Positions 1 through 64,000 of a DNA stretch of 64,000 bases are shown piece after piece. Position numbers and translations under genes: made by a program. A model generated the notes under the pieces. The model had not been told where the DNA came from. It worked only from the letters and a program-made list of their open reading frames with translations, and did not search any database. The first letter of the stretch is position 1. Every line of letters starts with the position of its first letter. Origin of the DNA: Candidatus Kaiserbacteria bacterium (GTDB taxonomy: Bacteria > Patescibacteriota > Minisyncoccia > Phycocordibacterales > UBA2100); NCBI GenBank assembly GCA_023267655.1, contig JAHFMV010000003.1:16522-80521 (forward strand). The letters run 5' to 3'.

Positions 1-572
1 GTTTTGCGGATGAAAATCGCCATCTCGTGCATCTGCCGTGGCTCCATGGCTTTTGTCGCACCAATAGCCCACACCGGCTCATACGCGATGATGATTTTTG
101 AAAGTCTTTTCCCCGCATCTTCGGAAAGCCCCACGCGTAGTTGCTCGCGCGCCAATTCGAAATGTTCGGCGCCATGCCCACGTTCCTTTTCACCAATGCA
201 CATGATCGGCGTAAGGCCGCCGACGAGCGCCGCATCGACTTTTTTGCGCACATCGTAGTTCGTCTCCCCCATTGCGCGCCGCTCGGCATGCCCGATGATT
301 GCATACGCTGCTTTTGCGTCCTTTACTTGCGCAACCGAAATCTCACCGGTATACGATCCTTGCGCTTCAAAATGCACATTCTGTGCGCCAAAAGAAATCC
401 GCCCCGCTCGCTGCCCTATTGCAAGCGAGCGCAAAAAAACCGCAGGAGGACACACCACAACGGAAACTCCTTTCAATAGCCCGGTTAATCGTTTCGTCTC
501 ATCAAACAATTTCTTCGCTTCTTTATAGGTCTTCGGATTCATCTTCCAGTTCGCGACGATCAGGGATTTCAT
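1..572 (-). CDS. tpiA: triosephosphate isomerase, partial (C-terminus lies beyond window start)
   Basis: Minus-strand translation from ATG at 570-572 reads MKSLIVANWKMNPKTYKEAKKLF...IIAYEPVWAIGATKA. The ANWKMN and AYEPVWAIG motifs are the hallmark TIM motifs. Not in the ORF track because the frame runs off the window edge. Confidence 0.8.
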   Translation of the reverse strand, partial: MKSLIVANWKMNPKTYKEAKKLFDETKRLTGLLKGVSVVVCPPAVFLRSLAIGQRAGRISFGAQNVHFEAQGSYTGEISVAQVKDAKAAYAIIGHAERRAMGETNYDVRKKVDAALVGGLTPIMCIGEKERGHGAEHFELAREQLRVGLSEDAGKRLSKIIIAYEPVWAIGATKAMEPRQMHEMAIFIRK

Positions 573-638
573 AGCGCGATTGTAGCATGAGCGCCCGGCT
601 GCGAAGCAGACGGGCGCATCGGTCTTTTGGCTCGAGGC

Positions 639-893
639 TCAATCGCGTCGCATCGCTGGGGCAAATACAAGCCCGATCAGGACAGCGATCACATACTCGA
701 CCACAAGAACTACGACGAAGATCCACCACGCAAGTTGTTTTTCCCCGAGCGCCCATACAATGAGCACCATCAAGATATAGAAGAACCCCACATAAAACCC
801 CCAGTAGGGATGCAGACATGCGACCAGCGGGATCATGAGGTACCGCTTAATTTCGTTCAGCCAATACTTGCTCGTCCGTCGCGCGTCTTCCAT
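639..893 (-). CDS. hypothetical small membrane protein (84 aa, two hydrophobic segments)
   Basis: ORF with strongly hydrophobic composition upstream of tpiA on the same strand; no recognisable family. Confidence 0.3.
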   Translation of the reverse strand: MEDARRTSKYWLNEIKRYLMIPLVACLHPYWGFYVGFFYILMVLIVWALGEKQLAWWIFVVVLVVEYVIAVLIGLVFAPAMRRD

Positions 894-966
894 GGCTAGT
901 CGTCCTTCCTCAAGTTAAACCTATCCTGCAGCCTAGCGCATTTATTGCTCCCTCCACAATACCAAC

Positions 967-1002
967 TAAAAAATGGCAAGGCGACGCCTTGCCATTTTTT
1001 TC
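967..1002. terminator. bidirectional intrinsic terminator
   Basis: A6 run, stem atggcaagg / ccttgccat with 5-nt loop, then T7 run; sits downstream of the minus-strand pilin operon. Confidence 0.6.
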
Positions 1003-1035
1003 CATCTCACTCAAACCCAAACAGCGGGGCGCGAT

Positions 1036-1154
1036 AGATGTCTTTGCTTCGAGAGAACATCGCGCAGCAGATACTAAAGCGTGATGTCATACAGCAGTAG
1101 ATGTGACGTTAAAGCGTCCGCTCAGTTCGTGTTCGGTCCGAAGCAAAGACATCT
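1036..1154. repeat. copy 1 of a ~110-nt conserved 3'-proximal element (core GAGAACATCGCGCAGCAGATA...GTGATGT.ATACAG.AGTAGATGTGACGT...CAGTTCGTGTTCGG) closed by a 16-bp perfect inverted repeat (agatgtctttgcttcg / cgaagcaaagacatct)
   Basis: Near-identical core also at 5741-5863 and, reverse-complemented, at 12815-12925. Lies between the stop of the 1174-2694 gene and the terminator. Confidence 0.7.
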
Positions 1155-1173
1155 GTCGCGCCAACGTCAACCT

Positions 1174-2694
1174 CTACTGCTCGCGCCACAGCACCAGCTT
1201 GTAATCCACCGAAGCCGAAGGCGTAAACGCCGGCGGCGAAAATGCGAGGAGGCGATCGTACGTATCAATGCGTTGCGCAAAGCCCGAGCAGTACGTGCCG
1301 CTGCACGTCCACTGCGTCCCAATGCGGCCGTTCGAAACCACGGTGCCGATCGTCGTCAGCTGCGTCTGTTTTACATACGACGTATACGCGCTCGGCACCG
1401 CGTTATTGCCTGTTTCTGCGTAATAATTCCTCCCGAAATATCCCGACTGCGCGACAAAAATCCCGCGCACGGTCATCATATCCGGCGATACCAGAGGAAT
1501 CGTTACCGATCGCTCGGCGATTGCGGTGAGGCCGCTGGAGCCCGTACCGGAAGAATATGTGATGTTATTTTGCAAAATAATATCCGGCGTATACGCGCCG
1601 GTATCGGCCGCAACCACCGTCACTTTGTTCCCCACGATGCCTTCGAGCCACGTCTTCGCTTGTACATAAATGATAGGACAGCCCGAGGGAATCGTGTAGT
1701 GACCTTGGTACGTCTCACTGGTGATGATGTCGTAGTCCGTCGCCCACGAGCCCGGATTATCGGTATGCACACTGTAGACGCCTTGCGTACCCGTCACGCG
1801 ATATACATCTATTGTATTGTCGGCATTTAATTTTACGTGGTAGCCGCGCTGGTCGGAGGCTCCAACAGAACTAAACGTCCCGCCCTGCTGCGAACCGCCA
1901 ACTTTCACGCGATCGATATCCAGAAGGATGCCTGTGGAGTTCGCGTAACCCCGCAGCGTGGCAAAGTTGGTCGCGATGCCCGCAAAATTAAATGACGCAA
2001 CGTTCGGTGCCCATGACCAGAGTGCAGAACCTGACCCCGAACCCCACACGCCGTTTTTGCTCTGCGTCGGCGAGCAGCCGAACGATGAATCGCACGACCA
2101 TGTCGCAACCGCGCTCTGCACGGTGGAATTGGTTGTGCCATCCATGCGAATGCCGCCGTTTGAAAAATACGGACCCGATATGACACGATCGGCACCCGCC
2201 CACACATTCGCATTGAGAAGCGCGGAATATTCTCCGACCGACGGTCGCATGTAGCGTGCGTTTAAGGTGCGCGTGAAGACAACTGACTGATCGGATTTCC
2301 CGACCGACGTGAGATCAACCCATTGCACCACTCCGCACTGCAAATTCGCTGTCGCGGTGATCGTCGATTCGCCGAGGCGGCTCGCTTCCGGATCATTGAC
2401 GATGTACGTATAGGGCGACGTGAGGCCGACGCCCGCGTTCATAATCGAAGGATTGTGCGCGAGGAACCACCGATAGTATTCAAGTCCCGCTTCGGAAATG
2501 TTAAATGCCTGCTCGCGCGCATTGAGCGCGCGGCCGTACTTCCCCTGTGTAAGCACATAACTCATGATCGTGGCGAGAAGAAAGAGAAAGATGCCCATGA
2601 ATGCAAGGACGAGCATGACGGTCACGCCGCGGGAGTAGCGTCGAGCGTCAAGCGTCGAGCTGCGAGACTTTTCTGCTTGCGTTGTGTATATCAT
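1174..2694 (-). CDS. PilX-like type IV pilus minor pilin / large pseudopilin (506 aa)
   Basis: N-terminal hydrophobic helix VMLVLAFMGIFLFLLATIMSYVL typical of the PilX N-domain; large Gly/Ser/Thr-rich extracellular region; clusters with pilB/pilC. Confidence 0.55.
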   Translation of the reverse strand: MIYTTQAEKSRSSTLDARRYSRGVTVMLVLAFMGIFLFLLATIMSYVLTQGKYGRALNAREQAFNISEAGLEYYRWFLAHNPSIMNAGVGLTSPYTYIVNDPEASRLGESTITATANLQCGVVQWVDLTSVGKSDQSVVFTRTLNARYMRPSVGEYSALLNANVWAGADRVISGPYFSNGGIRMDGTTNSTVQSAVATWSCDSSFGCSPTQSKNGVWGSGSGSALWSWAPNVASFNFAGIATNFATLRGYANSTGILLDIDRVKVGGSQQGGTFSSVGASDQRGYHVKLNADNTIDVYRVTGTQGVYSVHTDNPGSWATDYDIITSETYQGHYTIPSGCPIIYVQAKTWLEGIVGNKVTVVAADTGAYTPDIILQNNITYSSGTGSSGLTAIAERSVTIPLVSPDMMTVRGIFVAQSGYFGRNYYAETGNNAVPSAYTSYVKQTQLTTIGTVVSNGRIGTQWTCSGTYCSGFAQRIDTYDRLLAFSPPAFTPSASVDYKLVLWREQ

Positions 2695-2731
2695 ATGGAT
2701 TTCCTTGAAGCTTGACGCTCGTAGCTCGAAG

Positions 2732-3382
2732 CTACTTTAGATTCCTCAGCGCGGCTGTTGAGCGCAGGGTGAATTGGTTCGGCAACCGATTCGGATTGAT
2801 GTTAACGACGATCGTCGCTTGGACGAACCGCACTTCCGCGATTTTCGAGAGATCATTCATGAGCGTGCCATTCTGATCATAATACTGGAACATCAAGACA
2901 TTCTGTTCCGTGTTGCGCACATTGTCAGAAACGGTTGAGATCGTCTCCGGATTGGTATAAACCGGCGGATCGCTTGACGGATCAATGACACCGCGCATCA
3001 GAGAATTTCCTTGGAGAAAGAACCGCACTTGCTCGAGAAACGCATCGTCGTCAATGTCCGCATAAAATGAAAAGCTCGAGGTCGCCATCGAAATGATCGG
3101 CCACGCGCCATTCGAGGAATACGCGGCCTCGCGAATGGTCTTGATCATGCTCTCCATGCCGTGTTGCCCCGACGTGATCGCCGCGCCTTGCTCGACGGTG
3201 TACGTATTGGTGCGATAAAACGCTTGTACGGTTTGCGTGATCGCGAGCATGATCATCGTCGTGATCGCGACCCACACCATCGTTTCGAGCAAACTGATGC
3301 CACGGGAAGCGCGGCAGCCACTAGCGACTAGCCAATAGCCACTAGGGGAATGCTTGGATGCTTTTTTGATTTTGGATTTCAT
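2732..3382 (-). CDS. type IV pilin-like protein with prepilin-type leader (RG|ISLLETMVWVAITTMIMLAI)
   Basis: Class III signal-peptide motif G-ISLLE followed by a hydrophobic helix. The unusually long 28-aa leader is partly encoded by the TAGCCACTAG repeat. Confidence 0.6.
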   Translation of the reverse strand: MKSKIKKASKHSPSGYWLVASGCRASRGISLLETMVWVAITTMIMLAITQTVQAFYRTNTYTVEQGAAITSGQHGMESMIKTIREAAYSSNGAWPIISMATSSFSFYADIDDDAFLEQVRFFLQGNSLMRGVIDPSSDPPVYTNPETISTVSDNVRNTEQNVLMFQYYDQNGTLMNDLSKIAEVRFVQATIVVNINPNRLPNQFTLRSTAALRNLK

Positions 3383-3407
3383 ACTAGTGGCTAGTCGCTA
3401 GTGGCTA
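3317..3407. repeat. inverted pair of family-A repeats (agccactagcgactagccaatagccactagg 3317-3346; ctagtggctagtcgctagtggcta 3384-3407) bracketing the pilin start codon at 3380-3382
   Basis: Read directly from the sequence; same motif family recurs at 11480, 22043, 33670/33774, 40515/40553, 55017/55085. Confidence 0.7.
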
Positions 3408-3411
3408 ATTC

Positions 3412-5175
3412 CTAATTTAGTATCACCGAAAGCCGCGAGGTCCCCGAGACATTCACGGTGGTTGATGTATACGTCGTATAGCCGGCCGCAGAGACACTAA
3501 TAGAGTACGCATTACCGCTTCCCGACGTGCCCGATGCCATGTTCGTAAAGAATGATTGTCCGCAGCTATCAGCGAGAATGGTGGTATTTGATGCAGGCGC
3601 TATGGCGCGATACACGTGCACGCTTGCGTTTGGAATCGCAGCACCCGCCGCATTTTTCACATCGACCAGAAGCGAATTAGTCGTATGCGGCGAGACATAC
3701 AAAAGCGTCGTCACGCTCGCGCTGGGCGCGACGACAACCGGCTGCGTGCTACACGACGACGAAATGTCGTACCCCGTTGCGGAAGCAACGCTTAACGTAT
3801 ACGAGTCGTATTCAACATTCGAAATTGTCACCGACCCTGGCGCGCCTGTTGATTGCGCCTGATTATATTTATAGACAGGACCACTTGGCCCGCTGCCGAT
3901 CGTCTTTGCGCCTTGCATCGTAAAGGCAAGATTTGAAAGTGAAAGCGGCCCCGAGTCATTGGAGATTGCCCATGAATCGATCGATGGCGTGTTTGATGCG
4001 TTCGATGTGGTGAGCGTTGCATGTACGGCAAGCGCGAGATACGTCGAGGTCGAGACATTACTCAAATCAATCGACGCAGCTGAAAGCCCCGCCGCGTTCC
4101 CCGGGATCTGCGCATCGGGAATGAGTGATGTGCCGGAAGAATCATAAAAACGGAACAGGATATTCGTGGAGGCAGGTTGTGCGCCAACCCATGTAAAAGT
4201 CCGCCACGATTGCATCGTCGTCGTCGAGAGCGGGATTGATATCAACATGCCTGCGCTCGGATAGCCGCTCCCACCGCCGCTCGTCAGCTGCGCGACGCCG
4301 GATGCGACGGTGATATTCGTACTCGACGCGATGACGTTTGCATTTGAGAACGGTTCCGTTGACGTGGCACGCGCGATCGGCGTAAATGATTGCACGTTCA
4401 ATGATCCGAGCGTATCGATCGCAAATGTCGATGCGGTTGTTTGATTCAGAGCGACCCCCAGATGCGCTGGTGTCGGATTCGTGTTCGTCGACGATGCGCT
4501 GTAGGTCTGCGCGCTCGAATAACCAGATTTACTGACGGTGATCTGATACCCCGCTCCTGCAGGCGCCCCCACAATGCTCGCATTCCCCGCCGTGTCCGTA
4601 TAAGTCGTAAGATCGACCGCGGGCGAGACGCCCGCATTCACGATGCGCACTTGTGCGTCTTGCACGGCTTGTCCTGTCGCGTCCGCTGCCTGTATTGAAA
4701 TCGTGCCGCCGGGGACTGATGTCTCGACACCGGTCGGCGGCGTCAGGCGCGTGACCATCGTGATCGTGCGCGTACCCTGCCGTGTTGTCCACGAGACAGA
4801 AACCTTTGCCGCCTTAAAATCTTCCGGTATGTGGTTGGTATCCGCCGCGCCCGTGCCGTCGCCTGCGTCATCTTCGTAATCGATAAAGGTGCGTCGTGTG
4901 TAATTCACATCATTCAGTGCCACACTCTCGCTCTGTGGAATAGTTCCGGAGGGAATACCACTCACGGTTCCGACGGAATTATAGGAAAGCGAGCGAATGT
5001 ATTCGAGCCTTTCATTCGCGAGAGCGATCGCGCCCGCACGCGCTTTGTTATTCGACACCACGTCAACCGCAAGCCGAAACGCGCCGACGATGCCGACGAA
5101 CACAACAATCATGAGCGCCGAACCAACAACGACATCCAAAAGCGTCGAGCCCCGTTCCCCTTCGCGGCCATGCAT
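3412..5175 (-). CDS. large pseudopilin / minor pilin-like protein (587 aa) with prepilin-type N-terminus (G|STLLDVVVGSALMIVVFVGIV)
   Basis: N-terminal class III leader-like motif plus hydrophobic helix; Thr/Ser-rich extracellular domain; pilus locus context. Confidence 0.55.
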   Translation of the reverse strand: MHGREGERGSTLLDVVVGSALMIVVFVGIVGAFRLAVDVVSNNKARAGAIALANERLEYIRSLSYNSVGTVSGIPSGTIPQSESVALNDVNYTRRTFIDYEDDAGDGTGAADTNHIPEDFKAAKVSVSWTTRQGTRTITMVTRLTPPTGVETSVPGGTISIQAADATGQAVQDAQVRIVNAGVSPAVDLTTYTDTAGNASIVGAPAGAGYQITVSKSGYSSAQTYSASSTNTNPTPAHLGVALNQTTASTFAIDTLGSLNVQSFTPIARATSTEPFSNANVIASSTNITVASGVAQLTSGGGSGYPSAGMLISIPLSTTTMQSWRTFTWVGAQPASTNILFRFYDSSGTSLIPDAQIPGNAAGLSAASIDLSNVSTSTYLALAVHATLTTSNASNTPSIDSWAISNDSGPLSLSNLAFTMQGAKTIGSGPSGPVYKYNQAQSTGAPGSVTISNVEYDSYTLSVASATGYDISSSCSTQPVVVAPSASVTTLLYVSPHTTNSLLVDVKNAAGAAIPNASVHVYRAIAPASNTTILADSCGQSFFTNMASGTSGSGNAYSISVSAAGYTTYTSTTVNVSGTSRLSVILN

Positions 5176-5272
5176 CTATCTATTGTAGCGTGCAATTCCC
5201 CTGCGCCGCAGCGTATTCAACAAAAATTCAGCCCCGCGTTGCCGCGGGGCTGACAACACTTCTGCTCGAGAG

Positions 5273-5650
5273 CTAAGTGCGGGCAACACTGTTAAAGAGA
5301 TTGGTCACGTCTTTGACGTTACGACCGACCTCATCGTTCCACGTATAGAAGAACCGCATCGACACCTTCTCCCCACACCGCAGAACAGCTTCTATCGCCA
5401 TTGATTCCGCCTTGCCGTCATCGCTCTTTGGGAAGCATTGCCCGGCGGCAAAATAGAGCATGCCCACCGCACAAAGACACCATGGAATCTCGCCCCTCTG
5501 CCCCATTGTAAGGAGCACCTCAGGGCTGAAAATCTCATGCCCCCGTTGCGTTTTGCCGTATACGCCTTGACTCCACCAATCAGGGCGATCCTCGTAGAGC
5601 GCCCTCGCTTTGTCCAGCACTTTCCGCAAATCTTTCGAACTCCCTGCCAT
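5273..5650 (-). CDS. hypothetical protein (start chosen at MAGSSKDL with GGAGG RBS 5 nt upstream)
   Basis: ORF 5273-5713 trimmed to the internal ATG at 5648-5650 preceded by ggagg; no family recognised. Confidence 0.4.
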   Translation of the reverse strand: MAGSSKDLRKVLDKARALYEDRPDWWSQGVYGKTQRGHEIFSPEVLLTMGQRGEIPWCLCAVGMLYFAAGQCFPKSDDGKAESMAIEAVLRCGEKVSMRFFYTWNDEVGRNVKDVTNLFNSVART

Positions 5651-5740
5651 GACTGTCCTCCATCGATTGCCTATTTCCAATGTCCACACTAACCCTACCC
5701 GAACGGTGCACAAAACTCAACACAACCACTAAGGAGCGAT

Positions 5741-5863
5741 GGCGTGAAAAATGCTTCGAGAGAACATCGCGCAGCAGATAGTAATACGTGATGTAATACA
5801 GTAGTAGATGTGACGTAAAAGCCACTGATCAGTTCGTGTTCGGGTTGAAGCATTTTTCACGCC
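5741..5863. repeat. copy 2 of the ~110-nt conserved element, closed by 17-bp perfect inverted repeat ggcgtgaaaaatgcttc / gaagcatttttcacgcc
   Basis: Core near-identical to 1052-1135; lies directly 3' of the pilC stop (5877). Confidence 0.7.
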
Positions 5864-5876
5864 ACCGCGACACGCT

Positions 5877-7133
5877 CTAGATATTGTCCGAGAGTTGGTA
5901 GATCGGGCTGATCATCGCGACTGCAAAGAAGCCGACGGCTGCACCGATCGCAAGCATAAGGAATGGCTCAATGATCGTCGACATGTCTTTCGTCTTCCGA
6001 TCCACTTCGTCTTCGTAAAAGACTGCAAGCTTTTTCATCATCTCGGTCAACTGCCCTGTCTCTTCGCCGACCGCAATCATCTCGCCCACAAATGCCGGGT
6101 ATAAATGCTCCGCGCGCACAAAAGCGCTCGAGAGCGGCTCACCTTTTGAAATATTTTCCTTCGCCTGCCCGATGACTTTCTTGAAATAATGATTCTGCAC
6201 AACGTCTTGCACGATCTCGAGCGAGGTCACCACATCCACGCCGCTCGAGAGAAGCGACGCGAGTGTCCGCGCCGTGCGCGCCGCATTCACCTCTTTCACG
6301 ATCGGCCCAATGATCGGAATGTGCAAAAAGACGAAATCCTTTGCGCGCCCGCCCGCTTCAGTGCGAAGCGCGGTATAGATGCCCCCGACGCCGATTATGA
6401 GAATTGAGAACGCAAGAATCGTGTACTCGACGAGGAAATTCGATACCGCGATGATTGCGCGGGTCGAAGCCGGCAGTTGCGCCCCCATTTCCTTAAACGT
6501 CGAGGCAAGCGTCGGAACAACATTGATCATCATAAAGGTACCGATGCCGAGAATCGCACAGACGATGATGATCGGATAGAGCATCGCACCACGAATTTTC
6601 TTCTTCAAGACATACATCCGCTCCATCTGGTCGGAGGTGACGACGAGTGCTTGCGGCATCTCACCGCCTTCCTCGCCCGCGCGCACCATCGCGACAAACA
6701 GTTTGGAGAAAACATGCGGGAATTTTGCCGCAGCAGAATGCAGTGTCTCACCGCGGCGCACCGCGCCCGATAATTCCGCAACCACGCTGCCGAGCCGCGG
6801 GTTTTTCGTCTGGCGCTCTATGACCGCAAGTGCTCGCGCAAGCGAAAGTCCCGCAGAGAGCATCGCGCCCAAGTTGCGCGAGAAGAGAATCTTCTCGTAT
6901 TCCGGCACCGTCGTTATTTTTGAATTCCAATACTGGAGGCTGAAGACGCCGTGCCTCTTTTCTTCGTCAACCGCGAGGATGCGGCCGCCTTCATGCCGCA
7001 CTATTTCGTACAACTCAAACCGATCGCGCGCCTGCGCGGTCCCTTTATATACTTCCCCGTCGCTTTTTTCCGCCGTGTATGAAAATCTCGCCACAGAATC
7101 AGTATACCGTATTCCGTATACAGTATTCCGCAA
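5877..7133 (-). CDS. pilC: type IV pilus assembly platform protein PilC (GspF family)
   Basis: Two GspF-type repeats and three TM segments; N-terminus ARFSYTAEKSDGEVYKGTAQARD typical of PilC. The first ~11 codons (TTG start at 7133) overlap an inverted-repeat arm, so the true start may be the GTG near 7094. Confidence 0.8.
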   Translation of the reverse strand: MRNTVYGIRYTDSVARFSYTAEKSDGEVYKGTAQARDRFELYEIVRHEGGRILAVDEEKRHGVFSLQYWNSKITTVPEYEKILFSRNLGAMLSAGLSLARALAVIERQTKNPRLGSVVAELSGAVRRGETLHSAAAKFPHVFSKLFVAMVRAGEEGGEMPQALVVTSDQMERMYVLKKKIRGAMLYPIIIVCAILGIGTFMMINVVPTLASTFKEMGAQLPASTRAIIAVSNFLVEYTILAFSILIIGVGGIYTALRTEAGGRAKDFVFLHIPIIGPIVKEVNAARTARTLASLLSSGVDVVTSLEIVQDVVQNHYFKKVIGQAKENISKGEPLSSAFVRAEHLYPAFVGEMIAVGEETGQLTEMMKKLAVFYEDEVDRKTKDMSTIIEPFLMLAIGAAVGFFAVAMISPIYQLSDNI

Positions 7134-7543
7134 AATGCACTATGTACGAATTCGATTTGGCGCCGTGCGGATTAATCCCGTCAACATTTGCGACACGGTT
7201 TCGGCTTTCTTTTCAAGTGCAGTAAAAGAATCGCGGGAAATATATTCCAAATCGCGTGCGATGAGTAACTGGCTCCTCAACTCTGAAAGTGAAGCGAGCG
7301 AAGTCGTATAAAAATTGATCTTGTCATTTTTCGTCTGCCGCACGAATCCCTCTGCAATATTTGAAGTAACAGAAACTGCGGCGCGGCGGATCTGACTGGT
7401 TAATCCGAAAAGTTCATCTTTTGGAAAAGTCTTGCTGGCTGTATATATCTCAAGAACAAGCGAGTGACCTTCTTGCCAAACACGTAAGTCCGTAAAACGC
7501 TGGATCATGGTGCGGTATACGGAATACTGTATACGGTATACGC
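7100..7543 (-). other. cassette: four-helix-bundle gene bracketed by ~31-bp inverted repeats (cagtataccgtattccgtatacagtattccg 7100-7130; gcggtatacggaatactgtatacggtatacgc 7512-7543) in the pilC-pilB intergenic position
   Basis: Arms are reverse complements over about 20 of 22 core positions. The right arm abuts the pilB stop (7544); the left arm overlaps the annotated pilC start. Confidence 0.65.
7140..7508 (-). CDS. four-helix-bundle protein of the 23S rRNA intervening-sequence protein family
   Basis: MIQRFTDLRVWQEGHSLVLEIY...AVSVTSNIAEGF matches the family's conserved N-terminal pattern (compare paralog at 54115). ORF-track start (GTG 7547) is encoded by the repeat arm, so ATG at 7506-7508 is preferred. 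Confidence 0.7.
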   Translation of the reverse strand: MIQRFTDLRVWQEGHSLVLEIYTASKTFPKDELFGLTSQIRRAAVSVTSNIAEGFVRQTKNDKINFYTTSLASLSELRSQLLIARDLEYISRDSFTALEKKAETVSQMLTGLIRTAPNRIRT

Positions 7544-9286
7544 TCACTCCGTAATCACACGCAACACCTCTTCAATAGTAGTAACTCCTTGCGAGGCTTT
7601 AAAAATCCCGTCTTCGATCATCGTGAGCATTCCCTCGCTGCGTGCTTGTTTTTCAATTTCATCCGCGGTCGCATTTTTCATCACATGCTCCTTAATGGTT
7701 GCAGTAACCGGGAGGACTTCATAGATACCGCGACGACCCGCGTACCCTTCCGGACACTCTGCCGTCGGCCCTGGTTTATAAAACGGCACGGTTTTCCAGG
7801 TCGCATTTGCGGCGACGATCTTCTCGTCTTTCAGTGCCTTGAGGACGACGCCGGCATCCAACGTGCTCTCAAGCTGCGTCTGTTCGTCGCGCGAGAGTTC
7901 GTACTTTTCGTGGCTTGGGCAGAGCATGCGCACGAGGCGCTGTCCTATGACAACGCGCAGAGTCGAGACGAGGAGGAACGGCTCGATGCCCATATCGAGG
8001 AGACGCGGGATGGCTCCTGCCGCAGAATTCGTGTGCAAAGTAGAAAGCACAAGGTGGCCGGTGAGCGCCGCATTGATCGCGAGTGATGCGGTTTCCTTAT
8101 CACGAATTTCCCCCACCATAATGATGTCGGGATCTTGGCGCACGAGCGAACGCAACCCGTTGGCAAACGTAAATCCAATATCCGGGCGCACCTGCGTCTG
8201 GTTCACCCGCTTCATTTGATACTCAATCGGATCTTCGACCGTGGAAATATTCACATCCGGCGTATTCAAAAGATCGAGAATCGTATAGAGCGTGGTGGAT
8301 TTGCCGGCGCCGGTCGGACCCGTCGTTAAGATGAGGCCGGTCGTTTGTTTCATCGCGCCATGCATTTGCTCCAAACCTGATCCGTGGAATCCGAGCGCTT
8401 CGAGCGAAAAGCCCGCGACATTATCACGCAAGAGGCGCATCACGATCTTTTCGCCGTAGTACGTCGGCAAAATAGAAACACGAAACGAAATTTTCTCACC
8501 GCCCGCTTCGACGCCAAAGCGTCCGTCCTGCGGCAATCTTTTTTCATCGAGCCGCATGTTGCCGAGGACTTTAATGCGCGCAGTGATTGCGGGCGCAGCG
8601 TGTTTCGGCAATTCCATCGCATCATGCAAGATGCCGTCGATGCGGTAACGGATGAGGAGCGATTCTTCGAGAGGCTCGATATGGATATCAGATGCATTTT
8701 GCGCGTTCGCGTGGCGCAAGAGCGTATCAACGATGCGCACAGCACTCACTCCCTCCGCCATCTGTCGCAAGTCTTCTTGCTTTGCGTCCGCACTTCCTGT
8801 TTTCGCAAGCGCATCGGTCTCGCGCTTGATGACATCGCCGAGATTGTCTTTGAGACCACGCTGGTACTGCTTGAGTGCGAGTTTCACCGACGCAGCGTCA
8901 GTGAGACGCGGCAAGATTTTCAAATGCGTTTTCTTCTTAATGAAATCGATCGCGGCGAGATCGTCAGTATCGAGCATCGCCACCTCGAGCTGCTCGTCTT
9001 TGTGGCTGTAGGCAATGATCGAATTGTGCCTTGCGACCGGTTCGGGAATGAGGGAGAGCGTTTCAAATGGAATCTGCTGCCCTGCGAGCGAGACAAACGG
9101 GATGCCGAGGATGTATGCGTAGGTGCGACGCAGTTCGTCCTCGCCAATTTTATTCTCCGCGATGAGAATATCCCCAATCGGTTTCCCGCGCTCTTTCGCC
9201 TCACGCTCGGCGGCCTCAAAATCTTTGTTCGAGATGAGCCCCGCGTCGGCGAGAAACGATTTTAAATGGGTATCAGAAATGTACAT
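7544..9286 (-). CDS. pilB: type IV pilus assembly ATPase PilB (GspE family)
   Basis: N-terminal GspII-type domain, Walker A GPTGAGKSTTLY, Walker B and His-box regions; 580 aa. Confidence 0.9.
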   Translation of the reverse strand: MYISDTHLKSFLADAGLISNKDFEAAEREAKERGKPIGDILIAENKIGEDELRRTYAYILGIPFVSLAGQQIPFETLSLIPEPVARHNSIIAYSHKDEQLEVAMLDTDDLAAIDFIKKKTHLKILPRLTDAASVKLALKQYQRGLKDNLGDVIKRETDALAKTGSADAKQEDLRQMAEGVSAVRIVDTLLRHANAQNASDIHIEPLEESLLIRYRIDGILHDAMELPKHAAPAITARIKVLGNMRLDEKRLPQDGRFGVEAGGEKISFRVSILPTYYGEKIVMRLLRDNVAGFSLEALGFHGSGLEQMHGAMKQTTGLILTTGPTGAGKSTTLYTILDLLNTPDVNISTVEDPIEYQMKRVNQTQVRPDIGFTFANGLRSLVRQDPDIIMVGEIRDKETASLAINAALTGHLVLSTLHTNSAAGAIPRLLDMGIEPFLLVSTLRVVIGQRLVRMLCPSHEKYELSRDEQTQLESTLDAGVVLKALKDEKIVAANATWKTVPFYKPGPTAECPEGYAGRRGIYEVLPVTATIKEHVMKNATADEIEKQARSEGMLTMIEDGIFKASQGVTTIEEVLRVITE

Positions 9287-9294
9287 AGGGATGA

Positions 9295-9362
9295 GGTTCT
9301 AGGTTCTAGGTTCTAGGTTCTAGGGAATCCGAAGTCCTCTGCAACCTTGCACCTTAAACCTG
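9295..9362. repeat. tandem heptamer (GGTTCTA x ~4.5) plus a family-B-like segment, 9 nt upstream of the pilB start codon
   Basis: gaggttctaggttctaggttctaggttctaggg then ctctgcaaccttgcaccttaaacctgacacctaa. On the pilB coding strand this reads CCTAGAACCT x4 immediately before the ATG. Confidence 0.65.
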
Positions 9363-9456
9363 ACACCTAATTTGTCATGCGCAGATTGATTATAGCAAGA
9401 TTTGGATGTAAGGTTGCGGCAGTCGCCACAGGGTCGCGACAAACAGGGAGATTCAC

Positions 9457-9684
9457 ATGACGATTCATCCTGACGGCTCGATGGAGCACAAAGTTACTGC
9501 ACCGCCGAAAACCGCGGCGAAGTTTCAAAAGTTGAAAGAGCGTCTGAAGGCGGATGAAGACGCCGAAGTCTATCGTCGCGTCTTCCAGATCGTCGATGCG
9601 CTTGTCGAGGATACCGACAAGGGCGAGAAATTCTTCAAGCGGAAGACCGATGGAACCATGGAAGAGGTTCATTTCTTCGTCTAG
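9457..9684 (+). CDS. hypothetical small protein (75 aa)
   Basis: ATG preceded by gggag RBS about 7 nt upstream; divergent from pilB. Confidence 0.4.
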   Translation: MTIHPDGSMEHKVTAPPKTAAKFQKLKERLKADEDAEVYRRVFQIVDALVEDTDKGEKFFKRKTDGTMEEVHFFV

Positions 9685-9742
9685 CGACAGAAACGCCACT
9701 ATCAAGGCCGGACATCATATCTGATGCTCCGGCCAATTCTTT

Positions 9743-10630
9743 TTAATCCAGCGAATAGCGACGCCAAATTTTGCGCAGGAGCCAAAGGACAAACAAGATG
9801 AGGATGAGATAGAACGCGTAGATGTTTCCGAAAACAAACGAACCGGCTTTGTAGGCGTAGCTCTTGGCGGCCGCAAGGATGCCGCTCGGGTTTTTCAAAA
9901 TGTCAGCGTTCGTCGTTGATCCAAAGCCGCTCACGTCCCCTTTCGATTTCGCATCGAAATAGTCTTTTCCTTTTGCGCGCAACGATTCGGTGGTCTGAAA
10001 CACGTTGCTGCCGGTCGATTTGGCGATATTGGTTGCCTGATCGACGTAGCCGTTTGCATTCGTCGTGGCCGCGCCCGCGACAGCGGGCGCGGCCACAGGC
10101 GCATCCGCAACGAACGGATTCGTCCCATTTTTAATTTCCACGCTATCCGGCACGCCGTCGTTATCGTCATCGGGATCCGTTGCATCCGGAATCCCATCGC
10201 GATCATTATCAGGATCGACAACGAGTGTTTCCGATGATTTTATTTCTTCCGCGATCGCGATCGTTTGTTCTTTGCCGCCCTGCATCACCGTCACTTTGGA
10301 AATCTTTGCAGATATTTTGTGTGAACCTTTCGCAGGAACCGTGGAAACTGCGACAACGGCACCGCCAACATCACTGGATAGAGAAAAATCCGCACTTCCA
10401 ATGACCGCGCTATCCGCAAAAAATGTCACCGTCCCGTGTGCACTCTCCGCATCTTTTTTCATGACGACCGTCGATACCTGAACAGACTTCCCTTCCGTAA
10501 TATGCGTCGACGAGAGCCAGAGCGGCGCTGTCGCAAACGAAACGAGTTCATCGGCGTGTACATACAACGCACAACAAAACACAAGGCCAAACGACACGGC
10601 AAACAAGCAGGCTCCTTTGATCCATTGCAT
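9743..10630 (-). CDS. secreted/cell-surface protein with thrombospondin-type-3-like Ca-binding Asp repeats and a C-terminal TM anchor
   Basis: Signal peptide after MQWIKGACLFAVSFGLVFCCALYVHA (internal ATG at 10628-10630 preferred over the ORF-track start at 10765); DPDNDRDGIPDATDPDDDNDGVPD repeats; C-terminal IYAFYLILILFVLWLL. Confidence 0.5.
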   Translation of the reverse strand: MQWIKGACLFAVSFGLVFCCALYVHADELVSFATAPLWLSSTHITEGKSVQVSTVVMKKDAESAHGTVTFFADSAVIGSADFSLSSDVGGAVVAVSTVPAKGSHKISAKISKVTVMQGGKEQTIAIAEEIKSSETLVVDPDNDRDGIPDATDPDDDNDGVPDSVEIKNGTNPFVADAPVAAPAVAGAATTNANGYVDQATNIAKSTGSNVFQTTESLRAKGKDYFDAKSKGDVSGFGSTTNADILKNPSGILAAAKSYAYKAGSFVFGNIYAFYLILILFVLWLLRKIWRRYSLD

Positions 10631-10727
10631 CTCTCTTATTGTATCCGACAAATATTGACGAATTCCCCAAAAGCAGTAGTCTCTCGGGTAGACTTGCCTG
10701 CGTATCCTGCAACCAGGGGAGACTACG

Positions 10728-11315
10728 ATGAACCCGAAGATCGAACGTGGAACTGCTTTGCACACTCTGCTTTTCGTCCTTGGCCCGTTTCAAGGCGGAA
10801 AGCCGGTGTGGAAATGTCTCGTCAAGCTGATGGTGCTCATTGCAGCGATCTGGGTGGTCGCGACGTGGTGGCTGTTCTCATTCTTGAGGCTGCTTCGCGT
10901 TCTTGGCGCCTGCGCCACCGGCCCTTTCTGTACGGGCCACTGGTACACGTGGTCATGGCGTTACATTGTCGGGCTAGAAACAAAGTTCGACTGGTGGAAA
11001 TCCTGCGAGCCAATCGCCGCGTATCAAAAATCGTGGTGGCCGAAAGAGAAAGGCAAGGCGTGGCCACCGGCATTTGCACTGTTCATGTGCTTCCTCGCAA
11101 TCTTCTGGGCGTTCTTTACTTCACTCGGCGTGTGTGAGATCTACTTAACCGGCTCGATCGATATCGTGTCGGGAACGATCTGGTGCATGAATGTCTCACT
11201 TATCCTGACTTGCGGAATATTCGTCTTACCGTGGACGTCATGGGTGCTCACGATAGTGGGACCAATCGTTTCGAGAAAAGAAATCATTTGCCCCAAAGTA
11301 AGCGTAGACGCCTAA
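10728..11315 (+). CDS. hypothetical Trp-rich integral membrane protein
   Basis: Multiple hydrophobic segments; no recognised family. Confidence 0.35.
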   Translation: MNPKIERGTALHTLLFVLGPFQGGKPVWKCLVKLMVLIAAIWVVATWWLFSFLRLLRVLGACATGPFCTGHWYTWSWRYIVGLETKFDWWKSCEPIAAYQKSWWPKEKGKAWPPAFALFMCFLAIFWAFFTSLGVCEIYLTGSIDIVSGTIWCMNVSLILTCGIFVLPWTSWVLTIVGPIVSRKEIICPKVSVDA

Positions 11316-11479
11316 GTGGCGCGGGCGCGACCGGTTCCCGGTCGCGCCCTTCAATTTTTGTTGACATCTACAATGAGGCGTGTATACTCCTTCCTACAGC
11401 TGCATACAGCGATGTATTCAGTCCGGCGAGAGCCGGACGTTTTTAATAAACAGCTGTGCATTAGTATTATTGAATTAAC

Positions 11480-11507
11480 CTATTGGCTATACCCTAGTGG
11501 CTAATTA
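11480..11507. repeat. family-A repeat unit (ctattggctataccctagtggctaatt) 9 nt upstream of the nusA ATG
   Basis: Shares the ATTGGCTA / CTAGTGGCTAAT modules with the other family-A copies. Confidence 0.55.
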
Positions 11508-11515
11508 CTATCCCT

Positions 11516-12763
11516 ATGGCTCTCTTTGACCTCAAAACACTCAACGCCGCGCTCGACGAGCTGCAGGCGGAAAAAGGTATTTCGCGCGCAAGCGTTGTCG
11601 AAGCGATCGCAACGGCGCTCGCTGCCGCGTATCGCCGCGAATACGGCAAGCGTGGACAAATCATCCGCGCAACATTTAATCCCGAGACGGGCGACTTGGA
11701 ATTTCGCCAGGCGAAAATCGTCGTCGACAATACTCTCGTTCGCCAAGAAGACGAGGAGCCAACATCAGATGAAGACCACCGTTCACGCTTCAACCCCGAA
11801 CAGCACATCATGATCGAGGACGCGCGTCGCATTAAGAAAGACGCAGCACTCGACGAAGAAATTTCCTTCCCGCTTGAATCACAAGAAGAATTCGGCCGCA
11901 TCGCCGCGCAAGCCGCAAAACAAGTCGTGATGCAGAAAATCCGCGAAGCGGAACGTGCATCCATCATCAATGAATACGGTGAACGCGAAGGCGAGATCGT
12001 CACCGGCCACGTGCAGCGCTTTGAACGCGGCAATCTGTACATCGACCTCGGTCGTGCGACAGCTGTGCTTCCGTACGACGAACAAATCCCGGGCGAACGG
12101 TATCGCCAAGGCGAGCGCGTGCGCGCACTTCTCCTTCGTGTTGATGAAGGTGTTCGCGGTACCTTCATCCGCCTTTCCCGCTCGCATCCAAAATTCCTCA
12201 CGAAACTTTTTGAGACTGAAGTGCCGGAACTCGCAAACCAGATTCTCGAAGTGAAAGGTGTCGTCCGCGAACCGGGTTCGCGCGCAAAAATCGCGGTACA
12301 TTCGAAAGACGAACATGTTGATCCTGTCGGCGCGCTTGTGGGACAGCGCGGCGTGCGTGTTGCTGTTGTCACGTCAGAACTCGGTGGCGAAAAAATCGAC
12401 GTCGTCGAATGGTCTGAAAAGGCAGGCGACTTTGTGAAAGAAGCACTCAAGCCCGCACAGGTCATGGACATCGAATTGAATGAGGATGAAAATCGCGCGA
12501 CGGTCACCGTCGCCGAAGATCAGCAATCACTCGCGATCGGCCGCGGCGGACAAAACGTCCGCCTCGCCGCACGTCTCACCGGATGGAAAATCGACATCCG
12601 CTCTGCGGGTGGCGAAAAGTCTGTCGAAGAACCAAAACCGGATGTGCCGGTTGAAGCGGAAACGACTGAAGAAAAAGCCACTGAAGGCGAGGAACTTACG
12701 AATCCCGAAGGCCAAGAAGATCGCGACATCCCGTCGGCCAAAGTTGAAGACGAGCAGAAATAG
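11516..12763 (+). CDS. nusA: transcription termination/antitermination factor NusA
   Basis: N-terminal NusA domain, S1 and two KH domains, acidic C-terminal tail. Confidence 0.9.
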   Translation: MALFDLKTLNAALDELQAEKGISRASVVEAIATALAAAYRREYGKRGQIIRATFNPETGDLEFRQAKIVVDNTLVRQEDEEPTSDEDHRSRFNPEQHIMIEDARRIKKDAALDEEISFPLESQEEFGRIAAQAAKQVVMQKIREAERASIINEYGEREGEIVTGHVQRFERGNLYIDLGRATAVLPYDEQIPGERYRQGERVRALLLRVDEGVRGTFIRLSRSHPKFLTKLFETEVPELANQILEVKGVVREPGSRAKIAVHSKDEHVDPVGALVGQRGVRVAVVTSELGGEKIDVVEWSEKAGDFVKEALKPAQVMDIELNEDENRATVTVAEDQQSLAIGRGGQNVRLAARLTGWKIDIRSAGGEKSVEEPKPDVPVEAETTEEKATEGEELTNPEGQEDRDIPSAKVEDEQK

Positions 12764-12769
12764 TTGAAT

Positions 12770-12973
12770 TTCAAAACCGACGCCGCGGAAAAGTGTCCGC
12801 TCGCGGCGCTCGGCGGTGTTCCTCCCACCCGAACACGAACTGATCAACGGATCGAATATCACATCTACTACTGTACGTCATCACGTATTGTTATTTGCTG
12901 CGCGATGTTCTCTGGGAGGAATACCGCCTATCGCCGTCTCGCTCCCTCTTCCGTCGGCGTTTGAGGTTTTGAA
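12770..12973. repeat. copy 3 of the ~110-nt conserved element (core 12815-12925, reverse-complement orientation on the plus strand) with extended imperfect outer inverted repeat
   Basis: Reverse complement of 12828-12912 aligns with cores at 1052-1135 and 5759-5845. Lies 7 nt after the nusA stop and before a terminator-like hairpin. Confidence 0.65.
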
Positions 12974-12994
12974 ATACGATTTGAAAAAAGTTTC

Positions 12995-13033
12995 AGCGGC
13001 GCCACGTTGACGCGCGGCTCCGCTGTTTTGGTT
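12995..13033 (+). terminator. putative intrinsic terminator after nusA and the 3' element
   Basis: cagcgg...ccgctg stem followed by ttttggtt. Confidence 0.35.
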
Positions 13034-13094
13034 GTGCTGTTTGCGATCGTATGCAAGACTAAAGGCAGTTTGAACCACTCGGAGAGCTTTAGCC

Positions 13095-13271
13095 ATGAAA
13101 GGCAATCGCGCGTTCAGAGAATCGCAAAGAGCGGCAGAGGCCGCATCCAATGCCCGTGCAGAGGAGATTATGCGCAGAAGTCCAGTTGCTCGTGCGTATT
13201 ATGAGACGATCATGGCAACGTGTACGTCTGACAAGCGACGTAAGCAAAAGAAGAAAAAAGCACCTCGATGA
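13095..13271 (+). CDS. hypothetical small basic protein (58 aa; below ORF-track cutoff)
   Basis: ATG at 13095 with ggagag upstream; reads MKGNRAFRESQRAAEAASNARAEEIMRRSPVARAYYETIMATCTSDKRRKQKKKKAPR; ends inside the terminator hairpin. Confidence 0.2.
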   Translation: MKGNRAFRESQRAAEAASNARAEEIMRRSPVARAYYETIMATCTSDKRRKQKKKKAPR

Positions 13272-13290
13272 GGTGCTTTTTATTGCTTCC
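13254..13290. terminator. bidirectional intrinsic terminator (aaaaagcacctc-gatg-aggtgcttttt)
   Basis: Perfect 9-bp stem flanked by an A-run and a T-run; the ppa stop codon overlaps the T-run. Confidence 0.6.
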
Positions 13291-13810
13291 CAAACCGCTC
13301 AATGCACTCTTTGATGACTGCAACCGCTTCGTCCGGCCCACCATAGCCCAATACCTTCGTCGTTCCTTTCTTTTTCAAATCTTTGTACGTATTAAAGTGA
13401 TATTCCATTTTGTTTTTCCACTGCTCGCCCAAGTCATCAAGCGATTTGATGCGGTTCCCGCTATCTCGTTCGTCCGTCGGCACACAGATGATCTTGTGAT
13501 CTTTCTCGCCGTCGTCCTCAAAATTCAAGACACCGAGGATCTTAGCCTTCACCACAACACCCATCGGGAGCGGCTCAGGTGAGACGATGAGCGTATCGAG
13601 TTCGTCGCCGTCTTCATCACGCGTACCTGGAATGAAACCGTAATTCGAGGGTTTGGCAAAAATCGCCGGTTCGACGCGATCGAGTTCAAAGGTCGCCTTC
13701 TCGCGGTTGTATTCGATCTTAAGAATGGACTTCTCCGGAATCTCGATGACGGTGTTGATCGTACGAGCATCCAAATCTCCCGGGGTATAGAGTTTATTGT
13801 AGTCAGTCAT
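13280..13810 (-). CDS. ppa: inorganic pyrophosphatase (family I)
   Basis: Soluble PPase signature-like region DEDGDELD and overall family-I PPase pattern; 176 aa. Confidence 0.85.
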   Translation of the reverse strand: MTDYNKLYTPGDLDARTINTVIEIPEKSILKIEYNREKATFELDRVEPAIFAKPSNYGFIPGTRDEDGDELDTLIVSPEPLPMGVVVKAKILGVLNFEDDGEKDHKIICVPTDERDSGNRIKSLDDLGEQWKNKMEYHFNTYKDLKKKGTTKVLGYGGPDEAVAVIKECIERFGKQ

Positions 13811-13884
13811 GCGTTCAGTATAACGAGATACCGTAGTAAATCAACAAAAGTATAAGGGCGCGACGTTGCCGTCGCGCCACTCTT

Positions 13885-14253
13885 TCACCGCACGCGGAAC
13901 CGGATGTGTGATTCACCGTTCAGCACCGCGTGCTTGTCAAAACCCAGAGACCCCTTGTACGTGCTCCAGACCCACGCGCGGAGTATGTCGTTCAGTCGGG
14001 TGTCGGTAAAAACAGCGCCTCCTAGTTCCCCATCGAACTTCAGGGTGAATGACGGCTCGTTTTTGTTACGAGCAAGCACCGCCCGCTCGTCTATCTCGAC
14101 CCTTGCGCCATCAAGCGCTTGTTCGATGAGTCGCTTGCGCAATTGACGCTCTCGCAATTGCTCTATCGATGCGGGCACATAGTCCCCCAACTCACTCTCA
14201 TCGACCGTGCGTTCCTGCCTCTGTTGCCTCATGACAATACTCCCGGTTGCCAA
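13885..14253 (-). CDS. hypothetical protein
   Basis: ORF only; no family recognised. Confidence 0.35.
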   Translation of the reverse strand: MATGSIVMRQQRQERTVDESELGDYVPASIEQLRERQLRKRLIEQALDGARVEIDERAVLARNKNEPSFTLKFDGELGGAVFTDTRLNDILRAWVWSTYKGSLGFDKHAVLNGESHIRFRVR

Positions 14254-14316
14254 CCTCTACCGTCTTTCTAACATCAAACAACCTGATGAAGCAAATCGAG
14301 TAAGTTATGCACAGCA

Positions 14317-14344
14317 GGCCGGTCGGCCACGGGGCCGACCGGCC
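14317..14344. other. perfect GC-rich palindrome ggccggtcggcc-acgg-ggccgaccggcc (12-bp stem)
   Basis: Read directly; lies in the 5' region of the 14360 gene, with no clear U-tract. Confidence 0.5.
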
Positions 14345-14359
14345 TTATGCTATACGCAT

Positions 14360-15118
14360 ATGTCAAATTACACCGTAGCCACTTTCTTATCAGCCGCTAT
14401 TCTCTCATTACTCCTCACCGTGCCGTTTTCTCTTGCGCACGCCGAAGACGTCTCTGTTGATGCAAACGCGGGAGCGCCCCTCCCCCCAGGTCCTTTGCGC
14501 CCGTTGGATATTTTAAAAATGAAACTGAACGCGGCGGCGCATGGTGCAAAAGACGAAAAGACCCAACTGCGTGTGGACACGAAAATCCAACTTCAGAACG
14601 CGAGTACGTCTGGCGAGAAACATGACATCCGTGTGGACGCGCTCGGCGAGCGCAAAGATATTGCAAAAGATCGCTTCGCCTCGACGACACAGGCGATCAG
14701 CCAATTCAAAATGATGGTGCGTATCCATGGCGGCCTGATCAGACAGCGCTTTGTGATCGCGATCAACCAGCTGGAAAACCTCCTCGCCCGCATACAGACG
14801 CGACTCGATAAGATGCAGGCGGCGGGCGTGGACGTGACTGCGGTCGTTGCGCTGAAAGTAGATGCGCAAGCGGCGAGTGACAAGGCGAAAGCTGATGGGA
14901 AGGCCGTTGCGGATTTCATTGCGAATGTGAGCGACACCGATGATCGCGCAACGGTGAAGACCGCTCTCGAAACGAAGATCAAAACCGCACAAGCATCCAT
15001 AAAAGCCGCGCACGAGGCCGTGATGAAAGTAGTCCGTGCGCTGGTACAACTCGCGAAAGATAACAAGGACAAACTCAAGGTCGAGAGCGATGTTTCCGCT
15101 ACCACTTCTGTGCAATAA
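14360..15118 (+). CDS. secreted Ala/Lys-rich coiled-coil-like hypothetical protein
   Basis: Signal peptide MSNYTVATFLSAAILSLLLTVPFSLAHA (internal ATG at 14360 preferred over the ORF-track start at 14207). Confidence 0.4.
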   Translation: MSNYTVATFLSAAILSLLLTVPFSLAHAEDVSVDANAGAPLPPGPLRPLDILKMKLNAAAHGAKDEKTQLRVDTKIQLQNASTSGEKHDIRVDALGERKDIAKDRFASTTQAISQFKMMVRIHGGLIRQRFVIAINQLENLLARIQTRLDKMQAAGVDVTAVVALKVDAQAASDKAKADGKAVADFIANVSDTDDRATVKTALETKIKTAQASIKAAHEAVMKVVRALVQLAKDNKDKLKVESDVSATTSVQ

Positions 15119-15125
15119 TGTATTC

Positions 15126-15157
15126 ACCTAGAACCTAGTCCCTAGAACCTAACACCT
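15126..15157 (+). repeat. family-B leader motif (cctagaacctagtccctagaacctaacacct) ending 6 nt before the ATG at 15164
   Basis: Same CCTAGAACCTAACACCT module as at 54486, 55850 and, on the minus strand, 9295-9325. Confidence 0.6.
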
Positions 15158-15163
15158 ATCTTT

Positions 15164-15550
15164 ATGGATCCACTCAACACAAGTCCCATTGCATCCGGCA
15201 GCCAAATGCCCGTACCGCCGATGTCGAATCGAGGCGGCCAGGAAGTGCCGCAGCCCGAACATCCGAAAAAGTCGGTCGGCCCTGTCGCCGGCGCCGTTAT
15301 TGTCATTCTTCTTCTGGTCGCCGGCGGTCTCTACTTCTGGGGCGCACAGCTGAACAATCAACAGCAACCGTCTCCGTATATTCCGTCGAATGATACGCCG
15401 CAGCCTGCCGTTGATCCGACGAGCGACTCCGGCGCGGGCTTGCCGCCGCAGAGTTCTTCGGATGACGTGAGCTCAATCCAGGCGGATGCCAGCGCAATGA
15501 ATACAGATCAATTGAACGCGCAGAACGGTACGGAGTTAAACGGCATTTAA
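15164..15550 (+). CDS. hypothetical membrane-anchored Pro/Gln/Ser-rich protein
   Basis: Single TM segment VGPVAGAVIVILLLVAGGLYFW; low-complexity ectodomain. Confidence 0.4.
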   Translation: MDPLNTSPIASGSQMPVPPMSNRGGQEVPQPEHPKKSVGPVAGAVIVILLLVAGGLYFWGAQLNNQQQPSPYIPSNDTPQPAVDPTSDSGAGLPPQSSSDDVSSIQADASAMNTDQLNAQNGTELNGI

Positions 15551-15560
15551 TATTCCCCAC

Positions 15561-15598
15561 AGCCGTCGGCCGCCTCTGGCGGCCGACGGCTTTTGCTT
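15561..15598 (+). terminator. intrinsic terminator (14-bp stem agccgtcggccgcc / ggcggccgacggct, loop tct, then ttttgctt)
   Basis: Read directly from sequence. Confidence 0.65.
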
Positions 15599-15611
15599 GT
15601 AGTATCTCGCC

Positions 15612-16679
15612 ATGTCCAAACCAACCATCACCCGCGATGAAAAAGCATGGGAACTTGCCATCAAGGGCGAAATCGCGCCTGAGAAAATAGCCGAACATCG
15701 CACACACGTGATCGCGCACCTAAAGAAAGACGCGCAGCTCCCCGGCTTTCGTCCCGGCAAAGCCCCCGAAGACGCGGTTGTCAAAGCCGTCGGCGAAGAG
15801 AGAATCATGCACGAAACCATCGAACACGCGATCCAGCACGATCTGCCGGAAATTCTCGCGGGCGAGAGCGTGAACATCATCGCCTCCCCCAAAGTCATCG
15901 TGGAGAGCGCACCAAAGAGCTTCCCCGCGACAGAGCCGATCATCTTTACGGCGCGAGCTCCGCTTGCGCCCGAAGTAAAACTCCCCGACTACAAAGCGAT
16001 CGCCAAAAAGCATACGGAATCAAAAACAGAAGTTACCGTCACCGACGATGAACACCAGCAGACAATGACGCATCTCAAGCGCGAACGTGCACGCATCACG
16101 AAAGTCGAACTCGGCGCGACGCCGCAAGAAGCCGCAGAACAAGCGCAGAAGATGGAAGAGAAAGATCTTCCGGCGCTCGACGATGAATTCGTCAAAACTC
16201 TCGGTTACGAATCGCTCGAAAAATTCACCGAATCAGTGAAGGCAAATATTAAAACGGAAAAAGAAATGCGCGAGACGGAAAAACGCCGCGCGGCCATGCT
16301 CGACGAATTGATCGAGAAATCCAAGATCTCCTACCCCACCCTTCTTCTCGACTACGAGCTCGATGATATGGAGGCGCGCCTCAAACAAGATCTCGATCAT
16401 ATGAAAGTCACCTTCGAACGCTACCTTACGGAAACTAAAAAGACCGAAGAGGATTTACGAAATGAATGGAAGCCAGCCGCCGATAAACGCGCCAAGATGC
16501 GCCTCATCCTCTCCCACATCGCCATCGCCGAAAAAATCGACGCCGACACCGAGCGAGTCGAGCGCGAAGTAAAAAACGCCATCCAGCATTATCCCCAAAC
16601 CAACGAAGCAAACTTGAGAGCCCACATCACCCACGCCCTCCGCAATGAAGCGGTGATTACTTTTTTGGAGCAACAATAA
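15612..16679 (+). CDS. tig: trigger factor (short form; PPIase domain apparently absent)
   Basis: N-terminal ribosome-binding region with GFRPGKAP signature; 355 aa; followed downstream by clpP as in the canonical tig-clpP order. Confidence 0.8.
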   Translation: MSKPTITRDEKAWELAIKGEIAPEKIAEHRTHVIAHLKKDAQLPGFRPGKAPEDAVVKAVGEERIMHETIEHAIQHDLPEILAGESVNIIASPKVIVESAPKSFPATEPIIFTARAPLAPEVKLPDYKAIAKKHTESKTEVTVTDDEHQQTMTHLKRERARITKVELGATPQEAAEQAQKMEEKDLPALDDEFVKTLGYESLEKFTESVKANIKTEKEMRETEKRRAAMLDELIEKSKISYPTLLLDYELDDMEARLKQDLDHMKVTFERYLTETKKTEEDLRNEWKPAADKRAKMRLILSHIAIAEKIDADTERVEREVKNAIQHYPQTNEANLRAHITHALRNEAVITFLEQQ

Positions 16680-16692
16680 TAGCCGCGAGGAT

Positions 16693-16947
16693 TCAAGAAA
16701 CCGCGCGTTCAAGGGCCCGTCGGATAAACCGCTGCGTTTTGATTCCCTCTTTTGCGGCCTTCTTTTTTACGCTTGCATACAGGTTTTCTGGTAGCCGCAC
16801 ACTCACCGCAAGCGACTTCGGCTCAAATTCAAAATGCACCCGCTTGAAGCCTGAAAGATCATATTCCGACAAGTCGGCTGTTTCCAGAAAGTGTTCGGCC
16901 TGCTCGTCTGACAAGAGGCGTGGTATTTTTTTGAGTTTTTTTGTCAT
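16693..16947 (-). CDS. brnA: BrnA-type antitoxin (CopG/RHH-like)
   Basis: Pattern DLSEYDLSGFKRVHFEFEPKS...VRLPENLYASVKKKAAKEGI...FIRRALERA matches the BrnA antitoxin family; overlaps brnT by 4 nt. Confidence 0.7.
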   Translation of the reverse strand: MTKKLKKIPRLLSDEQAEHFLETADLSEYDLSGFKRVHFEFEPKSLAVSVRLPENLYASVKKKAAKEGIKTQRFIRRALERAVS

Positions 16948-17237
16948 AGTTTTTCAAAACGCTTAATTTCTTTCCTATGCATGTATCGCGCGCTTATAGG
17001 ACGAACAAGCATTATCCCGTCTCGCTCCCGATAAGTGAACACAACCGCGACATACCTGCCCTCGTAATTTTTACCGGCGGCAATCTGCCTATCCTCTGTT
17101 TCCGAATGCTTGAGATCGGGATAGATGGTCGGATCACGCAAGAAGAGAAACTCTATCTCGGCGATCGACACGCCGTGCTTCTCGCACTTCTTTGTATTGG
17201 CAGAATCCCAATCAAAGCCGTGCGCGCTTCCCTCCAT
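16944..17237 (-). CDS. brnT: BrnT-type ribonuclease toxin (DUF497)
   Basis: FDWDSANTKKCEKHGVSIAEIEFLF...RQIAAGKNYEGRYVAVVFTYR...RPISARYMHRKEIKRFEK matches the BrnT pattern. Confidence 0.7.
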   Translation of the reverse strand: MEGSAHGFDWDSANTKKCEKHGVSIAEIEFLFLRDPTIYPDLKHSETEDRQIAAGKNYEGRYVAVVFTYRERDGIMLVRPISARYMHRKEIKRFEKL

Positions 17238-17296
17238 CTACCCATACTACCAAATGTATATACAATTGTACATACACTTATCCACAACCGGTTTTC

Positions 17297-17365
17297 CCCC
17301 AGCCCACATCTCCCAACGCCCTCCGCAACGAGGCGGTCATTACGTTTCTTGAGACCCAAAAATAG
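17297..17365 (+). repeat. degenerate direct duplicate of the tig 3' end (compare 16617-16680), flanking the brnTA insertion
   Basis: gcccacatctcccaacgccctccgcaacgaggcggtcattacgtttcttgagacccaaaaatag versus gcccacatcacccacgccctccgcaatgaagcggtgattacttttttggagcaacaataatag (about 80% identity, same reading frame relic). Confidence 0.65.
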
Positions 17366-17368
17366 TTG

Positions 17369-17396
17369 TTGACGCGTGGCGAAAGAGTGCTATCTT
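17369..17396 (+). promoter_or_regulatory. sigma-70-like promoter TTGACG-N16-TATCTT
   Basis: Read directly; located between the brnTA insertion and a small ORF/clpP. Confidence 0.4.
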
Positions 17397-17440
17397 CCAG
17401 GTGCGTCACACATCACGACGCTGGCACACAGGAGTTTACG

Positions 17441-17626
17441 ATGGCGAAGAAAAAGGTTCCACGCACCGCACAAGATACACAGCCTATCAAGGAGACACGC
17501 CCCCCGCGTGTGCGCCCGAGTACTGGTCACGGATCCGTCATCCACGGCAATGATCGCGGCAACCCACAAATCCAGGATGATTACTGTGGTTGGGGCGATG
17601 GAACATCAACTACCGAGGCCTTCTAG
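17441..17626 (+). CDS. hypothetical small protein (61 aa)
   Basis: ATG with aggag RBS 7 nt upstream; followed by a clean terminator. Confidence 0.3.
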   Translation: MAKKKVPRTAQDTQPIKETRPPRVRPSTGHGSVIHGNDRGNPQIQDDYCGWGDGTSTTEAF

Positions 17627-17653
17627 CGAGAGATTCTGTGAGTATTCACCAAG

Positions 17654-17689
17654 CAGTTGGAGTCTTCACCTCCAACTGTTCTTTTTTAT
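17654..17689 (+). terminator. intrinsic terminator (cagttggag-tcttcac-ctccaactg then ttcttttttat)
   Basis: Read directly from sequence. Confidence 0.65.
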
Positions 17690-17735
17690 CCGCTAGAATG
17701 GCACCACAAAACCCGTTGTGATACTATGCCGTGGT

Positions 17736-18335
17736 ATGAAAAACACACCAATCACTGCGCAAATGTTAGTCCCGATGGTCATCGAGAAGTCCTCGATGGG
17801 CGAGCGAGCGTATGATATCTACTCGCGCCTCCTCAAGGAGCGCATCATCTTCCTCGGCGGCCCGATTAATGACGAAGTAGCAAACCTCGTCGTCGCGCAG
17901 ATGCTCTTCCTCGCTTCCGAAGATCCAAAGAAAGACATCTCCTTCTATATCAATAGCCCGGGCGGCCACGTCGCGGCGGGACTCGCGATCGTCGACACCA
18001 TGAACCACATCCAGCCGGATGTCTCGACCGTCTGCGTCGGTATGGCTGCATCGATGGGCGCCGTCCTGCTTTCCGCAGGCAAAAAGGGCAAGCGATTCGC
18101 GCTCCCAAACGCGGAAGTCATGATTCACCAGCCATCTGGCGGCGCGGAAGGCATGGCCTCGGATATCGAGATCACCGCCAAGCATATCCTTGCGACCCGC
18201 GAGCGCCTCAATAAGATGCTCGCAAAAAACAGCGGCCAAAAGCTTGAAAAGATAGAAAAAGACGTCGATCGCGACTTCTTCATGACCGCCGAGGAGTCCG
18301 TGAAATACGGGATTATCGACAAGGTGCTGGAGTAG
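17736..18335 (+). CDS. clpP: ATP-dependent Clp protease proteolytic subunit
   Basis: Conserved ClpP core [23 protein letters not shown], catalytic Ser/His/Asp context [11 protein letters not shown]...MIHQP. Start chosen at ATG 17736 (ORF-track GTG at 17718). Confidence 0.85.
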
Positions 18336-19235
18336 CTAGTGCCTCAAACTGTCTTGGAGGGAACGCAATTGCCTCCCGATCTCAAACGCGACATTCATGA
18401 GCCCTACGCGCGCCGGTTGTGAGCTTCCGGCACGTGCCACGCCCTCTTGATACCGGCGTTTAAGCAACTCGGAAAGCGAAAGAAAACTATCGTCTTCTTC
18501 GTGCGAACCGGTCTCCCGCGAGCGTTTTACATGTTCAAGCGCGGTGTGATGCACGTCGACAATGCGGTCGGTAAACATCATGCCAATGATTCCGACAAAG
18601 CTCGCGTTCGCACGTCGCTGCGCAATGTTATCGCCTTCCATAGATTGCGGCATGTGCGCCTTCTTCAATTCACTCGCCGGCGGCGGATTAAATTCTCCAA
18701 TTGACGTATTGATGCCTCGAGCAGCCAGCTCTGCGACGATTTTCTCCGATTCCATCATTCGAATTGCTTGGCGCTCACGCCCAAGAGAAACGAGGGCTTC
18801 GTCTCGCGAAGCAAAACCAAGTGCATTCCAGCTATCGGCGAGACGCTCAACTGCCTTTGGTAGCATGTCTCGCACCTGGGCGGTATAGACATCCTCGTGG
18901 GTTGCACCAACCGCCTGTAACAATTTTCCGATGGGTTTGTATTCTGTCGTCACTTCCCCGGCCGCGTTGGAGAGTTCAGAAAATGGTATGCCCCCGGTGA
19001 GGCGTTTCGCAAGCAGCGCACTCGCTTCGAGACAAATGTGCTCAAGCTCTTTGGGTGCCTCGTCGACGAACGCCCCCATCTCGTTAAACGCTTCGCGTCC
19101 CTCGGCAGCGGCATACTTGGCGTAGTTCTCTTCGGGCGGAACACCGTTGGGGCCCAGTTCTTTCAGCATCTCGCGGAGACTTTCCTTGCGCCCTTCCTCT
19201 TTCGCCTTCGTGCCAAGTAGCCATTCAAGTGCCAT
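18336..19235 (-). CDS. hypothetical protein (299 aa)
   Basis: ORF only. Confidence 0.35.
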   Translation of the reverse strand: MALEWLLGTKAKEEGRKESLREMLKELGPNGVPPEENYAKYAAAEGREAFNEMGAFVDEAPKELEHICLEASALLAKRLTGGIPFSELSNAAGEVTTEYKPIGKLLQAVGATHEDVYTAQVRDMLPKAVERLADSWNALGFASRDEALVSLGRERQAIRMMESEKIVAELAARGINTSIGEFNPPPASELKKAHMPQSMEGDNIAQRRANASFVGIIGMMFTDRIVDVHHTALEHVKRSRETGSHEEDDSFLSLSELLKRRYQEGVARAGSSQPARVGLMNVAFEIGRQLRSLQDSLRH

Positions 19236-19492
19236 GCCTGAAGCGTATCACGGATCAAAAGCCGTACCCGGAAACTTGACGTATCCATGCCGACATTGGC
19301 TATCCATGTAGCAGAAAAAAGCTCTTCATGCTATAGTCGCGGTACACCTTACTAAAAAATATGTTGTCAATTTCTTCTACCGCGCACCTGAAAACGCATG
19401 AGATGTTTGCGAAAATCGGCTTATTTTCGAACGATAATGTTGTTTCTGTAATCAAGCTTGCGTAACAAGGTGCGTGGCTGAAGTCCACGCCT

Positions 19493-21025
19493 ATGTTATC
19501 TATAAAATTTGTCCTTGCCCTCCTTGCCCTTGCGGGTCTTGTCGGCATTGCCTTCGGATATTTCCTCCGTTGGATCATTTCCCTCGGAAAACGAGGCTCG
19601 ATGGAACTTGAAATCAAGCAGATGATGCTTGATGCGCAAGAAAAAGGAAAAAAGATCATCGAAGAGAGCGAGCAGCGCGTCCGCGAAAAAGAAGAGACTA
19701 TTTCGGGAGAGTTGAAAGAAAAAGAGCGCGACTTGAAACAGATGGAAGAGCGTCTCATTAGGAAGGAAGAGATGGTTGACCAACGTCAGCACAATGTTGA
19801 TACCGAGAACGAATCGCTCAAATCCCAGACGGCGGAAGTTACAAAATTAAAGGAACGTGCCGATACTCTCATCCACGAACAGCAGGTGAAGCTTGAAAAA
19901 GTCGCCGGCCTCTCAAAAGACGAGGCGAAAAACGAGCTGCTCTCCTCGATCGAGAAACAGTACGAGAACGACCTCGAGAGCCGCATGCGCAAGCTCGAAA
20001 TCTCCGGCAACGAAAAGCTCGAGGCACGCGCCAAAGAAATCCTCACCACATCAGTCCATCGTCTTGGTAATTCCGTCGTCTCTGACGTCCTCGCGACGAC
20101 CGTTTCGATCCCGAATGACGATTTGAAAGGCAAAATTATCGGAAAAGAAGGCCGCAATATTCGCACATTCGAGAAAATGACGGGCGTTGATGTCATCGTC
20201 GATGATACGCCGGGCACGATTACCCTCTCCTGCTACGATCCGGTTCGCCGCCAAATCGCGCGCATCGCGCTCGAGAATCTTATTCTCGACGGCCGCATCC
20301 AGCCGGCAAAAATCGAAGAGGCCGTGCAAAAAGCCGAGGGAGAAATCGGCAACATCATCAAGAAAAAAGGTTCTGAAGCCGCGTACAACGCACGCGTCAC
20401 GAACCTCGACCCGAAACTCTTTATGATCCTCGGCCGTCTCTATTTCCGCACCAGCTACGGCCAGAACGTCCTCGATCACTCGGTTGAAATGGCGCACCTC
20501 GCGGGCATGCTCGCGGAAGAATTAGGCGCAGATCCTGCGGTTGCGCGCGCTGGTGCACTTCTGCACGACATCGGCAAAGCCGTCGACCATGAAGTTCCCG
20601 GCACGCACGTCGAAATCGGTCGTCGCATCCTCCAAAAGTTCGGCGTCGATGAGAAAGTCATCAAAGCGATGCAGGCGCATCATGAAGAATATCCGTACGA
20701 GACGCCCGAGAGCATGATCGTGCAAGTCGCCGACGCCGTCTCCGGCGGCCGACCAGGCGCTCGTCGCGATTCAATCGAGCAATACGTGAAGCGCCTCGAA
20801 GACCTCGAAGCGATCGCTAAGAAGCATCCCGGTGTCGATAAAGTCTACGCAATCTCCGCAGGTCGCGAAGTCCGCGTATTCGTTCGCCCTGAAGAAATCT
20901 CTGACCTCGACGCCCGCAAGTTAGCTCGCGACATCGCCGATCAAATCGAAAAGGAAATGCAATACCCTGGGGAAATCAAAATCAACGTCATTCGAGAAAA
21001 CCGCGTTATCGAGTACGCCCGCTAG
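19493..21025 (+). CDS. rny: ribonuclease Y
   Basis: N-terminal TM helix, coiled-coil, KH domain (GKIIGKEGRNIRTFEKMTG), HD domain (LLHDIGKAVDHEV...HH). Confidence 0.85.
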   Translation: MLSIKFVLALLALAGLVGIAFGYFLRWIISLGKRGSMELEIKQMMLDAQEKGKKIIEESEQRVREKEETISGELKEKERDLKQMEERLIRKEEMVDQRQHNVDTENESLKSQTAEVTKLKERADTLIHEQQVKLEKVAGLSKDEAKNELLSSIEKQYENDLESRMRKLEISGNEKLEARAKEILTTSVHRLGNSVVSDVLATTVSIPNDDLKGKIIGKEGRNIRTFEKMTGVDVIVDDTPGTITLSCYDPVRRQIARIALENLILDGRIQPAKIEEAVQKAEGEIGNIIKKKGSEAAYNARVTNLDPKLFMILGRLYFRTSYGQNVLDHSVEMAHLAGMLAEELGADPAVARAGALLHDIGKAVDHEVPGTHVEIGRRILQKFGVDEKVIKAMQAHHEEYPYETPESMIVQVADAVSGGRPGARRDSIEQYVKRLEDLEAIAKKHPGVDKVYAISAGREVRVFVRPEEISDLDARKLARDIADQIEKEMQYPGEIKINVIRENRVIEYAR

Positions 21026-21038
21026 AGGAAATTATTCC

Positions 21039-21068
21039 AAAAAACCCGCTGAAAAGCGGGTTTTTTGT
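21039..21068. terminator. bidirectional intrinsic terminator (aaaaaacccgct-gaaa-agcgggtttttt)
   Basis: Read directly; shared by rny (+) and the 21068 gene (-). Confidence 0.65.
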
Positions 21069-21643
21069 TATTTAAACGGCACTGCAGCAATAAAAACTGT
21101 GTAGTTGAATTTGAGGTCTTGAATGGACTCGTCGAGAATCTTGAGCTTATAGGTCGTGGCGGCATTTCGGGACGCGATAACCGCAGTGGTCTTCGGCAAC
21201 TTCCCACTCGCCAAGTCTTCTGCCGCTTTTGCGGTGTCCATATATTCGCCAACCTTAACTTTCGGCCAAATACGCTTCAGGTACATGCGGCACTGCTTGA
21301 TGGCTTGGTCATGCGAGACGATTTGCTTGATCGAGTCTGCGGTAGCGGCGCTTTTTACGAGCAAGTGATGATGGACATCGATTTCAAACATCTTTTTGAT
21401 ATGAAAATTGTGTTTTGCCATCGCATGCACAGCCTCGAGGACAATACCACCGTTTGAGTTCTCAATCGGAAAAATACCTATGTCCACAGCCCCTTTTTCG
21501 AGTTCGGAGAGGACATTTTCGGCGGTAATGAGGTAGAGGATCTCGAATTTCTTGAGATGCGCGTACTTTTTGGCATACGTGCGGCCAGCGTCTTCAGAAA
21601 ATGACCCCTTGGCACCCATAACTCCGATTTTTACGACTTTCAT
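21068..21643 (-). CDS. prephenate dehydratase-like protein (PDT domain only)
   Basis: IGVMGAKGSFSEDA...IFPIENSNGG pattern of the PDT catalytic domain; 191 aa, no ACT domain. Confidence 0.6.
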   Translation of the reverse strand: MKVVKIGVMGAKGSFSEDAGRTYAKKYAHLKKFEILYLITAENVLSELEKGAVDIGIFPIENSNGGIVLEAVHAMAKHNFHIKKMFEIDVHHHLLVKSAATADSIKQIVSHDQAIKQCRMYLKRIWPKVKVGEYMDTAKAAEDLASGKLPKTTAVIASRNAATTYKLKILDESIQDLKFNYTVFIAAVPFK

Positions 21644-21765
21644 GAGGGCAAATCATACATCTGTTTTGCCACTCTGACAATGATTGACATCCCGAAAATA
21701 CGGCTCAAAATGGTGCTTGATTGGTCGACAATCATTTTTACTTACAATTTTGTATAAACGCATAT

Positions 21766-22041
21766 ATGGCAAATAAAATGGATTTGGTAGACAAGGTGCA
21801 CTCGACGATCGGCTCGACGAAGGCCGATGCGGAGCGCGCGGTTGAGGCGATTATCATGATGATCACGGATTGCCTCAAGCGAGGCGAAGAGGTCTCGATC
21901 GCCGGATTGGGCATTTTCGAAGCAAAGACGCGCGCAGGCCGCACCGGTCGCAACCCGCGCACGGGAGCTACGATCCAGATCAAAGCTATGAAAGTTCCAA
22001 AATTTCGCGCATCGAAGACGCTCAAGGATGCGGTGAAGTAG
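21766..22041 (+). CDS. hup: DNA-binding protein HU
   Basis: MANKMDLVDKV...GLGIFEAKTRAGRTGRNPRTGATIQIKAMKVPKFRASKTLKDAV is the canonical HU/IHF fold signature; ATG at 21766 preferred. Confidence 0.8.
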   Translation: MANKMDLVDKVHSTIGSTKADAERAVEAIIMMITDCLKRGEEVSIAGLGIFEAKTRAGRTGRNPRTGATIQIKAMKVPKFRASKTLKDAVK

Positions 22042-22042
22042 T

Positions 22043-22067
22043 AGCGACTAGCCAATAGCCACTAGGA
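22043..22067. repeat. family-A repeat unit (tagcgactagccaatagccactagg) directly after the hup stop
   Basis: Identical to 3322-3346. Confidence 0.6.
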
Positions 22068-22100
22068 CAAAATCTGCCCGACGGCGGATTTTTGTTTTAC
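22068..22100 (+). terminator. intrinsic terminator-like hairpin (aaatctgcc-cgac-ggcggattt then ttgtttt)
   Basis: 8-bp stem with one mismatch plus T-run. Confidence 0.45.
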
Positions 22101-22127
22101 AGCGATATTCGTGTAGAGTTATCGAAC

Positions 22128-22198
22128 GCGGGATTAGTTTAATGGCAAAATGCGACTTTTCCAAAGTTGAATCGGGGGTTCGATTCCCCCATCCCGCA
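22128..22198 (+). tRNA. tRNA-Gly (anticodon TCC)
   Basis: Manual cloverleaf: acceptor gcgggat/atcccgc, D arm gttt-aatggca-aaat, anticodon arm cgact-ttTCCaa-agttg, T arm ggggg-ttcgatt-ccccc; 71 nt, no encoded CCA. Confidence 0.75.
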
Positions 22199-22202
22199 CT
22201 CT

Positions 22203-23369
22203 ATGGTTCGCTCTCTTCTACAACTTGCGGCCTCGCTTGGCATTGCATGCATTTTGGTGGCAGTCCTGTACATCGATGGCGCACAAGCACCCGTGTCTCT
22301 GCTATATCAACCAGCATCAACAACCCCATCAATCACAGAATCAACCTCGACGCCGCTCATTGCGTCAACGACCGTTGCAACGAGTACCGCAAAAAAGACA
22401 CCGGTAAAAAAAGCCGCGGCTAAGGCACAAAAGAGTCAAATAGCGACGACAACGCAAGGCCAGAGTGCAACAACGAGCACAAATGAAGTGCATCGTATCG
22501 AAAATCCCTACCCATTTCCCCCGCTTGCATCAGATTCGATCAATCAAAGCGCCCGCGCAGCTCTCGTGAATGTGTTTTGCCAAACTGCGGGAGGGCCGAT
22601 CAGCTCTATTTCAGGCTCCGGCGTGATTATTGATCCTCGGGGGGTTATTTTGACGAATGCCCACGTCGCGCAGTATGTCCTACTCTCCACGGAACCCGCT
22701 GCGGGATTGAATTGCTATATCCGCACCGGATCCCCCGCCGAAATACATTGGAACGTCGGCATTCTCTATATTCCAGCCGCTTGGGTGCAATTGCATGCAC
22801 AAGATATCGTCAAATCGAAGCCAAAAGGCACCGGCGAAAATGATTATGCGCTCCTGGTGATTACAGGTAGCACCGACGGCAACGCTCCACCAACAACCTT
22901 CCCCTACCTCCCGCCCGATACTCGTGAAGCCATTGGCTTTACGAGTGATCCAGTGCTCGTCGCCGCATATCCGGCGGAATTTGCCGGTGCATCGACACAA
23001 ACCGCACTATATCCCTCGACAGTCTTCACTCGTATCGGCGACCTACTTACGTTTGATGAGAGCACTGTTGATATCATTTCCCTTGGAAGTGTCGCGGTTG
23101 CCCAAGGTGGCTCATCGGGTGGCGGCGCCGTTAACGAATGGGGTCGGTTAGTGGGTGTTGTCACGACCACAAGCGAGGGAGAGACGACCGCGAATCGCGA
23201 ATTACGTGCCATTACGCTGGCCTATATCAATCGCGATATGCTTCGCAAAACTGGATCTACCCTCTTGAACTATATCGGTGCAGACCCCCTCACTAAGGCA
23301 CGAAGCTTTACGCAGAATGAAGCCCCGCTTCTCGCAAAGCAGGTTTTAGGCAATCTCCAAGGTCGCTAA
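22203..23369 (+). CDS. trypsin-like (S1/DegP-type) serine protease, membrane-anchored, Thr/Ala-rich linker
   Basis: His box GVILTNAHV, Asp DYALLV, Ser box GGSSGGGAV. ORF-track start at 22167 overlaps the tRNA, so ATG at 22203 is preferred. Confidence 0.65.
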   Translation: MVRSLLQLAASLGIACILVAVLYIDGAQAPVSLLYQPASTTPSITESTSTPLIASTTVATSTAKKTPVKKAAAKAQKSQIATTTQGQSATTSTNEVHRIENPYPFPPLASDSINQSARAALVNVFCQTAGGPISSISGSGVIIDPRGVILTNAHVAQYVLLSTEPAAGLNCYIRTGSPAEIHWNVGILYIPAAWVQLHAQDIVKSKPKGTGENDYALLVITGSTDGNAPPTTFPYLPPDTREAIGFTSDPVLVAAYPAEFAGASTQTALYPSTVFTRIGDLLTFDESTVDIISLGSVAVAQGGSSGGGAVNEWGRLVGVVTTTSEGETTANRELRAITLAYINRDMLRKTGSTLLNYIGADPLTKARSFTQNEAPLLAKQVLGNLQGR

Positions 23370-23376
23370 AATTTAA

Positions 23377-23447
23377 TCGGGGCGCCGAGAATCGAACTCG
23401 GTCTACTTGGTCCCAAACCAAGCGTACTACCGGTATACTACGCCCCG
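23377..23447 (-). tRNA. tRNA-Pro (anticodon TGG)
   Basis: Reverse complement folds as acceptor cggggcg/cgccccg, anticodon arm cttgg-ttTGGga-ccaag, T arm ccgag-ttcgatt-ctcgg; 71 nt. Confidence 0.7.
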
Positions 23448-23560
23448 CTCTTTTCTACTCACAAAAAACTTCTTCGCGTACGCCATACTACCACGGAAAA
23501 TTGCAAAGTGTACAACTTATAAAGGACACGGCGTGTCCAATATAATGTCCTTTACATATT

Positions 23561-23956
23561 TCACAGTATTTGCTCGAACAAACGACACCGCGCTTTCCTC
23601 GTAATGGGGTCTAGAATGACTCCCACCGCATCAATTTGATATTCCCTATCATCTTCCTTGTGTGCCATGTACAACTGCGCCGTACGAACAATCTTCTTAA
23701 GTTTAGCTGGATGAATCTGCTCTTCCGGCCGATACGAGTTGCTTTCACGTGAAAGACTCTCAAGATCGCCAGATACTGCTTTAACCTCGATAAAACGAAC
23801 TTCGTTATTTTTGAGGGCTATTATATCGATCTCACCCCATGGTTTCCGATAATTCATCTCGATAACTTTGAATCCTTTGCGCTCAAGAAACTGCCGTGCG
23901 ATATCCTCTCCAAGTGCACCAGTCTGACTCGTCTTACTTTTAAGCATACATTTCAC
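23561..23956 (-). CDS. YraN-family (UPF0102) endonuclease
   Basis: GE(D)IARQFLERKGFKVIEMNYRKPWGEIDIIALKNNEVRFIEVKA matches the YraN/UPF0102 pattern; AT-rich coding sequence. Confidence 0.55.
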   Translation of the reverse strand: MKCMLKSKTSQTGALGEDIARQFLERKGFKVIEMNYRKPWGEIDIIALKNNEVRFIEVKAVSGDLESLSRESNSYRPEEQIHPAKLKKIVRTAQLYMAHKEDDREYQIDAVGVILDPITRKARCRLFEQIL

Positions 23957-24159
23957 GTGAAAGCACCATATCTATGTTTCTTAAGTTACATTTAAGATGC
24001 CTTTCACGCGAAACTTCCTGTCTAATACAATAATATAGCTCAAAATATGCCTTTCTAAAGGAATGCGTCTTTTAATGAAGACACTGGTCATTTGTCCGAT
24101 ATCCACATATCCCCAGAGTTGTCCACATATCATAATATATTAAGACGTGAACTGAACCA

Positions 24160-24861
24160 TTGTCTGTTACTATTCAATATATGAGAAAAGATAAAATGTT
24201 AGCGATAAATATGAGGAAAACAGGTAGCAGTTACAACGAAATTCTTGAAGCTTTGAGAATTCCAAAAGCAACTCTATCGGACTGGTTTTCTAAGGAGGGA
24301 TGGTCTAATGATATCAGAAAAAAACTGACGACGACCGCGTACGAGGCACATTCCGTGAGAATGCGTGAGCTGGGTCGCGTTAGGGGAATTCATTTAGCGA
24401 ACGTGTATGGTGAGGCGCGACAAGAAGCGATCGTCGAGTACGAAGCAATGAAATATAATCCTCTTTTTATAGCTGGACTGATGACGTATTGGGGAGAGGG
24501 GGACAAGGCAACAAAACACACTGTGAGACTCACGAATACTGATCCTGAAATGCTGCGTTTATTCTTAATCTTTCTCACAAAAGTGTGTAGTATTCCACTG
24601 GAGAAAATTGGAGCACATATTCTAATTTATCCTGATTTAGAAGCAAAAAATTGCCTTGACTATTGGTCGCAGAAAACAGGACTGCCTATCGAACATTTTA
24701 CAAAATGTGTCACGATACAAGGCCGTCATAAAACAAAACGCCTCGGATTTGGGGTTGCAGAAATGTACGTCTGCAGTACGTATTTTAAAGCGAAAGTTCT
24801 AAAATGGCTTGAGTTATTGCCGCAGGAGTTGATGAGCAGAGAATATTATGCGAGTATATGA
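24160..24861 (+). CDS. hypothetical protein with N-terminal HTH-like region and a weak LAGLIDADG-like segment (FIAGLMTYWGEGD)
   Basis: AT-rich ORF (visibly lower GC than surroundings) between tRNA-Pro and tRNA-Gly; family assignment uncertain. Confidence 0.35.
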   Translation: MSVTIQYMRKDKMLAINMRKTGSSYNEILEALRIPKATLSDWFSKEGWSNDIRKKLTTTAYEAHSVRMRELGRVRGIHLANVYGEARQEAIVEYEAMKYNPLFIAGLMTYWGEGDKATKHTVRLTNTDPEMLRLFLIFLTKVCSIPLEKIGAHILIYPDLEAKNCLDYWSQKTGLPIEHFTKCVTIQGRHKTKRLGFGVAEMYVCSTYFKAKVLKWLELLPQELMSREYYASI

Positions 24862-24866
24862 CCGAC

Positions 24867-24937
24867 GCGGGTATGGTTCAATGGTAGAACAGGTGGTTGC
24901 CAATCACCTGATAGGAGTTCGATTCTCCTTACCCGCA
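24867..24937 (+). tRNA. tRNA-Gly (anticodon GCC)
   Basis: Acceptor gcgggta/tacccgc, D arm gttc-aatggta-gaac, anticodon arm ggtgg-ttGCCaa-tcacc, T arm aggag-ttcgatt-ctcct; 71 nt. Confidence 0.8.
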
Positions 24938-24955
24938 CAAAGAAGTTTTATCAGT

Positions 24956-25027
24956 TGCTCCCGCCAAGAGTCGAACTTGGAACGGCTGCTTCGAAGGCAG
25001 TAATGATATCCATTTCACCACGGGAGC
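24956..25027 (-). tRNA. tRNA-Arg (anticodon TCG)
   Basis: Reverse complement: acceptor gctcccg/cgggagc, anticodon arm actgc-ctTCGaa-gcagc (one A:C mismatch), T arm ccaag-ttcgact-cttgg; 72 nt. Confidence 0.6.
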
Positions 25028-25075
25028 TTGATGCACATCATACGTGGAATTCATTCGCGATGCTAGAATGCCTGC

Positions 25076-26536
25076 ATGAAGCGATCGGTTCCGCAAGAGG
25101 TACTTGATGTGCATTCGCGACTGCGTAAGGCAGGATTTGAGGCATACCTTGTGGGCGGGTGCGTGCGAGATCTCCTCCTGAACAGAGAACCGAAAGATTG
25201 GGATATTACGACGAACGCAAAGCCAGAGGAGATTCAACCCCTCTACGAAGAAACATTTTATGAAAATGCTTACGGCACCGTCGGTGTGGTCACACAATCA
25301 GAAAATCCGCGGTTGAAAGTCATCGAGGTGACACCGTACCGCATCGAAGGGGAGTACTCGAATGCACGACACCCTGACGATGTGACGTGGGCAAATAATC
25401 TCTCTGATGACCTCAAGCGTCGCGATTTCACCATCAACGCAATCGCATACGACCCCGAGACCGATACCGTTGTCGACGAGCATAATGGTCAGGAGGATAT
25501 TAAGAAAAAAGTGGTTGCAAGCGTTGGCGACCCGAACGAACGCTTTGCTGAAGACGCATTGCGCATGCTCCGTGCCATCCGTATCGCGGCAGAATTAGAT
25601 TTCGCGCTTGATGGAAATACGGCACAGGGGATCGCTCGAAATGCGTCCAAATTAGGGGATATTTCGAGGGAGCGTGTTCGCGACGAGCTCATCCGCATTT
25701 TAATGAGCGATCGGCCGCTACAGGCCCTCTACGTGGCTCAAAAGCTTGGTATTTTGAAGTACATCATCCCGGAACTTGAAGAAGGGATTGGGTGCGCCCA
25801 GAATCAAGCGCATTCATTCGACGTATTTGAACACCTCATGCGCTCACTCCAGCATGCGGCGGATAAAAAGTGGCCGCTGGAAGTCCGCCTCGCCGCGCTT
25901 CTTCACGACGTAGGGAAGCCGGCCACCCGCCGCTTTTCAGAAGATAAAAAAGATTGGACATTCTATGGTCACGACGTAGTCAGCGCTCGCATGGCAAAGA
26001 AAATCCTCTCCGAACTCAAATTTTCAAAAGAAGTAATCGCAAAAGTTGAAATCCTCGTCCGCTGGCACATGTTTTTCTCCGACCCCGATACCGTGACTCT
26101 CACCGCTGTCAGGCGTCTCATTTCGCGTGTGGGAGCGGAAAACATGCCGGACTTAGTAAATCTACGTGTTTGCGACCGCATCGGCACCGGCAGGCCAAAA
26201 GCGCATCCATTTAGGTTACGCAAATACATGTCGATGATCGACGAGGCGATGCGCGACCCGGTATCGGTTGCAATGCTCAAGATTGACGGGAATAGGATTA
26301 TGGAAGTAGGGGAGAAGGCAGGGCCTCGTATCGGCTGGGTGTTGCACGCGCTCCTGGAAGAAGTCCTCGACGATCCGGCAAAAAACTCGGAAGAATATCT
26401 TGAAAACCGCACGCAAGAACTGCTTAAATTATCTGATGAGGCGTTAAAAAAAGTGGGGGAGGCGGGCAAGGATCGCAGGGCAGAAGAGGACGCTGCGGCT
26501 GTGAAAGTCCTCCGTGATAAACATCACGTCTCCTGA
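25076..26536 (+). CDS. cca: CCA-adding tRNA nucleotidyltransferase with HD domain
   Basis: PolyA-pol/CCA head GGCVRDLLL...DWDITT...RRDFTINAIAYD and HD motif LLHDVGKP. Confidence 0.85.
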   Translation: MKRSVPQEVLDVHSRLRKAGFEAYLVGGCVRDLLLNREPKDWDITTNAKPEEIQPLYEETFYENAYGTVGVVTQSENPRLKVIEVTPYRIEGEYSNARHPDDVTWANNLSDDLKRRDFTINAIAYDPETDTVVDEHNGQEDIKKKVVASVGDPNERFAEDALRMLRAIRIAAELDFALDGNTAQGIARNASKLGDISRERVRDELIRILMSDRPLQALYVAQKLGILKYIIPELEEGIGCAQNQAHSFDVFEHLMRSLQHAADKKWPLEVRLAALLHDVGKPATRRFSEDKKDWTFYGHDVVSARMAKKILSELKFSKEVIAKVEILVRWHMFFSDPDTVTLTAVRRLISRVGAENMPDLVNLRVCDRIGTGRPKAHPFRLRKYMSMIDEAMRDPVSVAMLKIDGNRIMEVGEKAGPRIGWVLHALLEEVLDDPAKNSEEYLENRTQELLKLSDEALKKVGEAGKDRRAEEDAAAVKVLRDKHHVS

Positions 26537-26569
26537 ATTCCCAAGTAAGGCGACCAGCCGTATTGGCAG

Positions 26570-26675
26570 AAGGCAAAAAATGCTTCACGAGGGTCTTCGC
26601 AGCGGCGTCGGGCGCGAGACCGAGCGCTGGCGCAGCAGCGCCAGATAGCGACCCGAGGGAAGCATTTTTTGCCTT
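26570..26675 (+). other. long hairpin: 17-bp perfect inverted repeat aaggcaaaaaatgcttc / gaagcattttttgcctt enclosing a 72-nt GC-rich interior
   Basis: Shares the AAAAATGCTTC...GAAGCATTTTT closing stem and the GCGCAGCAG / CAGATAG words with the ~110-nt 3' element family; lies 34 nt after the cca stop. Confidence 0.5.
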
Positions 26676-26703
26676 TTGCCACAAACATACAAAGCAAAAG
26701 CCG

Positions 26704-26728
26704 CCCGGTTGTACCGGGTCTTTCTATT
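26704..26728 (+). terminator. intrinsic terminator-like hairpin (cccggt-tgt-accggg then tctttctatt)
   Basis: Read directly from sequence. Confidence 0.45.
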
Positions 26729-27077
26729 CCGGTACCGCTGAGCGGCTAACTTGTCCTGTTCTCGAAATAAGGTCATCTGGTTTATCTACAGTACGTTTTC
26801 CATTTTTGAGACAAAGGGTCTCTATATAAAGGGTGTACTTGTATAAACCGAATCTCCTCAAAAGATCACGGATACAGGATATCTGTCTAGTATGTAATAC
26901 CTGACAGTGGCTTCGTAAAACCTCGGAGAAAGGTTTCCCTTTCTTCCTCTTGTGTTTTAGAGGGGCCAAATATAGGAAGAAATAAATCTTCCCTGCAGAT
27001 AAGAATACTTTGCTATCGGACATTGTAAAGGACATGCTGTGGATAACTTCATGCGCCGATCATGTCCTTTAAAAAAG

Positions 27078-27878
27078 CTAGACTTTGAGCTCTATACTGA
27101 CGGGGCAGTGGTCGGAGCCGAAAATGTCAGGATGAATTTTTGCCGCCGTAATTTTAGGAACGAGTGATTTGCTCACAAAATAGTAGTCGATTCTCCAGCC
27201 AACATTACGTGCGCGAGCATTTCCAAAGACGCTCCACCACGTATAGAACCCTTTGCCTTTTGTGAACTTTCTAAAAATATCAACAAAGCCTGCATCAATG
27301 ATCTGGTCGATTCCCTCACGCTCCTCCTTGGTATACCCATGACCGCCCTCATTGGCTTTCGGGTTGGTGAGATCGTCCGGCGTATGCGCGACATTAAGAT
27401 CTCCGCAGAAAATGACCGGCTTTGTCTTCTCAAGGCGCTTCATAAAAGCAAGAAATGCTGGATCCCATTGCTTGTGACGGAGGCCAAGGCGACTTAGGTC
27501 GGGTTTGGCGTTGGGAGTGTAGGAGTTAACGACAAAAAAGTCCTTAAATTCAGCCGTAATAACCCGTCCTTCTGCGTTCACATCACCGTAAGAGTCGCCC
27601 TCAAGCTTATATTTCTTCGCAAGGTCATGGGGAATACCTAAGATCACACTTTCGGGCTTTATCTTCGAGAAAATCGCCGTTCCGCTATAACCCTTCTTGC
27701 GAGTCGATGAATTCCAATATTCCTCATATTCGGGAAGGTCGATTTCTGCCTGCCCTTTCTCAGCTTTAGTCTCTTGGAGGCAGATAATGTCCGGTTTCAG
27801 AGCCTTCACGGCAGGAATAAACATATCTTTCCGGACTACCGCCCGAATTCCATTCACGTTCCATGATACGAGTCTCAT
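27078..27878 (-). CDS. xth: exodeoxyribonuclease III (AP endonuclease)
   Basis: MRLVSWNVNGIRA...DIICLQETK and C-terminal catalytic His/Asp motifs of the Xth/ExoIII family. Confidence 0.85.
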   Translation of the reverse strand: MRLVSWNVNGIRAVVRKDMFIPAVKALKPDIICLQETKAEKGQAEIDLPEYEEYWNSSTRKKGYSGTAIFSKIKPESVILGIPHDLAKKYKLEGDSYGDVNAEGRVITAEFKDFFVVNSYTPNAKPDLSRLGLRHKQWDPAFLAFMKRLEKTKPVIFCGDLNVAHTPDDLTNPKANEGGHGYTKEEREGIDQIIDAGFVDIFRKFTKGKGFYTWWSVFGNARARNVGWRIDYYFVSKSLVPKITAAKIHPDIFGSDHCPVSIELKV

Positions 27879-27937
27879 ATGTGCATCATAGCAAATCCTT
27901 CATATCTCCCTCATTTCGCTTTGGTACGCTTACGCGC

Positions 27938-28129
27938 ATGGATAAAGAAATCTTCAACGCATTCGACGCGCCCCACGAACAGGGCACGGGGGAGTGGAAG
28001 ACCTTTAACGCCGTCACGCATGATAAGACGACGCTGCTGCACGCAATAGCGAACTACCGACCGAAACCACGCGTGCCAACAGCCATCCGCTTTGGAGCAT
28101 CTCGTCTCTTCGTTCTGAAACGCGCATAA
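27938..28129 (+). CDS. hypothetical small protein
   Basis: Internal ATG of ORF 27863-28129; no RBS; weak. Confidence 0.2.
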   Translation: MDKEIFNAFDAPHEQGTGEWKTFNAVTHDKTTLLHAIANYRPKPRVPTAIRFGASRLFVLKRA

Positions 28130-28133
28130 AATT

Positions 28134-28159
28134 TTCGGCCAGACGTCTGTCTGGCCGAA
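28134..28159. other. 11-bp perfect hairpin ttcggccagac-gtct-gtctggccgaa between convergent genes
   Basis: Read directly; weak flanking U-tracts. Confidence 0.4.
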
Positions 28160-28163
28160 TTGG

Positions 28164-28802
28164 TCACGACGTACCACGGCCTAGGATTATTCTTAGGCGT
28201 TTTTCTTTTCCAGAAAGGATTCGGCTAACGACGCTAGCAATCTTGGCAGGTTTCATGCCATCCACAGCGGCATGGCGAGCGCGCTTGTCAGCAGATTTAA
28301 GGAATGCCTTCTGCATTGCCGATCCTTCGACAAACGGCAGGTCAATGAAGTACGAATTGATAATTGTATGCGCGTTCAGAAAGCGAACCAAGCTCCATAG
28401 AGCCCCATTCCCGACGGTAAATGCCGCAAAACCTGGATCGGAGGACGTCTCCCGACCACCAAGCATGATGACGTACGATCTTTTCTTCAATCGAGCAAGC
28501 TGGTTGCAGACAATAAGGGATCCTACAGATTTTGCATTGACGTGCGCTGCAATTTTCTCGAGATTGCGCATCTTGCCAACGGCTTTTGGCGTCATAAATA
28601 CTCCAGCCGCGAAAATTACGACGTCGGGTCGCACATCTCGCATGAGTGCTCGAACAGAAGGGGGCGAAGTGATGTCACACCTCGCCCCCAGACGACCACT
28701 ACGACTCGCGTAGGTAACGGAATGACCCTCGGCACGTAAGAGCTCGCCAACCATATAACCAATGCTCGCTTTCGTTGACGCACCGAGGATCAGGATTTTC
28801 AT
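28164..28802 (-). CDS. short-chain dehydrogenase/reductase-like NAD(P)-binding protein
   Basis: Rossmann N-terminus MKILILGASTKASIGY; start could also be 28844. Confidence 0.5.
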   Translation of the reverse strand: MKILILGASTKASIGYMVGELLRAEGHSVTYASRSGRLGARCDITSPPSVRALMRDVRPDVVIFAAGVFMTPKAVGKMRNLEKIAAHVNAKSVGSLIVCNQLARLKKRSYVIMLGGRETSSDPGFAAFTVGNGALWSLVRFLNAHTIINSYFIDLPFVEGSAMQKAFLKSADKRARHAAVDGMKPAKIASVVSRILSGKEKRLRIILGRGTS

Positions 28803-28806
28803 AGGT

Positions 28807-29430
28807 TTACTCCGCTTTTTGAAGGACGATGACCGTAGTCTCACGCAGCCACTCTACTGTACTTTCGCTCTGAAATACAAGCTTTCGCGCTGGAATATCG
28901 GATGCAGCCAGCTGCTGCAACAATTCGTCAGGATCAACGCGATGTTGCCATGAGCGCAATTCTTTAGTGCCCTTGATGGATGGCTCATGCATGATGTGCA
29001 TTGCAACACCACCGACCCCGAGCGCGTCATACGAGTTCTTTATCACCTCGATTTGTTCCTCTTTCGTCAAGAATTTCATCAATTCGTGACTGAATACGAC
29101 CGCATATGGCGCATGAGGGAAAGCTTTGGTGACATCGTGCTCGACGACATCGGTCCCGTTCCCAAGATGCTCTGTATCCACATCAAGCGTGCTCAACTTA
29201 ACCTTTTTCCCAAGCACGTCAGAAAAGACTCTAGCGTGAATGGCTATATAGCGCTTGTCGGATGCGCCCAAGACGACCACCTTGATCGGCTCTGAAAGCG
29301 CGGTCACTGGCGCGGCATTGAGAACATGCTGAACGATGGAATGTTTTGTGATTTCCATGTTCGACACCCATTCGTCAGGCTGGCTCGCGTACTCGACGTA
29401 GTGCTTTCCCAGTACTTGTTTCTCGATCAT
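28807..29430 (-). CDS. hypothetical protein (possible Rossmann-like fold)
   Basis: ORF only; VVVLGASDKRY is weakly Rossmann-like. Confidence 0.35.
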   Translation of the reverse strand: MIEKQVLGKHYVEYASQPDEWVSNMEITKHSIVQHVLNAAPVTALSEPIKVVVLGASDKRYIAIHARVFSDVLGKKVKLSTLDVDTEHLGNGTDVVEHDVTKAFPHAPYAVVFSHELMKFLTKEEQIEVIKNSYDALGVGGVAMHIMHEPSIKGTKELRSWQHRVDPDELLQQLAASDIPARKLVFQSESTVEWLRETTVIVLQKAE

Positions 29431-29525
29431 AGACTTTCTCCTTTGCTAATAATTCCTCGATGAGGTCGCGACGGAATGTCACGAACTCAATAGAGGGGAG
29501 AAACTCTTCTCCCCACCGACGATGG

Positions 29526-29819
29526 CTACAATCCGCGCAATGTGCCAAATCCACGCGGGTCATACTGGATGTACACATACCAACCGTTCCAAGTGCCCTC
29601 GATTCGCCACCGCTGCGAGCGAGTTTTGACATCCTTAATGTAGACCACGTAGACCTGTATTTCCGCCTCCTCGAGATCTTCTGATCTCTCTTTGACCGGA
29701 ATTTGAGTTTGTCGCCTCTCCAAGTTTTTGACAGTACTTCTTTCGAGGGACCCGAGACGATATGTTTCTGGACGTAGGTCATGGCGTTTGTCCTCATTGT
29801 CGGACTTTTCTGGACGCAT
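29526..29819 (-). CDS. hypothetical protein (97 aa)
   Basis: ORF only; competes with overlapping ORF 29375-29797. Confidence 0.25.
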   Translation of the reverse strand: MRPEKSDNEDKRHDLRPETYRLGSLERSTVKNLERRQTQIPVKERSEDLEEAEIQVYVVYIKDVKTRSQRWRIEGTWNGWYVYIQYDPRGFGTLRGL

Positions 29820-29900
29820 TTTTATCCTATATTACGGCTTGAATCAAGCTTTTTTCTATATCTTGTTGACTAATTCCGACAACAGATATAAACTGCATAA

Positions 29901-30665
29901 ATGCCCGCAAGCCTGATCACAAGTCTCCGAGGGATCGGTCTTAACCTCAATGAATCTGTAGTCTTGGGAACGCTCCTCAAGGGAGGCCCAATGTACGCAT
30001 CTCGTGTTGGAAAGGAGGCGCATCTCAACAGGACCACCATCTACGGCGTTTTGCATGAACTTATCGAGAAAGGCCTTGTCTCGAAGGTGAAAGCGCGGAG
30101 TGCGACACAATTTCAGGCTATTTCGCCGGAACTTTTGCCGGATTACATTGCCAAACGCCGCCAAGATCTCGTGGAAAAGGAGAAAGAACTTCGGGATGCT
30201 ATCCCCCAACTTCTCCTTTTGCGCTCGAAGGGAAGTATTTTACCGAAAGTACAGTTTTTTGAAGGAGAGGAGGGAGTAAAACAAGCGTACGAAGACACAC
30301 TAGAGAATAATAAAGGGCAGTACCTACGCGACATTACCGGCGTTGATGCTGTATTTAAACGATTAGGAGAAAAGTGGGTGCATTACTATCTCGAAAAGCG
30401 TGCAGATTTTGGTATTCGCTGTACAGATCTTGCGCCAGAGAGCGAGTGGGCACGAAAGAGCAAAGAAGACGACCAGAAATATCTGCGCCAAACGAAATTT
30501 TTGCCGGAGAAATACGGATTTGATGCGGAAATTAGCATCTATGACAATAAAGTTGGTTTTTTCTCGTACGCGAAGGAAAATCCGATTGCTGTTTTGATCG
30601 AAGATGAGACTATCGCTGATGCGATGAAAAAACTGTTTGATTACATGGAGCAATCGGCAAAATGA
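29901..30665 (+). CDS. TrmB-family transcriptional regulator
   Basis: N-terminal winged HTH LGL...E..VLGTLLKGGPMYASRVGKEAHLNRTTIYGVLHELIEKGLV plus C-terminal TrmB-like domain. Confidence 0.6.
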   Translation: MPASLITSLRGIGLNLNESVVLGTLLKGGPMYASRVGKEAHLNRTTIYGVLHELIEKGLVSKVKARSATQFQAISPELLPDYIAKRRQDLVEKEKELRDAIPQLLLLRSKGSILPKVQFFEGEEGVKQAYEDTLENNKGQYLRDITGVDAVFKRLGEKWVHYYLEKRADFGIRCTDLAPESEWARKSKEDDQKYLRQTKFLPEKYGFDAEISIYDNKVGFFSYAKENPIAVLIEDETIADAMKKLFDYMEQSAK

Positions 30666-30709
30666 GATGCTCCTTATGTCTCACGGTCGTAGATAGTAAG
30701 GAACACGTC

Positions 30710-31618
30710 TTACCGACGGCGTTTGCCGTGGAATGTTTTGTGTACCTCTCTCAAATGTTTATCGGTGACATGGGTGTAGACCTGCGTGGTGGCAATGTTG
30801 GCGTGGCCTAAGAGGGCTTGGACTGAACGAAGGTCGGCGCCGTTTTCCAATAAGTCGGTCGCAAAACTGTGTCGGATGACGTGGGGGGTGACTTTGCGCG
30901 TGATGCCGGCTTTGACTGCGTGCTGTTTGACGATGCGCTCGATGGAACGAGAGGTGAGGCGGGCGGAGTCTTGGCCGATGCCGTACCCAACAAAGAGTGC
31001 TTCGCCCATATCGCCACGCTTCTTGATGTACTCGGCGACAGCTCTTTTTGCGCCCGGCGAGAGGAAAACCACACGCACTTTGTCGCCCTTGCCGCGGACG
31101 GAGAATTCGTCGCGAGTAAGATCGAGGTCGGAATTTAACGAGCATAATTCGGAGACACGGAGCCCCGTGGAGAAGAGAAGCTCGAGAATCGCGCGATCGC
31201 GCAGTTCGTTCAAGGAATTTCCGGCTGGACTTTTCATTAATCGATTCAATTCGTCAGCAGTGATGAGATCGAGATCACGACCGCCGACTTTTGCGAGCTC
31301 GATTTTCTCCGGTGAGAGCGATTCGATTTCGTTTTTGCGCAGGTATTTGAGGAATGCCCGCAGCGCAATCATGTAGTAATTCTGCGTCTTCTTTTTCATG
31401 TCGCCGCTCGTTCCCGGCTGGCGATTCAACCAGATGCGGAATTCGCGAACCATCCGCTCATCAAGCTTCGACGGGGAAGTGACTTTTGTCTGCGTAAGAA
31501 AACGGGAAAGGTAGCGGTCGTAATTCTCCATCGTCTTCACCGAGCGGCCTTTTTCGATCTCAAGGTATTCGAGAAACTGCGTTTTGAGATCTTTCAAATC
31601 TGATACCATGTCGCACAA
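30710..31618 (-). CDS. xerC: tyrosine site-specific recombinase (XerC/XerD family)
   Basis: C-terminal catalytic region HVIRHSFATDLLENGADLRSVQALLGHANIATTQVYTHV with R-H-R-Y residues. Confidence 0.8.
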   Translation of the reverse strand: MCDMVSDLKDLKTQFLEYLEIEKGRSVKTMENYDRYLSRFLTQTKVTSPSKLDERMVREFRIWLNRQPGTSGDMKKKTQNYYMIALRAFLKYLRKNEIESLSPEKIELAKVGGRDLDLITADELNRLMKSPAGNSLNELRDRAILELLFSTGLRVSELCSLNSDLDLTRDEFSVRGKGDKVRVVFLSPGAKRAVAEYIKKRGDMGEALFVGYGIGQDSARLTSRSIERIVKQHAVKAGITRKVTPHVIRHSFATDLLENGADLRSVQALLGHANIATTQVYTHVTDKHLREVHKTFHGKRRR

Positions 31619-31630
31619 TATTATAGCAGC

Positions 31631-32767
31631 TTATTTTAAATAGCGTTTCTTCCTCAACTGCTCCGGCAAATACGATTCTTTGTCATACGCTTCGTAGCCT
31701 TTGCCGTATTTCAAATCTTTCATCAATTTTGTCGGCGCGTTGCGGATTTTGAGGGGAATGGGGAGGTTGCCGAATTTTTTCACGTCGTCGAGCGCTTCGA
31801 AAATGGCATCGTAGGCGCGGCGGTCTTTTTTACACGTTGCAAGATACGCGACGCCGTGCGCGAGGCTGATCGTTGCTTCGGGGTAGCCGATCGAGCGCAC
31901 GGCTTCGAAAACCGCATTGGCGACGACGAGCGCCGTCGGCTGTGCGAGACCGATGTCTTCCGATGCAAAAATCACCATGCGCCTCGCGATGAATTTCGGA
32001 TCTTCCCCTGCGTCCACCATGCGCGCGAGGTAGTAGATGGCGGCATCCGGCTGCGATGCGCGCATGGATTTAATAAATGCGGAGATGGTGTTGAAGTGCT
32101 CTTCGCCTTTTTTGTCGTAGCGGAGATGGCGCGATTGAATCGCCTCTTTCAACGACTCGAGAGAAATCTTTCCGTACAGCTTATTTGCAGTTTCAAGGAC
32201 GGTGATTGCCTGTCGTGCGTCACCGCTTGCCATTTGTACCAACCAATCACGCGCGTCTTTTGGAATTTTAAATTTTGTGCGCGCGATTATTTTCTCCATT
32301 TCCTTTTCCGAATGTTCGTTGAGAACGAAGACGCGGCAGCGAGAGAGGAGGGGCGCGATTATTTCAAACGAGGGATTTTCCGTCGTTGCGCCGATGAGCG
32401 TGATATCGCCGCGCTCGACAAAAGGGAGCAGATAATCTTGCTGCGCTTTGTTAAAACGATGGATTTCATCGACGAATAGGATTTTTGGCTTTTGTTTTAA
32501 GAGCGTGCCGCGTACGCCGATTACTTTGCGAATATCGTCTTTGCCCGCCTCGACGGCCGAGAGCTCGTAAAAGTCAGCTCCGACGGCGTTTGCGTAAATT
32601 CGCGCGAGCGTCGTCTTTCCGGAGCCCGGTGGCCCCCACAAAATGAAGCTGAACAGCTCTTTCTTTTCGATGGCGACGCGAAGCGGCTTCCCGGCACCTG
32701 TCAGATGCTCTTGCCCCACGAATTCATGAAGATTTTGTGGCCTGATCTGTGATGCAAGGGGCTCCAT
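31631..32767 (-). CDS. rarA: replication-associated recombination protein A (AAA+ ATPase)
   Basis: LFSFILWGPPGSGKTTLARIYA Walker A and MgsA C-terminal domain. Start set to MEPLASQ (ATG at 32765-32767); the ORF-track 5' extension is Cys-rich junk. Confidence 0.85.
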   Translation of the reverse strand: MEPLASQIRPQNLHEFVGQEHLTGAGKPLRVAIEKKELFSFILWGPPGSGKTTLARIYANAVGADFYELSAVEAGKDDIRKVIGVRGTLLKQKPKILFVDEIHRFNKAQQDYLLPFVERGDITLIGATTENPSFEIIAPLLSRCRVFVLNEHSEKEMEKIIARTKFKIPKDARDWLVQMASGDARQAITVLETANKLYGKISLESLKEAIQSRHLRYDKKGEEHFNTISAFIKSMRASQPDAAIYYLARMVDAGEDPKFIARRMVIFASEDIGLAQPTALVVANAVFEAVRSIGYPEATISLAHGVAYLATCKKDRRAYDAIFEALDDVKKFGNLPIPLKIRNAPTKLMKDLKYGKGYEAYDKESYLPEQLRKKRYLK

Positions 32768-32848
32768 ACAGTTAGGTATTCTTGGAGTGTACTCTTGTCC
32801 ACCATTTGTACCAGTTGCACAAAAATTATGAGGGAGTATCCTTGCACG

Positions 32849-33367
32849 ATGACAGGAAAAATTATTACACTTATTGCAGTCGTTATTATTCTTATTGGTG
32901 GAGGGACTTACTATTTCATGCATAAACAACCAGCAGCTCCTGCGCCAGATGCGGCGCAGCAAGCAGCAGCGACGCCGCAAGTCGCGGGGCAAGATGTCAC
33001 GATCGGAACCGGTGCAACAGCTGCACCAAATTCGAATGTTGAGGTCTTGTACGTCGGTATGCTCCAAGATGGCACAGTCTTTGATTCATCGGCAAACAAC
33101 GGCAACAAACCGCTTCCGTTTACCCTCGGCCAGCCGGGTATCATTCCGGGCTTCCAGATCGGTGTAAACGGCATGAAAGTAGGCGGTGAGCGCCGTGTCT
33201 CAATTCCGCCAGAACTCGGCTATGGCAACCAGGATGTGAAAGATGCGACCGGAAAAGTCATCATTCCCGCCAATTCAACCCTCGTTTTCGACATTAAATT
33301 GATCAAAGTGACGGCCGGAGCTGCGCCTGCAGTGGCTCCCGCACCAGCTCCAGCGAAGCCGAAATAG
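32849..33367 (+). CDS. FKBP-type peptidyl-prolyl cis-trans isomerase, membrane-anchored
   Basis: VLYVGMLQDGTVFDSS...PLPFTLGQ..IPGFQIGVNGMKVGGERRVSIPPELGYG...LVFDIKLIKV. Confidence 0.75.
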   Translation: MTGKIITLIAVVIILIGGGTYYFMHKQPAAPAPDAAQQAAATPQVAGQDVTIGTGATAAPNSNVEVLYVGMLQDGTVFDSSANNGNKPLPFTLGQPGIIPGFQIGVNGMKVGGERRVSIPPELGYGNQDVKDATGKVIIPANSTLVFDIKLIKVTAGAAPAVAPAPAPAKPK

Positions 33368-33404
33368 CCTTGCAATGAAGGCAGGATTGTGATATCCTGT
33401 CTTC

Positions 33405-33671
33405 ATGCTGACGAAGCGAAAGAAGCAAAACGAAATCGGCAAGGTTAAGCGCCACGACACTGATACCGGCTCGCCGGAGGTGCAAGTCGCGCTCTTGACC
33501 CGCCGTATCGAAGAGCTCTCGGCACATTTGGATAAGAATCGTAAGGACAAAAGCTCCCGTCGCGGACTTTTGGGGCTCGTGGCTGATCGCCGCAAGCATT
33601 TGAAATACCTTGAGTCTACCAACAAGCGCTCGTATTCAGCGCTCACGAAGAAGCTCGGATTAAAAAAATAG
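33405..33671 (+). CDS. rpsO: 30S ribosomal protein S15
   Basis: Full-length S15 pattern (KRHDTDTGSPEVQVALLTRRIEELSAHL...RRGLLGLVADRRKHLKYL). Confidence 0.9.
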   Translation: MLTKRKKQNEIGKVKRHDTDTGSPEVQVALLTRRIEELSAHLDKNRKDKSSRRGLLGLVADRRKHLKYLESTNKRSYSALTKKLGLKK

Positions 33672-33800
33672 CGACTAGTGATTAGCCACTAGGAAATGCG
33701 GGCTCTCCAAATCGTCAGCTATAATCTGCATAGAGCAGATTTTTAGAAGCATTATCAGTTTTTATATTGAATTCACTAGTGGCTAATCGCTAGTGGCTAA
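33670..33800. repeat. inverted pair of family-A repeats (agcgactagtgattagccactagg 33670-33693; cactagtggctaatcgctagtggctaa 33774-33800) with an 80-bp AT-rich spacer, ending 6 nt before the ATG at 33807
   Basis: Read directly from sequence. Confidence 0.7.
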
Positions 33801-33806
33801 CAAACT

Positions 33807-34406
33807 ATGAGCATTATCAAACATCCGGAACAACGTGTTGGGGTCTTTATTGATACTCAAAACGTCTACCATAGTGCGAAAAACATCTATCACGCACGCG
33901 CCAATTTCGGCAACATCCTCAAGGATTCTGTCGCCGGTCGTCGCCTCATCCGCGCGCGCGCCTATTCCGTTACGACGGAAACAGGTGAAGAAAAGGGGTT
34001 TTTTGAAGCCTTGGCCAAAATCGGCATCGAAATGCGCCTCAAAGACCTCCAGGTCTTCTACGGTGGCGCCAAGAAGGCTGATTGGGACGTCGGATTGGCA
34101 GTTGATGCCATTACCGCCGCTCCGAAGCTCGATACCGTCATCCTTGTCACCGGCGACGGCGATTTCGTCCCGCTCGTCCAATACCTCCAGACCCATGGCG
34201 GCTGTCAGGTAGAAGTCGTCTCCTTTGGCCGCTCAACTTCGGGAAAACTCAAAGAAGCAGCCGACGATTTCCTCGATCTCGACGCCGACCCTCGCCGCTA
34301 CATCATGGGCTTTCGCGGCGGCTCCCGCCGCCCAAGCTCTCGCGGAGCACAAAACGCACCGTCCGAAATGTCGGACGAGATGGAAAAAGAGATGGGAGTG
34401 GAATAG
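33807..34406 (+). CDS. NYN-domain (LabA-like) putative ribonuclease
   Basis: VFIDTQNVYHS...WDVGLAVDAI...DTVILVTGDGDFVPLV matches the NYN/LabA pattern. Confidence 0.65.
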   Translation: MSIIKHPEQRVGVFIDTQNVYHSAKNIYHARANFGNILKDSVAGRRLIRARAYSVTTETGEEKGFFEALAKIGIEMRLKDLQVFYGGAKKADWDVGLAVDAITAAPKLDTVILVTGDGDFVPLVQYLQTHGGCQVEVVSFGRSTSGKLKEAADDFLDLDADPRRYIMGFRGGSRRPSSRGAQNAPSEMSDEMEKEMGVE

Positions 34407-34428
34407 AACAAGCTGCTTGTCGAAGCTG

Positions 34429-34803
34429 CTACAAAGCTATTTTGGTCGCCTTGTAGTATTCACGGAGCGAACTGAACTTACCACCTTTTATCTGGAGGAT
34501 CGCCACTTCTGTCATCTGAATCCTCGAGTTGCTCTTTGTGTCTGTAAACTCCGCATCCCATTCTGCAATCACAGTATCTCCGTCAGCCCAAACATGTAGA
34601 AGCTTAAAGTGAATGCTGCTCTGTTCGCCCTGCACTTTGCTTACCCAATATTTCCGAATGCCCTCGTGTCCGAAGTTTTCAGGCTCTTCCGGATCTTTGT
34701 AGGAGGCATCTTCTGAAAAAAGAGTGAGTATAAGATCAGGGTCCTGTTTCTCCCATGCTTTGCCGTAGATGCGCAATAGCCGCGTTGCTTCTTTCTTTGT
34801 CAT
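34429..34803 (-). CDS. SnoaL-like / NTF2-like fold protein
   Basis: Size and pattern (LFSEDASYKDPEEP...WDAEFTD) resemble the SnoaL_2/DUF4440 family; low certainty. Confidence 0.4.
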   Translation of the reverse strand: MTKKEATRLLRIYGKAWEKQDPDLILTLFSEDASYKDPEEPENFGHEGIRKYWVSKVQGEQSSIHFKLLHVWADGDTVIAEWDAEFTDTKSNSRIQMTEVAILQIKGGKFSSLREYYKATKIAL

Positions 34804-35186
34804 ACGTCAAGGGAAGGCTTCTTGCAATTCTCATCGTTGCAACGACATTCAAAACCAATCATACACTTAACATCTGTATAGTCACCGGTAAGCTCTTCTC
34901 CCGTTTTAATGTCTCTGACAGCATAACCGGTCCCATCATGCGCAGTTTTGATATTTGGATTGCAGGAATGGTTGATGTATCGCTCTGGTTCCGAAATCAA
35001 TAAATATCTGCCGTTAAAAATACAGACATAAATCTTTAGGTGATCTGGGAGCGCTTCAGCTTCTTCTTTAGATAGATACGTTCTGTTTTCGTCTGCTTCA
35101 AGCACCGCGTCTCCCTTTTTGAAATCACGCGCCGCAAAAATACCCCGCCCCTCAATGGCTGACCCTTTTACGATAATACTTTGCAT
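34800..35186 (-). CDS. SET-domain protein (putative lysine methyltransferase), 128 aa
   Basis: GRGIFAARDFKKGDAV...NHSCNPN...GEELTGDY motifs; internal ATG at 35184-35186 preferred. Confidence 0.6.
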   Translation of the reverse strand: MQSIIVKGSAIEGRGIFAARDFKKGDAVLEADENRTYLSKEEAEALPDHLKIYVCIFNGRYLLISEPERYINHSCNPNIKTAHDGTGYAVRDIKTGEELTGDYTDVKCMIGFECRCNDENCKKPSLDV

Positions 35187-35312
35187 AACTATATTTTGTG
35201 TTTGACTTAGATGATAAATGACAGAGATACAGAACGCTTCCTCGATGAAGCCGCGAACGAATCGTGACTTCAAAAGAGGAGAGAACGTACGATTCTCTCC
35301 AACAGGCGGCGG

Positions 35313-35651
35313 TTACCCGGCGTCTGTTTTGCTTCGCAAAAGGCTCTCAACAACCTCGTAGAGATGTTGAGCGGTAATGCACGTACCGATATGGCCTTTC
35401 GCGAAGCGCGTAGCACAACCACCCTCTGCAACCTTGGCGTGTCGCACTGCTTCGTCTACTTCTCCGAGATCGAGACCTAAGAGCTGAAGTTCACGAATAA
35501 TCCCGTGAATCTCCGCCGTATTTGGACCCCGACAAGAGAACTGATTGCCTCGATTGTCCGTATATGGCGGACCGATGCAATCCAAGCAACCATGCTCGAA
35601 CGAACCAGTAAACGACAACGCCTTGCGCAGATTGGTAAGGTCATACGTCAT
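35313..35651 (-). CDS. hypothetical Cys-containing protein
   Basis: ORF only (HGCLDCIGPPY...C). Confidence 0.3.
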   Translation of the reverse strand: MTYDLTNLRKALSFTGSFEHGCLDCIGPPYTDNRGNQFSCRGPNTAEIHGIIRELQLLGLDLGEVDEAVRHAKVAEGGCATRFAKGHIGTCITAQHLYEVVESLLRSKTDAG

Positions 35652-35781
35652 GGCACACCTCCTTTGGGTTTGCCGGTTGAACTTTCTGGGGAGATTGTGC
35701 CACAATAACGGAATATAGTCAATTTTTATTGGTGGTATTTTATTGGTTGATTTTGCTTTATTTACTTGCTATATTTAGCAA

Positions 35782-36549
35782 ATGCCAAAAAGTATTGGTG
35801 AAAATGAAGGGCGAGAAATCGCTCACGGACTTGAATCGCTTGGCTTGAAGGAGAAAGAAGCACTGGTGTATATGGCTCTTTTGGAGCTTGGCGAGGTCGG
35901 CAGCTCGCAGATTGCACGCAAGACAGGCCTGCATACGCAGTTTATCTACACGGCGCTCGCAGCGCTGGAGACGCATGGGCTCGCGCAACACGTCGTCAGG
36001 CGCGGCAGGAAGAAGTTCAGCGGCAAGCACCCACGAGCACTGGTACGGCTTGTCGAGCAGCAGAAAGCAACGGCGGACGTGCTAGCCGCTCGACTCGACG
36101 CCTTTACTTCGCTGCCCAAAGAGCAGCGATTTGAAATTTTTCAAGGGAATACCTCGTACGTCGCGCATGAATTCGACATACTCAAAGAAACGCCAGAGGG
36201 CTCGGAAATCCTGATCATCAGCGGCAGTGGAGATCGGTTCGATCATGAAATGCGTAGCGTAATGGCAGAATACGAAACCCTTCGTATTCAAAGACGCGTT
36301 GTGCTCCGGTATCTCGGAAGCCGTATTGAACGCGAATATCTCGAATCGATAAAGAATGCACGCGCTCTGTTTTCGTACCGATTGTTACCTGGCCTCTTTA
36401 CAGGTCTGGTTTCCACCGTCATCGGGCCAAGTACGATCAGTTTTAAAGTGTACGGTGAACCGGTCACCAGCTTTGTCGTCTCCAACGAGGTCATCGCAGG
36501 CAGCTACAAGCAGTTCTTCGAGACGCTCTGGAAGATGGCGCAATCGTAG
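35782..36549 (+). CDS. TrmB-like transcriptional regulator (second copy)
   Basis: HTH LGLKEKEALVYMALLELGEVGSSQIARKTGLHTQFIYTALAALETHGL similar to the 29901 gene. Confidence 0.5.
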   Translation: MPKSIGENEGREIAHGLESLGLKEKEALVYMALLELGEVGSSQIARKTGLHTQFIYTALAALETHGLAQHVVRRGRKKFSGKHPRALVRLVEQQKATADVLAARLDAFTSLPKEQRFEIFQGNTSYVAHEFDILKETPEGSEILIISGSGDRFDHEMRSVMAEYETLRIQRRVVLRYLGSRIEREYLESIKNARALFSYRLLPGLFTGLVSTVIGPSTISFKVYGEPVTSFVVSNEVIAGSYKQFFETLWKMAQS

Positions 36550-36782
36550 AGATTTGCTATAGTGTCCACATTATTGAATAACCGTGGCGGACAGATAGGC
36601 AGGATTTTCCCTCGTGAGGGTCAATGCTGAAATCTGGTCGTCACTTAATTAAAAGTGATAAGTTGCAAATTTGGATGAGATGCTAGGCGCGGAGAAAGCA
36701 GCGTCCGAGGCGTACACCTGTACGACGAGGGCGACGCAGAGGCTCCGCAACAACGCAGCTCGCCACATTTGAAAATTAGCAT

Positions 36783-38993
36783 ATGCAAAAAAAAGAATAT
36801 GGCTTGGATATTGGAGGCAAGACGATGACAGCCGAGTTTAATGACTGGGCGAATCAGGCAAACGGATCGGTGCTGTTGCGATACGGCAACAGTGCCGTCC
36901 TTGCGACCGTGGTTATGGGTGCAAAAGAGAGCGACAAAGATTATTTTCCTCTCTCCGTTGAATACGAGGAAAAGTTTTACGCAGCCGGCGCCATTCTCGG
37001 CTCCCGCTTTATGCGCCGCGAAGGACGTCCGTCCGACGAAGCCGTCCTCTCGGGTCGCATCGTCGATCGTACGATCCGACCACTCTTTCCAAAAGGTTTG
37101 AAGAAAGACGTGCAGGTGATTATCTCCGTCCTCTCGCTTGAGGAATACGACGCGGATATTCTCGCCGTCAACGCGGCATCTCTTGCAATCGCAACCTCGA
37201 ACATTCCATGGAACGGTCCGGTTTCGGCGGTACGCATCGGACAGGAGGAAGGTGTTGCAGATTTTATCGTAAATCCAACCTACAAAGAACGCGATGAAGC
37301 AGGGGATCCAAAAGCAATTCTCGATCTTACCGCGTGCGGCAAAGACGGTCTCATCAACATGATCGAAGTCGGTGCAAAAGAAGTTACGGAAGAAGTGGTC
37401 AACAAGTCCCTCGCAAAAGCGAGCGAGGAAATCGAAAAGATCCAAGCGTGGCAGAAAATGATTGTCGCCGAACAGGGTAAAGAGAAACATTCGTTTGTTC
37501 CGCCGTTTGAAGATGATGCGCGTCTATCTCCCGCGTTTGATCAGATCGTCGGCACGCACCTTGGTGCAAAAGCGGGAAACCTCACAAAACACGATATCAA
37601 CGAATTCAAATCGAATTGGATGGCGCATGCGAAACAGGAATTCGAAGACATCGAGCCGGGCAAACTCGACACGTATTACGAACACCGCCTTGATGCATAT
37701 GTGCACGATCTCGCGATCAAAGAAGGAAAGCGTGTCGATGGTCGCGCCATGGATGAAATCCGCGAACTGTATGCACAAGCAGGCGGCGTTTCTCCCGTCA
37801 TCCATGGCTCTGGCATTTTCTACCGTGGCGAAACGCACGTGCTCGCAGCGCTCACGCTCGGAGGCCCGGGCGATGCACAATTGATCGACACCATTGAATC
37901 GCAGGATGTGAAGAAAACATTTATGCTGCATTACAACTTCCCGCCGTTTTCTGTTGGCGAAACAGGACGCGTCGGCGGTATGAACCGTCGCATGATCGGA
38001 CATGGTGCACTCGCAGAGAAAGCACTGCGCGCTGTCTTGCCGGACAAATCAGTTTTCCCGTACACGATCCGTATCGTTTCTGAATGTCTTGCTTCAAATG
38101 GTTCAACATCACAAGCAACCGTCTGCGCGGGCACGATCGCACTCATGGACGCTGGTGTTCCGATCACCAAACCGGTCGCGGGAATCGCGATGGGGATGAT
38201 GTCGGACGCGAAGGCGGGCGTGTACAAAGTACTCACCGATATCCAGGGGCCGGAAGATCATCATGGCGACATGGACTTCAAAGTCGCGGGAACACGCGAT
38301 GGCGTCACCGCAGTGCAGATGGACGTGAAAGTCGAAGGGGTGCCCGTCAATGTGCTTGCCGAAGCATTTGCACAGGCAAAGAAAGCGCGTCTGCAGATTC
38401 TTGAAGTGATTACGAAAGAAATCGCAACGCCGCGCGCCGATATTTCTCCCCGCGCACCAAAAATCCTTACGCTCAAAATTAAGACTGATCTCATCGGCCT
38501 CGTCATCGGTCCCGGCGGCAAGATGATCAATGGCATCCGCGACAGAACAAAAGCCGACGACATCACGATCGAAGAAGACGGCACGATCTTCATCACTGGC
38601 AAAAACGGTGCAGCCGAAGCTGCGTACGCAGAAATTGCGGATCTCACTCGCGAATACATGCCGGGAGAAAAATTCGAAGGTACCGTTACACGATTGATGG
38701 ATTTCGGCGCCTTCGTGAAAATCGGCGCAAATGCCGAAGGATTGGTGCACGTTTCAGAAGTCGCTCCGTTTAGAATCGGCAATATTTCCGAGGCAGTGAA
38801 AGAGGGCGACGTTGTGCCGGTCCTCTTGAAAGAAATCGACGAAAAAGGACGGTATAATCTCTCTATCAAGGCAGCTGATCCTGAATGGGCGGCCCGCAAG
38901 GGTCTTATCCCATCAGAAGGAGGCGGCCATGAATATCATGGGGGAAACAACGAACGAGGGGGGCACAGGGGCGATCGACGCCGGCGCATCTAA
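36783..38993 (+). CDS. pnp: polyribonucleotide nucleotidyltransferase (PNPase)
   Basis: Two RNase PH domains, KH and S1 domains; 736 aa. Confidence 0.9.
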   Translation: MQKKEYGLDIGGKTMTAEFNDWANQANGSVLLRYGNSAVLATVVMGAKESDKDYFPLSVEYEEKFYAAGAILGSRFMRREGRPSDEAVLSGRIVDRTIRPLFPKGLKKDVQVIISVLSLEEYDADILAVNAASLAIATSNIPWNGPVSAVRIGQEEGVADFIVNPTYKERDEAGDPKAILDLTACGKDGLINMIEVGAKEVTEEVVNKSLAKASEEIEKIQAWQKMIVAEQGKEKHSFVPPFEDDARLSPAFDQIVGTHLGAKAGNLTKHDINEFKSNWMAHAKQEFEDIEPGKLDTYYEHRLDAYVHDLAIKEGKRVDGRAMDEIRELYAQAGGVSPVIHGSGIFYRGETHVLAALTLGGPGDAQLIDTIESQDVKKTFMLHYNFPPFSVGETGRVGGMNRRMIGHGALAEKALRAVLPDKSVFPYTIRIVSECLASNGSTSQATVCAGTIALMDAGVPITKPVAGIAMGMMSDAKAGVYKVLTDIQGPEDHHGDMDFKVAGTRDGVTAVQMDVKVEGVPVNVLAEAFAQAKKARLQILEVITKEIATPRADISPRAPKILTLKIKTDLIGLVIGPGGKMINGIRDRTKADDITIEEDGTIFITGKNGAAEAAYAEIADLTREYMPGEKFEGTVTRLMDFGAFVKIGANAEGLVHVSEVAPFRIGNISEAVKEGDVVPVLLKEIDEKGRYNLSIKAADPEWAARKGLIPSEGGGHEYHGGNNERGGHRGDRRRRI

Positions 38994-40506
38994 CGTCGCA
39001 TCAAAAACGACACCGACGACTGCTCCGCAACCAGCAGCTCCTGAAGAAGCGCGCATAATTGAAGAACACATAATCGCGCCGCCGCCTGCCGTACGGCCGG
39101 TAGCGCCCACACCGATTGCAGCACCTGTACCAGCACCGATATCAATTCCACCTACTACACCGCTACCGAGTCCAAAGCCATTTGTACTACGACCACTCAA
39201 TCCGCTCCCGCCAACTCCCCAAGCAATTCCGGTGCCACCCACCGTGGTGCCTCAACCGCGACCTCTGCCGCAGCCACTCGCTGCTGAAGCGCAGCGCAGC
39301 GCCCAAGGATCAGATCTCATGAATGTCATGCATGAGATACAGGGGATGCCTTCCGCGCCCGTGACGCCGCAACCAGTATCGCCACCATCGACACCGCTTG
39401 CACCAAAATCCCCCAGCAACATCGCGCAAATACTCGAAGACGTGAAATTGCCGGAGCGCAATCAACAAAAAGAAGTTGCGCCACAACAAAAATACGACAC
39501 ATCACTCACGGCTGATCCAGAGAAAAAAACGGCGGCGGACGCCGCCCGCGCTGCGGCACTGCAGGACGCACAAACTGCTGCACAAGCGATTACTGAAACG
39601 CTCGCGAGTCCTACAAAGCCAAAAGACGATGTTCGCGCGCTCCACACCCTGAAAGATGACTTGCAAGAAGTGGTGCGCGACAAGAAAATCTCACTTGTGC
39701 GCGCTGTCGCGCTCGAAGAAGAAAAACGGCATCACGGATCGGCACTCGAAGAACACCTCGAAGTCGAAGTGCGCAAGCAAAAACGAAACCGCTTCGCGCT
39801 TTTTTTTGTCGGACTCCTTTTTGTTGTCGGCCTTATCGCGATCGGCGCCGTTTTATACGTCATGTCCGAGCGCACGCAAAAAGCCGCAGCGCCGATTACC
39901 GCACAAGTCCTATTCTCCGAACAATCAACGGCGCTCCCGATTGATAATGTCGCTCCCGCCGATATCCGGCGCGAAATTGGCAACGCCCGCACGTCTACCG
40001 CACTTACGCTGGGAGCGATTTTGCAGATCGTCCCTGTCGAACAAAAAGACATTGGGGGACAAGTGCAAACAACTCCTGTTACCACAAGCGAATTCCTCTC
40101 AAAAATCGGTGTACATGCGCCCGACGAGCTTGCGCGATCACTCGATGGAACCTTTTTTCTCGGACTCCATACGGTTGATGAGAACGCGCCGGTCATGATT
40201 TTTCCGGTCACTTCATACGAAAACGCCTTCGCCGCAATGCTCGCGTGGGAGCCGATAATGAACGCCGACCTCTCGCCGATCTTTACGCCGATCCCGATGC
40301 AAAAAGTCGGGATTGATGGCAATATCACGCAGCGCACGTTTGAAGATACCGTAATGCGCAACTACGACGTCCGCGCCCTCAAAGACGACAGTGGCACGAT
40401 CCAGCTGTACTACTCGTTCCCGACGCGCAATATCCTGATTATCGCGGAGAGCCCGTACTCATTTTCTGAAATTTTAAGTCGGCTTAAGGCCGATCGCAAA
40501 CTCTAG
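38929..40506 (+). CDS. hypothetical single-pass membrane protein with Pro-rich cytoplasmic N-terminal region
   Basis: PxxP-rich first 180 aa, TM FALFFVGLLFVVGLIAIGAVLYV, ~220-aa C-terminal domain; start overlaps pnp by 65 nt, so the true start may be further downstream. Confidence 0.45.
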   Translation: MNIMGETTNEGGTGAIDAGASNVASKTTPTTAPQPAAPEEARIIEEHIIAPPPAVRPVAPTPIAAPVPAPISIPPTTPLPSPKPFVLRPLNPLPPTPQAIPVPPTVVPQPRPLPQPLAAEAQRSAQGSDLMNVMHEIQGMPSAPVTPQPVSPPSTPLAPKSPSNIAQILEDVKLPERNQQKEVAPQQKYDTSLTADPEKKTAADAARAAALQDAQTAAQAITETLASPTKPKDDVRALHTLKDDLQEVVRDKKISLVRAVALEEEKRHHGSALEEHLEVEVRKQKRNRFALFFVGLLFVVGLIAIGAVLYVMSERTQKAAAPITAQVLFSEQSTALPIDNVAPADIRREIGNARTSTALTLGAILQIVPVEQKDIGGQVQTTPVTTSEFLSKIGVHAPDELARSLDGTFFLGLHTVDENAPVMIFPVTSYENAFAAMLAWEPIMNADLSPIFTPIPMQKVGIDGNITQRTFEDTVMRNYDVRALKDDSGTIQLYYSFPTRNILIIAESPYSFSEILSRLKADRKL

Positions 40507-40514
40507 ATAGGCAG

Positions 40515-40575
40515 TTAGCCACTAGCCACTAGGGGAAAGGCGGACTGAATTTCCTATTGGCTAGTGGCTAGTGGC
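40515..40575. repeat. inverted pair of family-A repeats (ttagccactagccactagggg / cctattggctagtggctagtggc) with 17-bp spacer
   Basis: Read directly; ends 24 nt before the ATG at 40600. Confidence 0.7.
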
Positions 40576-40599
40576 TTTTTGTTCATGTATTATAGGGCG

Positions 40600-40947
40600 A
40601 TGACACATTTAACTCCGGCAGAACTCGACGAGTTGCGTGCAGCGCTCCATGGCGAAAAAGCGCTTCTTGAAGAAGAGCTTGCCGAGCATGGCCGCAAAGT
40701 CGGTGGTGATTGGGTAGGAACGGCAAAGGGATTTGAAGGAAACGAACCAGCGGATGAAGACGAGGCGGACAAAATGGAAGAACTCGGCACCAATGTCGCC
40801 TTAGTGGAAGAATTGGAAAAACGCTACAAAGAAATCGTTGCTGCGCTCCAGCGTATGGACGAAGGAAAATACGGTCTTACCGCATCGGGCGAGGCGATTG
40901 ATGTTGAGCGACTGAAAGCCAACCCTGCGGCAACGACGAACATTTAA
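40600..40947 (+). CDS. DksA/TraR-like protein lacking the Cys4 zinc finger
   Basis: C-terminal YGLTASGEAIDVERLKANPAATTNI parallels the DksA zinc-finger tail with Cys replaced; ATG 40600 preferred over the GTG inside the repeat. Confidence 0.45.
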   Translation: MTHLTPAELDELRAALHGEKALLEEELAEHGRKVGGDWVGTAKGFEGNEPADEDEADKMEELGTNVALVEELEKRYKEIVAALQRMDEGKYGLTASGEAIDVERLKANPAATTNI

Positions 40948-40999
40948 TTACGCACACCCTCCTGTACGTGCTTCATGAACATGCGTTACACTTTTGTGC

Positions 41000-42535
41000 A
41001 TGAACTTCGCCCGAGTTTTCGGCGCGCAGCCGGCGCTTCCTTCCGCGCACATTGTGACCGTGGAGACCGACATGACGAAAGGCTTGCACGCCTTCACCAT
41101 CGTCGGACTTCCGGATAAATCGGTCGCCGAGGCACGCGATCGCGTCGCATCTGCCATTAAAAATACTGAAACGGATGGCGATGCGTTCAAATCGCCCAAA
41201 AGCACGAACAAAAAGATTGTGATCTCGCTTGCGCCTGCTGAATTGAAGAAGGAAGGATCAGTCTTTGATGTTCCCGCCGCACTTTCGTACCTGCTCGCCT
41301 CAAAACAGATTAAATTCAAGCCCGAGGGAAAGATTTTTGCAGGGGAACTCGGACTCGACGGGACACTCCGCCCTATTCGTGGCGCGCTTGCAATCGCACG
41401 TGCCGCAAAAGAAGATGGTTTTAAAGAATTGTATCTGCCAGCCATAAACGCACGCGAAGCATCGCTTGTTTCCGACATCGCCATCTATGCGGTGCGCGAT
41501 CTAGCGGAACTCGTCCGCCACCTCACGCGGGACGATTTTTCGATCAAAAAATATAAAGCTACTCCTGCAGATCTCCGTGACGATTCCGACACGCCGCTCG
41601 ATGATATTCGCGGGCAGGAAAGCGCGAAACGCGCCTTGGAGATCGCAACTGCCGGCCGTCACAACATCGCGCTCTATGGCCCGCCGGGAACCGGAAAGAC
41701 GATGCTCGCACGCGCTGCGGCGGCACTCTTACCGGACCTCTCCGAAGACGAGTCAATCGAGGTCACAACTATTCACTCGCTTGCCGGTGCGCTCACCAAT
41801 CCTGTCATTACCCGTCCGCCGTTTCGATCGCCACATCATACGTCCTCGTACGCTGCGATTATCGGCGGCGGAACGATACCGAAGCCGGGCGAAGTTACGC
41901 TCGCGCACCGCGGTGTCTTATTTGCCGATGAGTTCCCCGAATTCCACCGCGATGTGGTGAACGCCCTACGCGAACCGCTTGAAGATCGCGTGGTTTCCGT
42001 TGCACGGGCTAAATCCTCTGCCGTTTTCCCCGCCAATTTTATGCTGATCGCTGCACTCAATCCGTGCCCCTGCGGATTCTGGGGCTCCGAGCGCTGCCAG
42101 TGCATGCCGCATATCGTGGAAAAATATCGTCGCAAGATATCCGGTCCGATTGCCGACCGTATCGACATGTGGGTCACAGTTCCGGAAATCCCGCCAGAAA
42201 GTTTGTCGAAAAAAGCGAAGCGGGCGAGCGGAGAAACGGTCGCGACGCGAGGACGTATTGCGAAAGCACGAGCGAAACAGACAAAACGATTTGAAAAGTC
42301 GCGGACACTCACGACCAATGCCGATATGAAAGCGAAAGATATCGAAAACTATGCCGACCTCTCCGACACCGCCGAAGAAACCTTGATTGAAGCGGCGCGG
42401 CGTATGAAGCTCTCACCGAGAGGCTATCACCGCACTATAAAACTAGCCCGCACGATTGCGGATCTTGCCGGTGACAGCACAATCGAGCCGTCACACATGT
42501 TGGAAGCGCTCCAGTACCGCGCCCGAGAATTCTAA
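41000..42535 (+). CDS. yifB: YifB/ComM-family Mg-chelatase-like AAA+ ATPase
   Basis: N-terminal Lon-like domain, Walker A GPPGTGKTMLA, C-terminal ChlI/ComM region. Confidence 0.8.
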   Translation: MNFARVFGAQPALPSAHIVTVETDMTKGLHAFTIVGLPDKSVAEARDRVASAIKNTETDGDAFKSPKSTNKKIVISLAPAELKKEGSVFDVPAALSYLLASKQIKFKPEGKIFAGELGLDGTLRPIRGALAIARAAKEDGFKELYLPAINAREASLVSDIAIYAVRDLAELVRHLTRDDFSIKKYKATPADLRDDSDTPLDDIRGQESAKRALEIATAGRHNIALYGPPGTGKTMLARAAAALLPDLSEDESIEVTTIHSLAGALTNPVITRPPFRSPHHTSSYAAIIGGGTIPKPGEVTLAHRGVLFADEFPEFHRDVVNALREPLEDRVVSVARAKSSAVFPANFMLIAALNPCPCGFWGSERCQCMPHIVEKYRRKISGPIADRIDMWVTVPEIPPESLSKKAKRASGETVATRGRIAKARAKQTKRFEKSRTLTTNADMKAKDIENYADLSDTAEETLIEAARRMKLSPRGYHRTIKLARTIADLAGDSTIEPSHMLEALQYRAREF

Positions 42536-42586
42536 AACACCTGACGGAGGAAGAGCACGACCTGCATCACGAGCTGTTGGATGTTC

Positions 42587-42705
42587 ATCCCGTTAGAAAT
42601 AGGACGCGGACGCTTTGCATCCACACCCTAAGTTATTATATTTCGTAGGATTATTCGTATGACCTGGCTGCACGTATAAACCGAGTCCGTGATTTCTAAC
42701 GGGAT
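42587..42705. other. 14-bp perfect inverted repeat atcccgttagaaat / atttctaacgggat enclosing ~91 nt between convergent genes
   Basis: Read directly from sequence. Confidence 0.45.
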
Positions 42706-42713
42706 TCATATAA

Positions 42714-43928
42714 TTAGAACGGGTTGCGCGGCCCGCCGCGGATTTCAAAGTGAACGTGCGGCCCCGTCGCCTTACCCGTCTGACCCTCGTAACCGATGAC
42801 CTGTCCTTGGATGACGTGCTCGCCGACTCCCACGATGACCGATGAGGCATGTGAGTAAAGAGTTTGCGTGCCATTTCCGTGCTGGATGACGACATAGTTC
42901 CCATAGCCACCGTTCCACGCGCCATTATTCTTTGCCACGATCACATTCCCCGTAGCAGAGGCAAGTATCGGCGAGCCGGCCGGCGCCGCGAGGTCAACGC
43001 CGTTATAGCCATGGATATCTTGCGTTTTCTTGTAACTTGCGAGCGGGGCAATGTAGTACCCAGAATACTCTGCTGACGTCGAATATTTTGCGGCTTCCAA
43101 GACTGACGATGCACCGCCCGATCGAGCGACAGACTTCGAAACAGGTGGTGGCGCTGCAATTTCACCGTTTGGAATGATGATTTCAGTCCCGACAGCAAGA
43201 TCGCCTTCAATGCCGTTATAGTTGGTGATTTCCGTTGCATCAGAACCGAATTTCTTTGCAACCGATGCCAAGGTATCGCCTTTCTTCACCGTGTACTTCA
43301 CGCCGGTCACGGGGAGGATCGTCAGCGTCTGCCCGACGCGGATGGTGCCGCTCGGTGGAATGTCATTGGCCCACTTGATGGTATTTGCCGTCACCCCGAA
43401 CATGCGGGCAATTCCGGAGAGCGTGTCTCCCGGACGCACGACGTACAGACTGATCGAAGAGCTCTTCGGCTTTTCAATATCGGCAATGGTTCCCGCTGGA
43501 CCTTCTTCGGCGACCAGCGCACTATCATCGACAATAATCACGTCCCCGCCGCCTTTCGCGGGATTCGGGTCGATGTTCATTGCCGGTTTCGGAAGCGGCA
43601 TCGTCTGCACGCTTTTGCTGACCACACTTGAAGACGCTTCTGCTTTTCCTTGCCAGAGGGATTTTACATCATCAAAAACGCCCGCCTTCGTTTGGGCGGG
43701 ATAGAAAAGAGTGAAAGAAAGTGCGCATGCGAGCGTAAGAAGTGTATACCACGCGCGTCCTGTGCTTTGAAAGTCATTGACTGCTGAAGAAACCGAGGGG
43801 CGGCTTGAAAAATGCTCTGACACCTCCAACAAAGCCTTGCGGCTTGTTTGAGGATTCCATTTTGAACTTACAATATGCTTGTTTGAACAGCTTGCCCGCA
43901 GTGGGGTGAGTAGAGAGGGTTTCCACAC
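42714..43928 (-). CDS. M23-family peptidase with two LysM domains
   Basis: LysM repeats (YVVRPGDTLSGIARMFGV..., YTVKKGDTLASVAKKFG...) and M23 catalytic motifs HxxxD / HVHFE. Confidence 0.8.
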   Translation of the reverse strand: MWKPSLLTPLRASCSNKHIVSSKWNPQTSRKALLEVSEHFSSRPSVSSAVNDFQSTGRAWYTLLTLACALSFTLFYPAQTKAGVFDDVKSLWQGKAEASSSVVSKSVQTMPLPKPAMNIDPNPAKGGGDVIIVDDSALVAEEGPAGTIADIEKPKSSSISLYVVRPGDTLSGIARMFGVTANTIKWANDIPPSGTIRVGQTLTILPVTGVKYTVKKGDTLASVAKKFGSDATEITNYNGIEGDLAVGTEIIIPNGEIAAPPPVSKSVARSGGASSVLEAAKYSTSAEYSGYYIAPLASYKKTQDIHGYNGVDLAAPAGSPILASATGNVIVAKNNGAWNGGYGNYVVIQHGNGTQTLYSHASSVIVGVGEHVIQGQVIGYEGQTGKATGPHVHFEIRGGPRNPF

Positions 43929-44157
43929 TCTAGCCCTGACCTCACGCTTTTAAGCCATTTTTTGGTGGTAGAAAGACAGTCAATCGTTATTTCTTGGCTT
44001 ATATACTCGCTTTTTCAGCAAGTAGCACCAAAGGGAAATTCAGCAAACCACCGTCATTCACGGTATCCTCACGGGGGGTAAGAGTCAATAACACTCATAT
44101 TAGACGGGGGGATAACTGTTTCGTCAATAAATTCGAGCACCATGGTATAGTACGAGC

Positions 44158-46056
44158 GTGGAATACCTAAAAGGGCTCAACGAAGCCCAAAAAGAGGCGG
44201 TTTTGCATACAGGAGGCCCCCTTTTGATCGTCGCCGGCGCAGGGGCCGGAAAAACAAAGACCATAACCCACCGGATTGTCCACCTCATTTCGACCGGTGT
44301 CGCCCCTTCCTCCATCCTTGCTGTCACTTTTACCAACAAGGCCGCAGGCGAAATGCGCGACCGTGTCGCGGGACTCTTGCAGGGGATGGGCTCTTTCAGT
44401 GGGTACCCGGTCATTGCGACATTCCACTCGCTCGGAGTACGGATTCTGCGCGAATTTGCTCTTAATGCCGGTCTCGAGAGATCTTTTTCCATCTGGGACC
44501 GCGACGATAGCACCAAAGTCATCAAGCGCGCACTTGTCGCACGCGGCATGGAAAACCGCTTTACAGCCCGGCAGATGCTCGGACGCATCTCACGCGAAAA
44601 GGGAAATGGTGTAGCGCTGGCTGAATACGTCGACACCGTATCATCGTCTTTCGAACAAGCGGTCGTCGATATCTGGGAAGAATACGAAAAGGCGCGGCAG
44701 GCAGAAGGTGCACTCGATTTTGACGATCTTCTTTTGCAAACACTCATGCTTCTCAAAAAAGATCCGATTATCCTCAAGCGGCTGCAAGAGAGGTGGCGAC
44801 ACCTCACCATCGACGAATACCAGGACACCAACAAGGCACAATTTGAGATCGCGCGACTTCTTGCAGGCGATACGCCCAATATTTGTGCGGTCGGCGATAT
44901 GGATCAGTGCATCTATACGTGGCGAAACGCCGATATCAAATATTTGATGACGTTTGAAAAGAGTTTCCCCGGGACGAAAGTGGTGATCCTTGAGGAAAAT
45001 TACCGCTCGACACAAACCATCCTCACCGCGGCAAACAATATCATTTCAAAAAACAACAACCGCTACGACAAACGCCTCGTGACACGGAATCCTGTCGGCG
45101 AGGCGATAACGCTCTTTGCCGGAGAAACGGAGCGCGATGAGGCGTTTTTTGTGGCGCGCGAAGCACGCGGACTCCTCGGCTCTGGCGTTCGAGCGTCGGA
45201 AATCGCGGTTTTGTTCCGCGAAAACTTCCAGTCACGAACGCTTGAAGAAGCATTTATCGCCGGAGGCGTGCCGTACCGCGTCCTCGGCACACGCTTTTTT
45301 GAGCGCGCTGAAGTAAAAGATGCTTTGAGCTACCTGCGTGTCGCGCTCAATCCGAGGTCGGTTACCGACTTTGTTCGTGCGGCAGGTAGCCCCGCTCGAG
45401 GGATAGGCAAGACAACGCTCGACAGAGTTGTATCAGGGAAAGAATCAGAGCTCTCGAGCGCGGCGCGGGCAAAACTTGCATCCTTTCGCGGAAAACTTAC
45501 TGCGATCAGGCAGGCGATCGAGACGAGAACGGCATCTGACTCTGTCCGCTTCACCCTGAAAGAAAGCGGTCTCGAAGATTCGCTGCGAGAGTCCGAAGAA
45601 GGTCTCGAGCGCCTGAACAACATCTACGAACTCGTCGCGCATGCGGTGCGCTACGATGCGCTCCGGCCGAGAGAGGGAATCGAGCGGCTTTTGGAAGATG
45701 CGGCGCTGATGAGTGACCAAGATCAGCTCGAGGAAAAAAAAGAAGCGGTCTCTCTCATGACTGTGCATGCTTCAAAGGGGCTGGAATTCGACGCGGTGTT
45801 CGTGACCGGCCTTGAACAGGGACTTTTTCCCTCGGAGCGCGAATCCGATACCGATCGCGACCCGGAAGAAGAACGCCGACTCGCGTATGTCGCATTCACG
45901 CGCGCACGGCACTTTCTCTTTCTCACGTTTGCGGGAACGCGTACACGGTATGGCTCGCGCGAACACACGTATCCGTCTGCCTTTTTGAACGACATCGACA
46001 CCCGTCTTACCAAATACGCCGACGACCACGCCGCGTACGAGCCGATCATACGATAG
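44158..46056 (+). CDS. pcrA: ATP-dependent DNA helicase (UvrD/PcrA/Rep family)
   Basis: Motif I GAGAGKT, Q-motif, helicase motifs II-VI. Confidence 0.85.
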   Translation: MEYLKGLNEAQKEAVLHTGGPLLIVAGAGAGKTKTITHRIVHLISTGVAPSSILAVTFTNKAAGEMRDRVAGLLQGMGSFSGYPVIATFHSLGVRILREFALNAGLERSFSIWDRDDSTKVIKRALVARGMENRFTARQMLGRISREKGNGVALAEYVDTVSSSFEQAVVDIWEEYEKARQAEGALDFDDLLLQTLMLLKKDPIILKRLQERWRHLTIDEYQDTNKAQFEIARLLAGDTPNICAVGDMDQCIYTWRNADIKYLMTFEKSFPGTKVVILEENYRSTQTILTAANNIISKNNNRYDKRLVTRNPVGEAITLFAGETERDEAFFVAREARGLLGSGVRASEIAVLFRENFQSRTLEEAFIAGGVPYRVLGTRFFERAEVKDALSYLRVALNPRSVTDFVRAAGSPARGIGKTTLDRVVSGKESELSSAARAKLASFRGKLTAIRQAIETRTASDSVRFTLKESGLEDSLRESEEGLERLNNIYELVAHAVRYDALRPREGIERLLEDAALMSDQDQLEEKKEAVSLMTVHASKGLEFDAVFVTGLEQGLFPSERESDTDRDPEEERRLAYVAFTRARHFLFLTFAGTRTRYGSREHTYPSAFLNDIDTRLTKYADDHAAYEPIIR

Positions 46057-46058
46057 AT

Positions 46059-46895
46059 ATGAAACGCGGCGCACGACTCGGACAACATTTTTTGAACGCG
46101 GTATGGGTCGCGCGCGATCTTGTTGCTGCCGTCGCACCACGTCCTCATGACATCATCGTCGAGGTCGGCCCGGGTCGCGGGGCTCTTACGGAAAAGTTGC
46201 TTGCGACGGGAAATATGGTTGTCGCCATTGAAAAAGACGAGACGCTCGCTGCATTTCTCCTTGAAAAATTCGCGAATGAGATCGCAAACGGAAAACTGCA
46301 CCTCATGCAGGGAGATATCCGCGATGGCGATACGTACGACGTACTTGCCGGGCGTCCGTATGTCGTTGCAGCGAACATCCCGTACTACATCACCGGCGAG
46401 ATCATCCGTGATTTCCTTACGGCCGCGCATCAGCCACAGAAGATGGCGCTCTTGATACAAAAAGAAGTCGCGGACCGTATTGTTGCGCGTGACAAAAAAG
46501 AGAGCATTCTCTCGCTTTCGGTAAAAGCATATGGAGAGCCTTCCATCGTCGCGAAAGTACCGGCTGGCTGTTTCAATCCGCCACCGTCTGTGGATTCGGC
46601 AATTCTCTTGGTAAAAAATATCTCGCGAACATTTTTTGCGGATATTTCGGAAGAGACGTTTTTTGCCGTTGTAAAAGCGGGATTTGCATCAAAACGCAAA
46701 CAGCTTGGAGGAAATTTGGGAAAGGTATTTGGCGAAGTCGCGCTCGGCGCACTCGATGCGTGTGCTATTTCGCCGCGTATCCGCGCAGAAGACCTCTCGC
46801 TCGACGAGTGGCAACGCCTGACGACATCTATCAGCGCGATACCCCTAGAAAATCAATATGTTTCCCCGGAATCACCGCAACCGGAAAAAGACTGA
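46059..46895 (+). CDS. rsmA: 16S rRNA (adenine1518/1519-N6)-dimethyltransferase
   Basis: LGQHFL...VVEVGPGRGALT SAM-binding motif and KsgA fold pattern. Confidence 0.85.
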   Translation: MKRGARLGQHFLNAVWVARDLVAAVAPRPHDIIVEVGPGRGALTEKLLATGNMVVAIEKDETLAAFLLEKFANEIANGKLHLMQGDIRDGDTYDVLAGRPYVVAANIPYYITGEIIRDFLTAAHQPQKMALLIQKEVADRIVARDKKESILSLSVKAYGEPSIVAKVPAGCFNPPPSVDSAILLVKNISRTFFADISEETFFAVVKAGFASKRKQLGGNLGKVFGEVALGALDACAISPRIRAEDLSLDEWQRLTTSISAIPLENQYVSPESPQPEKD

Positions 46896-47190
46896 TGACA
46901 CAGTAGTAGTTGAATGATGCTTGGCCTGCCACCCACTGCCCGGTCCGCCATACGTGGCCGTTTTGATACATCCGCGTAAGTGGGGTGAGGATGTAGTTGC
47001 CACCTTTTGGTGGCCCGACCCGTATGAACGAGACATTATTCCCACACTTGCAGACGCCGGGGACTCCCGGAATCACGGTTCCGAGCGGACACACGAAGGG
47101 GAGGATCGGTCCGCCGAAGTTTTCGAGCGCTTGTAGGGACGTGGGGATAAGAAGCAGGCAGACGCCGAGTACGAGGTATCGTAGGTTCAT
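46831..47190 (-). CDS. small secreted protein, paralog A of a tandem pair
   Basis: Signal peptide MNLRYLVLGVCLLLIPTSLQA, then a domain alignable with 47406-47732: FGG.I...C...I.GPP.GG.YI.TP.T..YQ.G...TGQW..G.AS..YYCVIS.FPV.V.PG.HID; internal ATG 47188-47190 preferred. Confidence 0.45.
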   Translation of the reverse strand: MNLRYLVLGVCLLLIPTSLQALENFGGPILPFVCPLGTVIPGVPGVCKCGNNVSFIRVGPPKGGNYILTPLTRMYQNGHVWRTGQWVAGQASFNYYCVISLFPVAVIPGKHIDFLGVSR

Positions 47191-47369
47191 GCTATGTATT
47201 TTAGCATTGAAAAATCTTGAGCAAGGCTCTTCGCCCACTGACTCCGGTACGGATAATCTCCGGCCGAGTTCTGCGAACGGCCACACATAAAATTCGCGCC
47301 GTCGCGCGAATTTTTGTGCAGCCCCCGGCTCGCACCCGCATCTGCTGACGCGGGTCCCGCTACGCCCGT

Positions 47370-47416
47370 CCAGCCTAGTAGAAAAGAGTGCCCCGCACTC
47401 TTTTCTCACTGGCTGG
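47370..47416. other. ~21-bp near-perfect hairpin (ccagcctagtagaaaagagtg-ccccg-cactcttttctcactggctgg) between the two paralogs
   Basis: Read directly from sequence. Confidence 0.45.
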
Positions 47417-47732
47417 ACCCCATCATATCAATATGCGTCCCGGGCCAGACGATCACGGGGAAGATCGAAATAACACAATAGTAGGGTGCGCTCGCGAGAC
47501 CGAGGAGCCACTGGCCGGTGTGGCGCGGCGGACCGAATTGATAGGTCTTTGTCGCGGGTGTCCAGATATACGGACCTCCGCGCGGCGGGCCGATCGCGGC
47601 ATAGATTGCATTGTTGTAGCACGGCTTGATCGTCCCGATCGCACCGCCAAAGGGAAATGCGTACGTAACAAAGGGAACACACAAGAGAAGGATCGTCGCG
47701 GCTGACACAACACTGAAACGCATCTGCATCAT
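47406..47732 (-). CDS. small secreted protein, paralog B of the tandem pair
   Basis: Signal peptide plus shared ~90-aa domain (see 46831-47190). Confidence 0.5.
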   Translation of the reverse strand: MMQMRFSVVSAATILLLCVPFVTYAFPFGGAIGTIKPCYNNAIYAAIGPPRGGPYIWTPATKTYQFGPPRHTGQWLLGLASAPYYCVISIFPVIVWPGTHIDMMGSSQ

Positions 47733-47778
47733 GTGTGTATTCTACCACCGCGCGATCAGGGCGCGGTATACTGTGCAC

Positions 47779-48738
47779 ATGCCCCCCAGCCACGAGTACC
47801 CCATAGCGCCAACTCCAGTTGCAGAAGTTGTGGCCGCAACACCACCCGTAGAAAAAAAGGGCTGGGTGCACCGTCATTCGTATCTCACCGCCGCACTCGG
47901 AACTTTTTTTCTCATCGTTCTCGTGGTTCTGATCGTCGCAGCGCGCAGCGGCGTCTCTGGTTCTGATAATGCAAACAACTGGGTCGGCGCAGGTAGCGTC
48001 TTTTTCACCGGCGGTCGCAATTTGACACAAGAAGACCGAATGAAAGCTGAGACAGCGGTGAAGCAACAGTCACCAGAAACACAGCTTGGGTATATCCCGC
48101 TCCCGACCAACGCTGCCACAGCAGGGGGAAATGACTTCGGGAATGATTTGACCGCGCTCCTCGCGCAGCTAACGCAGCCAACAAAGACATCGGCGGGGGG
48201 TGGTGTGGACGCGAGTGTCGGTAGCGCCTTCTCCTTCATCCCGCAAGGCTTTATCAGCACCAATTCGAGTGGGAAGAAACTCACCCGCGACCAAGAAGCG
48301 CTCCAGGCATACGGTAACGAGCTTGGAACCTACATTCAAGGGTATGAAAGCTTGCACGGAAACTCCGCACAAATGCTCAAAGACCAAGCGGAAGACCGTA
48401 CCAATTCCGATAAGGCGATGCAAGTGAAGAATCTTGGCTACGACATGGCAGCGCTCGGGAGAGACATGCTGCAAATGACCGAGTTGCCGGATAGCGTGAA
48501 GGCGGCGCACCAGGCGCTCGCGACCTCGTATCGCATCGCGGGGACGAATTTGACGAAAATTCCTGATGCAAAGACAGATCAAGAATTCCTCGATGCTATT
48601 GCTGGATACAACGAGAGCGTCGAGTCGCTCTCGAAGCGATTTTTTGTGATGGTTGGCATCTTCAGTGCCAACAATGTTACGTTTTCATCATCGGATCCGG
48701 GCAGTATCTTCATGTTTAATCCGAATCTTTCACTGTAG
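47779..48738 (+). CDS. hypothetical membrane-anchored protein (319 aa)
   Basis: Internal ATG 47779; TM LTAALGTFFLIVLVVLIVAA. Confidence 0.4.
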   Translation: MPPSHEYPIAPTPVAEVVAATPPVEKKGWVHRHSYLTAALGTFFLIVLVVLIVAARSGVSGSDNANNWVGAGSVFFTGGRNLTQEDRMKAETAVKQQSPETQLGYIPLPTNAATAGGNDFGNDLTALLAQLTQPTKTSAGGGVDASVGSAFSFIPQGFISTNSSGKKLTRDQEALQAYGNELGTYIQGYESLHGNSAQMLKDQAEDRTNSDKAMQVKNLGYDMAALGRDMLQMTELPDSVKAAHQALATSYRIAGTNLTKIPDAKTDQEFLDAIAGYNESVESLSKRFFVMVGIFSANNVTFSSSDPGSIFMFNPNLSL

Positions 48739-48776
48739 TGAAGATTTGCTGAAAAAGGGAGTGGTATACTTTCTAC

Positions 48777-49631
48777 GTGCGCTTACTTATGCGTGGGTCA
48801 TCGCCCATTCTTGTTACGGCCGCACTTTCACTTGCGGTCTTACTTCTCGCTCTTGGCGTGCACCTTGGTGCACGTGCGCATACGGCGCGCGCTATCATCG
48901 ATCCAAACCGCGCACTTGCGACACTGCCGACGTATCTCACGATCGATGATCGAAACGGCAACGGTATTCCTGATTGGCAAGACGAACTCACCCACAGTGG
49001 TATCGCTGCGAGCACGAGCACCGATTCAAACACTCTCGCTACTGCGGATCCGCTCACAGCACTCGCCAATCAAGTCGCGGGCGCACTCTATGGCGGATAC
49101 CTCTCGCTTAAACAAAACGGTGAATACTCGTCTGCGCGCGCAGCAACGCTCGGGACAAACATCGCGACAAACCTCCAAGCGCCGGATACGTTCGTTCCGC
49201 ACACGGTGGACGACCTCACGATCGACGAGGACACGACAGAGGCGCGCATTTTAAAATACCGCGCCGATTTGCGCGTCGCACTCGCCCCGATGGTGACTGA
49301 TGATCCGCCAGAAATTGAATACTTTGCGAGCTATGTCGTGACGAAAGATCCTTCGTGGATTACGAAACTCTCCGATGCCGCGGCGAGGTACGCAGCCGCG
49401 GAGAAAAATATGCTCACGGTGAGTGTGCCGAAAGATGGTGTGCCGGAACATTTGCGCGCGCTCAATGCGCTTGGCGCATATGCGAGCACCCTGAATCGCA
49501 TGCCGCCGTATATGAACGATACGTTCGCCTCGCTCGCCCTCTTGAAGACTTTAAACGCCGACGAAGAAGACATGCTCCGCTCGTTTGATGCCCTTGCACA
49601 ATATTATGTACGCACTGTCGCAACAAAATAA
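48777..49631 (+). CDS. hypothetical membrane-anchored/secreted protein
   Basis: N-terminal hydrophobic segment ILVTAALSLAVLLLALGV. Confidence 0.35.
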   Translation: MRLLMRGSSPILVTAALSLAVLLLALGVHLGARAHTARAIIDPNRALATLPTYLTIDDRNGNGIPDWQDELTHSGIAASTSTDSNTLATADPLTALANQVAGALYGGYLSLKQNGEYSSARAATLGTNIATNLQAPDTFVPHTVDDLTIDEDTTEARILKYRADLRVALAPMVTDDPPEIEYFASYVVTKDPSWITKLSDAAARYAAAEKNMLTVSVPKDGVPEHLRALNALGAYASTLNRMPPYMNDTFASLALLKTLNADEEDMLRSFDALAQYYVRTVATK

Positions 49632-51234
49632 ATATTTCCTGTGGGCATCGGTCGCAGCGATTGCGATCATTCTCTTTTCTGCCTCCACAGCTTTTGCGGT
49701 TGACCCCGCGGTCGGAACACCACCAACGCAAACCACACCGACACAATCATCTGGCACGCTCTCGCGCGATGGCGTGTTCGGCTGCCGCGCGGCGCAATAC
49801 GCGAACATCGGCACCTTGACCGCGATCGGCGGCGTGTATGTGCCGGTGAACGACGCTGCGGTCACGCTGAATACCGGCTATTTGGTGTATAAGGAATGTG
49901 TGCTTGATGGTGTGGTATCGGCCATCAAAAATAGCGAGGTTGCGGACTTGCAGGCCGCGGCGCAGAGGGCGACTGAGACGAGTCGCGGCGGAAATGCACA
50001 GTACTTGCGGAATTTTGAGAAAGACTTGCGGCCACAACTTGATCAAATCATCGTTGAAGCTGTCACAGCTGCAAAGTCCGGCAGTATGTGCAATGCATTT
50101 AAAAATACGGTGCCAACTGCTGTCGCCCGTAGCTACTATCAGGGCTCGCGCCAACCAGGAGACGAGCAGCTCTGCCCGTTTGTGCAATCGGACGCAGAGC
50201 GGCAAGCACTGGTCAGCGGTTCTTCACCTGTAAATTGGAGTTCATTCAACTCACTAATACAGCCGGGCGGCTACGAGATCAGCGAATACTACCTGCTCAA
50301 AGCCCAGACCGAATCGCAGATGGCAACCTATGATTACAATATTCGCGAACAGCTTGGGTGGGGAAATGGCTTCTTTCCTGCGTTTGATACCGCCTCAAAT
50401 CCGCTCGCAAAGAACGTGATCACTCCCGGCTTTACGATTGCACAATCGTTGCAACGCCTCCTCAGCGCCGGCACAGACATTCTCGTGAATGCAAATGAGA
50501 TCGACCAAGTGAATGGTGCACTGCAAGCGGGCTTACAGAGCACGATAGTCTCCGACACCATCCGCGGGCTCTCGGGTCTCGCTCGTTCGCAAAATGGACA
50601 GCCGTCGTATCTCGATCGCATGACCGCAGAGGCGTCATCTGCCGTGCGCGCAAGCGCAGTAAATGCGGCGCTTTCGATTCTCTCGGCAGCACGCCAAGTC
50701 GAGACGCTGTATAAGGCTGCAAAAGAAGCAATCGCACAGGCACTCACCGACGCCATCAATAAACTCCGTGGTGCAGAAACTACATGCTGGGGATTGATCG
50801 TGCCAAAGGTAAAAGAACAAGCAGCAAATCAGGGCATATCGCTGCGCATCGCGACCACCACCGAATTCTCACAAAAAGTCATCGACGAAAACATTCAACC
50901 GCTCGCAACCGTGACCGTGCGCGATTTGCGCATCTCAACCGACGCGCTGAATCTCATCAACCAACTCATCGCGAGCGTGACGAACACCTCATCGACCGCG
51001 GCACAGCGCGCGGCGCTCGAGCGGCTCGATAGTTTGGTCGCGAATAACCAACTGCACAGTTCGTCGGAAGCACAGACTGCACAAAAACAGAAGGATGATG
51101 TGACGACGGCGATCGGTACGCTCGTCGATTCAACCCTCAAAGATTGGGGCGATTCAACGGATACGTCGGTCGGCTGGTGCAATGTGAACAACCCCGATGT
51201 CATTACGATGTGGTTGAATAAGTGGAAAATATAG
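49606..51234 (+). CDS. secreted protein of the T4SS-like cluster (541 aa)
   Basis: Signal peptide MYALSQQNKYFLWASVAAIAIILFSASTAFA; Ala/Gln/Thr-rich; first gene of a co-directional cluster. Confidence 0.45.
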   Translation: MYALSQQNKYFLWASVAAIAIILFSASTAFAVDPAVGTPPTQTTPTQSSGTLSRDGVFGCRAAQYANIGTLTAIGGVYVPVNDAAVTLNTGYLVYKECVLDGVVSAIKNSEVADLQAAAQRATETSRGGNAQYLRNFEKDLRPQLDQIIVEAVTAAKSGSMCNAFKNTVPTAVARSYYQGSRQPGDEQLCPFVQSDAERQALVSGSSPVNWSSFNSLIQPGGYEISEYYLLKAQTESQMATYDYNIREQLGWGNGFFPAFDTASNPLAKNVITPGFTIAQSLQRLLSAGTDILVNANEIDQVNGALQAGLQSTIVSDTIRGLSGLARSQNGQPSYLDRMTAEASSAVRASAVNAALSILSAARQVETLYKAAKEAIAQALTDAINKLRGAETTCWGLIVPKVKEQAANQGISLRIATTTEFSQKVIDENIQPLATVTVRDLRISTDALNLINQLIASVTNTSSTAAQRAALERLDSLVANNQLHSSSEAQTAQKQKDDVTTAIGTLVDSTLKDWGDSTDTSVGWCNVNNPDVITMWLNKWKI

Positions 51235-51235
51235 T

Positions 51236-53458
51236 ATGCACACACTCACAACACTACGCACATCGCCGATTGCAAGACTCCTCGTCGTCATCTTCTTGTG
51301 CATGACGCTTTTCAGTCTCTCGCTTCCGATGGTGGTGTTTGCGCAGACGACAGACGATGGTTCGGGTACAGTGGCTCCGACTCCCGCGGGGTCGCAGACA
51401 CCGCCTACGGATCGTTGTGCGTGGTATAGCTCGTGGTCGAGTCCAGTTACGTGTATTTTTCGCGCACTATTTGTCGGAAGTTCCTCGGGTTTAATCTGGT
51501 TAACAGGCTGGATCCTTGGAATTGCTGGCGTGCTTTTTAATGCAGCGCTTGAATTTACGACGCAGGGATTTGATTCGCAGATTTACGCAAAAATACAAGG
51601 AGGCATTGAGGCCGTTTGGACGGCGTTTCGCGATATCGCCAATATCCTCATTATTGGAATGTTCACGTTTACCGCACTCACCATGATTCTCGGCATTGAA
51701 TCGTTCAACGCAAAGAAAATGGTCGCGAAAGTTCTCCTCATCGCCGTTCTCATCAACTTTAGTCTCCTATTCACGCGACTTGTCATTGCGTCATCGAATT
51801 TTGTCGCGGTACAATTTTACAAGGCTGCGAAATTCGACACGAGTACCTCTCTAGCATCAGCGCAATCGGTAGCTGGCCAAACATCCCCATACAATCAATT
51901 TTCTGCGGGTATTTCTGGAAAATTTGCACAATTGATGGGGGTTGCTGGGTTTAGTGATTCTGCCGGGGCGCTCTGGGAAATTGCGCAAAAACAAGACAGT
52001 GGCTTACTTGCACTTGGCCAGGGTGTCTTGACCGCATTGATTTTTACCGGAGCGGCATTGGTATTTCTCTACGCATCATTTCTCCTTATCGCGCGAGCAA
52101 TTCTTTTTGTGCTGCTACTCATAACGTCTTCATTGGCATTTGCAGCGCACTTACTGCCCAGCAAGATCACCATGGGATACGATGGTTGGAGCGCGTGGTG
52201 GAGTTCTCTCCTTAAAAACGCGGTCTTCGGCCCGATGCTACTTATCCTTCTGTGGGCAACGATCCAACTAGGTGAGGGTATACGAGCAACAAACAGTACT
52301 TTGGGATCGCTTCTTGTTGATCCCGCAAAAGGAGGTGGTATCAATGCGCTCTTCAGTTATCTCCTTATCCTCGGCATGTTGTACGCTTCAATTAAGATCG
52401 CAAGTATGTTTGCAAATAAGGTTGGTGGATTCAATTGGGCAGCTGTTGCACCAGCCTGGACAGCAAACAAGATTATGGGATTTGGGGGATTTGGTGCTCG
52501 ACAAACAGTGGGTCGAGGTGGCGCATGGGTGGATAAAACCTTGACATCCCGTGCGGCTGCCCAGCCTGACACTTTCGGCGGTAAAATGCGCCGCAGTTTG
52601 CTTCAAATTGGAGCTTCAGCCGGAGCTGCGGCCACTAAACGCGACTTTAACTTGGCAAAGACAAAAGTCGGTGCAGAGCTCGGTGCCGTAAGTGGCCTTA
52701 AGATAGGGAAAGAAAAGGCGCTCGGTGGATTCGATGGAACAGAAAAGCGACGTGCAGAAGCATTCGCAGAACAGGGTGAAAAATTCGCGAAAGCGGCGAA
52801 AGATTTGAGCGCTGATACGAAAAAACAAATTGCGTTGCAAGGTAATCCTGAACTTCGCGATCGCTCAGAACGCGCAGACGCAAACCACGGACAAGCGGAT
52901 CGAGATAACCAAGCAAATCAACAAAGGGCGATGCAGCTTGCTGACGATCATCGTCGCGCAGTTCAAAATGAGGAGACGTTACGCACGAACGTTGAGCAAT
53001 TACGTTTGGACCGACAACAAATGGAACAGGACGTCCGTGCTGGCAGGCGACAACAATCAGAACTTGATGAGCAAGATAATCGTATTCGTGATACTCAATC
53101 TCGCATCATCGATTCGAGACAACGAAATTCTACGCTCCAGAGACAAGTTGATGATGCTCGGCGTACGGCAAATGAATCTCAACAAGCATTCACTCAAGCC
53201 GCGAGAAACGTGCAGAATGTTACGAAAGAGATTGAGGATCGCTTTAGCGCAGGTGGATTTGCCGAAAATCTCGCTTATAATCGCTTGAGCAACACGCTGC
53301 TGAAGCCCGCTGACGCAAAAGATGACGCATTGGCCCAGAGAGCACGTGCGGCAACTGGCGATCGTGCCCGCAAAAAACGTTTGCGTGACGCGTTAGCAGA
53401 CGACGTTCGAGACACGACGAGAGAATTCCAACCGCCACCAGCCCCAACAAACCATTAA
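51236..53458 (+). CDS. VirB6/TrbL-like polytopic membrane protein with C-terminal charged coiled-coil extension
   Basis: At least 7 hydrophobic segments in the first 400 aa, then a 300-aa R/Q/D/E-rich region; position and topology fit VirB6/TrbL. Confidence 0.5.
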   Translation: MHTLTTLRTSPIARLLVVIFLCMTLFSLSLPMVVFAQTTDDGSGTVAPTPAGSQTPPTDRCAWYSSWSSPVTCIFRALFVGSSSGLIWLTGWILGIAGVLFNAALEFTTQGFDSQIYAKIQGGIEAVWTAFRDIANILIIGMFTFTALTMILGIESFNAKKMVAKVLLIAVLINFSLLFTRLVIASSNFVAVQFYKAAKFDTSTSLASAQSVAGQTSPYNQFSAGISGKFAQLMGVAGFSDSAGALWEIAQKQDSGLLALGQGVLTALIFTGAALVFLYASFLLIARAILFVLLLITSSLAFAAHLLPSKITMGYDGWSAWWSSLLKNAVFGPMLLILLWATIQLGEGIRATNSTLGSLLVDPAKGGGINALFSYLLILGMLYASIKIASMFANKVGGFNWAAVAPAWTANKIMGFGGFGARQTVGRGGAWVDKTLTSRAAAQPDTFGGKMRRSLLQIGASAGAAATKRDFNLAKTKVGAELGAVSGLKIGKEKALGGFDGTEKRRAEAFAEQGEKFAKAAKDLSADTKKQIALQGNPELRDRSERADANHGQADRDNQANQQRAMQLADDHRRAVQNEETLRTNVEQLRLDRQQMEQDVRAGRRQQSELDEQDNRIRDTQSRIIDSRQRNSTLQRQVDDARRTANESQQAFTQAARNVQNVTKEIEDRFSAGGFAENLAYNRLSNTLLKPADAKDDALAQRARAATGDRARKKRLRDALADDVRDTTREFQPPPAPTNH

Positions 53459-53462
53459 TTAT

Positions 53463-54077
53463 ATGTCCGACGATAAGAAAACTTTGGATGTTGAACTAAA
53501 GGAACGCTTTGCTCAACTTCCTAAAGTTGTACAAAATGCAATTACCTCAGCAGAGGTTGAAAAATTACTGCGGAGCTTGGCTGATACTCAAAAATTACAT
53601 TTGGATCAGTGGCAATCCTTGGAAAACGAAGTCATGATGGCGTTACTGGGCGTACAACCCATTGGAAATTTACAAGAAAACATCGGTAAGGAAGTTGGGG
53701 TGAGCGCTGATGTAGCTAAAACGCTCGCAGAAAATATCAACAAAATCGTCTTCGAACCCATTCGCCAAGAACTCGAACGCCAGCTAGAGCATCCGGAGGC
53801 GCAAGCGAAGCAGGTGAGTACCATTGAGGCGGCGCGGGCAGAGACGCTTGCGGGGGCGCAGCCGGCAGCCGGGAGCCAGCAGCCGGGAGCTAATTCAGAA
53901 TCCGCTCCGAGCTCCGGGCTACAGGCTCCAAGCTCGGTTCTACCGGCAACACCACCATCGCTCGTGCCTGACATAAAAGTCACGCGCCCCTCTGAATCAA
54001 CCGCCTATAAACCGGGCGAACCATCAACACAGCGCGCCGCGGTGCACGACGACCCGTATCGGGAGCCGCCACTCTAG
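53463..54077 (+). CDS. hypothetical protein (204 aa)
   Basis: ORF only; its stop overlaps the left arm of the IVS cassette. Confidence 0.4.
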   Translation: MSDDKKTLDVELKERFAQLPKVVQNAITSAEVEKLLRSLADTQKLHLDQWQSLENEVMMALLGVQPIGNLQENIGKEVGVSADVAKTLAENINKIVFEPIRQELERQLEHPEAQAKQVSTIEAARAETLAGAQPAAGSQQPGANSESAPSSGLQAPSSVLPATPPSLVPDIKVTRPSESTAYKPGEPSTQRAAVHDDPYREPPL

Positions 54078-54510
54078 GTGACAGGTTCCAGGTGTCAGGT
54101 TTTAGGGAAAATACATGGATAAAATTCGATCGTACAAAGATCTTATTGTTTGGCAGAAAGCGATTGGCGTTGTCACTGACGTGTATCTAACGACCAAGAA
54201 ATTTCCTTCAGAAGAGCGATTTGGACTTTCTTCACAAATGCAACGCGCGGCTGTTTCGATAGCTGCAAACATTGCAGAAGGACACGGGCGTGGAACACGA
54301 AGTGACTATGCTCACTTTTTGGATATGTCAAATGGCTCGGTATCCGAATTGGAGACGCTCTTCATCATTGTCAGAAAACTATCATATTGTTCGGACGAAC
54401 AATGTAGTAAAATAGAAGGACAGTTACATGAAGTTGGGAAGATGCTTGGATCTCTCCGAAGTAAGTTACGTGTTCGCCCCTAGCACCTAGAACCTAACAC
54501 CTGGAACCTA
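54074..54510 (+). other. cassette: four-helix-bundle gene bracketed by family-B inverted repeats (aggttccaggtgtcaggttttagg 54084-54107 versus cctagaacctaacacctggaacct 54485-54508)
   Basis: Arms are reverse complements at ~20 of 22 positions. The insert 54108-54484 is almost exactly the 369-bp gene. Confidence 0.7.
54115..54483 (+). CDS. four-helix-bundle protein of the 23S rRNA intervening-sequence protein family (second copy)
   Basis: MDKIRSYKDLIVWQKAIGVVTDVY...AAVSIAANIAEGHGR parallels the 7140-7508 paralog. Confidence 0.7.
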   Translation: MDKIRSYKDLIVWQKAIGVVTDVYLTTKKFPSEERFGLSSQMQRAAVSIAANIAEGHGRGTRSDYAHFLDMSNGSVSELETLFIIVRKLSYCSDEQCSKIEGQLHEVGKMLGSLRSKLRVRP

Positions 54511-54515
54511 ATTCT

Positions 54516-55022
54516 ATGCAATTCCAAGTTCCCCAGTTCATTGAGGTCGAGGACAAGATCTTTGGGCCTCTCACCTTCAAACAATTCGTCTACATCGCAG
54601 GAGGCGCCGGCTGCGGCTATCTGCTGTGGCGCGTTCTTCCTATTTACCTCGCCGCCCCCCTTATCGCCGGCGTCGTCGGCCTCGGCGCGGGGTTGGCCTT
54701 CTTCAAATACAACGGCCAGCCCTTTATCCTCGCCCTCGAGCATGGTTTTTTCTTCTTTGTACGCAGCAAGCTCTACCTCTGGAGCAATGAAGTGCGCGAT
54801 ACTACGAAAAAGAAAGATCTCGCGGCACAAATAGCCGCTCCCGCAGCACAGATTTACGTCCCGAAGCTCTCCGACGGCAAGCTGCACGAGCTCGCGTGGA
54901 GTCTCGACATCAAAGAGCGCATCGCAGGAGGAACTGCCGATGACGACGAGCGCGCAGACAGCTCACCACTGAAGGGCATCATCGCGCCCGTCCGTACCGC
55001 GCGTGAGGCGCTCATTAACTAG
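54516..55022 (+). CDS. PrgI-family (VirB3-like) T4SS membrane protein
   Basis: MQFQVPQFIEVEDKIFGPLTFKQFVYIAGGAG followed by two TM helices matches the PrgI family N-terminal pattern. Confidence 0.55.
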   Translation: MQFQVPQFIEVEDKIFGPLTFKQFVYIAGGAGCGYLLWRVLPIYLAAPLIAGVVGLGAGLAFFKYNGQPFILALEHGFFFFVRSKLYLWSNEVRDTTKKKDLAAQIAAPAAQIYVPKLSDGKLHELAWSLDIKERIAGGTADDDERADSSPLKGIIAPVRTAREALIN

Positions 55023-55115
55023 CCAATAGCCACTAGGTATTTGCCACTAGAAAATGCATATGAATCCAAAAATTTCCTTAATGTATTGGCCAGTGGCTAG
55101 TCGCTAGTGGCTAAT
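55017..55115. repeat. inverted pair of family-A repeats (taactagccaatagccactagg ... attggccagtggctagtcgctagtggctaat) ending 10 nt before the ATG at 55126
   Basis: Read directly; the spacer contains CATATGAAT..TTCC, also seen in the 55820-55850 spacer. Confidence 0.7.
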
Positions 55116-55125
55116 AACTATTTTT

Positions 55126-55800
55126 ATGCCTGAAACCGTCACCTCAACAAAGCCGACCAGCAAATCGACACAGCAATTTGTGCCGGTTTCCGAAGTGCGC
55201 GACGGTATCTTGATCCTCAAGGACAAGAGCCTGCGTGCGATCCTTCTTGCGTCGTCGATCAATTTTGCGCTTAAATCTGAAGACGAACAGACGGCGTTTA
55301 TCGTGCAATTCCAAAACTTTCTCAACTCGCTCGACTTTTCGTGCGAAATTTTCGTGCAATCGCGCATGCTCGACATCCGCCCGTACATTGCATCCCTCGA
55401 GGTCGCCTACAAAGGGCAGCTCGACGACCTTATGCGCATCCAAATTCGCGAATACATCGAATTCATCAAGAGCTTTACCGAGGCCGCGAACATCATGACG
55501 AAAAATTTCTTCGTCGTCGTCCCGTATTCGTCGACGGCGATTTCGCTTTCCGGCAGTGGCGGCATCGCGGGGAAATTACCGTTTGGACGCAAAAAAAATA
55601 CGGCAGAGGATGCGAACCGTTCGTTTGAAGAGCAGGTCTCACAGCTTGAGCAACGCATTTCGATCGTGCAGCAGGGTCTCGTGCGCTGCGGCGTACGCAC
55701 CGTGCAGCTTGGAACCGAAGAGGCGATCGAACTGATGTACAAACTCTTCAACCCGGGCGAAGAAGGGAAGCCGATGACGCTGGATGCAGGTGCCAGGTGA
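55126..55800 (+). CDS. VirB4/TrsE-like N-terminal domain encoded as a separate ORF
   Basis: FVPVSEVRDGILILKDKSLRAILLASSINFALKSEDEQ resembles the N-terminus of Gram-positive-type VirB4 ATPases; stop codon lies inside a family-B repeat arm. Confidence 0.45.
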   Translation: MPETVTSTKPTSKSTQQFVPVSEVRDGILILKDKSLRAILLASSINFALKSEDEQTAFIVQFQNFLNSLDFSCEIFVQSRMLDIRPYIASLEVAYKGQLDDLMRIQIREYIEFIKSFTEAANIMTKNFFVVVPYSSTAISLSGSGGIAGKLPFGRKKNTAEDANRSFEEQVSQLEQRISIVQQGLVRCGVRTVQLGTEEAIELMYKLFNPGEEGKPMTLDAGAR

Positions 55801-55879
55801 CAGGTTCCAGGTTACAGTAAAATATAAATACAATACATCATATGAATTTCCTAGAACCTAACACCTGGAACCTGTAACC
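55794..55879 (+). repeat. family-B inverted pair (ggtgacaggttccaggt 55796-55812 / acctggaacctgtaacc 55861-55877) with 48-nt AT-rich loop, separating the two VirB4 ORFs
   Basis: 17-bp stem with one mismatch; forward arm CCTAGAACCTAACACCTGGAACCT ends 5 nt before the ATG at 55882. Confidence 0.65.
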
Positions 55880-55881
55880 TT

Positions 55882-58800
55882 ATGGCTTTATTGGATCTTT
55901 TCAAAAAATCTTCGGTCCCCGCGGCGACGGTGCTGCCGGTCCTTCCGGAAGAAATCTACCGCACTGGCGTCCTCGGCCTCCAGGACGTGATCGCACCGCA
56001 CGCACTTCGCGTCTCGCCGCGCGAGCTCGACCTTGGCGAAAAAATCGCGCGCACGTTTTTTGTGATCTCATACCCGCGCTTCCTCACGACGGGGTGGTTT
56101 GCGCCGATCATCAACATGGACAAGGTGCTCGACATCGCGATTTTCATCCATCCGATGGACACGAACGAAATGCTGCGCAAATTTCAGAAAAAAGTCGCCG
56201 AGGTGCAAAGTCAGATCGCGACGCGTGAGGAAAAGGGGATGGTGCGCGACCCAATGCTCGATACCGCATATCAAGACCTCGAAAAATTGCGCGACTCTCT
56301 GCAACAAGCGCAGGAACGCATTTTTGATGTCGGACTCTACCTCACGATCTACGGCTCGAGCCGCGAAGAAATAGATAAGGTAGAGAGCGAAATCCGCTCG
56401 ATCCTCGAGAGCCGCCTCGTGTACATCCGCCCGGCACTTTTCCAGCAAGAACAAGGCTTCCGCTCGACGCTCCCGATTGCGACCGATGAATTAAACGTCC
56501 ACACGAAACTCAATTCGGCGCCGCTCTCGTCCATCTTCCCGTTTATTTCATTCGACCTAACGTCCGACAGGGGAATCCTTTACGGCATCAACCGCCACAA
56601 TTCGTCACTTATTTTGTTCGATCGATTTTCTTTGGAGAATTATAATTCGGTCACTTTCGCAAAGTCGGGAGCAGGTAAGAGCGTCTGCTACGAAGAGCCC
56701 GTTTTGACACGTGAAAGCGGAATCATACGTTATGCGCCAATTGGTCAAGTGGTGGAAAAAACTATTAAAAAACATGGTTGCAGAAAGATTGACGACGAGT
56801 TAGAGGGAGTTATCGATCCGGGTATTGAAGTGTTCAGTTTTGATCAAGACATGCGGGGGCGTTGGAGTAAAGTATCGGTCGCTGCACGAAAAGATGCCCC
56901 AGATACATACTACGCATTCAGGACAAAAAGCGGCCGCGAGGTAACAACTACTGCTGATCACAACATGCTAGTCTTACGACGCGGGAAAGTTATTGCCGCG
57001 AAAAGTGAAAATGTGAAAGAGGGAGAGTATATTCCTCTGCCGCGCAGCGTGCATCCATCCCTGCACTCCCCCCGTCATATAGGATCTAGCCTCTTGCCGG
57101 TAACAGAACATCTCAGTTCTGTCCTTGGTTGGATCGCAGCAGAAGGGACTATCGCGAAACGCTCGATCATTATCAGCAACACCGATCAGGAATCACTGTC
57201 ACACATTGAAAATGAATGTCGAGCCCTCGGTTTTTCCTGCGGCAGCAACAAGCGGTGGGTTGCCATTTATGGCAAACGTGTCTGTGAACAGCTAAAAGCC
57301 CTTGGCGCAACGGGAAAATCCGGTACTAAAACAGTCCCCGGATTTCTTTTTAACACGTCGCGCGATGTGGTCGCCTCATACCTGCAAGCGTATTTCGAAG
57401 GTGATGGCGGTGTAGAAAATCACGAAATTACTGCGCTTTCAAAGTCGAAAGAGCTGATATCAGGGCTTTCGTATTTGTTGTACTACTTCGGCATTATTGC
57501 GCGGATACAGAAGCGGCAGAAGAAATACGCGAAGACGGGACGCAAAAGGACATTCTGGATGCTTAGCATTTCAGGTCAGGATAATATCCGGAAATTCCAA
57601 GAGCACATCGGCTTTATTTCGACGCGAAAAAAGGAGGCCCTCGCGAAAATCGCCGTTAAAAACGGAAATACCAACTGCGATATCGTGCCGGGACTACAAC
57701 CGCTTGCGAAAGAGCTTGAACTCCTTTTCGATACGCAGCTGTCGGACATATCCGACTTCTCCGCGCTCAAGCAGGGTCACGGCCTCTCGCCGACTCGGCT
57801 CGGAACACTTGTCGATACAATGGAGGCGCGCGTGCGGCGGTTCAAGGACTTGTATCCTTTCATGCAGAAATTGCAGGATCTGCCGACTGTTGAAGCGATT
57901 ATCAAAAAAGCTGATGGAGATCGCGATTTGAATCACAGGCTTATTGAAACAATGAGCAGCTCATGGTTTACGGTCAAGCAAGGAATGCCACCACGAACGA
58001 AAAATGCGCTGAAAATCTTTGAAACTGCAGGTGTCGAAGCTCCAAAAACCATCGACGAATTAAAGGGGATGGTGGAGAGCGGCGTCTCGAATTTGCGCGT
58101 CCCGAGGAGCGATTTTGATGAGTACCTTACGAGATCCCTGCATGGTACTCGCGACAATTCGTCGTACGAACTCCTACGCACCGCATCACAATTTATTTTT
58201 TGGGAGTACCGCCGCACGCTACACAACTTGCATCGCGTCGAAGAAATCATCGCTATGTTTAAGACGCTCGTGAACGCCGACCTTTTCTGGGATCCGATTG
58301 TTTCTATCGTGAAAAAGGCCAACAAAAAAGACAAGTATGTATACGACCTCACCGTTGACGACGAAGTGTTCCTCGCGGGACACGGCGGCATGTTCGTGCA
58401 CAATTCATATACGACGAAGCTTGAGATTCTGCGCTCTTTAATGTTCGATACGGAAGTCATCGTCATCGACCCGGAACGCGAATACGAATATCTCGCGACG
58501 ACCGTCGGCGGCCGCTACTTCAACATTTCACTCTCCTCCGAACACCATATCAATCCGTTTGATCTCCCCATCCCACGTGAAGACGAGAACCCCGGCGACA
58601 TTTTGCGCAACAACATCATTACGCTCGTTGGCCTCTTCCGCATCATGCTCGGCGGACTTACGCCAGAAGAGGACGCCGTCATCGACAAGGCGATTACGGA
58701 AACCTACGCACTCAAAGACATTACGCAAGACGCGAATTTCGCCTCTATCGAGCCGCCGCTCCTCTCCGACTTTGAACTGGTCTTAAGCGGCATGGAAGGA

Positions 58801-59685
58801 TCAGAATCACTCGTCGCGCGCCTTTCGAAATATACGAAAGGCACGTGGTCGGGATTCATGAACCGCCCGACCAACGTCGATATGAACAAAAAACTTACGG
58901 TCTTTTCCGTGCGCGATATGGAAGATGATTTGAAGCCGGTCGCGATGTACATCATTACACACCACATTTGGAACACGGTAAGGAAAGAACTGCGAAAGCG
59001 CCTGCTTGTGATCGACGAGGCGTGGTGGATGATGAAATCGCAAGACACGGCGAGCTTCCTTTTCGGTATTGCAAAGCGCGGCCGTAAATACTATCTCGGT
59101 CTCTCGACGATTACGCAGGACGTCAACGACTTTCTCACCTCACCGTACGGCGCGGCGATGATCACGAACTCATCAATTCAGCTCCTTCTGCGCCAATCAC
59201 CGACGTCGGTTGATCTTGTACAAAGCACGTTCAAATTGACTGATGAAGAAAAGTATTTGCTCCTCGAATCCGACGTGGGGGAGGGGATTTTCTTCGCCGG
59301 ACTGAAGCATGTTGCCATCAAAGTCATCGCCTCGTACACCGAAGACCAAATCATTACCTCCGATCCGTCGCAAATCCTCGCTATCAAGAAAGCAAAAATG
59401 GATCTCGCTTCTGCAAACGATACAAGCGCACCTGCCGCACCACGACAGAGCGCCGCTGATATCTTAAAAGCCGCGGCCATGAAGGAATCGAGCGGTATCG
59501 CGCAGCAGGCCGCTACCGAGGCACTACCAACGCAAACACCAGCGGCAAGCACAGAATCCGACAATCCGCTTCCACCGCCCCCAACACCGACTCCTACTCC
59601 ACCGCCCTCGCCTGTCGCGCCTGCACCTGCGGCACCCACCGCGCCCTCGCTTCCACCCGAAGCAAATCCTGATCGTCCGGTATGA
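55882..59685 (+). CDS. VirB4/TraE-like T4SS ATPase (extein ~694 aa) interrupted by an in-frame 573-aa intein
   Basis: Walker A FAKSGAGKS immediately before the intein; C-extein SYTTKLEILRSL...LLVIDEAWWMMKS (DEAW Walker-B-like) and conserved VirB4 C-terminal region; Pro-rich tail. Confidence 0.8.
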   Translation: MALLDLFKKSSVPAATVLPVLPEEIYRTGVLGLQDVIAPHALRVSPRELDLGEKIARTFFVISYPRFLTTGWFAPIINMDKVLDIAIFIHPMDTNEMLRKFQKKVAEVQSQIATREEKGMVRDPMLDTAYQDLEKLRDSLQQAQERIFDVGLYLTIYGSSREEIDKVESEIRSILESRLVYIRPALFQQEQGFRSTLPIATDELNVHTKLNSAPLSSIFPFISFDLTSDRGILYGINRHNSSLILFDRFSLENYNSVTFAKSGAGKSVCYEEPVLTRESGIIRYAPIGQVVEKTIKKHGCRKIDDELEGVIDPGIEVFSFDQDMRGRWSKVSVAARKDAPDTYYAFRTKSGREVTTTADHNMLVLRRGKVIAAKSENVKEGEYIPLPRSVHPSLHSPRHIGSSLLPVTEHLSSVLGWIAAEGTIAKRSIIISNTDQESLSHIENECRALGFSCGSNKRWVAIYGKRVCEQLKALGATGKSGTKTVPGFLFNTSRDVVASYLQAYFEGDGGVENHEITALSKSKELISGLSYLLYYFGIIARIQKRQKKYAKTGRKRTFWMLSISGQDNIRKFQEHIGFISTRKKEALAKIAVKNGNTNCDIVPGLQPLAKELELLFDTQLSDISDFSALKQGHGLSPTRLGTLVDTMEARVRRFKDLYPFMQKLQDLPTVEAIIKKADGDRDLNHRLIETMSSSWFTVKQGMPPRTKNALKIFETAGVEAPKTIDELKGMVESGVSNLRVPRSDFDEYLTRSLHGTRDNSSYELLRTASQFIFWEYRRTLHNLHRVEEIIAMFKTLVNADLFWDPIVSIVKKANKKDKYVYDLTVDDEVFLAGHGGMFVHNSYTTKLEILRSLMFDTEVIVIDPEREYEYLATTVGGRYFNISLSSEHHINPFDLPIPREDENPGDILRNNIITLVGLFRIMLGGLTPEEDAVIDKAITETYALKDITQDANFASIEPPLLSDFELVLSGMEGSESLVARLSKYTKGTWSGFMNRPTNVDMNKKLTVFSVRDMEDDLKPVAMYIITHHIWNTVRKELRKRLLVIDEAWWMMKSQDTASFLFGIAKRGRKYYLGLSTITQDVNDFLTSPYGAAMITNSSIQLLLRQSPTSVDLVQSTFKLTDEEKYLLLESDVGEGIFFAGLKHVAIKVIASYTEDQIITSDPSQILAIKKAKMDLASANDTSAPAAPRQSAADILKAAAMKESSGIAQQAATEALPTQTPAASTESDNPLPPPPTPTPTPPPSPVAPAPAAPTAPSLPPEANPDRPV
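56686..58404 (+). mobile_element. intein with LAGLIDADG homing-endonuclease domain inserted in the VirB4 P-loop
   Basis: Block A CYEEPVLTRESGIIRYAPIGQVV (Cys1 at 56686), block B TTTADHNMLV, DOD motifs LGWIAAEGTI and LQAYFEGDGGV, block F/G KYVYDLTVDDEVFLAGHGGMFVHN followed by Ser+1 (58405). Confidence 0.75.
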
Positions 59686-60716
59686 CGCGTGCGTTTACAT
59701 TCCTTTTCTCCCTTGTTCTTACGGCGTGCATGTGCACGCTGGTCAGCGCACAATCGCTCTCACTTGAAAAGCCGATCACACTGCAAATTTCTCCCGAAAA
59801 TCCAGAGCCTCACGAAATGGTACATCTCACCATTCAGAGCTACGCCATCGACTTGAACCGGAGCGACATCACGTGGCGCGCAAATGATACGGTGATTGCA
59901 CAAGGTGCTGGCATCAAAGAAGCGACGTTTACGACAGGGGACGCGGGCGAAGAAACCACTATCGTTGTGACCGCGATCGACCCGGACGAAGAAGTCGGCC
60001 GTGTCGTCGCCTCGGTCATTCCGACGGAAGTTGACCTTCTCTGGGATAGCGATTCGTATGTGCCGCCCTTTTTCAAAGGCCGCACTCCGGCAGGAACGGG
60101 CGCGAACGTGCACCTCTATGCTGCAGCGCGTTTCCCAACTCTCAAGGGAGTGTTCGTTTCTGACAGCGATATTATTTACACGTGGTCACAAAATGGAACC
60201 ATCCTCGGAAGTAAATCCGGCCGTGGAAGATCAAGTATCACCATCCCCGGTCCCGCGCTCTTTGGTGCAGATAGTGTAAAAGTCGACGCAGAAACGGTTG
60301 ACAAAACCATGCGCGGAAGCGCGACGGCACAGATTCCCGCCGCGGACACGCATCTCGTATTGTATGAAAACCATCCTCTCTTTGGAATTTTGTTCCACCG
60401 CGCGATTATCGGCGACGTGAACACGAAAGAAAAAGAGCAAAAAGTGACCGTCGTCCCGTATTTTGCGCACATCACGTCGCCGAGTGACCCGTCGCTGTCG
60501 TATGATTGGCACGTCAACGACACGCGTATCGCGCCTGATCCTCACAACCCCGAGACACTCACCATTGCGGCTAATAATTACAATGGCCCCGCCTCGATCG
60601 CACTCACCCTCTCGAGCGCAAGCGATATTCTGATGCATGCAACCGGCCTCTGGTCGCTCATCTTCTCCGACACCAGCTCACTCTTCGGCGGAACTACGAA
60701 TGGATTTGGCCAATAA
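59682..60716 (+). CDS. secreted hypothetical protein (344 aa)
   Basis: Signal peptide MTRAFTFLFSLVLTACMCTLVSA; beta-rich repeat-like sequence. Confidence 0.4.
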   Translation: MTRAFTFLFSLVLTACMCTLVSAQSLSLEKPITLQISPENPEPHEMVHLTIQSYAIDLNRSDITWRANDTVIAQGAGIKEATFTTGDAGEETTIVVTAIDPDEEVGRVVASVIPTEVDLLWDSDSYVPPFFKGRTPAGTGANVHLYAAARFPTLKGVFVSDSDIIYTWSQNGTILGSKSGRGRSSITIPGPALFGADSVKVDAETVDKTMRGSATAQIPAADTHLVLYENHPLFGILFHRAIIGDVNTKEKEQKVTVVPYFAHITSPSDPSLSYDWHVNDTRIAPDPHNPETLTIAANNYNGPASIALTLSSASDILMHATGLWSLIFSDTSSLFGGTTNGFGQ

Positions 60717-60717
60717 T

Positions 60718-62058
60718 ATGAACTACCAACGAATTTTCACGTACATTGGTGTCGCCGCGATCATACTCCTCCTTGTTGGGCTTCTTGGATGGTATTTCTT
60801 TATCCAGAAGGCAACACAATCGGTCCAAGGTGCGGACCAGGCACGTGGATTCTCTATCGGCATTCCGTCGTTCCTCGGGGGACAGGGCTCAAACGCGGCA
60901 AACACGAACACCGGCGGCTCTTCGGGAGCAAGTCTTGCGACACAACAAGAAACCGGATCCAAAGGAACACAAAGTGCACTCCTCAAATTCCTTGGTATTG
61001 GCGCACAACCACCACTTCAGGGCGCACGCGTTCCAACTTCTCCGCAGATGGCGCCCGCACAAGAGCCATTACAAAAGCGCGCGCCGCGCCTCTTCCATGC
61101 AAATCTCTCGCCGGTTGCGGGTGCTGCCTTCGTCGGATCAGGAAGTTCAACGCGACTGCGGTACGTCGAGCGGGCGACGGGAAATGTCTTTGATGTGAGC
61201 CCGGAGAGCGGCGATATTGTGCGCATTACCAACACGCTTATTCCCAAAGTGTATGCGGCATCAATGGGAAGTGGCGGCATCGTCGTTGAACGAACGCTTG
61301 AAGATGGTGCGCCTACCGCGCTTGTCGGGAAAATTGGCACGTCAACCGACGGGCTTGCCGCACTGAATACAAAAAATCTTGGCTCGAATGTCCGTGAAAT
61401 CGCGAGCATTCCAACTTCAAATAATATTGTGACTCTCACCCGCACCAACGCAGGGACGCGTCTCGTACGATCCGCATGGAACGGCGCATCTCCTCACGAC
61501 ATTGCATCAACCGCGGCGGGAGATTTCCGTATCCTCTGGCCATCCGACAACCGGATCTTTCTCGTTGAAAAAGCGGGAAGTGGCGTCTTGGGTAGTGCAT
61601 TCAATGTGGAGGGAGGAACTCTCACCGCACTGATCCGCAACATCCCCGGCCTCACGGTACTGCCACACCCATCGTCAGACGCACTTCTGTATGGCACGGA
61701 CGATGGCACGTCGCTCTCTCTCTTTGCACGGCCGGCAGGTGCGAGTGCGATAGAACTTCCGATCCATACCACCGCGGACAAATGCGTGTGGGGCGCCGGG
61801 ACAACCGCATACTGTGCGGTGCCCGATACAAAAACAGGCTCTGTGTTTCTTGATCGATGGTATCGTGGGGAGGTACACACCGAAGACACGTGGTACACCG
61901 TGGATACCGGCGCGGCAGATGCAACGAAACTGTTTACCTTGAGTACGAGCGATGCGGTCGATGTTGAATCACCAACCATCGATGCGGGCGGAAAGTATCT
62001 TGCGTTTCTCAACGCCCGCGACAAATCACTGTGGATATTCCGCATCAGCGACCAATAA
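60718..62058 (+). CDS. membrane-anchored hypothetical protein (beta-propeller-like ectodomain?)
   Basis: Internal ATG 60718 (MNYQRIFTYIGVAAIILLLVGLLGWYFF) preferred over the ORF-track start. Confidence 0.4.
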   Translation: MNYQRIFTYIGVAAIILLLVGLLGWYFFIQKATQSVQGADQARGFSIGIPSFLGGQGSNAANTNTGGSSGASLATQQETGSKGTQSALLKFLGIGAQPPLQGARVPTSPQMAPAQEPLQKRAPRLFHANLSPVAGAAFVGSGSSTRLRYVERATGNVFDVSPESGDIVRITNTLIPKVYAASMGSGGIVVERTLEDGAPTALVGKIGTSTDGLAALNTKNLGSNVREIASIPTSNNIVTLTRTNAGTRLVRSAWNGASPHDIASTAAGDFRILWPSDNRIFLVEKAGSGVLGSAFNVEGGTLTALIRNIPGLTVLPHPSSDALLYGTDDGTSLSLFARPAGASAIELPIHTTADKCVWGAGTTAYCAVPDTKTGSVFLDRWYRGEVHTEDTWYTVDTGAADATKLFTLSTSDAVDVESPTIDAGGKYLAFLNARDKSLWIFRISDQ

Positions 62059-62059
62059 C

Positions 62060-62443
62060 ATGCACAAAAATTTCCACCAAAAAACCAAATATCTTTTTCA
62101 GGCGGCGGGCACTGCTGTGTTAAACGGCGTCGGAAATGCACAACAATCACCCTTTCTTTCAAAATTATTTGACCCCAACACGACATCACTCGCACAATTT
62201 TTTAACGCGCTTTTCAAGGCAGCAATCGTGCTTGGCGCAATGTTCGCGGTTCTTCGCCTCGGCTACGCGGGATTTATGTATATGACGACCGACCTCCCGG
62301 GAACAAAGGGAAACGCTCGAGAAATTATCAGCAAGGCCGTTCTCGGTCTTTTACTACTTCTCGGCGTTTGGCTAATTCTTAATCAAATTAATCCGGACAT
62401 TTTGAACCTCGACATCTTAAGAAATATAAAAAGCGCCCCGTGA
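62060..62443 (+). CDS. VirB2/TrbC-like pilin-type small membrane protein
   Basis: Two hydrophobic helices (AQFFNALFKAAIVLGAMFAVLRLGYAGFMYM; AVLGLLLLLGVWLILNQI) after a cleavable-looking leader; last gene of the T4SS-like cluster. Confidence 0.35.
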   Translation: MHKNFHQKTKYLFQAAGTAVLNGVGNAQQSPFLSKLFDPNTTSLAQFFNALFKAAIVLGAMFAVLRLGYAGFMYMTTDLPGTKGNAREIISKAVLGLLLLLGVWLILNQINPDILNLDILRNIKSAP

Positions 62444-62450
62444 GAGGCGC
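62428..62450 (-). terminator. intrinsic terminator for the minus-strand zinc-finger gene (gcgcc-tctcacgg-ggcgc then ttttt on the minus strand)
   Basis: Read directly from sequence. Confidence 0.5.
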
Positions 62451-62493
62451 CCATGAAAATCAGTCGTCCGTACTGAATTTCATATTGATTTCG

Positions 62494-62763
62494 TTAGTGA
62501 CCGACTGTACCAGAGCCGTGACAGCGCGGACAAACCACGCGTCCCGTCCCCTGACACTGGCGACACTCTACTTGACGTGCACCCCTCTGAATGACACCAT
62601 TCCCTTTGCATCGTGGACAGTCAATCTGTCCCTTGCTTAAAAAGAAGTCCTTACAGCGTTGACAATCTCTTACGGCCATGACTTTTCCTTTCGTGCACTT
62701 GAGACATTCCACTTGCACCATCGCAAGCCATCCGTAATGTATACACACGGAAGGAAAAGTCAA
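62494..62763 (-). CDS. small DnaJ-type CxxCxGxG zinc-finger protein
   Basis: Repeats CPRCKGNGV, CRQCQGTGRV, CPRCHGSGTV. Confidence 0.5.
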   Translation of the reverse strand: MTFPSVCIHYGWLAMVQVECLKCTKGKVMAVRDCQRCKDFFLSKGQIDCPRCKGNGVIQRGARQVECRQCQGTGRVVCPRCHGSGTVGH

Positions 62764-62774
62764 TCTTCCTCATC

Positions 62775-63245
62775 CTATGCCGCGTATCTAATAACCACGC
62801 GGCGATTGCGACCCTCGCCTTGCGATTCTGTTTTTACATTCGGCGCTTTTTGGAGGGTGGTATGCACGATGAGACGCTCGTACGCGCTCATGGGCGAGAG
62901 CTCCACGTCGTATTGGAAACTGCGCGCACGCTCGGCCATCATAAGGGCTTTCGTCTGTAAATCTTTGATCTGACGAGTGCGGTATTCATTGACGTCAACG
63001 AGAAAATGGTCTTCGGTTGGTTCTGCACCCTCAACGCGAGGGCCGTTTTTTTGTTCTACAATCTTCTTTACCAAGTAGTCAATGGCGTGGATGGCATCGC
63101 CATGGCCGCCGATGAGCTGCCGCGCATCGTCGGCTGCAATCATATAGATCTGCTGCCCCGCGACTTCGAGGTGTGAAATATCCTTATACACCGCCCCCAT
63201 AGAGTCGAGGAGAGATTTGAGAATTGGTTCAATGTCCACCTGCAT
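62775..63245 (-). CDS. jag: Jag/KhpB-like RNA-binding protein (KH + R3H domains)
   Basis: C-terminal R3H pattern ELSPMSAYERLIVHTTL...SQGEGRNRRVVIRY; downstream of yidC as usual. Confidence 0.7.
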   Translation of the reverse strand: MQVDIEPILKSLLDSMGAVYKDISHLEVAGQQIYMIAADDARQLIGGHGDAIHAIDYLVKKIVEQKNGPRVEGAEPTEDHFLVDVNEYRTRQIKDLQTKALMMAERARSFQYDVELSPMSAYERLIVHTTLQKAPNVKTESQGEGRNRRVVIRYAA

Positions 63246-63295
63246 GGGTGGACTTTATCACCAACGGGCGGGAAGGGCTAGTTTGAGGGAATTTG

Positions 63296-63413
63296 CAGAT
63301 AATTTTCAATTCTCAATTTTCAGTGAATTTTCAATGTTCCAATGTTTGAAAATTGATTCATTCGAACTTGAATGAAAATTTGAAATTGATAATTGATAAT
63401 TGATAATTGAAAA
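63296..63413. repeat. AT-rich repetitive spacer (TTTTCAAT words, GATAATTGA x3 tandem, palindrome cattcgaacttgaatg) between yidC and jag
   Basis: Read directly from sequence. Confidence 0.6.
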
Positions 63414-64000
63414 TTAGTCTGATTTCTTATCCCCAAATCGTCGTCCCATGAAAAGTTCCTGCCCAATCATAAAGAGGTTTGAGGTCGTCCAGTAGAGAGG
63501 TACGGCGGCAGAAACCGTAAATGCAATGCCCGCGACGATAAGCGGGAGGATGTAGCGCGCCTGGAGGTCGAAACTCTTGGCCATGTCATTTGAAAACGAT
63601 TGCTCTACGGGCGACGTGGCCATTTGGTTGCGAGGTCCCATGGAGAGACGCGCGTAGGTCAGTTGCGTGAGACCCGCGAGTGCAGCAAGAAGAATGCTTT
63701 TCTTTCCCATGTCGATAAGTCCGAGAAACTCCATGTTAAACATTTTCGGGACCGGAACGAACGAATACAAAAGGTCGGGATTGACGTGGGGAAGACCGCC
63801 GCGGCCGAAGACCCAATAGAGGCCGAGGAGGATTGGGAATTGGATGAGAATGAGAAAAAATGAAGAAAACGGCCGAATGCCGCGTTCTTTGTAGAGGGCA
63901 AAAATTGCTTTTGCCTGTTCGTCTTGTTTATCTTTGTATTTTGTTTTAATCGCTTCAATGTTCGGCGCAATCGCCTTCATCGCCATTTGCGTGCGGATCG
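63414..64000 (-). CDS. yidC: membrane protein insertase YidC, partial (N-terminus beyond window end)
   Basis: Conserved YidC/Oxa1 core ...IKTKYKDKQDEQAKAIFALYKERGIRPFSSFFLILIQFPILLGLY...; the reading frame stays open to position 64000. Confidence 0.8.
   Translation of the reverse strand, partial: IRTQMAMKAIAPNIEAIKTKYKDKQDEQAKAIFALYKERGIRPFSSFFLILIQFPILLGLYWVFGRGGLPHVNPDLLYSFVPVPKMFNMEFLGLIDMGKKSILLAALAGLTQLTYARLSMGPRNQMATSPVEQSFSNDMAKSFDLQARYILPLIVAGIAFTVSAAVPLYWTTSNLFMIGQELFMGRRFGDKKSD

Follow-up and report, generated by a model that had tools for sequence, protein, structure and literature searches.

Three hairpin units in the window

The stretch of DNA analyzed here (64 kb, hereafter the window) carries pilC (T2SSF; 5877..7133, minus strand), pilB (7544-9286, minus strand), nusA (11516..12763, plus strand), and a pyrophosphatase gene, all identified by Pfam, together with a 506-amino-acid (aa) gene of the pilus cluster that has no Pfam hit (1174..2694, minus strand). 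The closest homologs of NusA carry the names Candidatus Kaiserbacteria, Paceibacterota, or Patescibacteria. Behind the stop codons of the 506-aa gene, pilC, and nusA lie three copies of a conserved segment of about 85 nucleotides (nt), here called family A, each inside its own inverted repeat of 22 to 24 bp. These three copies had been predicted from the sequence, and all of them are found where they were expected. The 64 kb contain exactly three, and neither nhmmer with the --max option nor a covariance model run without filters found a fourth. The window contains the 17-mer GAGAACATCGCGCAGCA and the 14-mer CAGTTCGTGTTCGG exactly three times each, always in family A copies; when up to three mismatches are allowed, GAGAACATCGCGCAGCA has four matches in the window versus a chance expectation of 0.35.

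Copies 1 and 2 lie on the plus strand. In copy 1, the 5' arm (GGCGCGATAGATGTCTTTGCTTCG; 1028..1051) forms 24 bp with the 3' arm (1139..1162), 23 of them Watson-Crick and one T.G, and the apical segment (AGAGAAC...GTTCGGTC; 1052..1138) scores 116.7 bits with the covariance model. Copy 2 has 22 bp between its arms (5736..5757 and 5847..5868), with one A.C, around an apical segment (5758..5846) scoring 110.8 bits. Copy 3, on the minus strand, is a unit of about 210 nt (12769..12978; 107.7 bits) made up of imperfect outer arms, a leader (GGGAGCGAGACGG), the stem, the core (12828-12912), and a trailer (GCGAGCGG); its stem has 24 bp (12804-12827/12913-12936), 21 of them Watson-Crick, and extends imperfectly to about 12769-12978. 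The whole copy 3 unit folds with -96.2 kcal/mol (z = -7.65), and the window copies, on either strand, have folding energies 5 to 10 standard deviations below those of shuffled sequences. With 24, 22, and 24 bp in copies 1, 2, and 3, the closing repeats are longer than had been proposed (16, 17, and about 14 plus 16 bp). Nor are they unrelated sequences: the 5' arms of the three copies share GCGAT(A)GG and are about 55 to 60% identical, and by this comparison of their sequences the closing stems are diverged homologs. The core identity is 85% for copies 1 and 2, 77% for copies 1 and 3, and 80% for copies 2 and 3, rather than the 85 to 90% given in the original prediction. Protein coding by the element was considered and rejected: 1-nt indels break the frame, stop codons occur in frame, and an invariant 21-mer shows no variation at wobble positions.

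All three copies have the same orientation relative to the upstream gene, as had been noted, and follow its stop codon by 5 to 11 nt (11 nt for copy 1, 8 nt for copy 2, and 5 nt to the extended stem of copy 3), and in each case it is the reverse complement of the GAGAAC... strand that the mRNA of the upstream gene would contain. A bidirectional intrinsic terminator with a 15-bp stem and a T-run (968..1000, minus strand) stands beyond copy 1; the order on the minus strand is the gene (2694->1174), the element, and then the terminator (1000->968). Copies 1 and 3 had both been described as followed by a terminator hairpin, which is clear for copy 1, but copy 3 is followed merely by a weak terminator-like hairpin with TGTTTTGG. 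The location of the element between stop codon and terminator makes cotranscription the natural inference and would place the element in the 3' untranslated region (UTR), in agreement with the earlier proposal that the copies form a 3' extension of these mRNAs.

Distribution and anatomy of families A and B

About 29 distinct full-length family A copies were collected from a Kaiserbacteria genome and metagenome contigs by a scan for an exact 20-mer followed by profile searches; the sample is biased toward close relatives, and orthologous copies are not independent, which leaves about 18 independent sites. The exact-pattern scans gave one Kaiserbacteria genome contig (L003, with two copies) and 28 metagenome loci, and the sole reference genome with the element is a Kaiserbacteria metagenome-assembled genome. 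Four of the 28 metagenome loci (L010, L015, L024, and L025) were discarded as 5'-only chance matches in G+C-rich coding sequence. Among seven genome-contig stretches, on six contigs of which five were from other organisms, the Kaiserbacteria contig alone was real. The 77 loci with a 16-mer on viral contigs were set aside as chance matches, none of them fitting the element model, and blastn found no match to the element in phage or plasmid collections. An Rfam scan, which had been proposed along with the original prediction, matched no family at gathering or E-value thresholds: with Rfam 15 at the gathering threshold, the whole window gave four tRNAs and nothing else, and in E-value mode copies 1 and 2 and the family B unit described below gave noise of the miRNA-precursor type (14 to 25 bits versus thresholds of 48 to 110). 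These four tRNA genes lie on both strands within 3 kb (22128-25027). Our literature searches found no description of such elements in Patescibacteria; we take family A and its sister family B to be previously undescribed, lineage-specific dispersed palindromic repeats of Candidatus Kaiserbacteria.

A family A unit measures about 135 bp, and up to about 210 bp, with a G+C content of about 45 to 50%, and consists of a closing helix of about 22 bp around an apical segment of about 85 nt that is bounded by GAAC/GTTC. Its core contains the invariant blocks GAGAACATCGCGCAGCARATA, CGTG, GCAGTAGATGT (with the variants GCAGTAGAAAT and GCAGTGGTGAT), and GTTCGG, and some copies have a basal motif with the leader GGTAGCGAGACGG and the trailer GCGAGCGG. 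Among the loci examined, none contained a longer element sharing these ends, and L013 and L035 hold truncated, degenerate copies. At L013 (199-352, minus strand), a family A remnant comprising the first ~33 nt of the core runs straight into a complete family B unit, a junction pointing to nested insertion or to recombination of one family with the other.

The stems are copy specific and near perfect in all copies, with 16 to 30 bp (median, 22; mean, 21.9) and 595 of 635 positions Watson-Crick. Each of the 12 stem pairs scored in the alignment covaries, showing as many as five pair types; 95.7% of stem cells are paired versus 61.5% in shuffles, none of 500 shuffles being as high, and when the partners are slid only 29 to 48% of stem cells are paired. 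L016b and L031, which occupy an orthologous site, have flanks about 85% and cores about 80% identical, and about half of their stem positions have changed, mostly by transitions compensated on the opposite arm. This covariation and these compensated changes confirm that pairing, rather than sequence, is kept in the closing stem, as had been predicted. The innermost 5 to 8 bp form subfamilies (...TGCTTCGA, ...GGTCGA, and ...CCTCCA). The shared arm sequence and the compensated changes between orthologs indicate that the stem is inherited and drifts under a pairing constraint. Hypermutation of the stems by transitions was considered, but unrelated stems give 0.224 versus 0.247 in shuffles, with no excess, the excess being confined to orthologs. 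A role of the stems as guides or spacers was likewise dismissed, the arms matching the window or the loci only by chance hits of 10 to 13 nt.

Conservation of the family A core (an interior of about 75 nt) is at the sequence level. RNAalifold and averaged pair probabilities found no conserved helix within it on either strand beyond the closing stem and GAAC/GTTC, and the candidate inner helices ACATC/GATGT and CGCGC/GCGTG were rejected, their sides being invariant or not covarying. The reading of the element as a structured RNA therefore does not hold in its classical form, of a domain closed by a P1 helix, as the core lacks a detectable conserved internal fold. The near-constant stem length (22 +/- 3 bp) is the sole structural hint for a molecular ruler.

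A general scan for long inverted repeats found in the window one unit of a second family, family B (26564-26681, plus strand). Its imperfect stem of 32 bp encloses a core of 54 nt (TTCGCAG-hairpin-GAGACCGAGCGCT-hairpin(AGCA loop)-AGATAGC), and it lies between the convergent genes 25076-26536 (plus strand) and 26724-27035 (minus strand). Further family B units are found in L008, L009 (two), L013, L031, L032, L035, and L117; the analysis used eight copies including that of the window, the ninth (L117) having been added later. The 54-nt consensus core is TTCGCAG-hairpin-GAGACTGAGCGCT-hairpin(AGCA loop)-AGAYAGC, and the architecture is that of family A, with copy-specific stems of 16 to 32 bp. The two inner hairpins (loops ACG/GACG and AGCA) covary; a conserved fold of the core is thus detected in family B but not in family A.

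In part of the copies, families A (read in the GAGAAC sense) and B (in the TTCGCAG sense) have the same flanks, namely, a leader (GGT)AGCGAGA(CGG) before the stem and a trailer (C)GCGAGC(GG) after it. Leader and trailer can pair as G-C, C-G, tandem G.A/A.G, and G-C, a pairing that is stable only in the GAGAAC/TTCGCAG sense. GTAGCGAGA precedes the stem of family A copies in L008 and L009 and of family B copies in L009 (two) and L117, and the remaining copies with the motif have (G)AGCGAG without GT ahead of the stem. CGAG/GCGAG stands on both sides of about 7 of the 29 family A copies and of 3 to 5 of the 8 family B copies; each side has a consensus of its own, and in copy 3 the sequence falls within the outer arms, which makes it motif-like rather than a duplication. 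No flanking direct repeats specific to a copy were seen. GCGAG(N)CGG was rejected as a genomic target site: 8- to 9-mers of this kind abound in coding sequence, with 71 hits in 258 kb, and the window hit at 17025 falls inside an open reading frame (ORF). In L117 (4590-4625), a B and an A unit stand head to head with 3 nt between them, their leaders making up a perfect palindrome of 14 nt (GCCGTCTCGCTACC-caa-GGTAGCGAGACGGC). One more trailer (GCCGCGAGCGGAA; L117 4758-4779), standing alone, adjoins the pilC stop codon there and may be the remnant of an earlier unit. Back-to-back pairs between convergent genes also occur in L016, L027, and L032.

Gene context, persistence, and mobility

The consistent orientation and position noted in the original prediction hold elsewhere too: the GTTCGG end faces the stop codon of an opposite-strand gene in 22 of the 25 copies with a callable neighbor. 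With genes at the loci called by longest-ORF heuristics, the stem of 19 of 23 copies starts within 13 nt of the stop codon on either side (-13 to +13), that of four contains the stop codon, and about 17 of the 29 copies lie inside arrays of codirectional genes on the strand opposite to GAGAAC. The neighbors are ordinary genes (rpoC, nusA, pilC, an nrdB-like gene, a nuclease, a histidine kinase, a SET-domain protein, and membrane proteins), whose families were named by reading the translations, except for the window genes scanned with Pfam. A separate canonical terminator stands beyond the element in window copy 1, L022, and L008. Family A units do not themselves look like intrinsic terminators, having a loop of about 85 nt and a T-run directly after the stem in only 1 of the 29 copies (L011). 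The terminator of L008 (3680-3700; CCCGCA-loop-TGCGGG-T8) reuses the outer end of the 3' arm of the element (3698-3823), and its 3' half repeats the beginning of the 5' arm; sharing the arm sequence, the hairpins of element and terminator would be mutually exclusive on the mRNA-sense strand.

Several occupied sites are common to different species, namely, those behind rpoC (L003/L009), the nuclease gene (L013/L032), and the histidine kinase gene (L016/L031). The pilC site is occupied not only in the window but also in L028, by family A, and in L117, by units of both families. At the shared sites of rpoC (L003/L009), pilC (window/L028), nuclease (L013/L032), and kinase (L016/L031), the flanks are 75 to 85% identical. 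On the other hand, close relatives lack the element at two of the three window sites. The syntenic locus L117, whose NusA is 87% identical, has no element at the sites of copies 1 and 3, with nothing behind its syntenic 502-aa gene where the 506-aa gene of the window is followed by copy 1. The nusA site is also empty in L114 (NusA, 93% identical), where 10 nt separate the stop codon from the AAAAAGTTTCA-hairpin terminator, which in the window stands beyond the 210-nt copy 3 unit; L028 likewise has no element at this site. Conversely, where L028 has an element (L028:2158), the window has a terminator hairpin only. L114 is the only clean, compact empty site for alignment, the intergenic DNA of L028 and the window, of L017 and L030, and of L117 being too diverged. 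This combination of sites shared between species and sites empty in relatives implies that the element is mobile on the time scale of species. L021 and L022 have clearly different elements at the same site, in flanks about 91% identical. The pilC copy of the window is far closer to its two window paralogs than to the pilC copy of L028; recent spread or replacement within the genome has therefore taken place. The whole hairpin is the unit of duplication; it is gained and lost at gene 3' ends and then persists while its stem drifts with compensation.

Relative to L022, L021 (350-1420) has between the element and the shared terminator an extra gene of 356 aa, which by sequence resembles N-acetyl-gamma-glutamyl-phosphate reductase; this site would therefore also be a place of gene gain or loss.

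Folding strand, function, and comparison with known repeats

Two kinds of evidence bear on which strand folds, and they point in opposite directions. Transition-type mispairs in the stems number 17 G.T versus 10 A.C in family A (GAGAAC sense; not significant) and 9 G.T versus 0 A.C in family B (TTCGCAG sense), whose inner hairpins, as read from the sequences, hold three further G.U and no A.C. The wobble asymmetry and that of the tandem G.A, both drawn from sequence, speak for the GAGAAC strand as the one that folds, which is antisense to the neighboring gene. Deamination of the nontemplate or lagging-template strand, as a simple mutational bias, would predict the opposite asymmetry for family A. 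The gene context, with the element placed between stop codon and terminator, argues for the mRNA strand instead.

We lean, with moderate confidence, toward a new lineage-specific palindromic repeat that resembles REP and MITE elements and is cotranscribed as a 3'-UTR stem-loop. Judging from its position, the unit would be transcribed within the 3' UTR of the upstream gene and fold into a long stem-loop. By analogy with what has been proposed for REP/BIME, ERIC, and Correia elements, its most likely role would be that of a cis-acting 3'-UTR hairpin, which might act as a barrier to 3' exonucleases or as a processing site for a double-strand-specific (RNase III-type) enzyme. A protein, whether the mobilizing enzyme or an RNA-binding factor, would in that case contact the conserved tip and the basal motif, which would stand two helical turns apart. 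Against a 3'-UTR hairpin, the G.T/A.C and tandem G.A asymmetries suit the antisense strand, the family A copy of L117 has the opposite orientation relative to pilC, and a plain stabilizer needs no conserved tip of 85 nt. Nor was a target-site duplication seen, or a mobilizing enzyme noticed in the 64 kb and the loci.

The conflict between the strand cues is the main reason why a mechanism acting on single-stranded DNA (ssDNA), REP/RAYT-like or attC-like, stays a serious rival, although one to which we give a low probability. The element would then be the substrate of a structure-specific DNA enzyme and its transcription incidental: the GAGAAC strand would fold and be recognized by the enzyme through its tip and the basal GTAGCGAGA.../...GCGAGCGG, with the stem as a spacer of fixed length. 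Precedents for such enzymes are the HUH/Y1 transposases of REP-RAYT or IS200/IS605 and the tyrosine recombinase of integron attC sites. The G.T versus A.C asymmetry, the tandem G.A in one sense only, the leader containing GTAG in four copies, the gain and loss at orthologous sites, and the head-to-head pairs in L016, L027, L032, and L117 all fit this explanation, as does a folding strand antisense to the gene whose stop codon adjoins, a geometry found in the recombinogenic bottom strand of attC sites. However, no candidate enzyme gene was noticed in the 64 kb and the short loci, the neighbors are housekeeping genes rather than cassettes, and the attC signature RYYYAAC/GTTRRRY is lacking, with only GAAC/GTTC pairing, and that at the tip and not at the base. 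Moreover, orientation tracks genes and not one direction of replication (copies 1 and 2 versus copy 3 within 13 kb, without a skew switch), and REP sequences are conserved palindromes, which the family A stems are not. A bolder view, which we regard as unlikely, takes families A and B as a new class, in the candidate phyla radiation (CPR), of structure-specific mobile hairpins or processed hairpin RNAs. A putative protein may recognize the tip and the basal tandem-G.A motif about 22 bp apart, with an arbitrary stem between them, and may be confined in its action to a single strand, the one antisense to the adjacent gene; the process may be REP/RAYT-like ssDNA transposition with inverted logic or a bacterial form of measured double-stranded RNA processing.

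The same strand asymmetries (G.T versus A.C, in families A and B) would suit an independent small RNA in the GAGAAC sense, whose conserved single-stranded tip would act in trans and which would come from a separate gene or be cut from convergent or read-through transcripts at the basal motif. An invariant 21-nt block within a large unstructured loop, the symmetry of the basal motif (CGAG on either strand), which might mark where a dimeric nuclease cuts, and the narrow stem length of about 22 bp would agree with such an RNA. We nevertheless think it quite unlikely, since no conserved promoter for the GAGAAC strand was found, the upstream flanks being unrelated, and no T-run follows the stem. 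The head-to-head leaders of L117 are merely 3 nt apart, about 17 of 29 copies lie in codirectional gene arrays on the other strand, and copy 1 has a bidirectional terminator just upstream in the GAGAAC sense. A complementary target of the 17-mer is also lacking in the window, where the sole near match has three mismatches. Highly improbable, finally, is an origin of the core as a small mobile insert that landed in the loops of preexisting terminator hairpins, the stems being target DNA. The stems do differ among copies, the elements sit where terminators are expected, and for Yersinia YPAL insertion at or beside dyad symmetries has been reported (PMC2229807), which counts in favor of such an origin. 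Yet the stems of the window paralogs are homologous, basal motif included, and at 16 to 30 bp exceed the 9- to 12-bp G+C-rich terminator stems of the window; only 1 of 29 stems is followed right away by a T-run, several copies have a separate terminator, and the empty nusA site of L114 shows no split hairpin.

As a dispersed noncoding hairpin that is gained and lost at gene 3' ends, the element is grouped with REP/BIME, ERIC, Correia, and YPAL. Like REP/BIME of enterobacteria and pseudomonads, it consists of extragenic palindromes dispersed at gene 3' ends, in transcription units and in the gaps between convergent genes, often as inverted pairs, and some Kaiserbacteria copies have a GTAG-like head before the hairpin. 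For REP/BIME, a role in mRNA 3'-end stability has been proposed (PMC8266576, PMC2817692, PMC3479197). REPs, however, are palindromes of 20 to 40 nt with a conserved stem and a short loop, whereas here the stem is free, differing within a genome, the tip is conserved (85 nt in A and 54 nt in B), the loop is 54 to 89 nt long, the copy number of family A is apparently lower, and no RAYT was noticed in the 64 kb and the loci. Correia/NEMIS of Neisseria, ERIC/IRU, and YPAL/RU-2 of Yersinia are similar in being noncoding, shorter than 200 bp, intergenic, and present at filled and empty sites; they are also transcribed with their neighbors, as the element presumably is. For the hairpins of these known elements, an effect on mRNA processing by RNase III or on stability has been proposed (PMC2229807). 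These elements have conserved inverted repeats and target-site duplications, often TA, whereas the inverted repeat is the least conserved part of family A, with no consistent duplication. The MITE reading offered in the original prediction cannot be upheld in this strict sense. The element is short (about 135 bp), noncoding (no conserved reading frame), dispersed in about 29 copies, and polymorphic in its presence at orthologous sites, all as in MITEs; but its inverted repeats are not terminal repeats conserved in sequence and tied to an autonomous insertion sequence (IS), no parent IS is known, and the arms are its most variable part.

Integron attC sites are imperfect hairpins of about 60 to 140 nt at the stop codons of ORFs, in fixed orientation and with the antisense strand folding. 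Placement at or over the stop codon, a structure better conserved than the sequence, and AAC...GTT at the ends of the conserved part are common to attC and the element. Conversely, attC sites have conserved R and L boxes at the base and a variable tip, an arrangement reversed in family A, whose ends are (A)GAGAAC...GTTCGG(G/T), without attC core sites and with GAAC/GTTC atop the stem as the only such pair, and here the neighbors are housekeeping genes, with no integrase or cassette array. The inverted repeats at the 3' ends of chloroplast mRNAs define or protect the mRNA 3' end rather than terminate transcription; they too stand directly behind the stop codon, and their stems diverge between species while pairing is kept, but they form no repeat family, have no conserved loop sequence, and are immobile. 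The element does not match the defining features of REP/BIME, ERIC, Correia, or YPAL, and its conserved loop and free stem reverse the REP/MITE design.

CPR genomes are small and streamlined, and few repeat or noncoding RNA families have been described in them. Here, at least two related families stand at the 3' ends of core genes (rpoC, nusA, and pilC) and are persistent across species and yet moving. The covariance model can be used to annotate these intergenic regions, the elements can serve as natural insertion markers for comparing strains and species, and the tip and basal motif with a helix of about 22 bp are a defined bait for a protein that binds or moves them. If the strand asymmetry is real, it raises the question of what renders the antisense strand at a gene 3' end single stranded.

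The window also holds repeats of other kinds. Arrays of a 7-nt unit, TAGCCAC/TAGCGAC (as TAGCCACTAG; 27 matches in the window versus 0.96 expected), are found at 3315-3407, 11480-11503, 22042-22065, 33669-33799, 40516-40577, and 55020-55113, often as two inverted arrays 20 to 90 nt apart just upstream of genes. One lies 13 nt ahead of the nusA start and another about 60 nt ahead of a tRNA; they may be binding sites of a regulator or a promoter-associated element. Further intergenic arrays of heptamers or 14-mers lie at 9294-9324, 7513-7542, 15125-15158, 54479-54511, and 63373-63415, with units such as AGGTTCT (4.4 times, just upstream of the pilB start), CGGTATA, CACCTAGAACCTAA (twice), and TTGATAA.

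Follow-up and report, generated by a model that had tools for sequence, protein, structure and literature searches.

Why should a pilus operon carry, tucked between two of its genes, a small open reading frame wrapped in its own inverted repeats? In the window analysed here, a 64,000-nt stretch of a Candidatus Kaiserbacteria contig, the minus strand holds pilB (7544..9286 in the ORF list, a T2SSE/PilB ATPase matching Pfam PF00437 at E = 1.9e-123) and pilC (5877..7094, T2SSF, PF00482), and between them lies a gene for a protein of 122 aa (7140..7508, also on the minus strand, with ATG at 7508 and a TAG stop at 7142-7140). An earlier note, made from the letters alone, had drawn attention to this gene and the repeats at its ends, and its observation is confirmed as a whole, most of the features it described lying where it had placed them.

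The enclosed gene encodes what it had been taken for, an IVS-family protein (IVP hereafter). Its product matches both PF05635 (E = 2.2e-38; 131 bits, cut-off 33.8) and TIGR02436 (E = 3e-36; 124 bits, cut-off 24), aligns over residues 8-115 with PDB entry 2GSC (E = 1e-17), agrees with the four-helix layout and carries the motif RxxxSxxxNxxEG, also noted for PF05635 proteins elsewhere (PMC3936711), with R42, S46, N50, E53 and G54 invariant in a 21-sequence alignment. The true start is the ATG at 7508, where MIQRFTDL is conserved in orthologs, and the residues SVYRIQYSVYR of the longer ORF translation are, as had been suspected, simply the arm read in frame. Purifying selection acts on the ORF, with dN of 0.13-0.24 between orthologs and a dS so saturated that no ratio is given. 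Considering that the homologs 2GSC and 2RLD each comprise five chains, and that a pentamer has been stated for IVS proteins (PMC4990558), IVP probably forms a homopentameric toroid. Avd, the accessory protein of diversity-generating systems (DGRs), is a homologous, pentameric, basic four-helix-bundle barrel, and one could imagine an Avd gene here that has split from its retroelement. The similarity is weak, at 31 bits for PF22296 and 31-43 bits for NF033474, under their cut-offs of 40 and 80 bits; moreover, whilst Avd has a reverse transcriptase and a TR/VR pair as its partners, the neighbours here are pilB and pilC, with no adjacent RT, TR or VR, and the same goes for the orthologs whose neighbours were compared, so that we regard this origin as extremely improbable.

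The repeats themselves are built of heptamers. On the transcribed strand the 5' arm (7512..7543, minus strand) reads GCGTATA CCGTATA CAGTATT CCGTATA CCGC, i.e. four units of GTATNCN; it directly follows the pilB TGA stop (7546-7544), as the earlier note had it, and ends 3-4 nt short of the IVP ATG. The 3' arm (7100..7131, minus strand) is the complementary array GCGGAAT ACTGTAT ACGGAAT ACGGTAT ACTG. The two are indeed reverse complements (7102-7137 against 7506-7541, 81-84% over 36-37 nt, rising to 95% in a core of 20 nt), both show a period-7 self-identity of 0.72-0.76, and both consist of at least three head-to-tail 7-nt units in non-coding DNA, as in the STRR-like class. The pattern GTATNNNGTATNNNGTAT has seven matches, all of them within the two arms and none marking a further copy of the GTAT-cassette arms in this 64-kb window, against a chance expectation of 0.03; heptamer tracts of any kind number 14 in the window and 0-1 in shuffles. 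As RNA, arm on arm gives a duplex of -53 kcal/mol with 38 pairs (shuffles -19 +/- 4), and the minimum free energy fold of the 476-nt transcript has the arms paired (z = -3.4). The arms are able to form a ~30-bp stem with precisely the IVP ORF in its loop. That such an arrangement should have arisen by accident, or through an error of assembly, is refuted by the count of pattern matches, and by the same cassette on independent assemblies and in six diverged orthologs; we found nothing in its favour.

One detail of the earlier account must be revised. The left arm had been said to cover the first ~11 codons of pilC, which would require a start at the TTG at 7133; this extension is a longest-ORF artefact, ruled out by the PilC N-terminus MARFxYTAEK, conserved among the relatives compared, and by independent gene calls on identical contigs, both of which give GTG 7094 as the start, 5 nt past the arm. 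Because pilC begins there, the arm at 7100-7131 is non-coding. The arms thereby produced false N-terminal extensions on both pilC and the IVP gene, which matters for the annotation of operons. On the minus strand around the cassette we found no promoters or terminators above the shuffle background, and the only Rfam families in the 64-kb window are four tRNAs, with no rRNA. The co-orientation of IVP genes with their neighbours was considered as a sign of promoter-less read-through and dropped, as values of 90% and 86% do not exceed the 83% baseline of adjacent genes in these genomes.

Is this, then, an insertion? The earlier note had called it a discrete cassette and suggested looking for an empty site in relatives, and such sites exist: at the pilB-pilC site eight related genomes have an empty junction of 4-10 nt, seven have an orthologous cassette, and others have unrelated fillings. 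Since relatives hold empty sites, the cassette is an insertion. The empty junctions contain no pre-existing hairpin, and the idea that the heptamer core derives from the target site was rejected, there being no consistent GTAT seed in them. On the PilC tree the empty, cassette and other states are interleaved, and the identities of the two proteins are incongruent (80% for PilC and 53% for IVP in ortholog L010; 56% and 71% in L006). Orthologs at the same site retain GTAT heptamers, and arms and IVP ORF are inherited together. Arm conservation lies far above the neutral expectation, at 93-100% (28-30 of 30-31 nt in orthologs L004-L006) compared with 28-40% at 4-fold synonymous sites, which are saturated. 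The arm duplex persists in 7/7 orthologs (-27 to -53 kcal/mol; shuffles -12 to -19), and compensation is seen as C>T / G>A in L006 and as GTATAAG/CTTATAC in L010. On the other side of the ledger, the comparison of filled with empty junctions gives no target-site duplication, and next to the cassettes examined there is no recombinase, transposase or integrase, the sole ORF of the cassette being PF05635; mobility is thus left without a mechanism, which counts against a selfish cassette.

The window contains a second, paralogous cassette (cassette 1; 54073..54512, plus strand), with a 5' arm at 54073-54107, an ORF at 54115-54483 and a 3' arm at 54479-54512. Its IVP is 40% identical to that at pilB-pilC, its 5' arm reads AGGTGAC AGGTTCC AGGTGTC AGGTTTT (AGGTNNN heptamers), the TAG stop of the upstream gene lies inside the arm, and the downstream gene starts with an ATG at 54516. 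It had been argued that two cassettes with unrelated arms tie the gene to stem-loop sites in general. The arm sequences do differ; however, they share one architecture, with ~4 tandem heptamers that each combine a constant core with 2-3 variable positions. The tie to generic stem-loops finds no support, given that the arms travel with the gene, that the empty sites held no hairpin beforehand and that the heptamer architecture is family-wide (see below). Identical arms without the gene, named in advance as evidence that would speak against the proposal if they were ordinary intergenic sequence, do occur for cassette 1: the ORF-less hairpin at 55785..55880 (plus strand) is identical to its arms over 18/18 and 24/24 nt in the same orientation, has a 33-nt loop and occupies a stop-to-start gap exactly. 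ORF-less hairpins sharing the core of a neighbouring cassette are also found at other loci, and such identical-arm hairpins are dispersed MITE-like copies of the same element type, not ordinary intergenic DNA. Further ORF-less hairpins in the window are one in the pilB 5' UTR (9286..9375, minus strand; AGGTTCT x4 plus complement, ending at the pilB ATG), which at this site in relatives is present, absent or different; one of RAGCGTC units (2633..2733); and three copies of a CTAGTGG family (3314..3418, 40515..40575 and 55019..55114), the last with the upstream gene's stop in its left arm.

Hairpins that sit so exactly in stop-to-start gaps, and even in the pilB 5' UTR, invite the thought that these are host intergenic RNA elements for processing, stability or translational coupling, with IVP as a trans-acting RNA-binding regulator housed in its own site and nothing mobile today. 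Such a domesticated post-transcriptional module would fit the long retention at one site, the purifying selection on ORF and arms, and the polarity of the arms relative to the ORF; heptamer arrays of Beggiatoaceae, which end 1 nt before start codons, have likewise been proposed as regulatory (PMC4679880). It sits badly with the presence/absence polymorphism at orthologous sites of close relatives, for cassette and ORF-less hairpins alike, with the dispersed copies with identical arms, with the incongruent divergence of IVP and PilC, and with IVP insertions in rRNA genes and cas operons. We consider it unlikely on balance.

How general is the design? In a survey of 80 loci, biased towards CPR genomes, a flanking heptamer tract accompanies 84% of 76 IVP genes as against 12.8% of 445 control ORFs, and the flanks form a median duplex of -29.8 kcal/mol in IVP genes and -19.5 in controls (p = 1e-14). 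Period 7 alone stands out, with a self-identity of 0.81 compared with 0.41-0.53 for other periods, and the median arm is 28 nt long - four units - and flush with ATG and stop. Looked at from the other side, paired arrays with interiors of 250-600 nt enclose an IVP gene in 59 cases out of 63; the four mid-size interiors without one, candidates for other cargo, proved to be ordinary host genes between two separate hairpins. The heptamer-arm design thus accompanies the IVP family in CPR bacteria, for the 76 genes tested. Beyond these, the design is matched by one or a few cases each in cyanobacteria, Kiritimatiellales, Ignavibacteria, Xanthomonas and Coxiella: cyanobacterial plasmid copies of IVP have it in 5/6 cases, the start codon of the Xanthomonas homolog XCC0516 is covered by a GGGAATC array of four units, a 129-nt GGGGATT array lies 55 nt upstream of Nostoc alr0549 (PMC4692102 supplement), and the S23p ORF of Coxiella is preceded by GACAGAT x3-4 and comes with a 28-bp stem, cut by RNase III in vitro (PMC4990558). 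Counting against it are Pseudanabaena (L116), where the flanking arrays are direct and not inverted, and Calothrix (L113), which has no arrays. We found no published statement of a general link between IVPs and heptamers, in a coverage of the literature that is incomplete, and an earlier description is possible.

The arms are also polar. On the sense strand the 5' arm is rich in G and purines (G>C in 35 of 39 arrays; purines >0.5 in 29 vs 8, p = 8e-4) and the 3' arm in pyrimidines (39 vs 10, p = 4e-5). An excess of G.U pairs on the sense strand was tried as proof of pairing in RNA and abandoned: a first count of 222 G.U against 25 A.C was biased by the method, and a symmetric test gives 129 vs 110 (p = 0.24), i.e. 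wobble without a sense-strand bias. As sense and antisense duplex energies do not differ either (p = 0.18), pairing at the level of RNA and of DNA is indistinguishable from these data. In a DNA-level element, the arms would serve a recombinase whose gene lies elsewhere (IS200/IS605-, RAYT- or integron-like), either as terminal inverted repeats or as hairpin sites of recombination, and IVP would be a passenger, e.g. for defence or addiction. Such an element would accommodate the symmetric wobble, the TIR-like geometry with MITE-like ORF-less copies, and the recurrence of IVP genes in defence neighbourhoods such as cas6-cas4. Yet no transposase or integrase accompanies any cassette examined and no target site is duplicated, arm polarity and arms flush with start and stop codons are unexpected for generic TIRs, and varied cargo would be predicted where 59/63 mid-size interiors are IVP and none is other cargo. 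We deem this improbable, more so than a domesticated module.

Amongst known systems, the nearest is the intervening sequence with an S23p ORF in the 23S rRNA of Coxiella burnetii, Leptospira and Brucella, which shares with the cassette a homologous PF05635 ORF and terminal inverted repeats that loop it out on a stem of ~28-30 bp. In Coxiella, GACAGAT tandem heptamers of variable copy number precede the ATG, and excision by RNase III has been shown (PMC4990558). The cassette differs in that it lies between protein genes of a pilus operon and not in a 23S/16S helix, in that ORF-less copies accompany it, and in that purifying selection on its ORF is clear, the one in Coxiella having been regarded as in decay. 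The published heptanucleotide repeats (cyanobacterial STRR, Xanthomonas GGGAATC, Nostoc GGGGAYT, Beggiatoaceae TAACTGA) are likewise intergenic, commonly lie near start codons and commonly form convergent pairs - Xanthomonas campestris has 186 GGGAATC arrays, 70 of them in such pairs (PMC4692102) - and two published examples flank IVP homologs; however, their studies link them to no protein family, and the units differ from GTATNCN and AGGTNNN. As for mobile elements, the terminal inverted repeats are those expected of a MITE or IS, while a target-site duplication and a cognate transposase are missing; and unlike an integron cassette with its single 3' attC, heptamer arms stand on both sides, with no array or integrase among the surrounding ORFs.

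Two further comparisons come from short repeats. Correia/NEMIS elements of Neisseria and similar MITEs are short intergenic inverted repeats, co-transcribed with their flanking genes, whose hairpins are cut by RNase III; unlike the cassette, they have no heptamer substructure and no associated protein gene, and they carry TA target duplications. In REP/REPIN-RAYT systems, one small gene lies between hairpin-forming repeats of its own, and many copies of these repeats without the gene are scattered through intergenic regions, an account that reportedly goes back to Nunvar 2010 and to Bertels and Rainey 2011. Cassette 1 resembles these as a flanked gene with a dispersed gene-less copy (55785-55880), and so does XCC0516, whose start is overlapped by one of the 186 arrays of X. 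campestris. The proteins are unlike, IVP being by analogy a four-helix-bundle pentamer without a Y1 (HUH) transposase domain and matching PF05635/TIGR02436, weakly Avd, in Pfam and NCBIfam; the repeats are unlike as well, with tandem heptamers of variable positions here and a fixed palindrome of 20-35 nt in REPs.

Taking these lines together, we lean, with a little more belief than doubt, towards an IVS-type selfish gene cassette that resides in an mRNA operon, outside rRNA. Its unit would be ~4 tandem heptamers, the IVP ORF and ~4 complementary heptamers, set exactly into the gap that separates the pilB stop from the pilC start. Transcribed together with pilB and pilC, the arms would pair in the RNA and bring the stop of pilB close to the GTG of pilC at the base of the stem; RNase III, which excises the rRNA IVSs of Coxiella, Leptospira and Salmonella (PMC4990558), could go on to cleave the stem, setting the IVP RNA free. 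Pentameric IVP probably binds the arms, to judge by Avd, whose pentamer binds a specific RNA stem-loop, each of the five protomers contributing the equivalent residues (bioRxiv 10.1101/2023.10.23.563531); perhaps roughly one heptamer would be held by each protomer or in each crevice between protomers. On this view the arms would serve IVP as cognate sites in cis, and the ORF-less hairpins as sites in trans, much like a RAYT gene and its REPs. Counting against this reading, four units per arm fit a pentamer only loosely, and the authors of the Coxiella study contended that S23p goes unexpressed in that organism (PMC4990558). The co-clustering of protein lineage with heptamer core (0.71 vs 0.29) was also weighed as evidence of recognition and set aside, as simple co-inheritance explains it equally well. 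If the cassette is what we think, intervening sequences would not be specific to rRNA, and would represent a general insertion cassette that fits into the few bases between translationally coupled genes, which bears on the annotation of operons and on the biology of CPR genomes.

Could the same proteins account for heptamer repeats at large? Two puzzles are decades old: the role of the S23p four-helix-bundle proteins, with thousands of copies and two crystal structures, and the over-representation of tandem heptanucleotide repeats in many bacterial genomes (PMC4990558, PMC4692102). We posit, tentatively and in the knowledge that it may well be wrong, that these repeats have their missing trans-acting partners in the IVS proteins of PF05635: the pentamer would read ~4-5 heptamers, about one per protomer, and the gene would sit inside its own inverted pair of arrays, giving REPIN/RAYT-like, phylum-spanning selfish or regulatory hairpins in rRNA, operon junctions and 5' UTRs. 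Protein family and repeats being physically coupled across phyla, the two puzzles would become one testable hypothesis, that of a pentamer on ~4-5 heptamers. The repeats that a trans-acting partner of this kind would cover are the STRR-type, Xanthomonas GGGAATC, Nostoc GGGGAYT, Coxiella GACAGAT and CPR GAAT/GTAT/GTAG arrays.

The cassette lies between pilB (7544-9286; PF00437, E = 2e-123) and pilC (from GTG 7094; PF00482), all on the minus strand. Its gene (7140-7508) encodes a 122-aa protein matching PF05635 '23S_rRNA_IVP' (E = 2e-38), here IVP, and is enclosed by two arms whose complementarity, already noticed by eye, was borne out: 7102-7137 matches 7506-7541 at 81-84% over 36-37 nt, and at 95% over a 20-nt core. 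This is far beyond chance, as the arm-to-arm RNA duplex reaches -53 kcal/mol (shuffles -19 +/- 4), the arms close around the ORF in the MFE fold of the 476-nt sense transcript (z = -3.4), and GTATNNNGTATNNNGTAT, with at most one mismatch, has 7 matches in the window, all within arms, against 0.03 expected. The stem in the window gains 8 extra pairs, linking the last pilB codons with the pilC GTG region, to which we attach little weight. Considering that MIQRFTDL, read from ATG 7508, is kept across orthologs, this is the true IVP start, and 'SVYRIQYSVYR' at the annotated N-terminus is simply the arm translated in frame, as the earlier note had read it. Of the two pilC starts that it left to be tested, the TTG in the arm (7133) has to be dropped, and with it the overlap of an arm with the annotated pilC ORF: the M-A-R-F-x-Y-T-A-E-K N-terminus of relatives corresponds to GTG 7094, also the start in gene calls on identical contigs, so that the arm is intergenic throughout, lying 5 nt before pilC, with the pilB stop directly adjoining on the other side. 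Known intervening sequences (IVSs) of rRNA combine an S23p ORF with terminal inverted repeats, and the cassette shares both.

A paralogous IVP gene (54115-54483, 40% identity), here cassette 1, carries its own arms at 54083-54106 and 54486-54509. The two sets of arms had been taken as unrelated in sequence, but this does not survive reading them in register: GTATACC GTATACA GTATTCC GTATACC (with the complement on the opposite side) in the cassette under study, and AGGTGAC AGGTTCC AGGTGTC AGGTTTT in cassette 1. Both sets are thus tandem heptamers, with self-identity of 0.64-0.76 at period 7 and 0.72-0.83 at period 14, and the arms are variations on one architecture.

This design is family-wide. 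Our survey covered 80 loci from species-representative genomes, collected by IVP profile; most are CPR/Patescibacteria, with one locus each labelled Kiritimatiellales, Ignavibacteria and Fimivivens, and some Gammaproteobacteria or Bdellovibrionales. A period-7 tract (28 nt with at least 15/21 period-7 matches) flanks 84% of 76 IVP genes and 12.8% of 445 control ORFs from the same loci, although, with spurious ORFs amongst the controls, genuine genes may have a somewhat higher background. The median flank-to-flank duplex is -29.8 kcal/mol for IVP genes and -19.5 kcal/mol for controls (p = 1e-14), and self-identity of IVP flanks is 0.81 at period 7, against 0.41-0.53 at the other periods from 4 to 11. 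Median arm length is 28 nt, or 4 units, with 3-5 units in most arms; the 5' array reaches the ATG or runs over it, and the distance from the stop codon's first base to the start of the 3' array has a median of 8 nt (IQR 4-16). Across 753 kb there are 296 heptamer arrays (5 in shuffles), and paired arrays fall into two classes, with interiors of 350-450 nt or loops of 0-100 nt; an IVP gene sits inside 59/63 interiors of 250-600 nt. The commonest cores (n=65) are GAAT (25), GTAT (23) and GTAG (8). Arrays have a consistent polarity: on the sense strand, G exceeds C in 35/39 5' arrays and purines exceed 0.5 in 29 vs 8 (p = 8e-4), whilst 3' arrays are pyrimidine-rich in 39 vs 10 (p = 4e-5). At three loci (L046, L093, L110) the frame holding the IVP match continues to 297-441 codons, which may reflect fusion, frameshift or a missed stop.

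The pilB-IVP-pilC arrangement recurs in other genomes (loci L004-L007, L010 and L085), with IVP homologs 51-83% identical, and further junctions were gathered by a scan for PilC relatives. The 'empty' junction sought in related genomes does exist, at 8 loci (L012, L013, L015, L016, L019, L024, L025, L030) where the pilB stop and pilC ATG are 4-10 nt apart. Elsewhere (L008, L009, L011, L014, L017, L018, L020, L021) the gap holds other fillings of ~500-1470 nt, whose small, unrelated ORFs (98, 113, 115, 130, 146, 155 and 261 aa) lie mostly on the opposite strand; amongst them, the 113-aa ORF is a DUF6197 protein and the 261-aa one TrmB-like HTH; a Pfam search of the remainder gave no match. The junction is a general insertion hot spot, and no target-site duplication is visible between filled and empty versions. 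IVP-filled, empty and otherwise-filled states interleave on a PilC neighbour-joining tree (drawn without support values), and divergence from the window is incongruent: PilC and IVP are 80% and 53% identical in L010, 56% and 71% in L006, and 77.5% and 83% in L004. These patterns indicate that the content of this one site was gained, lost or replaced repeatedly, not in a single ancient event.

Both ORF and arms are under selection. With dN of 0.13-0.24 and saturated dS amongst the window and L004-L007, the IVP protein is maintained; identity at four-fold synonymous sites is only 28-40%. Between the window and L004, L005 and L006, 28-30 of 30-31 nt of the non-coding arms are identical, so that the arm sequence itself is strongly constrained, beyond mere ability to pair. 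Pairing is retained in 7/7 orthologs (-27 to -53 kcal/mol; shuffles -12 to -19); amongst the few substitutions are a compensatory C>T / G>A in L006 and, in the more distant L010, GTATAAG/CTTATAC.

Gene-less versions of the arm architecture are present in the same genome. The window holds 14 period-7 tracts (0-1 in shuffles), most pairing into intergenic hairpins of inverted heptamer arrays without an ORF: 2633-2733 (RAGCGTC), 9286-9375 (AGGTTCT, immediately upstream of the pilB ATG), 55785-55880 (AGGTGAC), 63300-63417 (TGATAAT), and three CTAGTGG-type hairpins (3314-3418, 40515-40575, 55019-55114) that are dispersed copies of one another. The element at 55785-55880, oriented like cassette 1, matches its arms at 18/18 and 24/24 nt and has a 33-nt loop where cassette 1 has its gene; across the survey, the heptamer core of such hairpins is often that of the neighbouring cassette. 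A bolder reading, conceivable if somewhat doubtful, is that IVP is the heptamer-repeat protein, in a REPIN/RAYT-like partnership.

At several hairpins the stop codon of the preceding gene falls within one arm, and the hairpin runs up to the ATG of the gene that follows. A TATAAT-like box (CTTGCTATAATCAATC; 9376-9400, minus strand), conserved in L008, L015/16 and L019, precedes the pilB 5' UTR; the window and L015/16 have the hairpin between box and pilB ATG, L008 lacks it, and in L007, L019 and L085 other heptamers replace it. Just upstream of cassette 1, the period-7 tract GCAGCCG GGAGCCA GCAGCCG GGAGC... (53856-53935, plus strand), inside the coding region of ORF 53463-54077, may be coding low complexity or an array absorbed into the ORF. 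In L107 (5403-5446) a (GGAAAAT)n array extends into the 3' end of a ThyA-like ORF, translated as ...MENGKWKMENGK. The 1267-aa ORF at 55882-59685 (plus strand) is, by eye, presumably a VirB4/TraC-like ATPase interrupted by what we take to be an intein with a homing-endonuclease-like middle (...GAGKSV/CYEEPVL...VHN/SYTT).

How might the cassette work? No promoter- or terminator-like sites were found flanking it on the minus strand, so it is probably co-transcribed with pilB and pilC. In this shared transcript the arms would zip up into an RNase III substrate, by analogy with rRNA IVSs, for which cutting of the stem is experimental (PMC4990558); such processing could keep 450 nt of inserted sequence in a coupling spacer of 4-10 nt from affecting the host genes. 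Both PDB homologs of IVP have 5 chains and a homopentamer is stated for the family (PMC4990558; likewise the title of Lin 2006), from which we infer the same for IVP. In Avd, the homolog from DGRs, all five protomers contact an RNA stem-loop, and flipped-out bases enter inter-protomer crevices, where the same residues read them (bioRxiv 10.1101/2023.10.23.563531). By analogy, the IVP ring may read one heptamer unit per protomer, which would fit the ~4-unit run with its constant core and variable spacer positions, the sequence-level conservation of the arms, and the fixed array polarity. Such binding might be to RNA or to DNA, and a symmetric test of wobble pairs was null (129 vs 110); it might serve autoregulation, shielding from RNase III, or spread of the hairpins. 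TRAP and HutP, ring proteins that read periodic triplets, are precedents.

Within the searchable literature, the general heptamer-array architecture of IVP arms, their extreme conservation, exact insertion at an operon junction for which empty sites are documented, ORF-less derivatives, and a link between IVP and the so far unexplained heptanucleotide repeats found in Xanthomonas, Nostoc and other bacteria are all apparently undescribed. Heptamers were noted with an IVS once before, in Coxiella, where 3-4 GACAGAT units, varying in number by strain, precede the S23p ATG, and the 28-bp terminal stem is cut within by RNase III (PMC4990558). In X. campestris, supplementary repeat #15 of Rehm et al. 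(PMC4692102; GGGAATCGGGAGTGGAGAATCGGGAATC, 4 units) overlaps the XCC0516 start codon, in the gene of the IVP homolog whose crystal structure is 2GSC, and 186 arrays of this type include 70 in convergent pairs; their repeat #14 from Nostoc, a GGGGATT array of 129 nt, lies 55 nt upstream of alr0549, whose annotation reads 'four helix bundle protein'. These published data agree with the IVP-heptamer link, a connection their authors did not draw. IVP genes have also been noticed in CPR rRNA insertions and, outside rRNA, annotated. Our tblastn of plasmids with IVP gave mainly cyanobacterial matches, and arrays adjoin the IVP gene in 5/6 loci fetched: GGGAAAA in Geminocystis, GTCAGGA in Nostoc C052, GGGAGTA in N. 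edaphicum (between RNR genes), CAGGTGA in Anabaena sp. 90 (L112, 1498-1866) and long (CTAAAAG)n and (CCAAAAG)n arrays, direct and not inverted, in Pseudanabaena galeata (L116, 1504-1863); none stands beside the Calothrix gene (L113). In the CRISPR-Cas loci of L112, where cas1d follows, and L116, IVP lies between cas6 and cas4, echoing an earlier sighting of IVP genes within cas operons (PMC3936711).

Follow-up and report, generated by a model that had tools for sequence, protein, structure and literature searches.

How did a toxin–antitoxin (TA) pair come to lie between tig and clpP in this genome, and what is the second tig-like 3′ end that follows it? The host belongs to the CPR (Patescibacteria) and is Paceibacteria/"Kaiserbacteria"-like; CPR bacteria have tiny genomes and have been considered poor in classical defense and mobile-element machinery. 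In the window, by which we mean the whole stretch of 64,000 nucleotides that was analyzed, ORF calls agree with the original prediction in placing the end of tig at 16679, brnA at 16693–16947 and brnT at 16944–17237 (both on the minus strand), and the start of clpP at 17736. The tig gene (15612–16679, plus strand) encodes a trigger factor of 355 aa in which Pfam detects only the Trigger_N and Trigger_C domains and no PPIase domain, and which scores 180.1 against the NCBIfam model TIGR00115 (cutoff 180.2). The closest of its 782 homologs come from Patescibacteria/Paceibacteria MAGs, the nearest by tig being P0002 (88% tig identity). The clpP gene (17736–18335, plus strand) matches CLP_protease (PF00574, E=3e-84) and is called clpP by NCBIfam (TIGR00493, 321.6 vs. 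308.6). Two independent assemblies of the window strain, L001 and L002, reproduce the order tig, brnA, brnT, tig-end remnant, and clpP, and the layout is therefore not an assembly artifact. L001 shows a breakpoint at ~17160, a variant at strain level, and the strain is present in samples SRR14366796 and ERZ27279977.

BrnT/BrnA is a type II TA system first described in Brucella abortus, and profile searches confirm that the two minus-strand ORFs form such a pair. The 97-aa product of brnT matches BrnT_toxin over profile positions 1–77 of 77 (PF04365; E=7.5e-19, 68.3 bits vs. a cutoff of 34.5), and the 84-aa product of brnA matches CopG_antitoxin (PF12441; E=6.7e-23, 81.7 vs. 28 bits), with an RHH_1 match in residues 48–82 (24.4 vs. 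a cutoff of 20.5). Based on these domains, BrnT is predicted to be a ribonuclease toxin and BrnA a CopG-type ribbon-helix-helix (RHH) antitoxin, which together would function as a TA system. No NCBIfam model matches BrnT, and its match to a solved toxin structure (PDB 7vd7) is weak (E=0.002); BrnA reaches only 19 of the 60 bits required by the NCBIfam model BrnA_antitoxin_add and so falls outside that equivalog subfamily. The pair belongs to a Patescibacteria-specific subclade of BrnT/BrnA. Relatives of BrnA form ~45 protein clusters at 75–93% identity, the named ones being from Patescibacteria MAGs, and in those clusters whose contigs were examined the genes lie beside or near tig. The genes are bicistronic, with the toxin first (brnT 17237→16944, brnA 16947→16693) and a 4-nt ATGA overlap, an order conserved in L047–L051 and L055–L060. 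The copies in L050, L055, and L047 share the N-terminal GFDWD...KHG and C-terminal RPISAR motifs of BrnT. The brnTA promoter region (17238–17300) contains a 22-bp near-palindrome, TGTATATAC-AATT-GTACATACA (17255–17276), read from the sequence, which is a candidate operator through which BrnA probably represses the operon; a block TGTATAyACAATTGTAyATACAmTTATCCACA is conserved 5′ of brnT in L050 and L056.

The second tig end is clear from alignment. The last ~20 codons of the functional gene, AHITHALRNEAVITFLEQQ and the stop codon (copy 1; 16618–16682, plus strand), align with a displaced remnant on the same strand (copy 2; 17300–17365). The blastn alignment of 16619–16682 with 17301–17365 spans 65 columns, contains a single 1-nt indel, and is 81.5% identical (E=1.6e-10), and the remnant matches a profile of relatives' tig 3′ ends (nhmmer, E=1.4e-15). 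That profile finds no further tig-end copy within the 64 kb. The original prediction described an in-frame copy of ~80% identity; the identity holds, but the frame matches tig only from ...NALRNEAVITFLETQK to the stop codon, the upstream A-H-I part (...AHIS, then +1 nt) being out of frame because of an extra A near 17314. Direct repeats of the tig 3′ end flank the brnTA cassette, and tig is intact. The two copies differ at six bases across 12 codons, and every one of these differences is synonymous (P~1e-4). It follows that each copy accumulated its changes as part of a working tig gene and that one of the two is foreign. Copy 1 ends in ...LEQQ, as does remnant A of L056 directly before brnA; the remnant in the window ends in ...ETQK, the canonical xQK tail of most relatives' tig genes, and is 92% identical to the tig end of L043 and 95.6% identical (43/45) to that of L047. 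These synonymous differences and the recurrence of such copies in relatives support the proposal that the duplicated end was left behind when a cassette recombined into the 3′ end of tig. The longest exact run common to the two copies in the window is 13 nt, with which homologous recombination could not now proceed efficiently. Exact runs of 29–42 nt, sufficient for RecA-type recombination, are common to the copies in L050, L046, and L056. We also considered whether unusual nucleotide conservation marks the tig end as an att site and rejected this, given that the frequency of identical codons there is only 0.62–0.65 (vs. a gene mean of 0.55) and that tig has a similar peak elsewhere. With synonymous-site conservation barely above the gene average, the tig end is likewise not marked as an unusually good anchor for homologous recombination.

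Comparison with relatives suggests that the tig–clpP interval is a hypervariable cargo slot across the Paceibacteria. Near-empty sites, such as the original prediction proposed to look for, are found in L010 and L017, where a gap of ~50 nt takes the sequence from the tig stop at once to the clpP promoter motif. The gap measures ~100–150 nt in L009, L013, L024, and L036, and 0.5–1.25 kb in L018, L025, and L022; it reaches 2.4 kb in L014 and ~4.5 kb or more in L015, L016, and L008. The cargo consists mainly of TA, abortive-infection (Abi), and restriction-modification (RM) genes, namely YafQ/RelB, HEPN/MNT, and SocA-Panacea antitoxin pairs, MmeI-type RM, and AbiEii. Extra tig-end copies lie 3′ of tig in five other lineages (one in L004, three in L046, one in L050/L051, a shorter one in L055, and three in L056–L060), always on the tig strand and separating modules; up to three or four cassettes are stacked per locus, each with its own copy. 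In four of the five lineages the copies start within ~6 nt of the A-H-I codons, the L055 copy starting ~20 nt further in; a left boundary that stays nearly constant whatever the cargo would also be expected if a site-specific enzyme acted here. L050 has the same unit as the window, tig-end/brnA–brnT/remnant. In L056, whose layout (L056–L060) is reproduced in five assemblies, one AbiE cassette displaces this unit from tig, the order being tig, AbiE, ...LEQQ, brnAT, ...EEQK, an 81-aa ORF, and ...ENQK followed by a segment X; taken together, this final copy and X match the L050 remnant and its downstream sequence at 82% identity. The L056 species is present in samples ERZ27254763, JGI 3300025317, and JGI 3300025323. 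The tails adjoining brnA are noncanonical (QQ, NR, SQ, or NQI before the stop), and the remnants carry the canonical xQK. Decay grows with distance from tig: remnant 4 of L046 has AL replaced by VV and an indel, and remnant C of L056 is truncated.

Several of these loci bear on whether cassettes move between lineages. The codon differences between the copies in L004 are mostly synonymous (nine vs. one nonsynonymous), from which it follows, as in the window, that the copies diverged within functional tig genes of different genomes. The brnA genes of L015 and L055 are 87% identical where the tig proteins are only 60% identical, and this discordance shows lateral exchange of the cassette. Duplicated tig-end segments without TA genes occur in L004, L046, and L056. 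The original prediction held that such cases would count against it, but integration is not thereby refuted; rather, they indicate that tig-end duplication is general to the site and not specific to the BrnTA module. No detectable remnant is present in the cargo-bearing loci L014, L015/L052, L016, L006, L043, and L044, so other routes, for example double-crossover replacement or deletion, also operate. Among distant lineages (50–55% tig identity), self-BLAST finds no remnant except the short one in L055.

The reading we lean toward, with a confidence only a little above even, is that the brnTA cassette (16680–17300) arrived in the tig–clpP slot by 3′-end displacement. Circular or repeat-flanked DNA bearing the cargo together with a copy of roughly the final 60 nt of tig would undergo a Campbell-type single crossover with the resident tig 3′ end, most likely by ordinary homologous recombination on the conserved coding segment and possibly after DNA uptake. 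The crossover would leave tig intact with the tail supplied by the cassette (...LEQQ) and move the old tail (...ETQK) downstream, where it would form the remnant at 17300–17365. Repeated rounds would stack cassettes, with the newest adjoining tig and a tig-end copy before each, and recombination between tig-end copies could excise or swap modules. The analysis shows the anatomy of the locus, its recurrence in other lineages, the foreign origin of one tig-end copy, and the lateral exchange of brnA types, while circular intermediates and homologous recombination as the enzyme system are inferred; the same displacement logic has been proposed for rhs C-terminal displacement via circular intermediates (PMC2935791). 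Tentatively, and as a possibility rather than a probability, we extend this to the Paceibacteria at large: the last ~60 nt of tig may be a dedicated, recurrent recombination site of integrase-free cassette arrays that draw on a shared pool, in which TA, Abi, RM, and some housekeeping-like cassettes are inserted, stacked, excised, and exchanged between lineages. Such an array would be an "integron without an integrase," run by an Xer-like recombinase or by uptake-driven homologous recombination.

The search for a dedicated enzyme or vehicle bears on the alternative that we consider unlikely but deserving of weight, which is site-specific integration. Here the last ~60 nt of tig would be an attB for small, recombinase-less, mobilizable cassettes, with the recombinase acting in trans, by analogy with Xer-exploiting elements, Acinetobacter pdif modules, and SCC elements lacking ccr at rlmH. 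Pfam annotations and a tyrosine/serine recombinase motif regular expression run on all loci revealed no recombinase gene in the tig–clpP interval of the window or of relatives, and since the expression matched only a housekeeping Xer-like gene, a cassette-borne recombinase is rejected. That gene (30710–31618, 13 kb from the site; PF00589, E=3e-43), which is 88.6% identical between the window and L057, would be a candidate for the trans-acting enzyme, as would the integrase of a helper element. Its presence and conservation fit site-specific integration, as do the failure to find a recombinase on the cassettes, the nearly fixed left boundary at the A-H-I codons across unrelated cargo, the tandem arrays known also from SCC composites and IMEX elements, and the fact that pdif modules can carry brnT/brnA (PMC7530245). 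The repeat itself argues the other way. Inspection by eye reveals in it no dif-like architecture (two ~11-bp inverted arms with a 6–8-bp spacer), the only inverted repeat seen in the aligned copies being a weak CCGC-N6-GCGG; no invariant block longer than ~10 nt runs through all copies, and the left boundary shifts by as much as ~6 nt in most copies and by ~20 nt in L055. Cumulative GC skew falls monotonically across 12–24 kb with no switch near 17 kb, so that the site is not at the replication terminus, and a terminus/dif location is rejected. Searches of IMG/VR contigs with two degenerate tig-end patterns and with BrnA gave no match on any contig that might be a helper or carry attP, and a phage or plasmid vehicle is rejected accordingly. 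An integron cassette array or CALIN, whose cassettes are separated by structured attC sites with RYYYAAC...GTTRRRY cores, was also considered; the repeat is tig coding sequence, with no GTTRRRY core at the boundaries of the aligned copies and no integron integrase, and the locus does not qualify as one.

Two further explanations were considered. A single ancient BrnTA insertion could have been inherited vertically, with the remnant refreshed by gene conversion from the live tig end, the module lost or replaced elsewhere, and no mobility today. This accounts for the collinear tig–brnA–brnT block of the window, L047, L049, and L050, whose nucleotide identity (~75%) is the same as that of tig, and for remnants whose F/W state is that of the tig end in the same genome. 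We nevertheless find it improbable, given that the brnA types of L015 and L055 do not follow the tig tree, that in L046 and L056 a separate tig-end copy accompanies each of the different cargo cassettes, that the copies in the window differ at six synonymous sites and in their tails and thus have not been homogenized, and that a neighbor-joining tree, though crude, puts brnA-bearing lineages in separate clades. Alternatively, the repeat might stem from local tandem duplication or replication slippage of the tig end, or from a chimeric metagenome assembly, and the TA genes would then be at this place by chance. Short repeats can come from slippage, and MAG contigs may be chimeric at conserved segments; yet all-synonymous differences are incompatible with duplication in place followed by neutral decay, a longest exact run of 13 nt is far below assembler k-mer sizes, and the layouts recur in independent assemblies (L001/L002, and the five for L056–L060). 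We regard this last explanation as effectively refuted and give it almost no credence.

If displacement brought the cassette to this site, when it did so is a separate matter, and here the original prediction of a recent acquisition does not hold. The GC content of brnA (0.488) and its GC3 (0.524) lie within one SD of the values for 70 ORFs of the window (0.521 ± 0.038 and 0.570 ± 0.079), the dip in GC (to ~0.47) is modest, and recent foreign acquisition is rejected on composition. BrnA is 93% identical as protein where the tig–brnA–brnT block is ~75% identical in nucleotides, which points to long purifying selection.

The interval between the remnant and clpP was predicted to hold a new promoter, a small ORF, and a terminator. 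The sigma-70-like hexamer pair TTGACG-16-TATCTT (17369–17396, plus strand; 9/12 match) is weak evidence for a promoter, given that the scan found four such sites against a chance expectation of 2.2 ± 1.4, and the pair is not conserved in any relative compared. The orphan ORF of 61 aa (17441–17626, plus strand) has no Pfam or NCBIfam match, no tblastn match in related loci and, among 1.84 billion representative proteins, only two weak partial matches besides itself (E~1e-6, to unrelated long proteins). It is rejected as a real gene and is probably not a conserved one. An Rfam scan of the window returned four tRNAs only, all outside this interval, and a noncoding RNA or riboswitch between remnant and clpP was rejected after the fold of 17397–17700 proved no better than that of shuffled sequences (z = −0.54). 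Segment 17366–17651 is lineage-specific filler. The hairpin scan places a good intrinsic terminator, with an 11-bp stem and a T-run, at 17652–17690 (plus strand), and L043 and L014 have a hairpin and T-run at the same place before the clpP promoter motif, whatever stands further 5′. Among the sequences 5′ of clpP in the 20 loci compared, the motif of the window (TGGCACC...N...TGTGATACTAT; 17699–17727, plus strand) is common to L043 and L014, and most other relatives have TTTGCR-N17-TATACACT. We take 17699–17727 to be the putative clpP promoter, and the terminator would insulate clpP from upstream transcription. The suggestion that the insertion rewired clpP transcription is therefore probably wrong, because this conserved terminator-plus-promoter unit is kept directly 5′ of clpP.

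Literature searches turned up no account of integration at tig, nor of such a hotspot in Patescibacteria. The locus suggests a compact route by which CPR bacteria may gather and exchange TA, abortive-infection, and restriction modules, one that would need no integrase on the cassette and would use the conserved tail of a core gene as its anchor. A housekeeping gene would thereby join the polymorphic-toxin loci from which 3′-end displacement is known and, if the route is general, serial tig-end copies would be a simple signature by which to find accessory and defense cargo in uncultured genomes, of which there are thousands. Annotation also calls for caution, given that tig-end pseudo-fragments and orphan antitoxins in such genomes may be recombination scars and not genes.

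Among known systems, the module itself resembles type II BrnT/BrnA in its two Pfam domains, each of which exceeds its gathering threshold, in a toxin gene that precedes the antitoxin gene and overlaps it by 4 nt, in the ribbon-helix-helix at the C-terminus of the antitoxin, and in the palindrome upstream; it differs in belonging to a Patescibacteria-specific subclade and in its BrnA score against the equivalog model (19 vs. 60 bits). In the SCC and genomic islands found at gene 3′ ends (rlmH/orfX, trmE, tRNA, tmRNA), as at tig, the target end is restored and the displaced end forms a direct repeat, composite arrays are tandem, and relatives have empty sites; the tig cassettes, however, are tiny (about 0.3–3 kb), with no integrase or recombinase in or beside any examined. 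Xer-dependent modules such as IMEX and the pdif modules of Acinetobacter, some of which carry brnTA (PMC7530245, PMC12907356), are likewise recombinase-less, bounded by repeated sites, often TA-bearing, and exchanged between replicons, but the repeats at tig are directly oriented coding sequence with no recognizable dif-like architecture and, unlike chromosomal IMEX, the site is not at a GC-skew switch. The rhs/cdiA arrays, for which homologous recombination and circular intermediates with a short conserved anchor have been proposed (Jackson et al. 2009, PMC2935791), also combine an intact gene with same-strand displaced 3′ fragments, each with cargo and the newest nearest the gene; such fragments number three in L046 and in L056–L060 and one each in the window, L004, L050, and L055. 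The tig locus differs from them in its CPR host, in its anchor, the end of a chaperone gene with a housekeeping role that encodes a nearly invariant tail (ALRNEAVIxxLE) and not a toxin domain, and in its cargo, where separate operons of the TA, Abi, and RM kinds, most of them running opposite to tig, take the place of a toxic tip with an immunity gene fused to the anchor. The minimal mobile elements of Neisseria, variable cassettes between conserved genes that move via transformation and homologous recombination (PMC3787668), offer a similar hotspot between two core genes, with alternative cassettes, often RM or TA, and no dedicated mobility genes. They are exchanged by double crossover in both flanks, which leaves no duplicated flank, whereas the tig locus keeps serial duplicated tig ends that would record insertions of the single-crossover type.

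The interval between tig (15612-16679, + strand) and clpP (17736-18335, + strand) holds two genes on the opposite strand, brnA (16693-16947) and brnT (16944-17237). The toxin gene is the first of the two, and they share a 4-nt overlap; the original prediction had placed all four ORFs correctly. In a Pfam search of the window ORFs, both predicted family assignments exceed their gathering scores (BrnT_toxin, PF04365, E=7.5e-19; CopG_antitoxin/BrnA, PF12441, E=6.7e-23, with RHH_1 at residues 48-82), and the brnA product falls far under the cutoff of the narrower NCBIfam BrnA model. The toxin-antitoxin (TA) pair is in itself ordinary. The region is reproduced in two independent assemblies (L001 and L002). 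L001 (ENA ERZ27279977) is identical to the window over ~7.5 kb, but its final 80 nt, which cover the 5' end of brnT (window 17162-17241), have 11 mismatches, and the contig stops at the brnT start; the mismatches either mark a strain-level recombination breakpoint on the right of the cassette or are a contig-end artefact. By tig homologues, the host belongs to the Patescibacteria (CPR), among Paceibacteria/Minisyncoccia and "Kaiserbacteria"-like MAGs, and the nearest relatives with retrievable DNA have trigger factors 74-78% identical to that of the window. The window protein (355 aa; Pfam N-terminal domain 13-153, C-terminal domain 201-334) has no Pfam FKBP/PPIase domain, and those of close relatives are all 350-369 aa despite the JGI label "FKBP-type peptidyl-prolyl isomerase (trigger factor)"; it looks like a PPIase-less form typical of the lineage.

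Between brnT and clpP lies the displaced copy of the tig 3' end that had been predicted (17301-17365, + strand), 81.5% identical to 16619-16682 with one extra base and reading ...NALRNEAVITFLETQK before its stop codon. It matches a profile of relatives' tig ends with E=1.4e-15, and the same profile finds no further extra copy in the 64-kb window. Over the 12 codons ALRNEAVITFLE, the two copies differ at six bases, all synonymous, an outcome reached in about 1/10,000 trials under random substitution; the tig-end copies of the related locus L004 differ by nine synonymous codon changes versus one non-synonymous. Such near-exclusively synonymous differences show that the copies diverged inside working tig genes in different genomes, and one of the two copies in the window is thus foreign. 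Duplication in place followed by decay is excluded by this pattern. The tails of the copies point in the same direction: tig ends adjoining brnA have unusual endings (QQ, NR, SQ or NQI before the stop), whereas displaced copies end in the canonical xQK of most relatives' tig, and ...LEQQ accompanies brnA both at the live tig end of the window and in a displaced copy of L056.

In the related loci, tig-end duplication recurs and delimits modules, and it is thus not confined to the window. The order tig-brnA-brnT-copy of L050 and L051 is exactly that of the window, with homology spanning brnT, its upstream palindrome and the displaced copy and ending 3 nt beyond the stop codon of the latter. L046 has three extra copies (8200-8253, 9633-9683 and 12477-12531) that delimit modules of glpX, of a brnA fragment, a 111-aa ORF and HTH/Panacea, and of greA-tmk-radical SAM-CYTH, among others. 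In L056-L060, five assemblies of a single species, tig is followed by AbiEii-DUF6922, copy A (...LEQQ), brnA-brnT, copy B (...EEQK), an 81-aa ORF and a truncated copy C (...ENQK). Copy C and the sequence beyond it match the displaced copy of L050 and the sequence that follows there at 82% identity. L055, whose tig is 54% identical to that of the window, carries AbiE, a short copy, DUF6629 and brnA-brnT before clpP. An IS200/IS605-type Y1 transposase gene (PF01797) lies at the distal end of the array in L056 and L057 (5599-6027), just past copy C. The original prediction had held that a duplicate lacking TA genes in relatives would speak against an integration footprint; L004 has just such a second tig end, 37 nt past the tig stop with no TA in between, but the footprint reading is upheld.

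The simplest process yielding every feature is Campbell-type recombination, in which a circular or repeat-flanked cassette with tig-end homology would recombine into the resident tig 3' end, leaving the reading frame full with a cassette-supplied tail and displacing the old end downstream; later recombination between copies could excise or shuffle modules. All copies lie on the tig strand, and the most decayed are distal (AL to VV plus an indel in the fourth tig end of L046; truncation in L056), which fits insertion at tig displacing older copies. Exact runs shared by neighboring copies in L050, L046 and L056 (29-42 nt) would suffice for RecA-type recombination, whereas the two window copies share only 13 nt. 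A serious rival is insertion by a trans-acting site-specific enzyme, consistent with the nearly fixed left boundary of the copies, most of which start no more than about 6 nt from the A-H-I codons (the short L055 copy starts ~20 nt further in). Against this rival, we found no recognizable dif-like architecture in the repeat, where inspection by eye showed a weak CCGC-N6-GCGG inverted repeat, no GC-skew switch at the tig site, no invariant core among the copies and no tig-end or brnA carrier among IMG/VR contigs. Annotations and a motif scan revealed no recombinase gene in any tig-downstream interval examined. The sole recombinase gene nearby in the window encodes a conserved XerC/D-like tyrosine recombinase (30710-31618, - strand; PF00589, E=3e-43). 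Its identity to the L057 orthologue, 88.6%, is far above that of tig for this pair of lineages; in L057 the clpP-rny segment does not follow tig, so the gene is ~6 kb from the array.

The site is a hotspot: among 60 loci retrieved by way of tig or BrnA relatives, the gap between the tig stop and clpP ranges from ~50 nt (L010, L017) through ~100-150 nt (L009, L013, L024, L032, L036), 0.5-1.25 kb (L018, L020, L025, L022) and 2.4 kb (L014) to ~4.5 kb (L015, L016, L008), with clpP out of reach of tig in some. In L010 and L017, a conserved clpP promoter-like motif, TTTGCR-N17-TATACACT, directly follows the tig stop codon, which looks like the empty state of the site. Cargo varies by lineage and is dominated by TA, abortive infection and restriction-modification genes: BrnTA; orphan brnA with a SocA/Panacea antitoxin pair and an MmeI-type restriction enzyme; YafQ/RelB; HEPN/nucleotidyltransferase; AbiEii/DUF6922; and GNAT, methyltransferase and small membrane proteins. 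In the window, clpP is preceded by a strong terminator (17652-17690), as predicted, and then a motif (17699-17727) common to L043 and L014, which have a hairpin and T-run at the matching position, each with different cargo farther upstream. This shared unit suggests that clpP has its own insulated promoter, contrary to the proposal that the insertion rewired its transcription; the proposed sigma-70-like promoter at 17369-17396 is at chance level. No related locus has a counterpart of the segment 17366-17651, and the 61-aa ORF before clpP has no homologue among 1.8 billion representative proteins beyond two weak partial matches. A 299-aa ORF (18336-19235, - strand) with no Pfam or PADLOC match and no homologue in any related locus separates clpP from the RNase Y gene (19493-21025), which directly follows clpP in L043, L052 and L055; this ORF appears to be another lineage-specific insertion, just past clpP.

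The TA module had been considered likely to be recently acquired, which the data do not support. Its composition is not foreign, and nucleotide identity with L047 is equivalent for tig (74.7%), brnA (75.7%) and brnT (75.5%) with BrnA proteins 93% identical, which indicates purifying selection for as long as the lineages have diverged. The module is still exchanged laterally: BrnA of L015 and L055 are 87% identical and their trigger factors 60%, whereas L015 BrnA is only 77-79% identical to those of its tig-level peers. At 75-93% identity, the relatives of BrnA fall into about 45 clusters. Those that are named come from Patescibacteria MAGs, and where contigs were fetched the brnA genes are beside or near tig. 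Decayed forms of the module are found in L015/L052-L054 (~5056-5310 in L015) and L049 (27-287). L015 and L052 keep brnA beside tig and have, in place of brnT, a 131-aa gene together with genes for an HTH-SocA/Panacea pair and for an MmeI-type enzyme; L049 BrnT is 86 aa with an internal deletion, and L046 brnA matches residues 1-47 only.

Several parts of the window have low GC. The 22100-27100 segment (GC 0.40-0.48), with four tRNA genes (22128, 23377, 24867, 24956) and two ORFs lacking a Pfam match (24160-24861 and 26724-27035, both GC 0.41), may be another variable region. Low-GC genes at 7140-7547 (- strand) and 54115-54483 (+ strand) encode "23S rRNA intervening sequence"/bAvd-like four-helix-bundle proteins (PF05635, E~1e-38); proteins of the bAvd-like type are companions of diversity-generating retroelements. 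An adjoining low-GC pair (34429-35273, - strand) encodes a SET-domain protein (PF00856, E=1e-14), a methyltransferase that is unusual cargo in a reduced genome, and a SnoaL-like protein (PF12680, E=2.5e-18).

Our literature searches found no description of integrase-free cassette stacking on tig ends in CPR. The nearest precedent for such recombinase-less modules is the pdif modules of Acinetobacter, some of which carry brnTA (PMC7530245). Recurrent, integrase-free cassette stacking on tig 3'-end copies is a new variant of the known 3'-end-displacement and hotspot phenomena.
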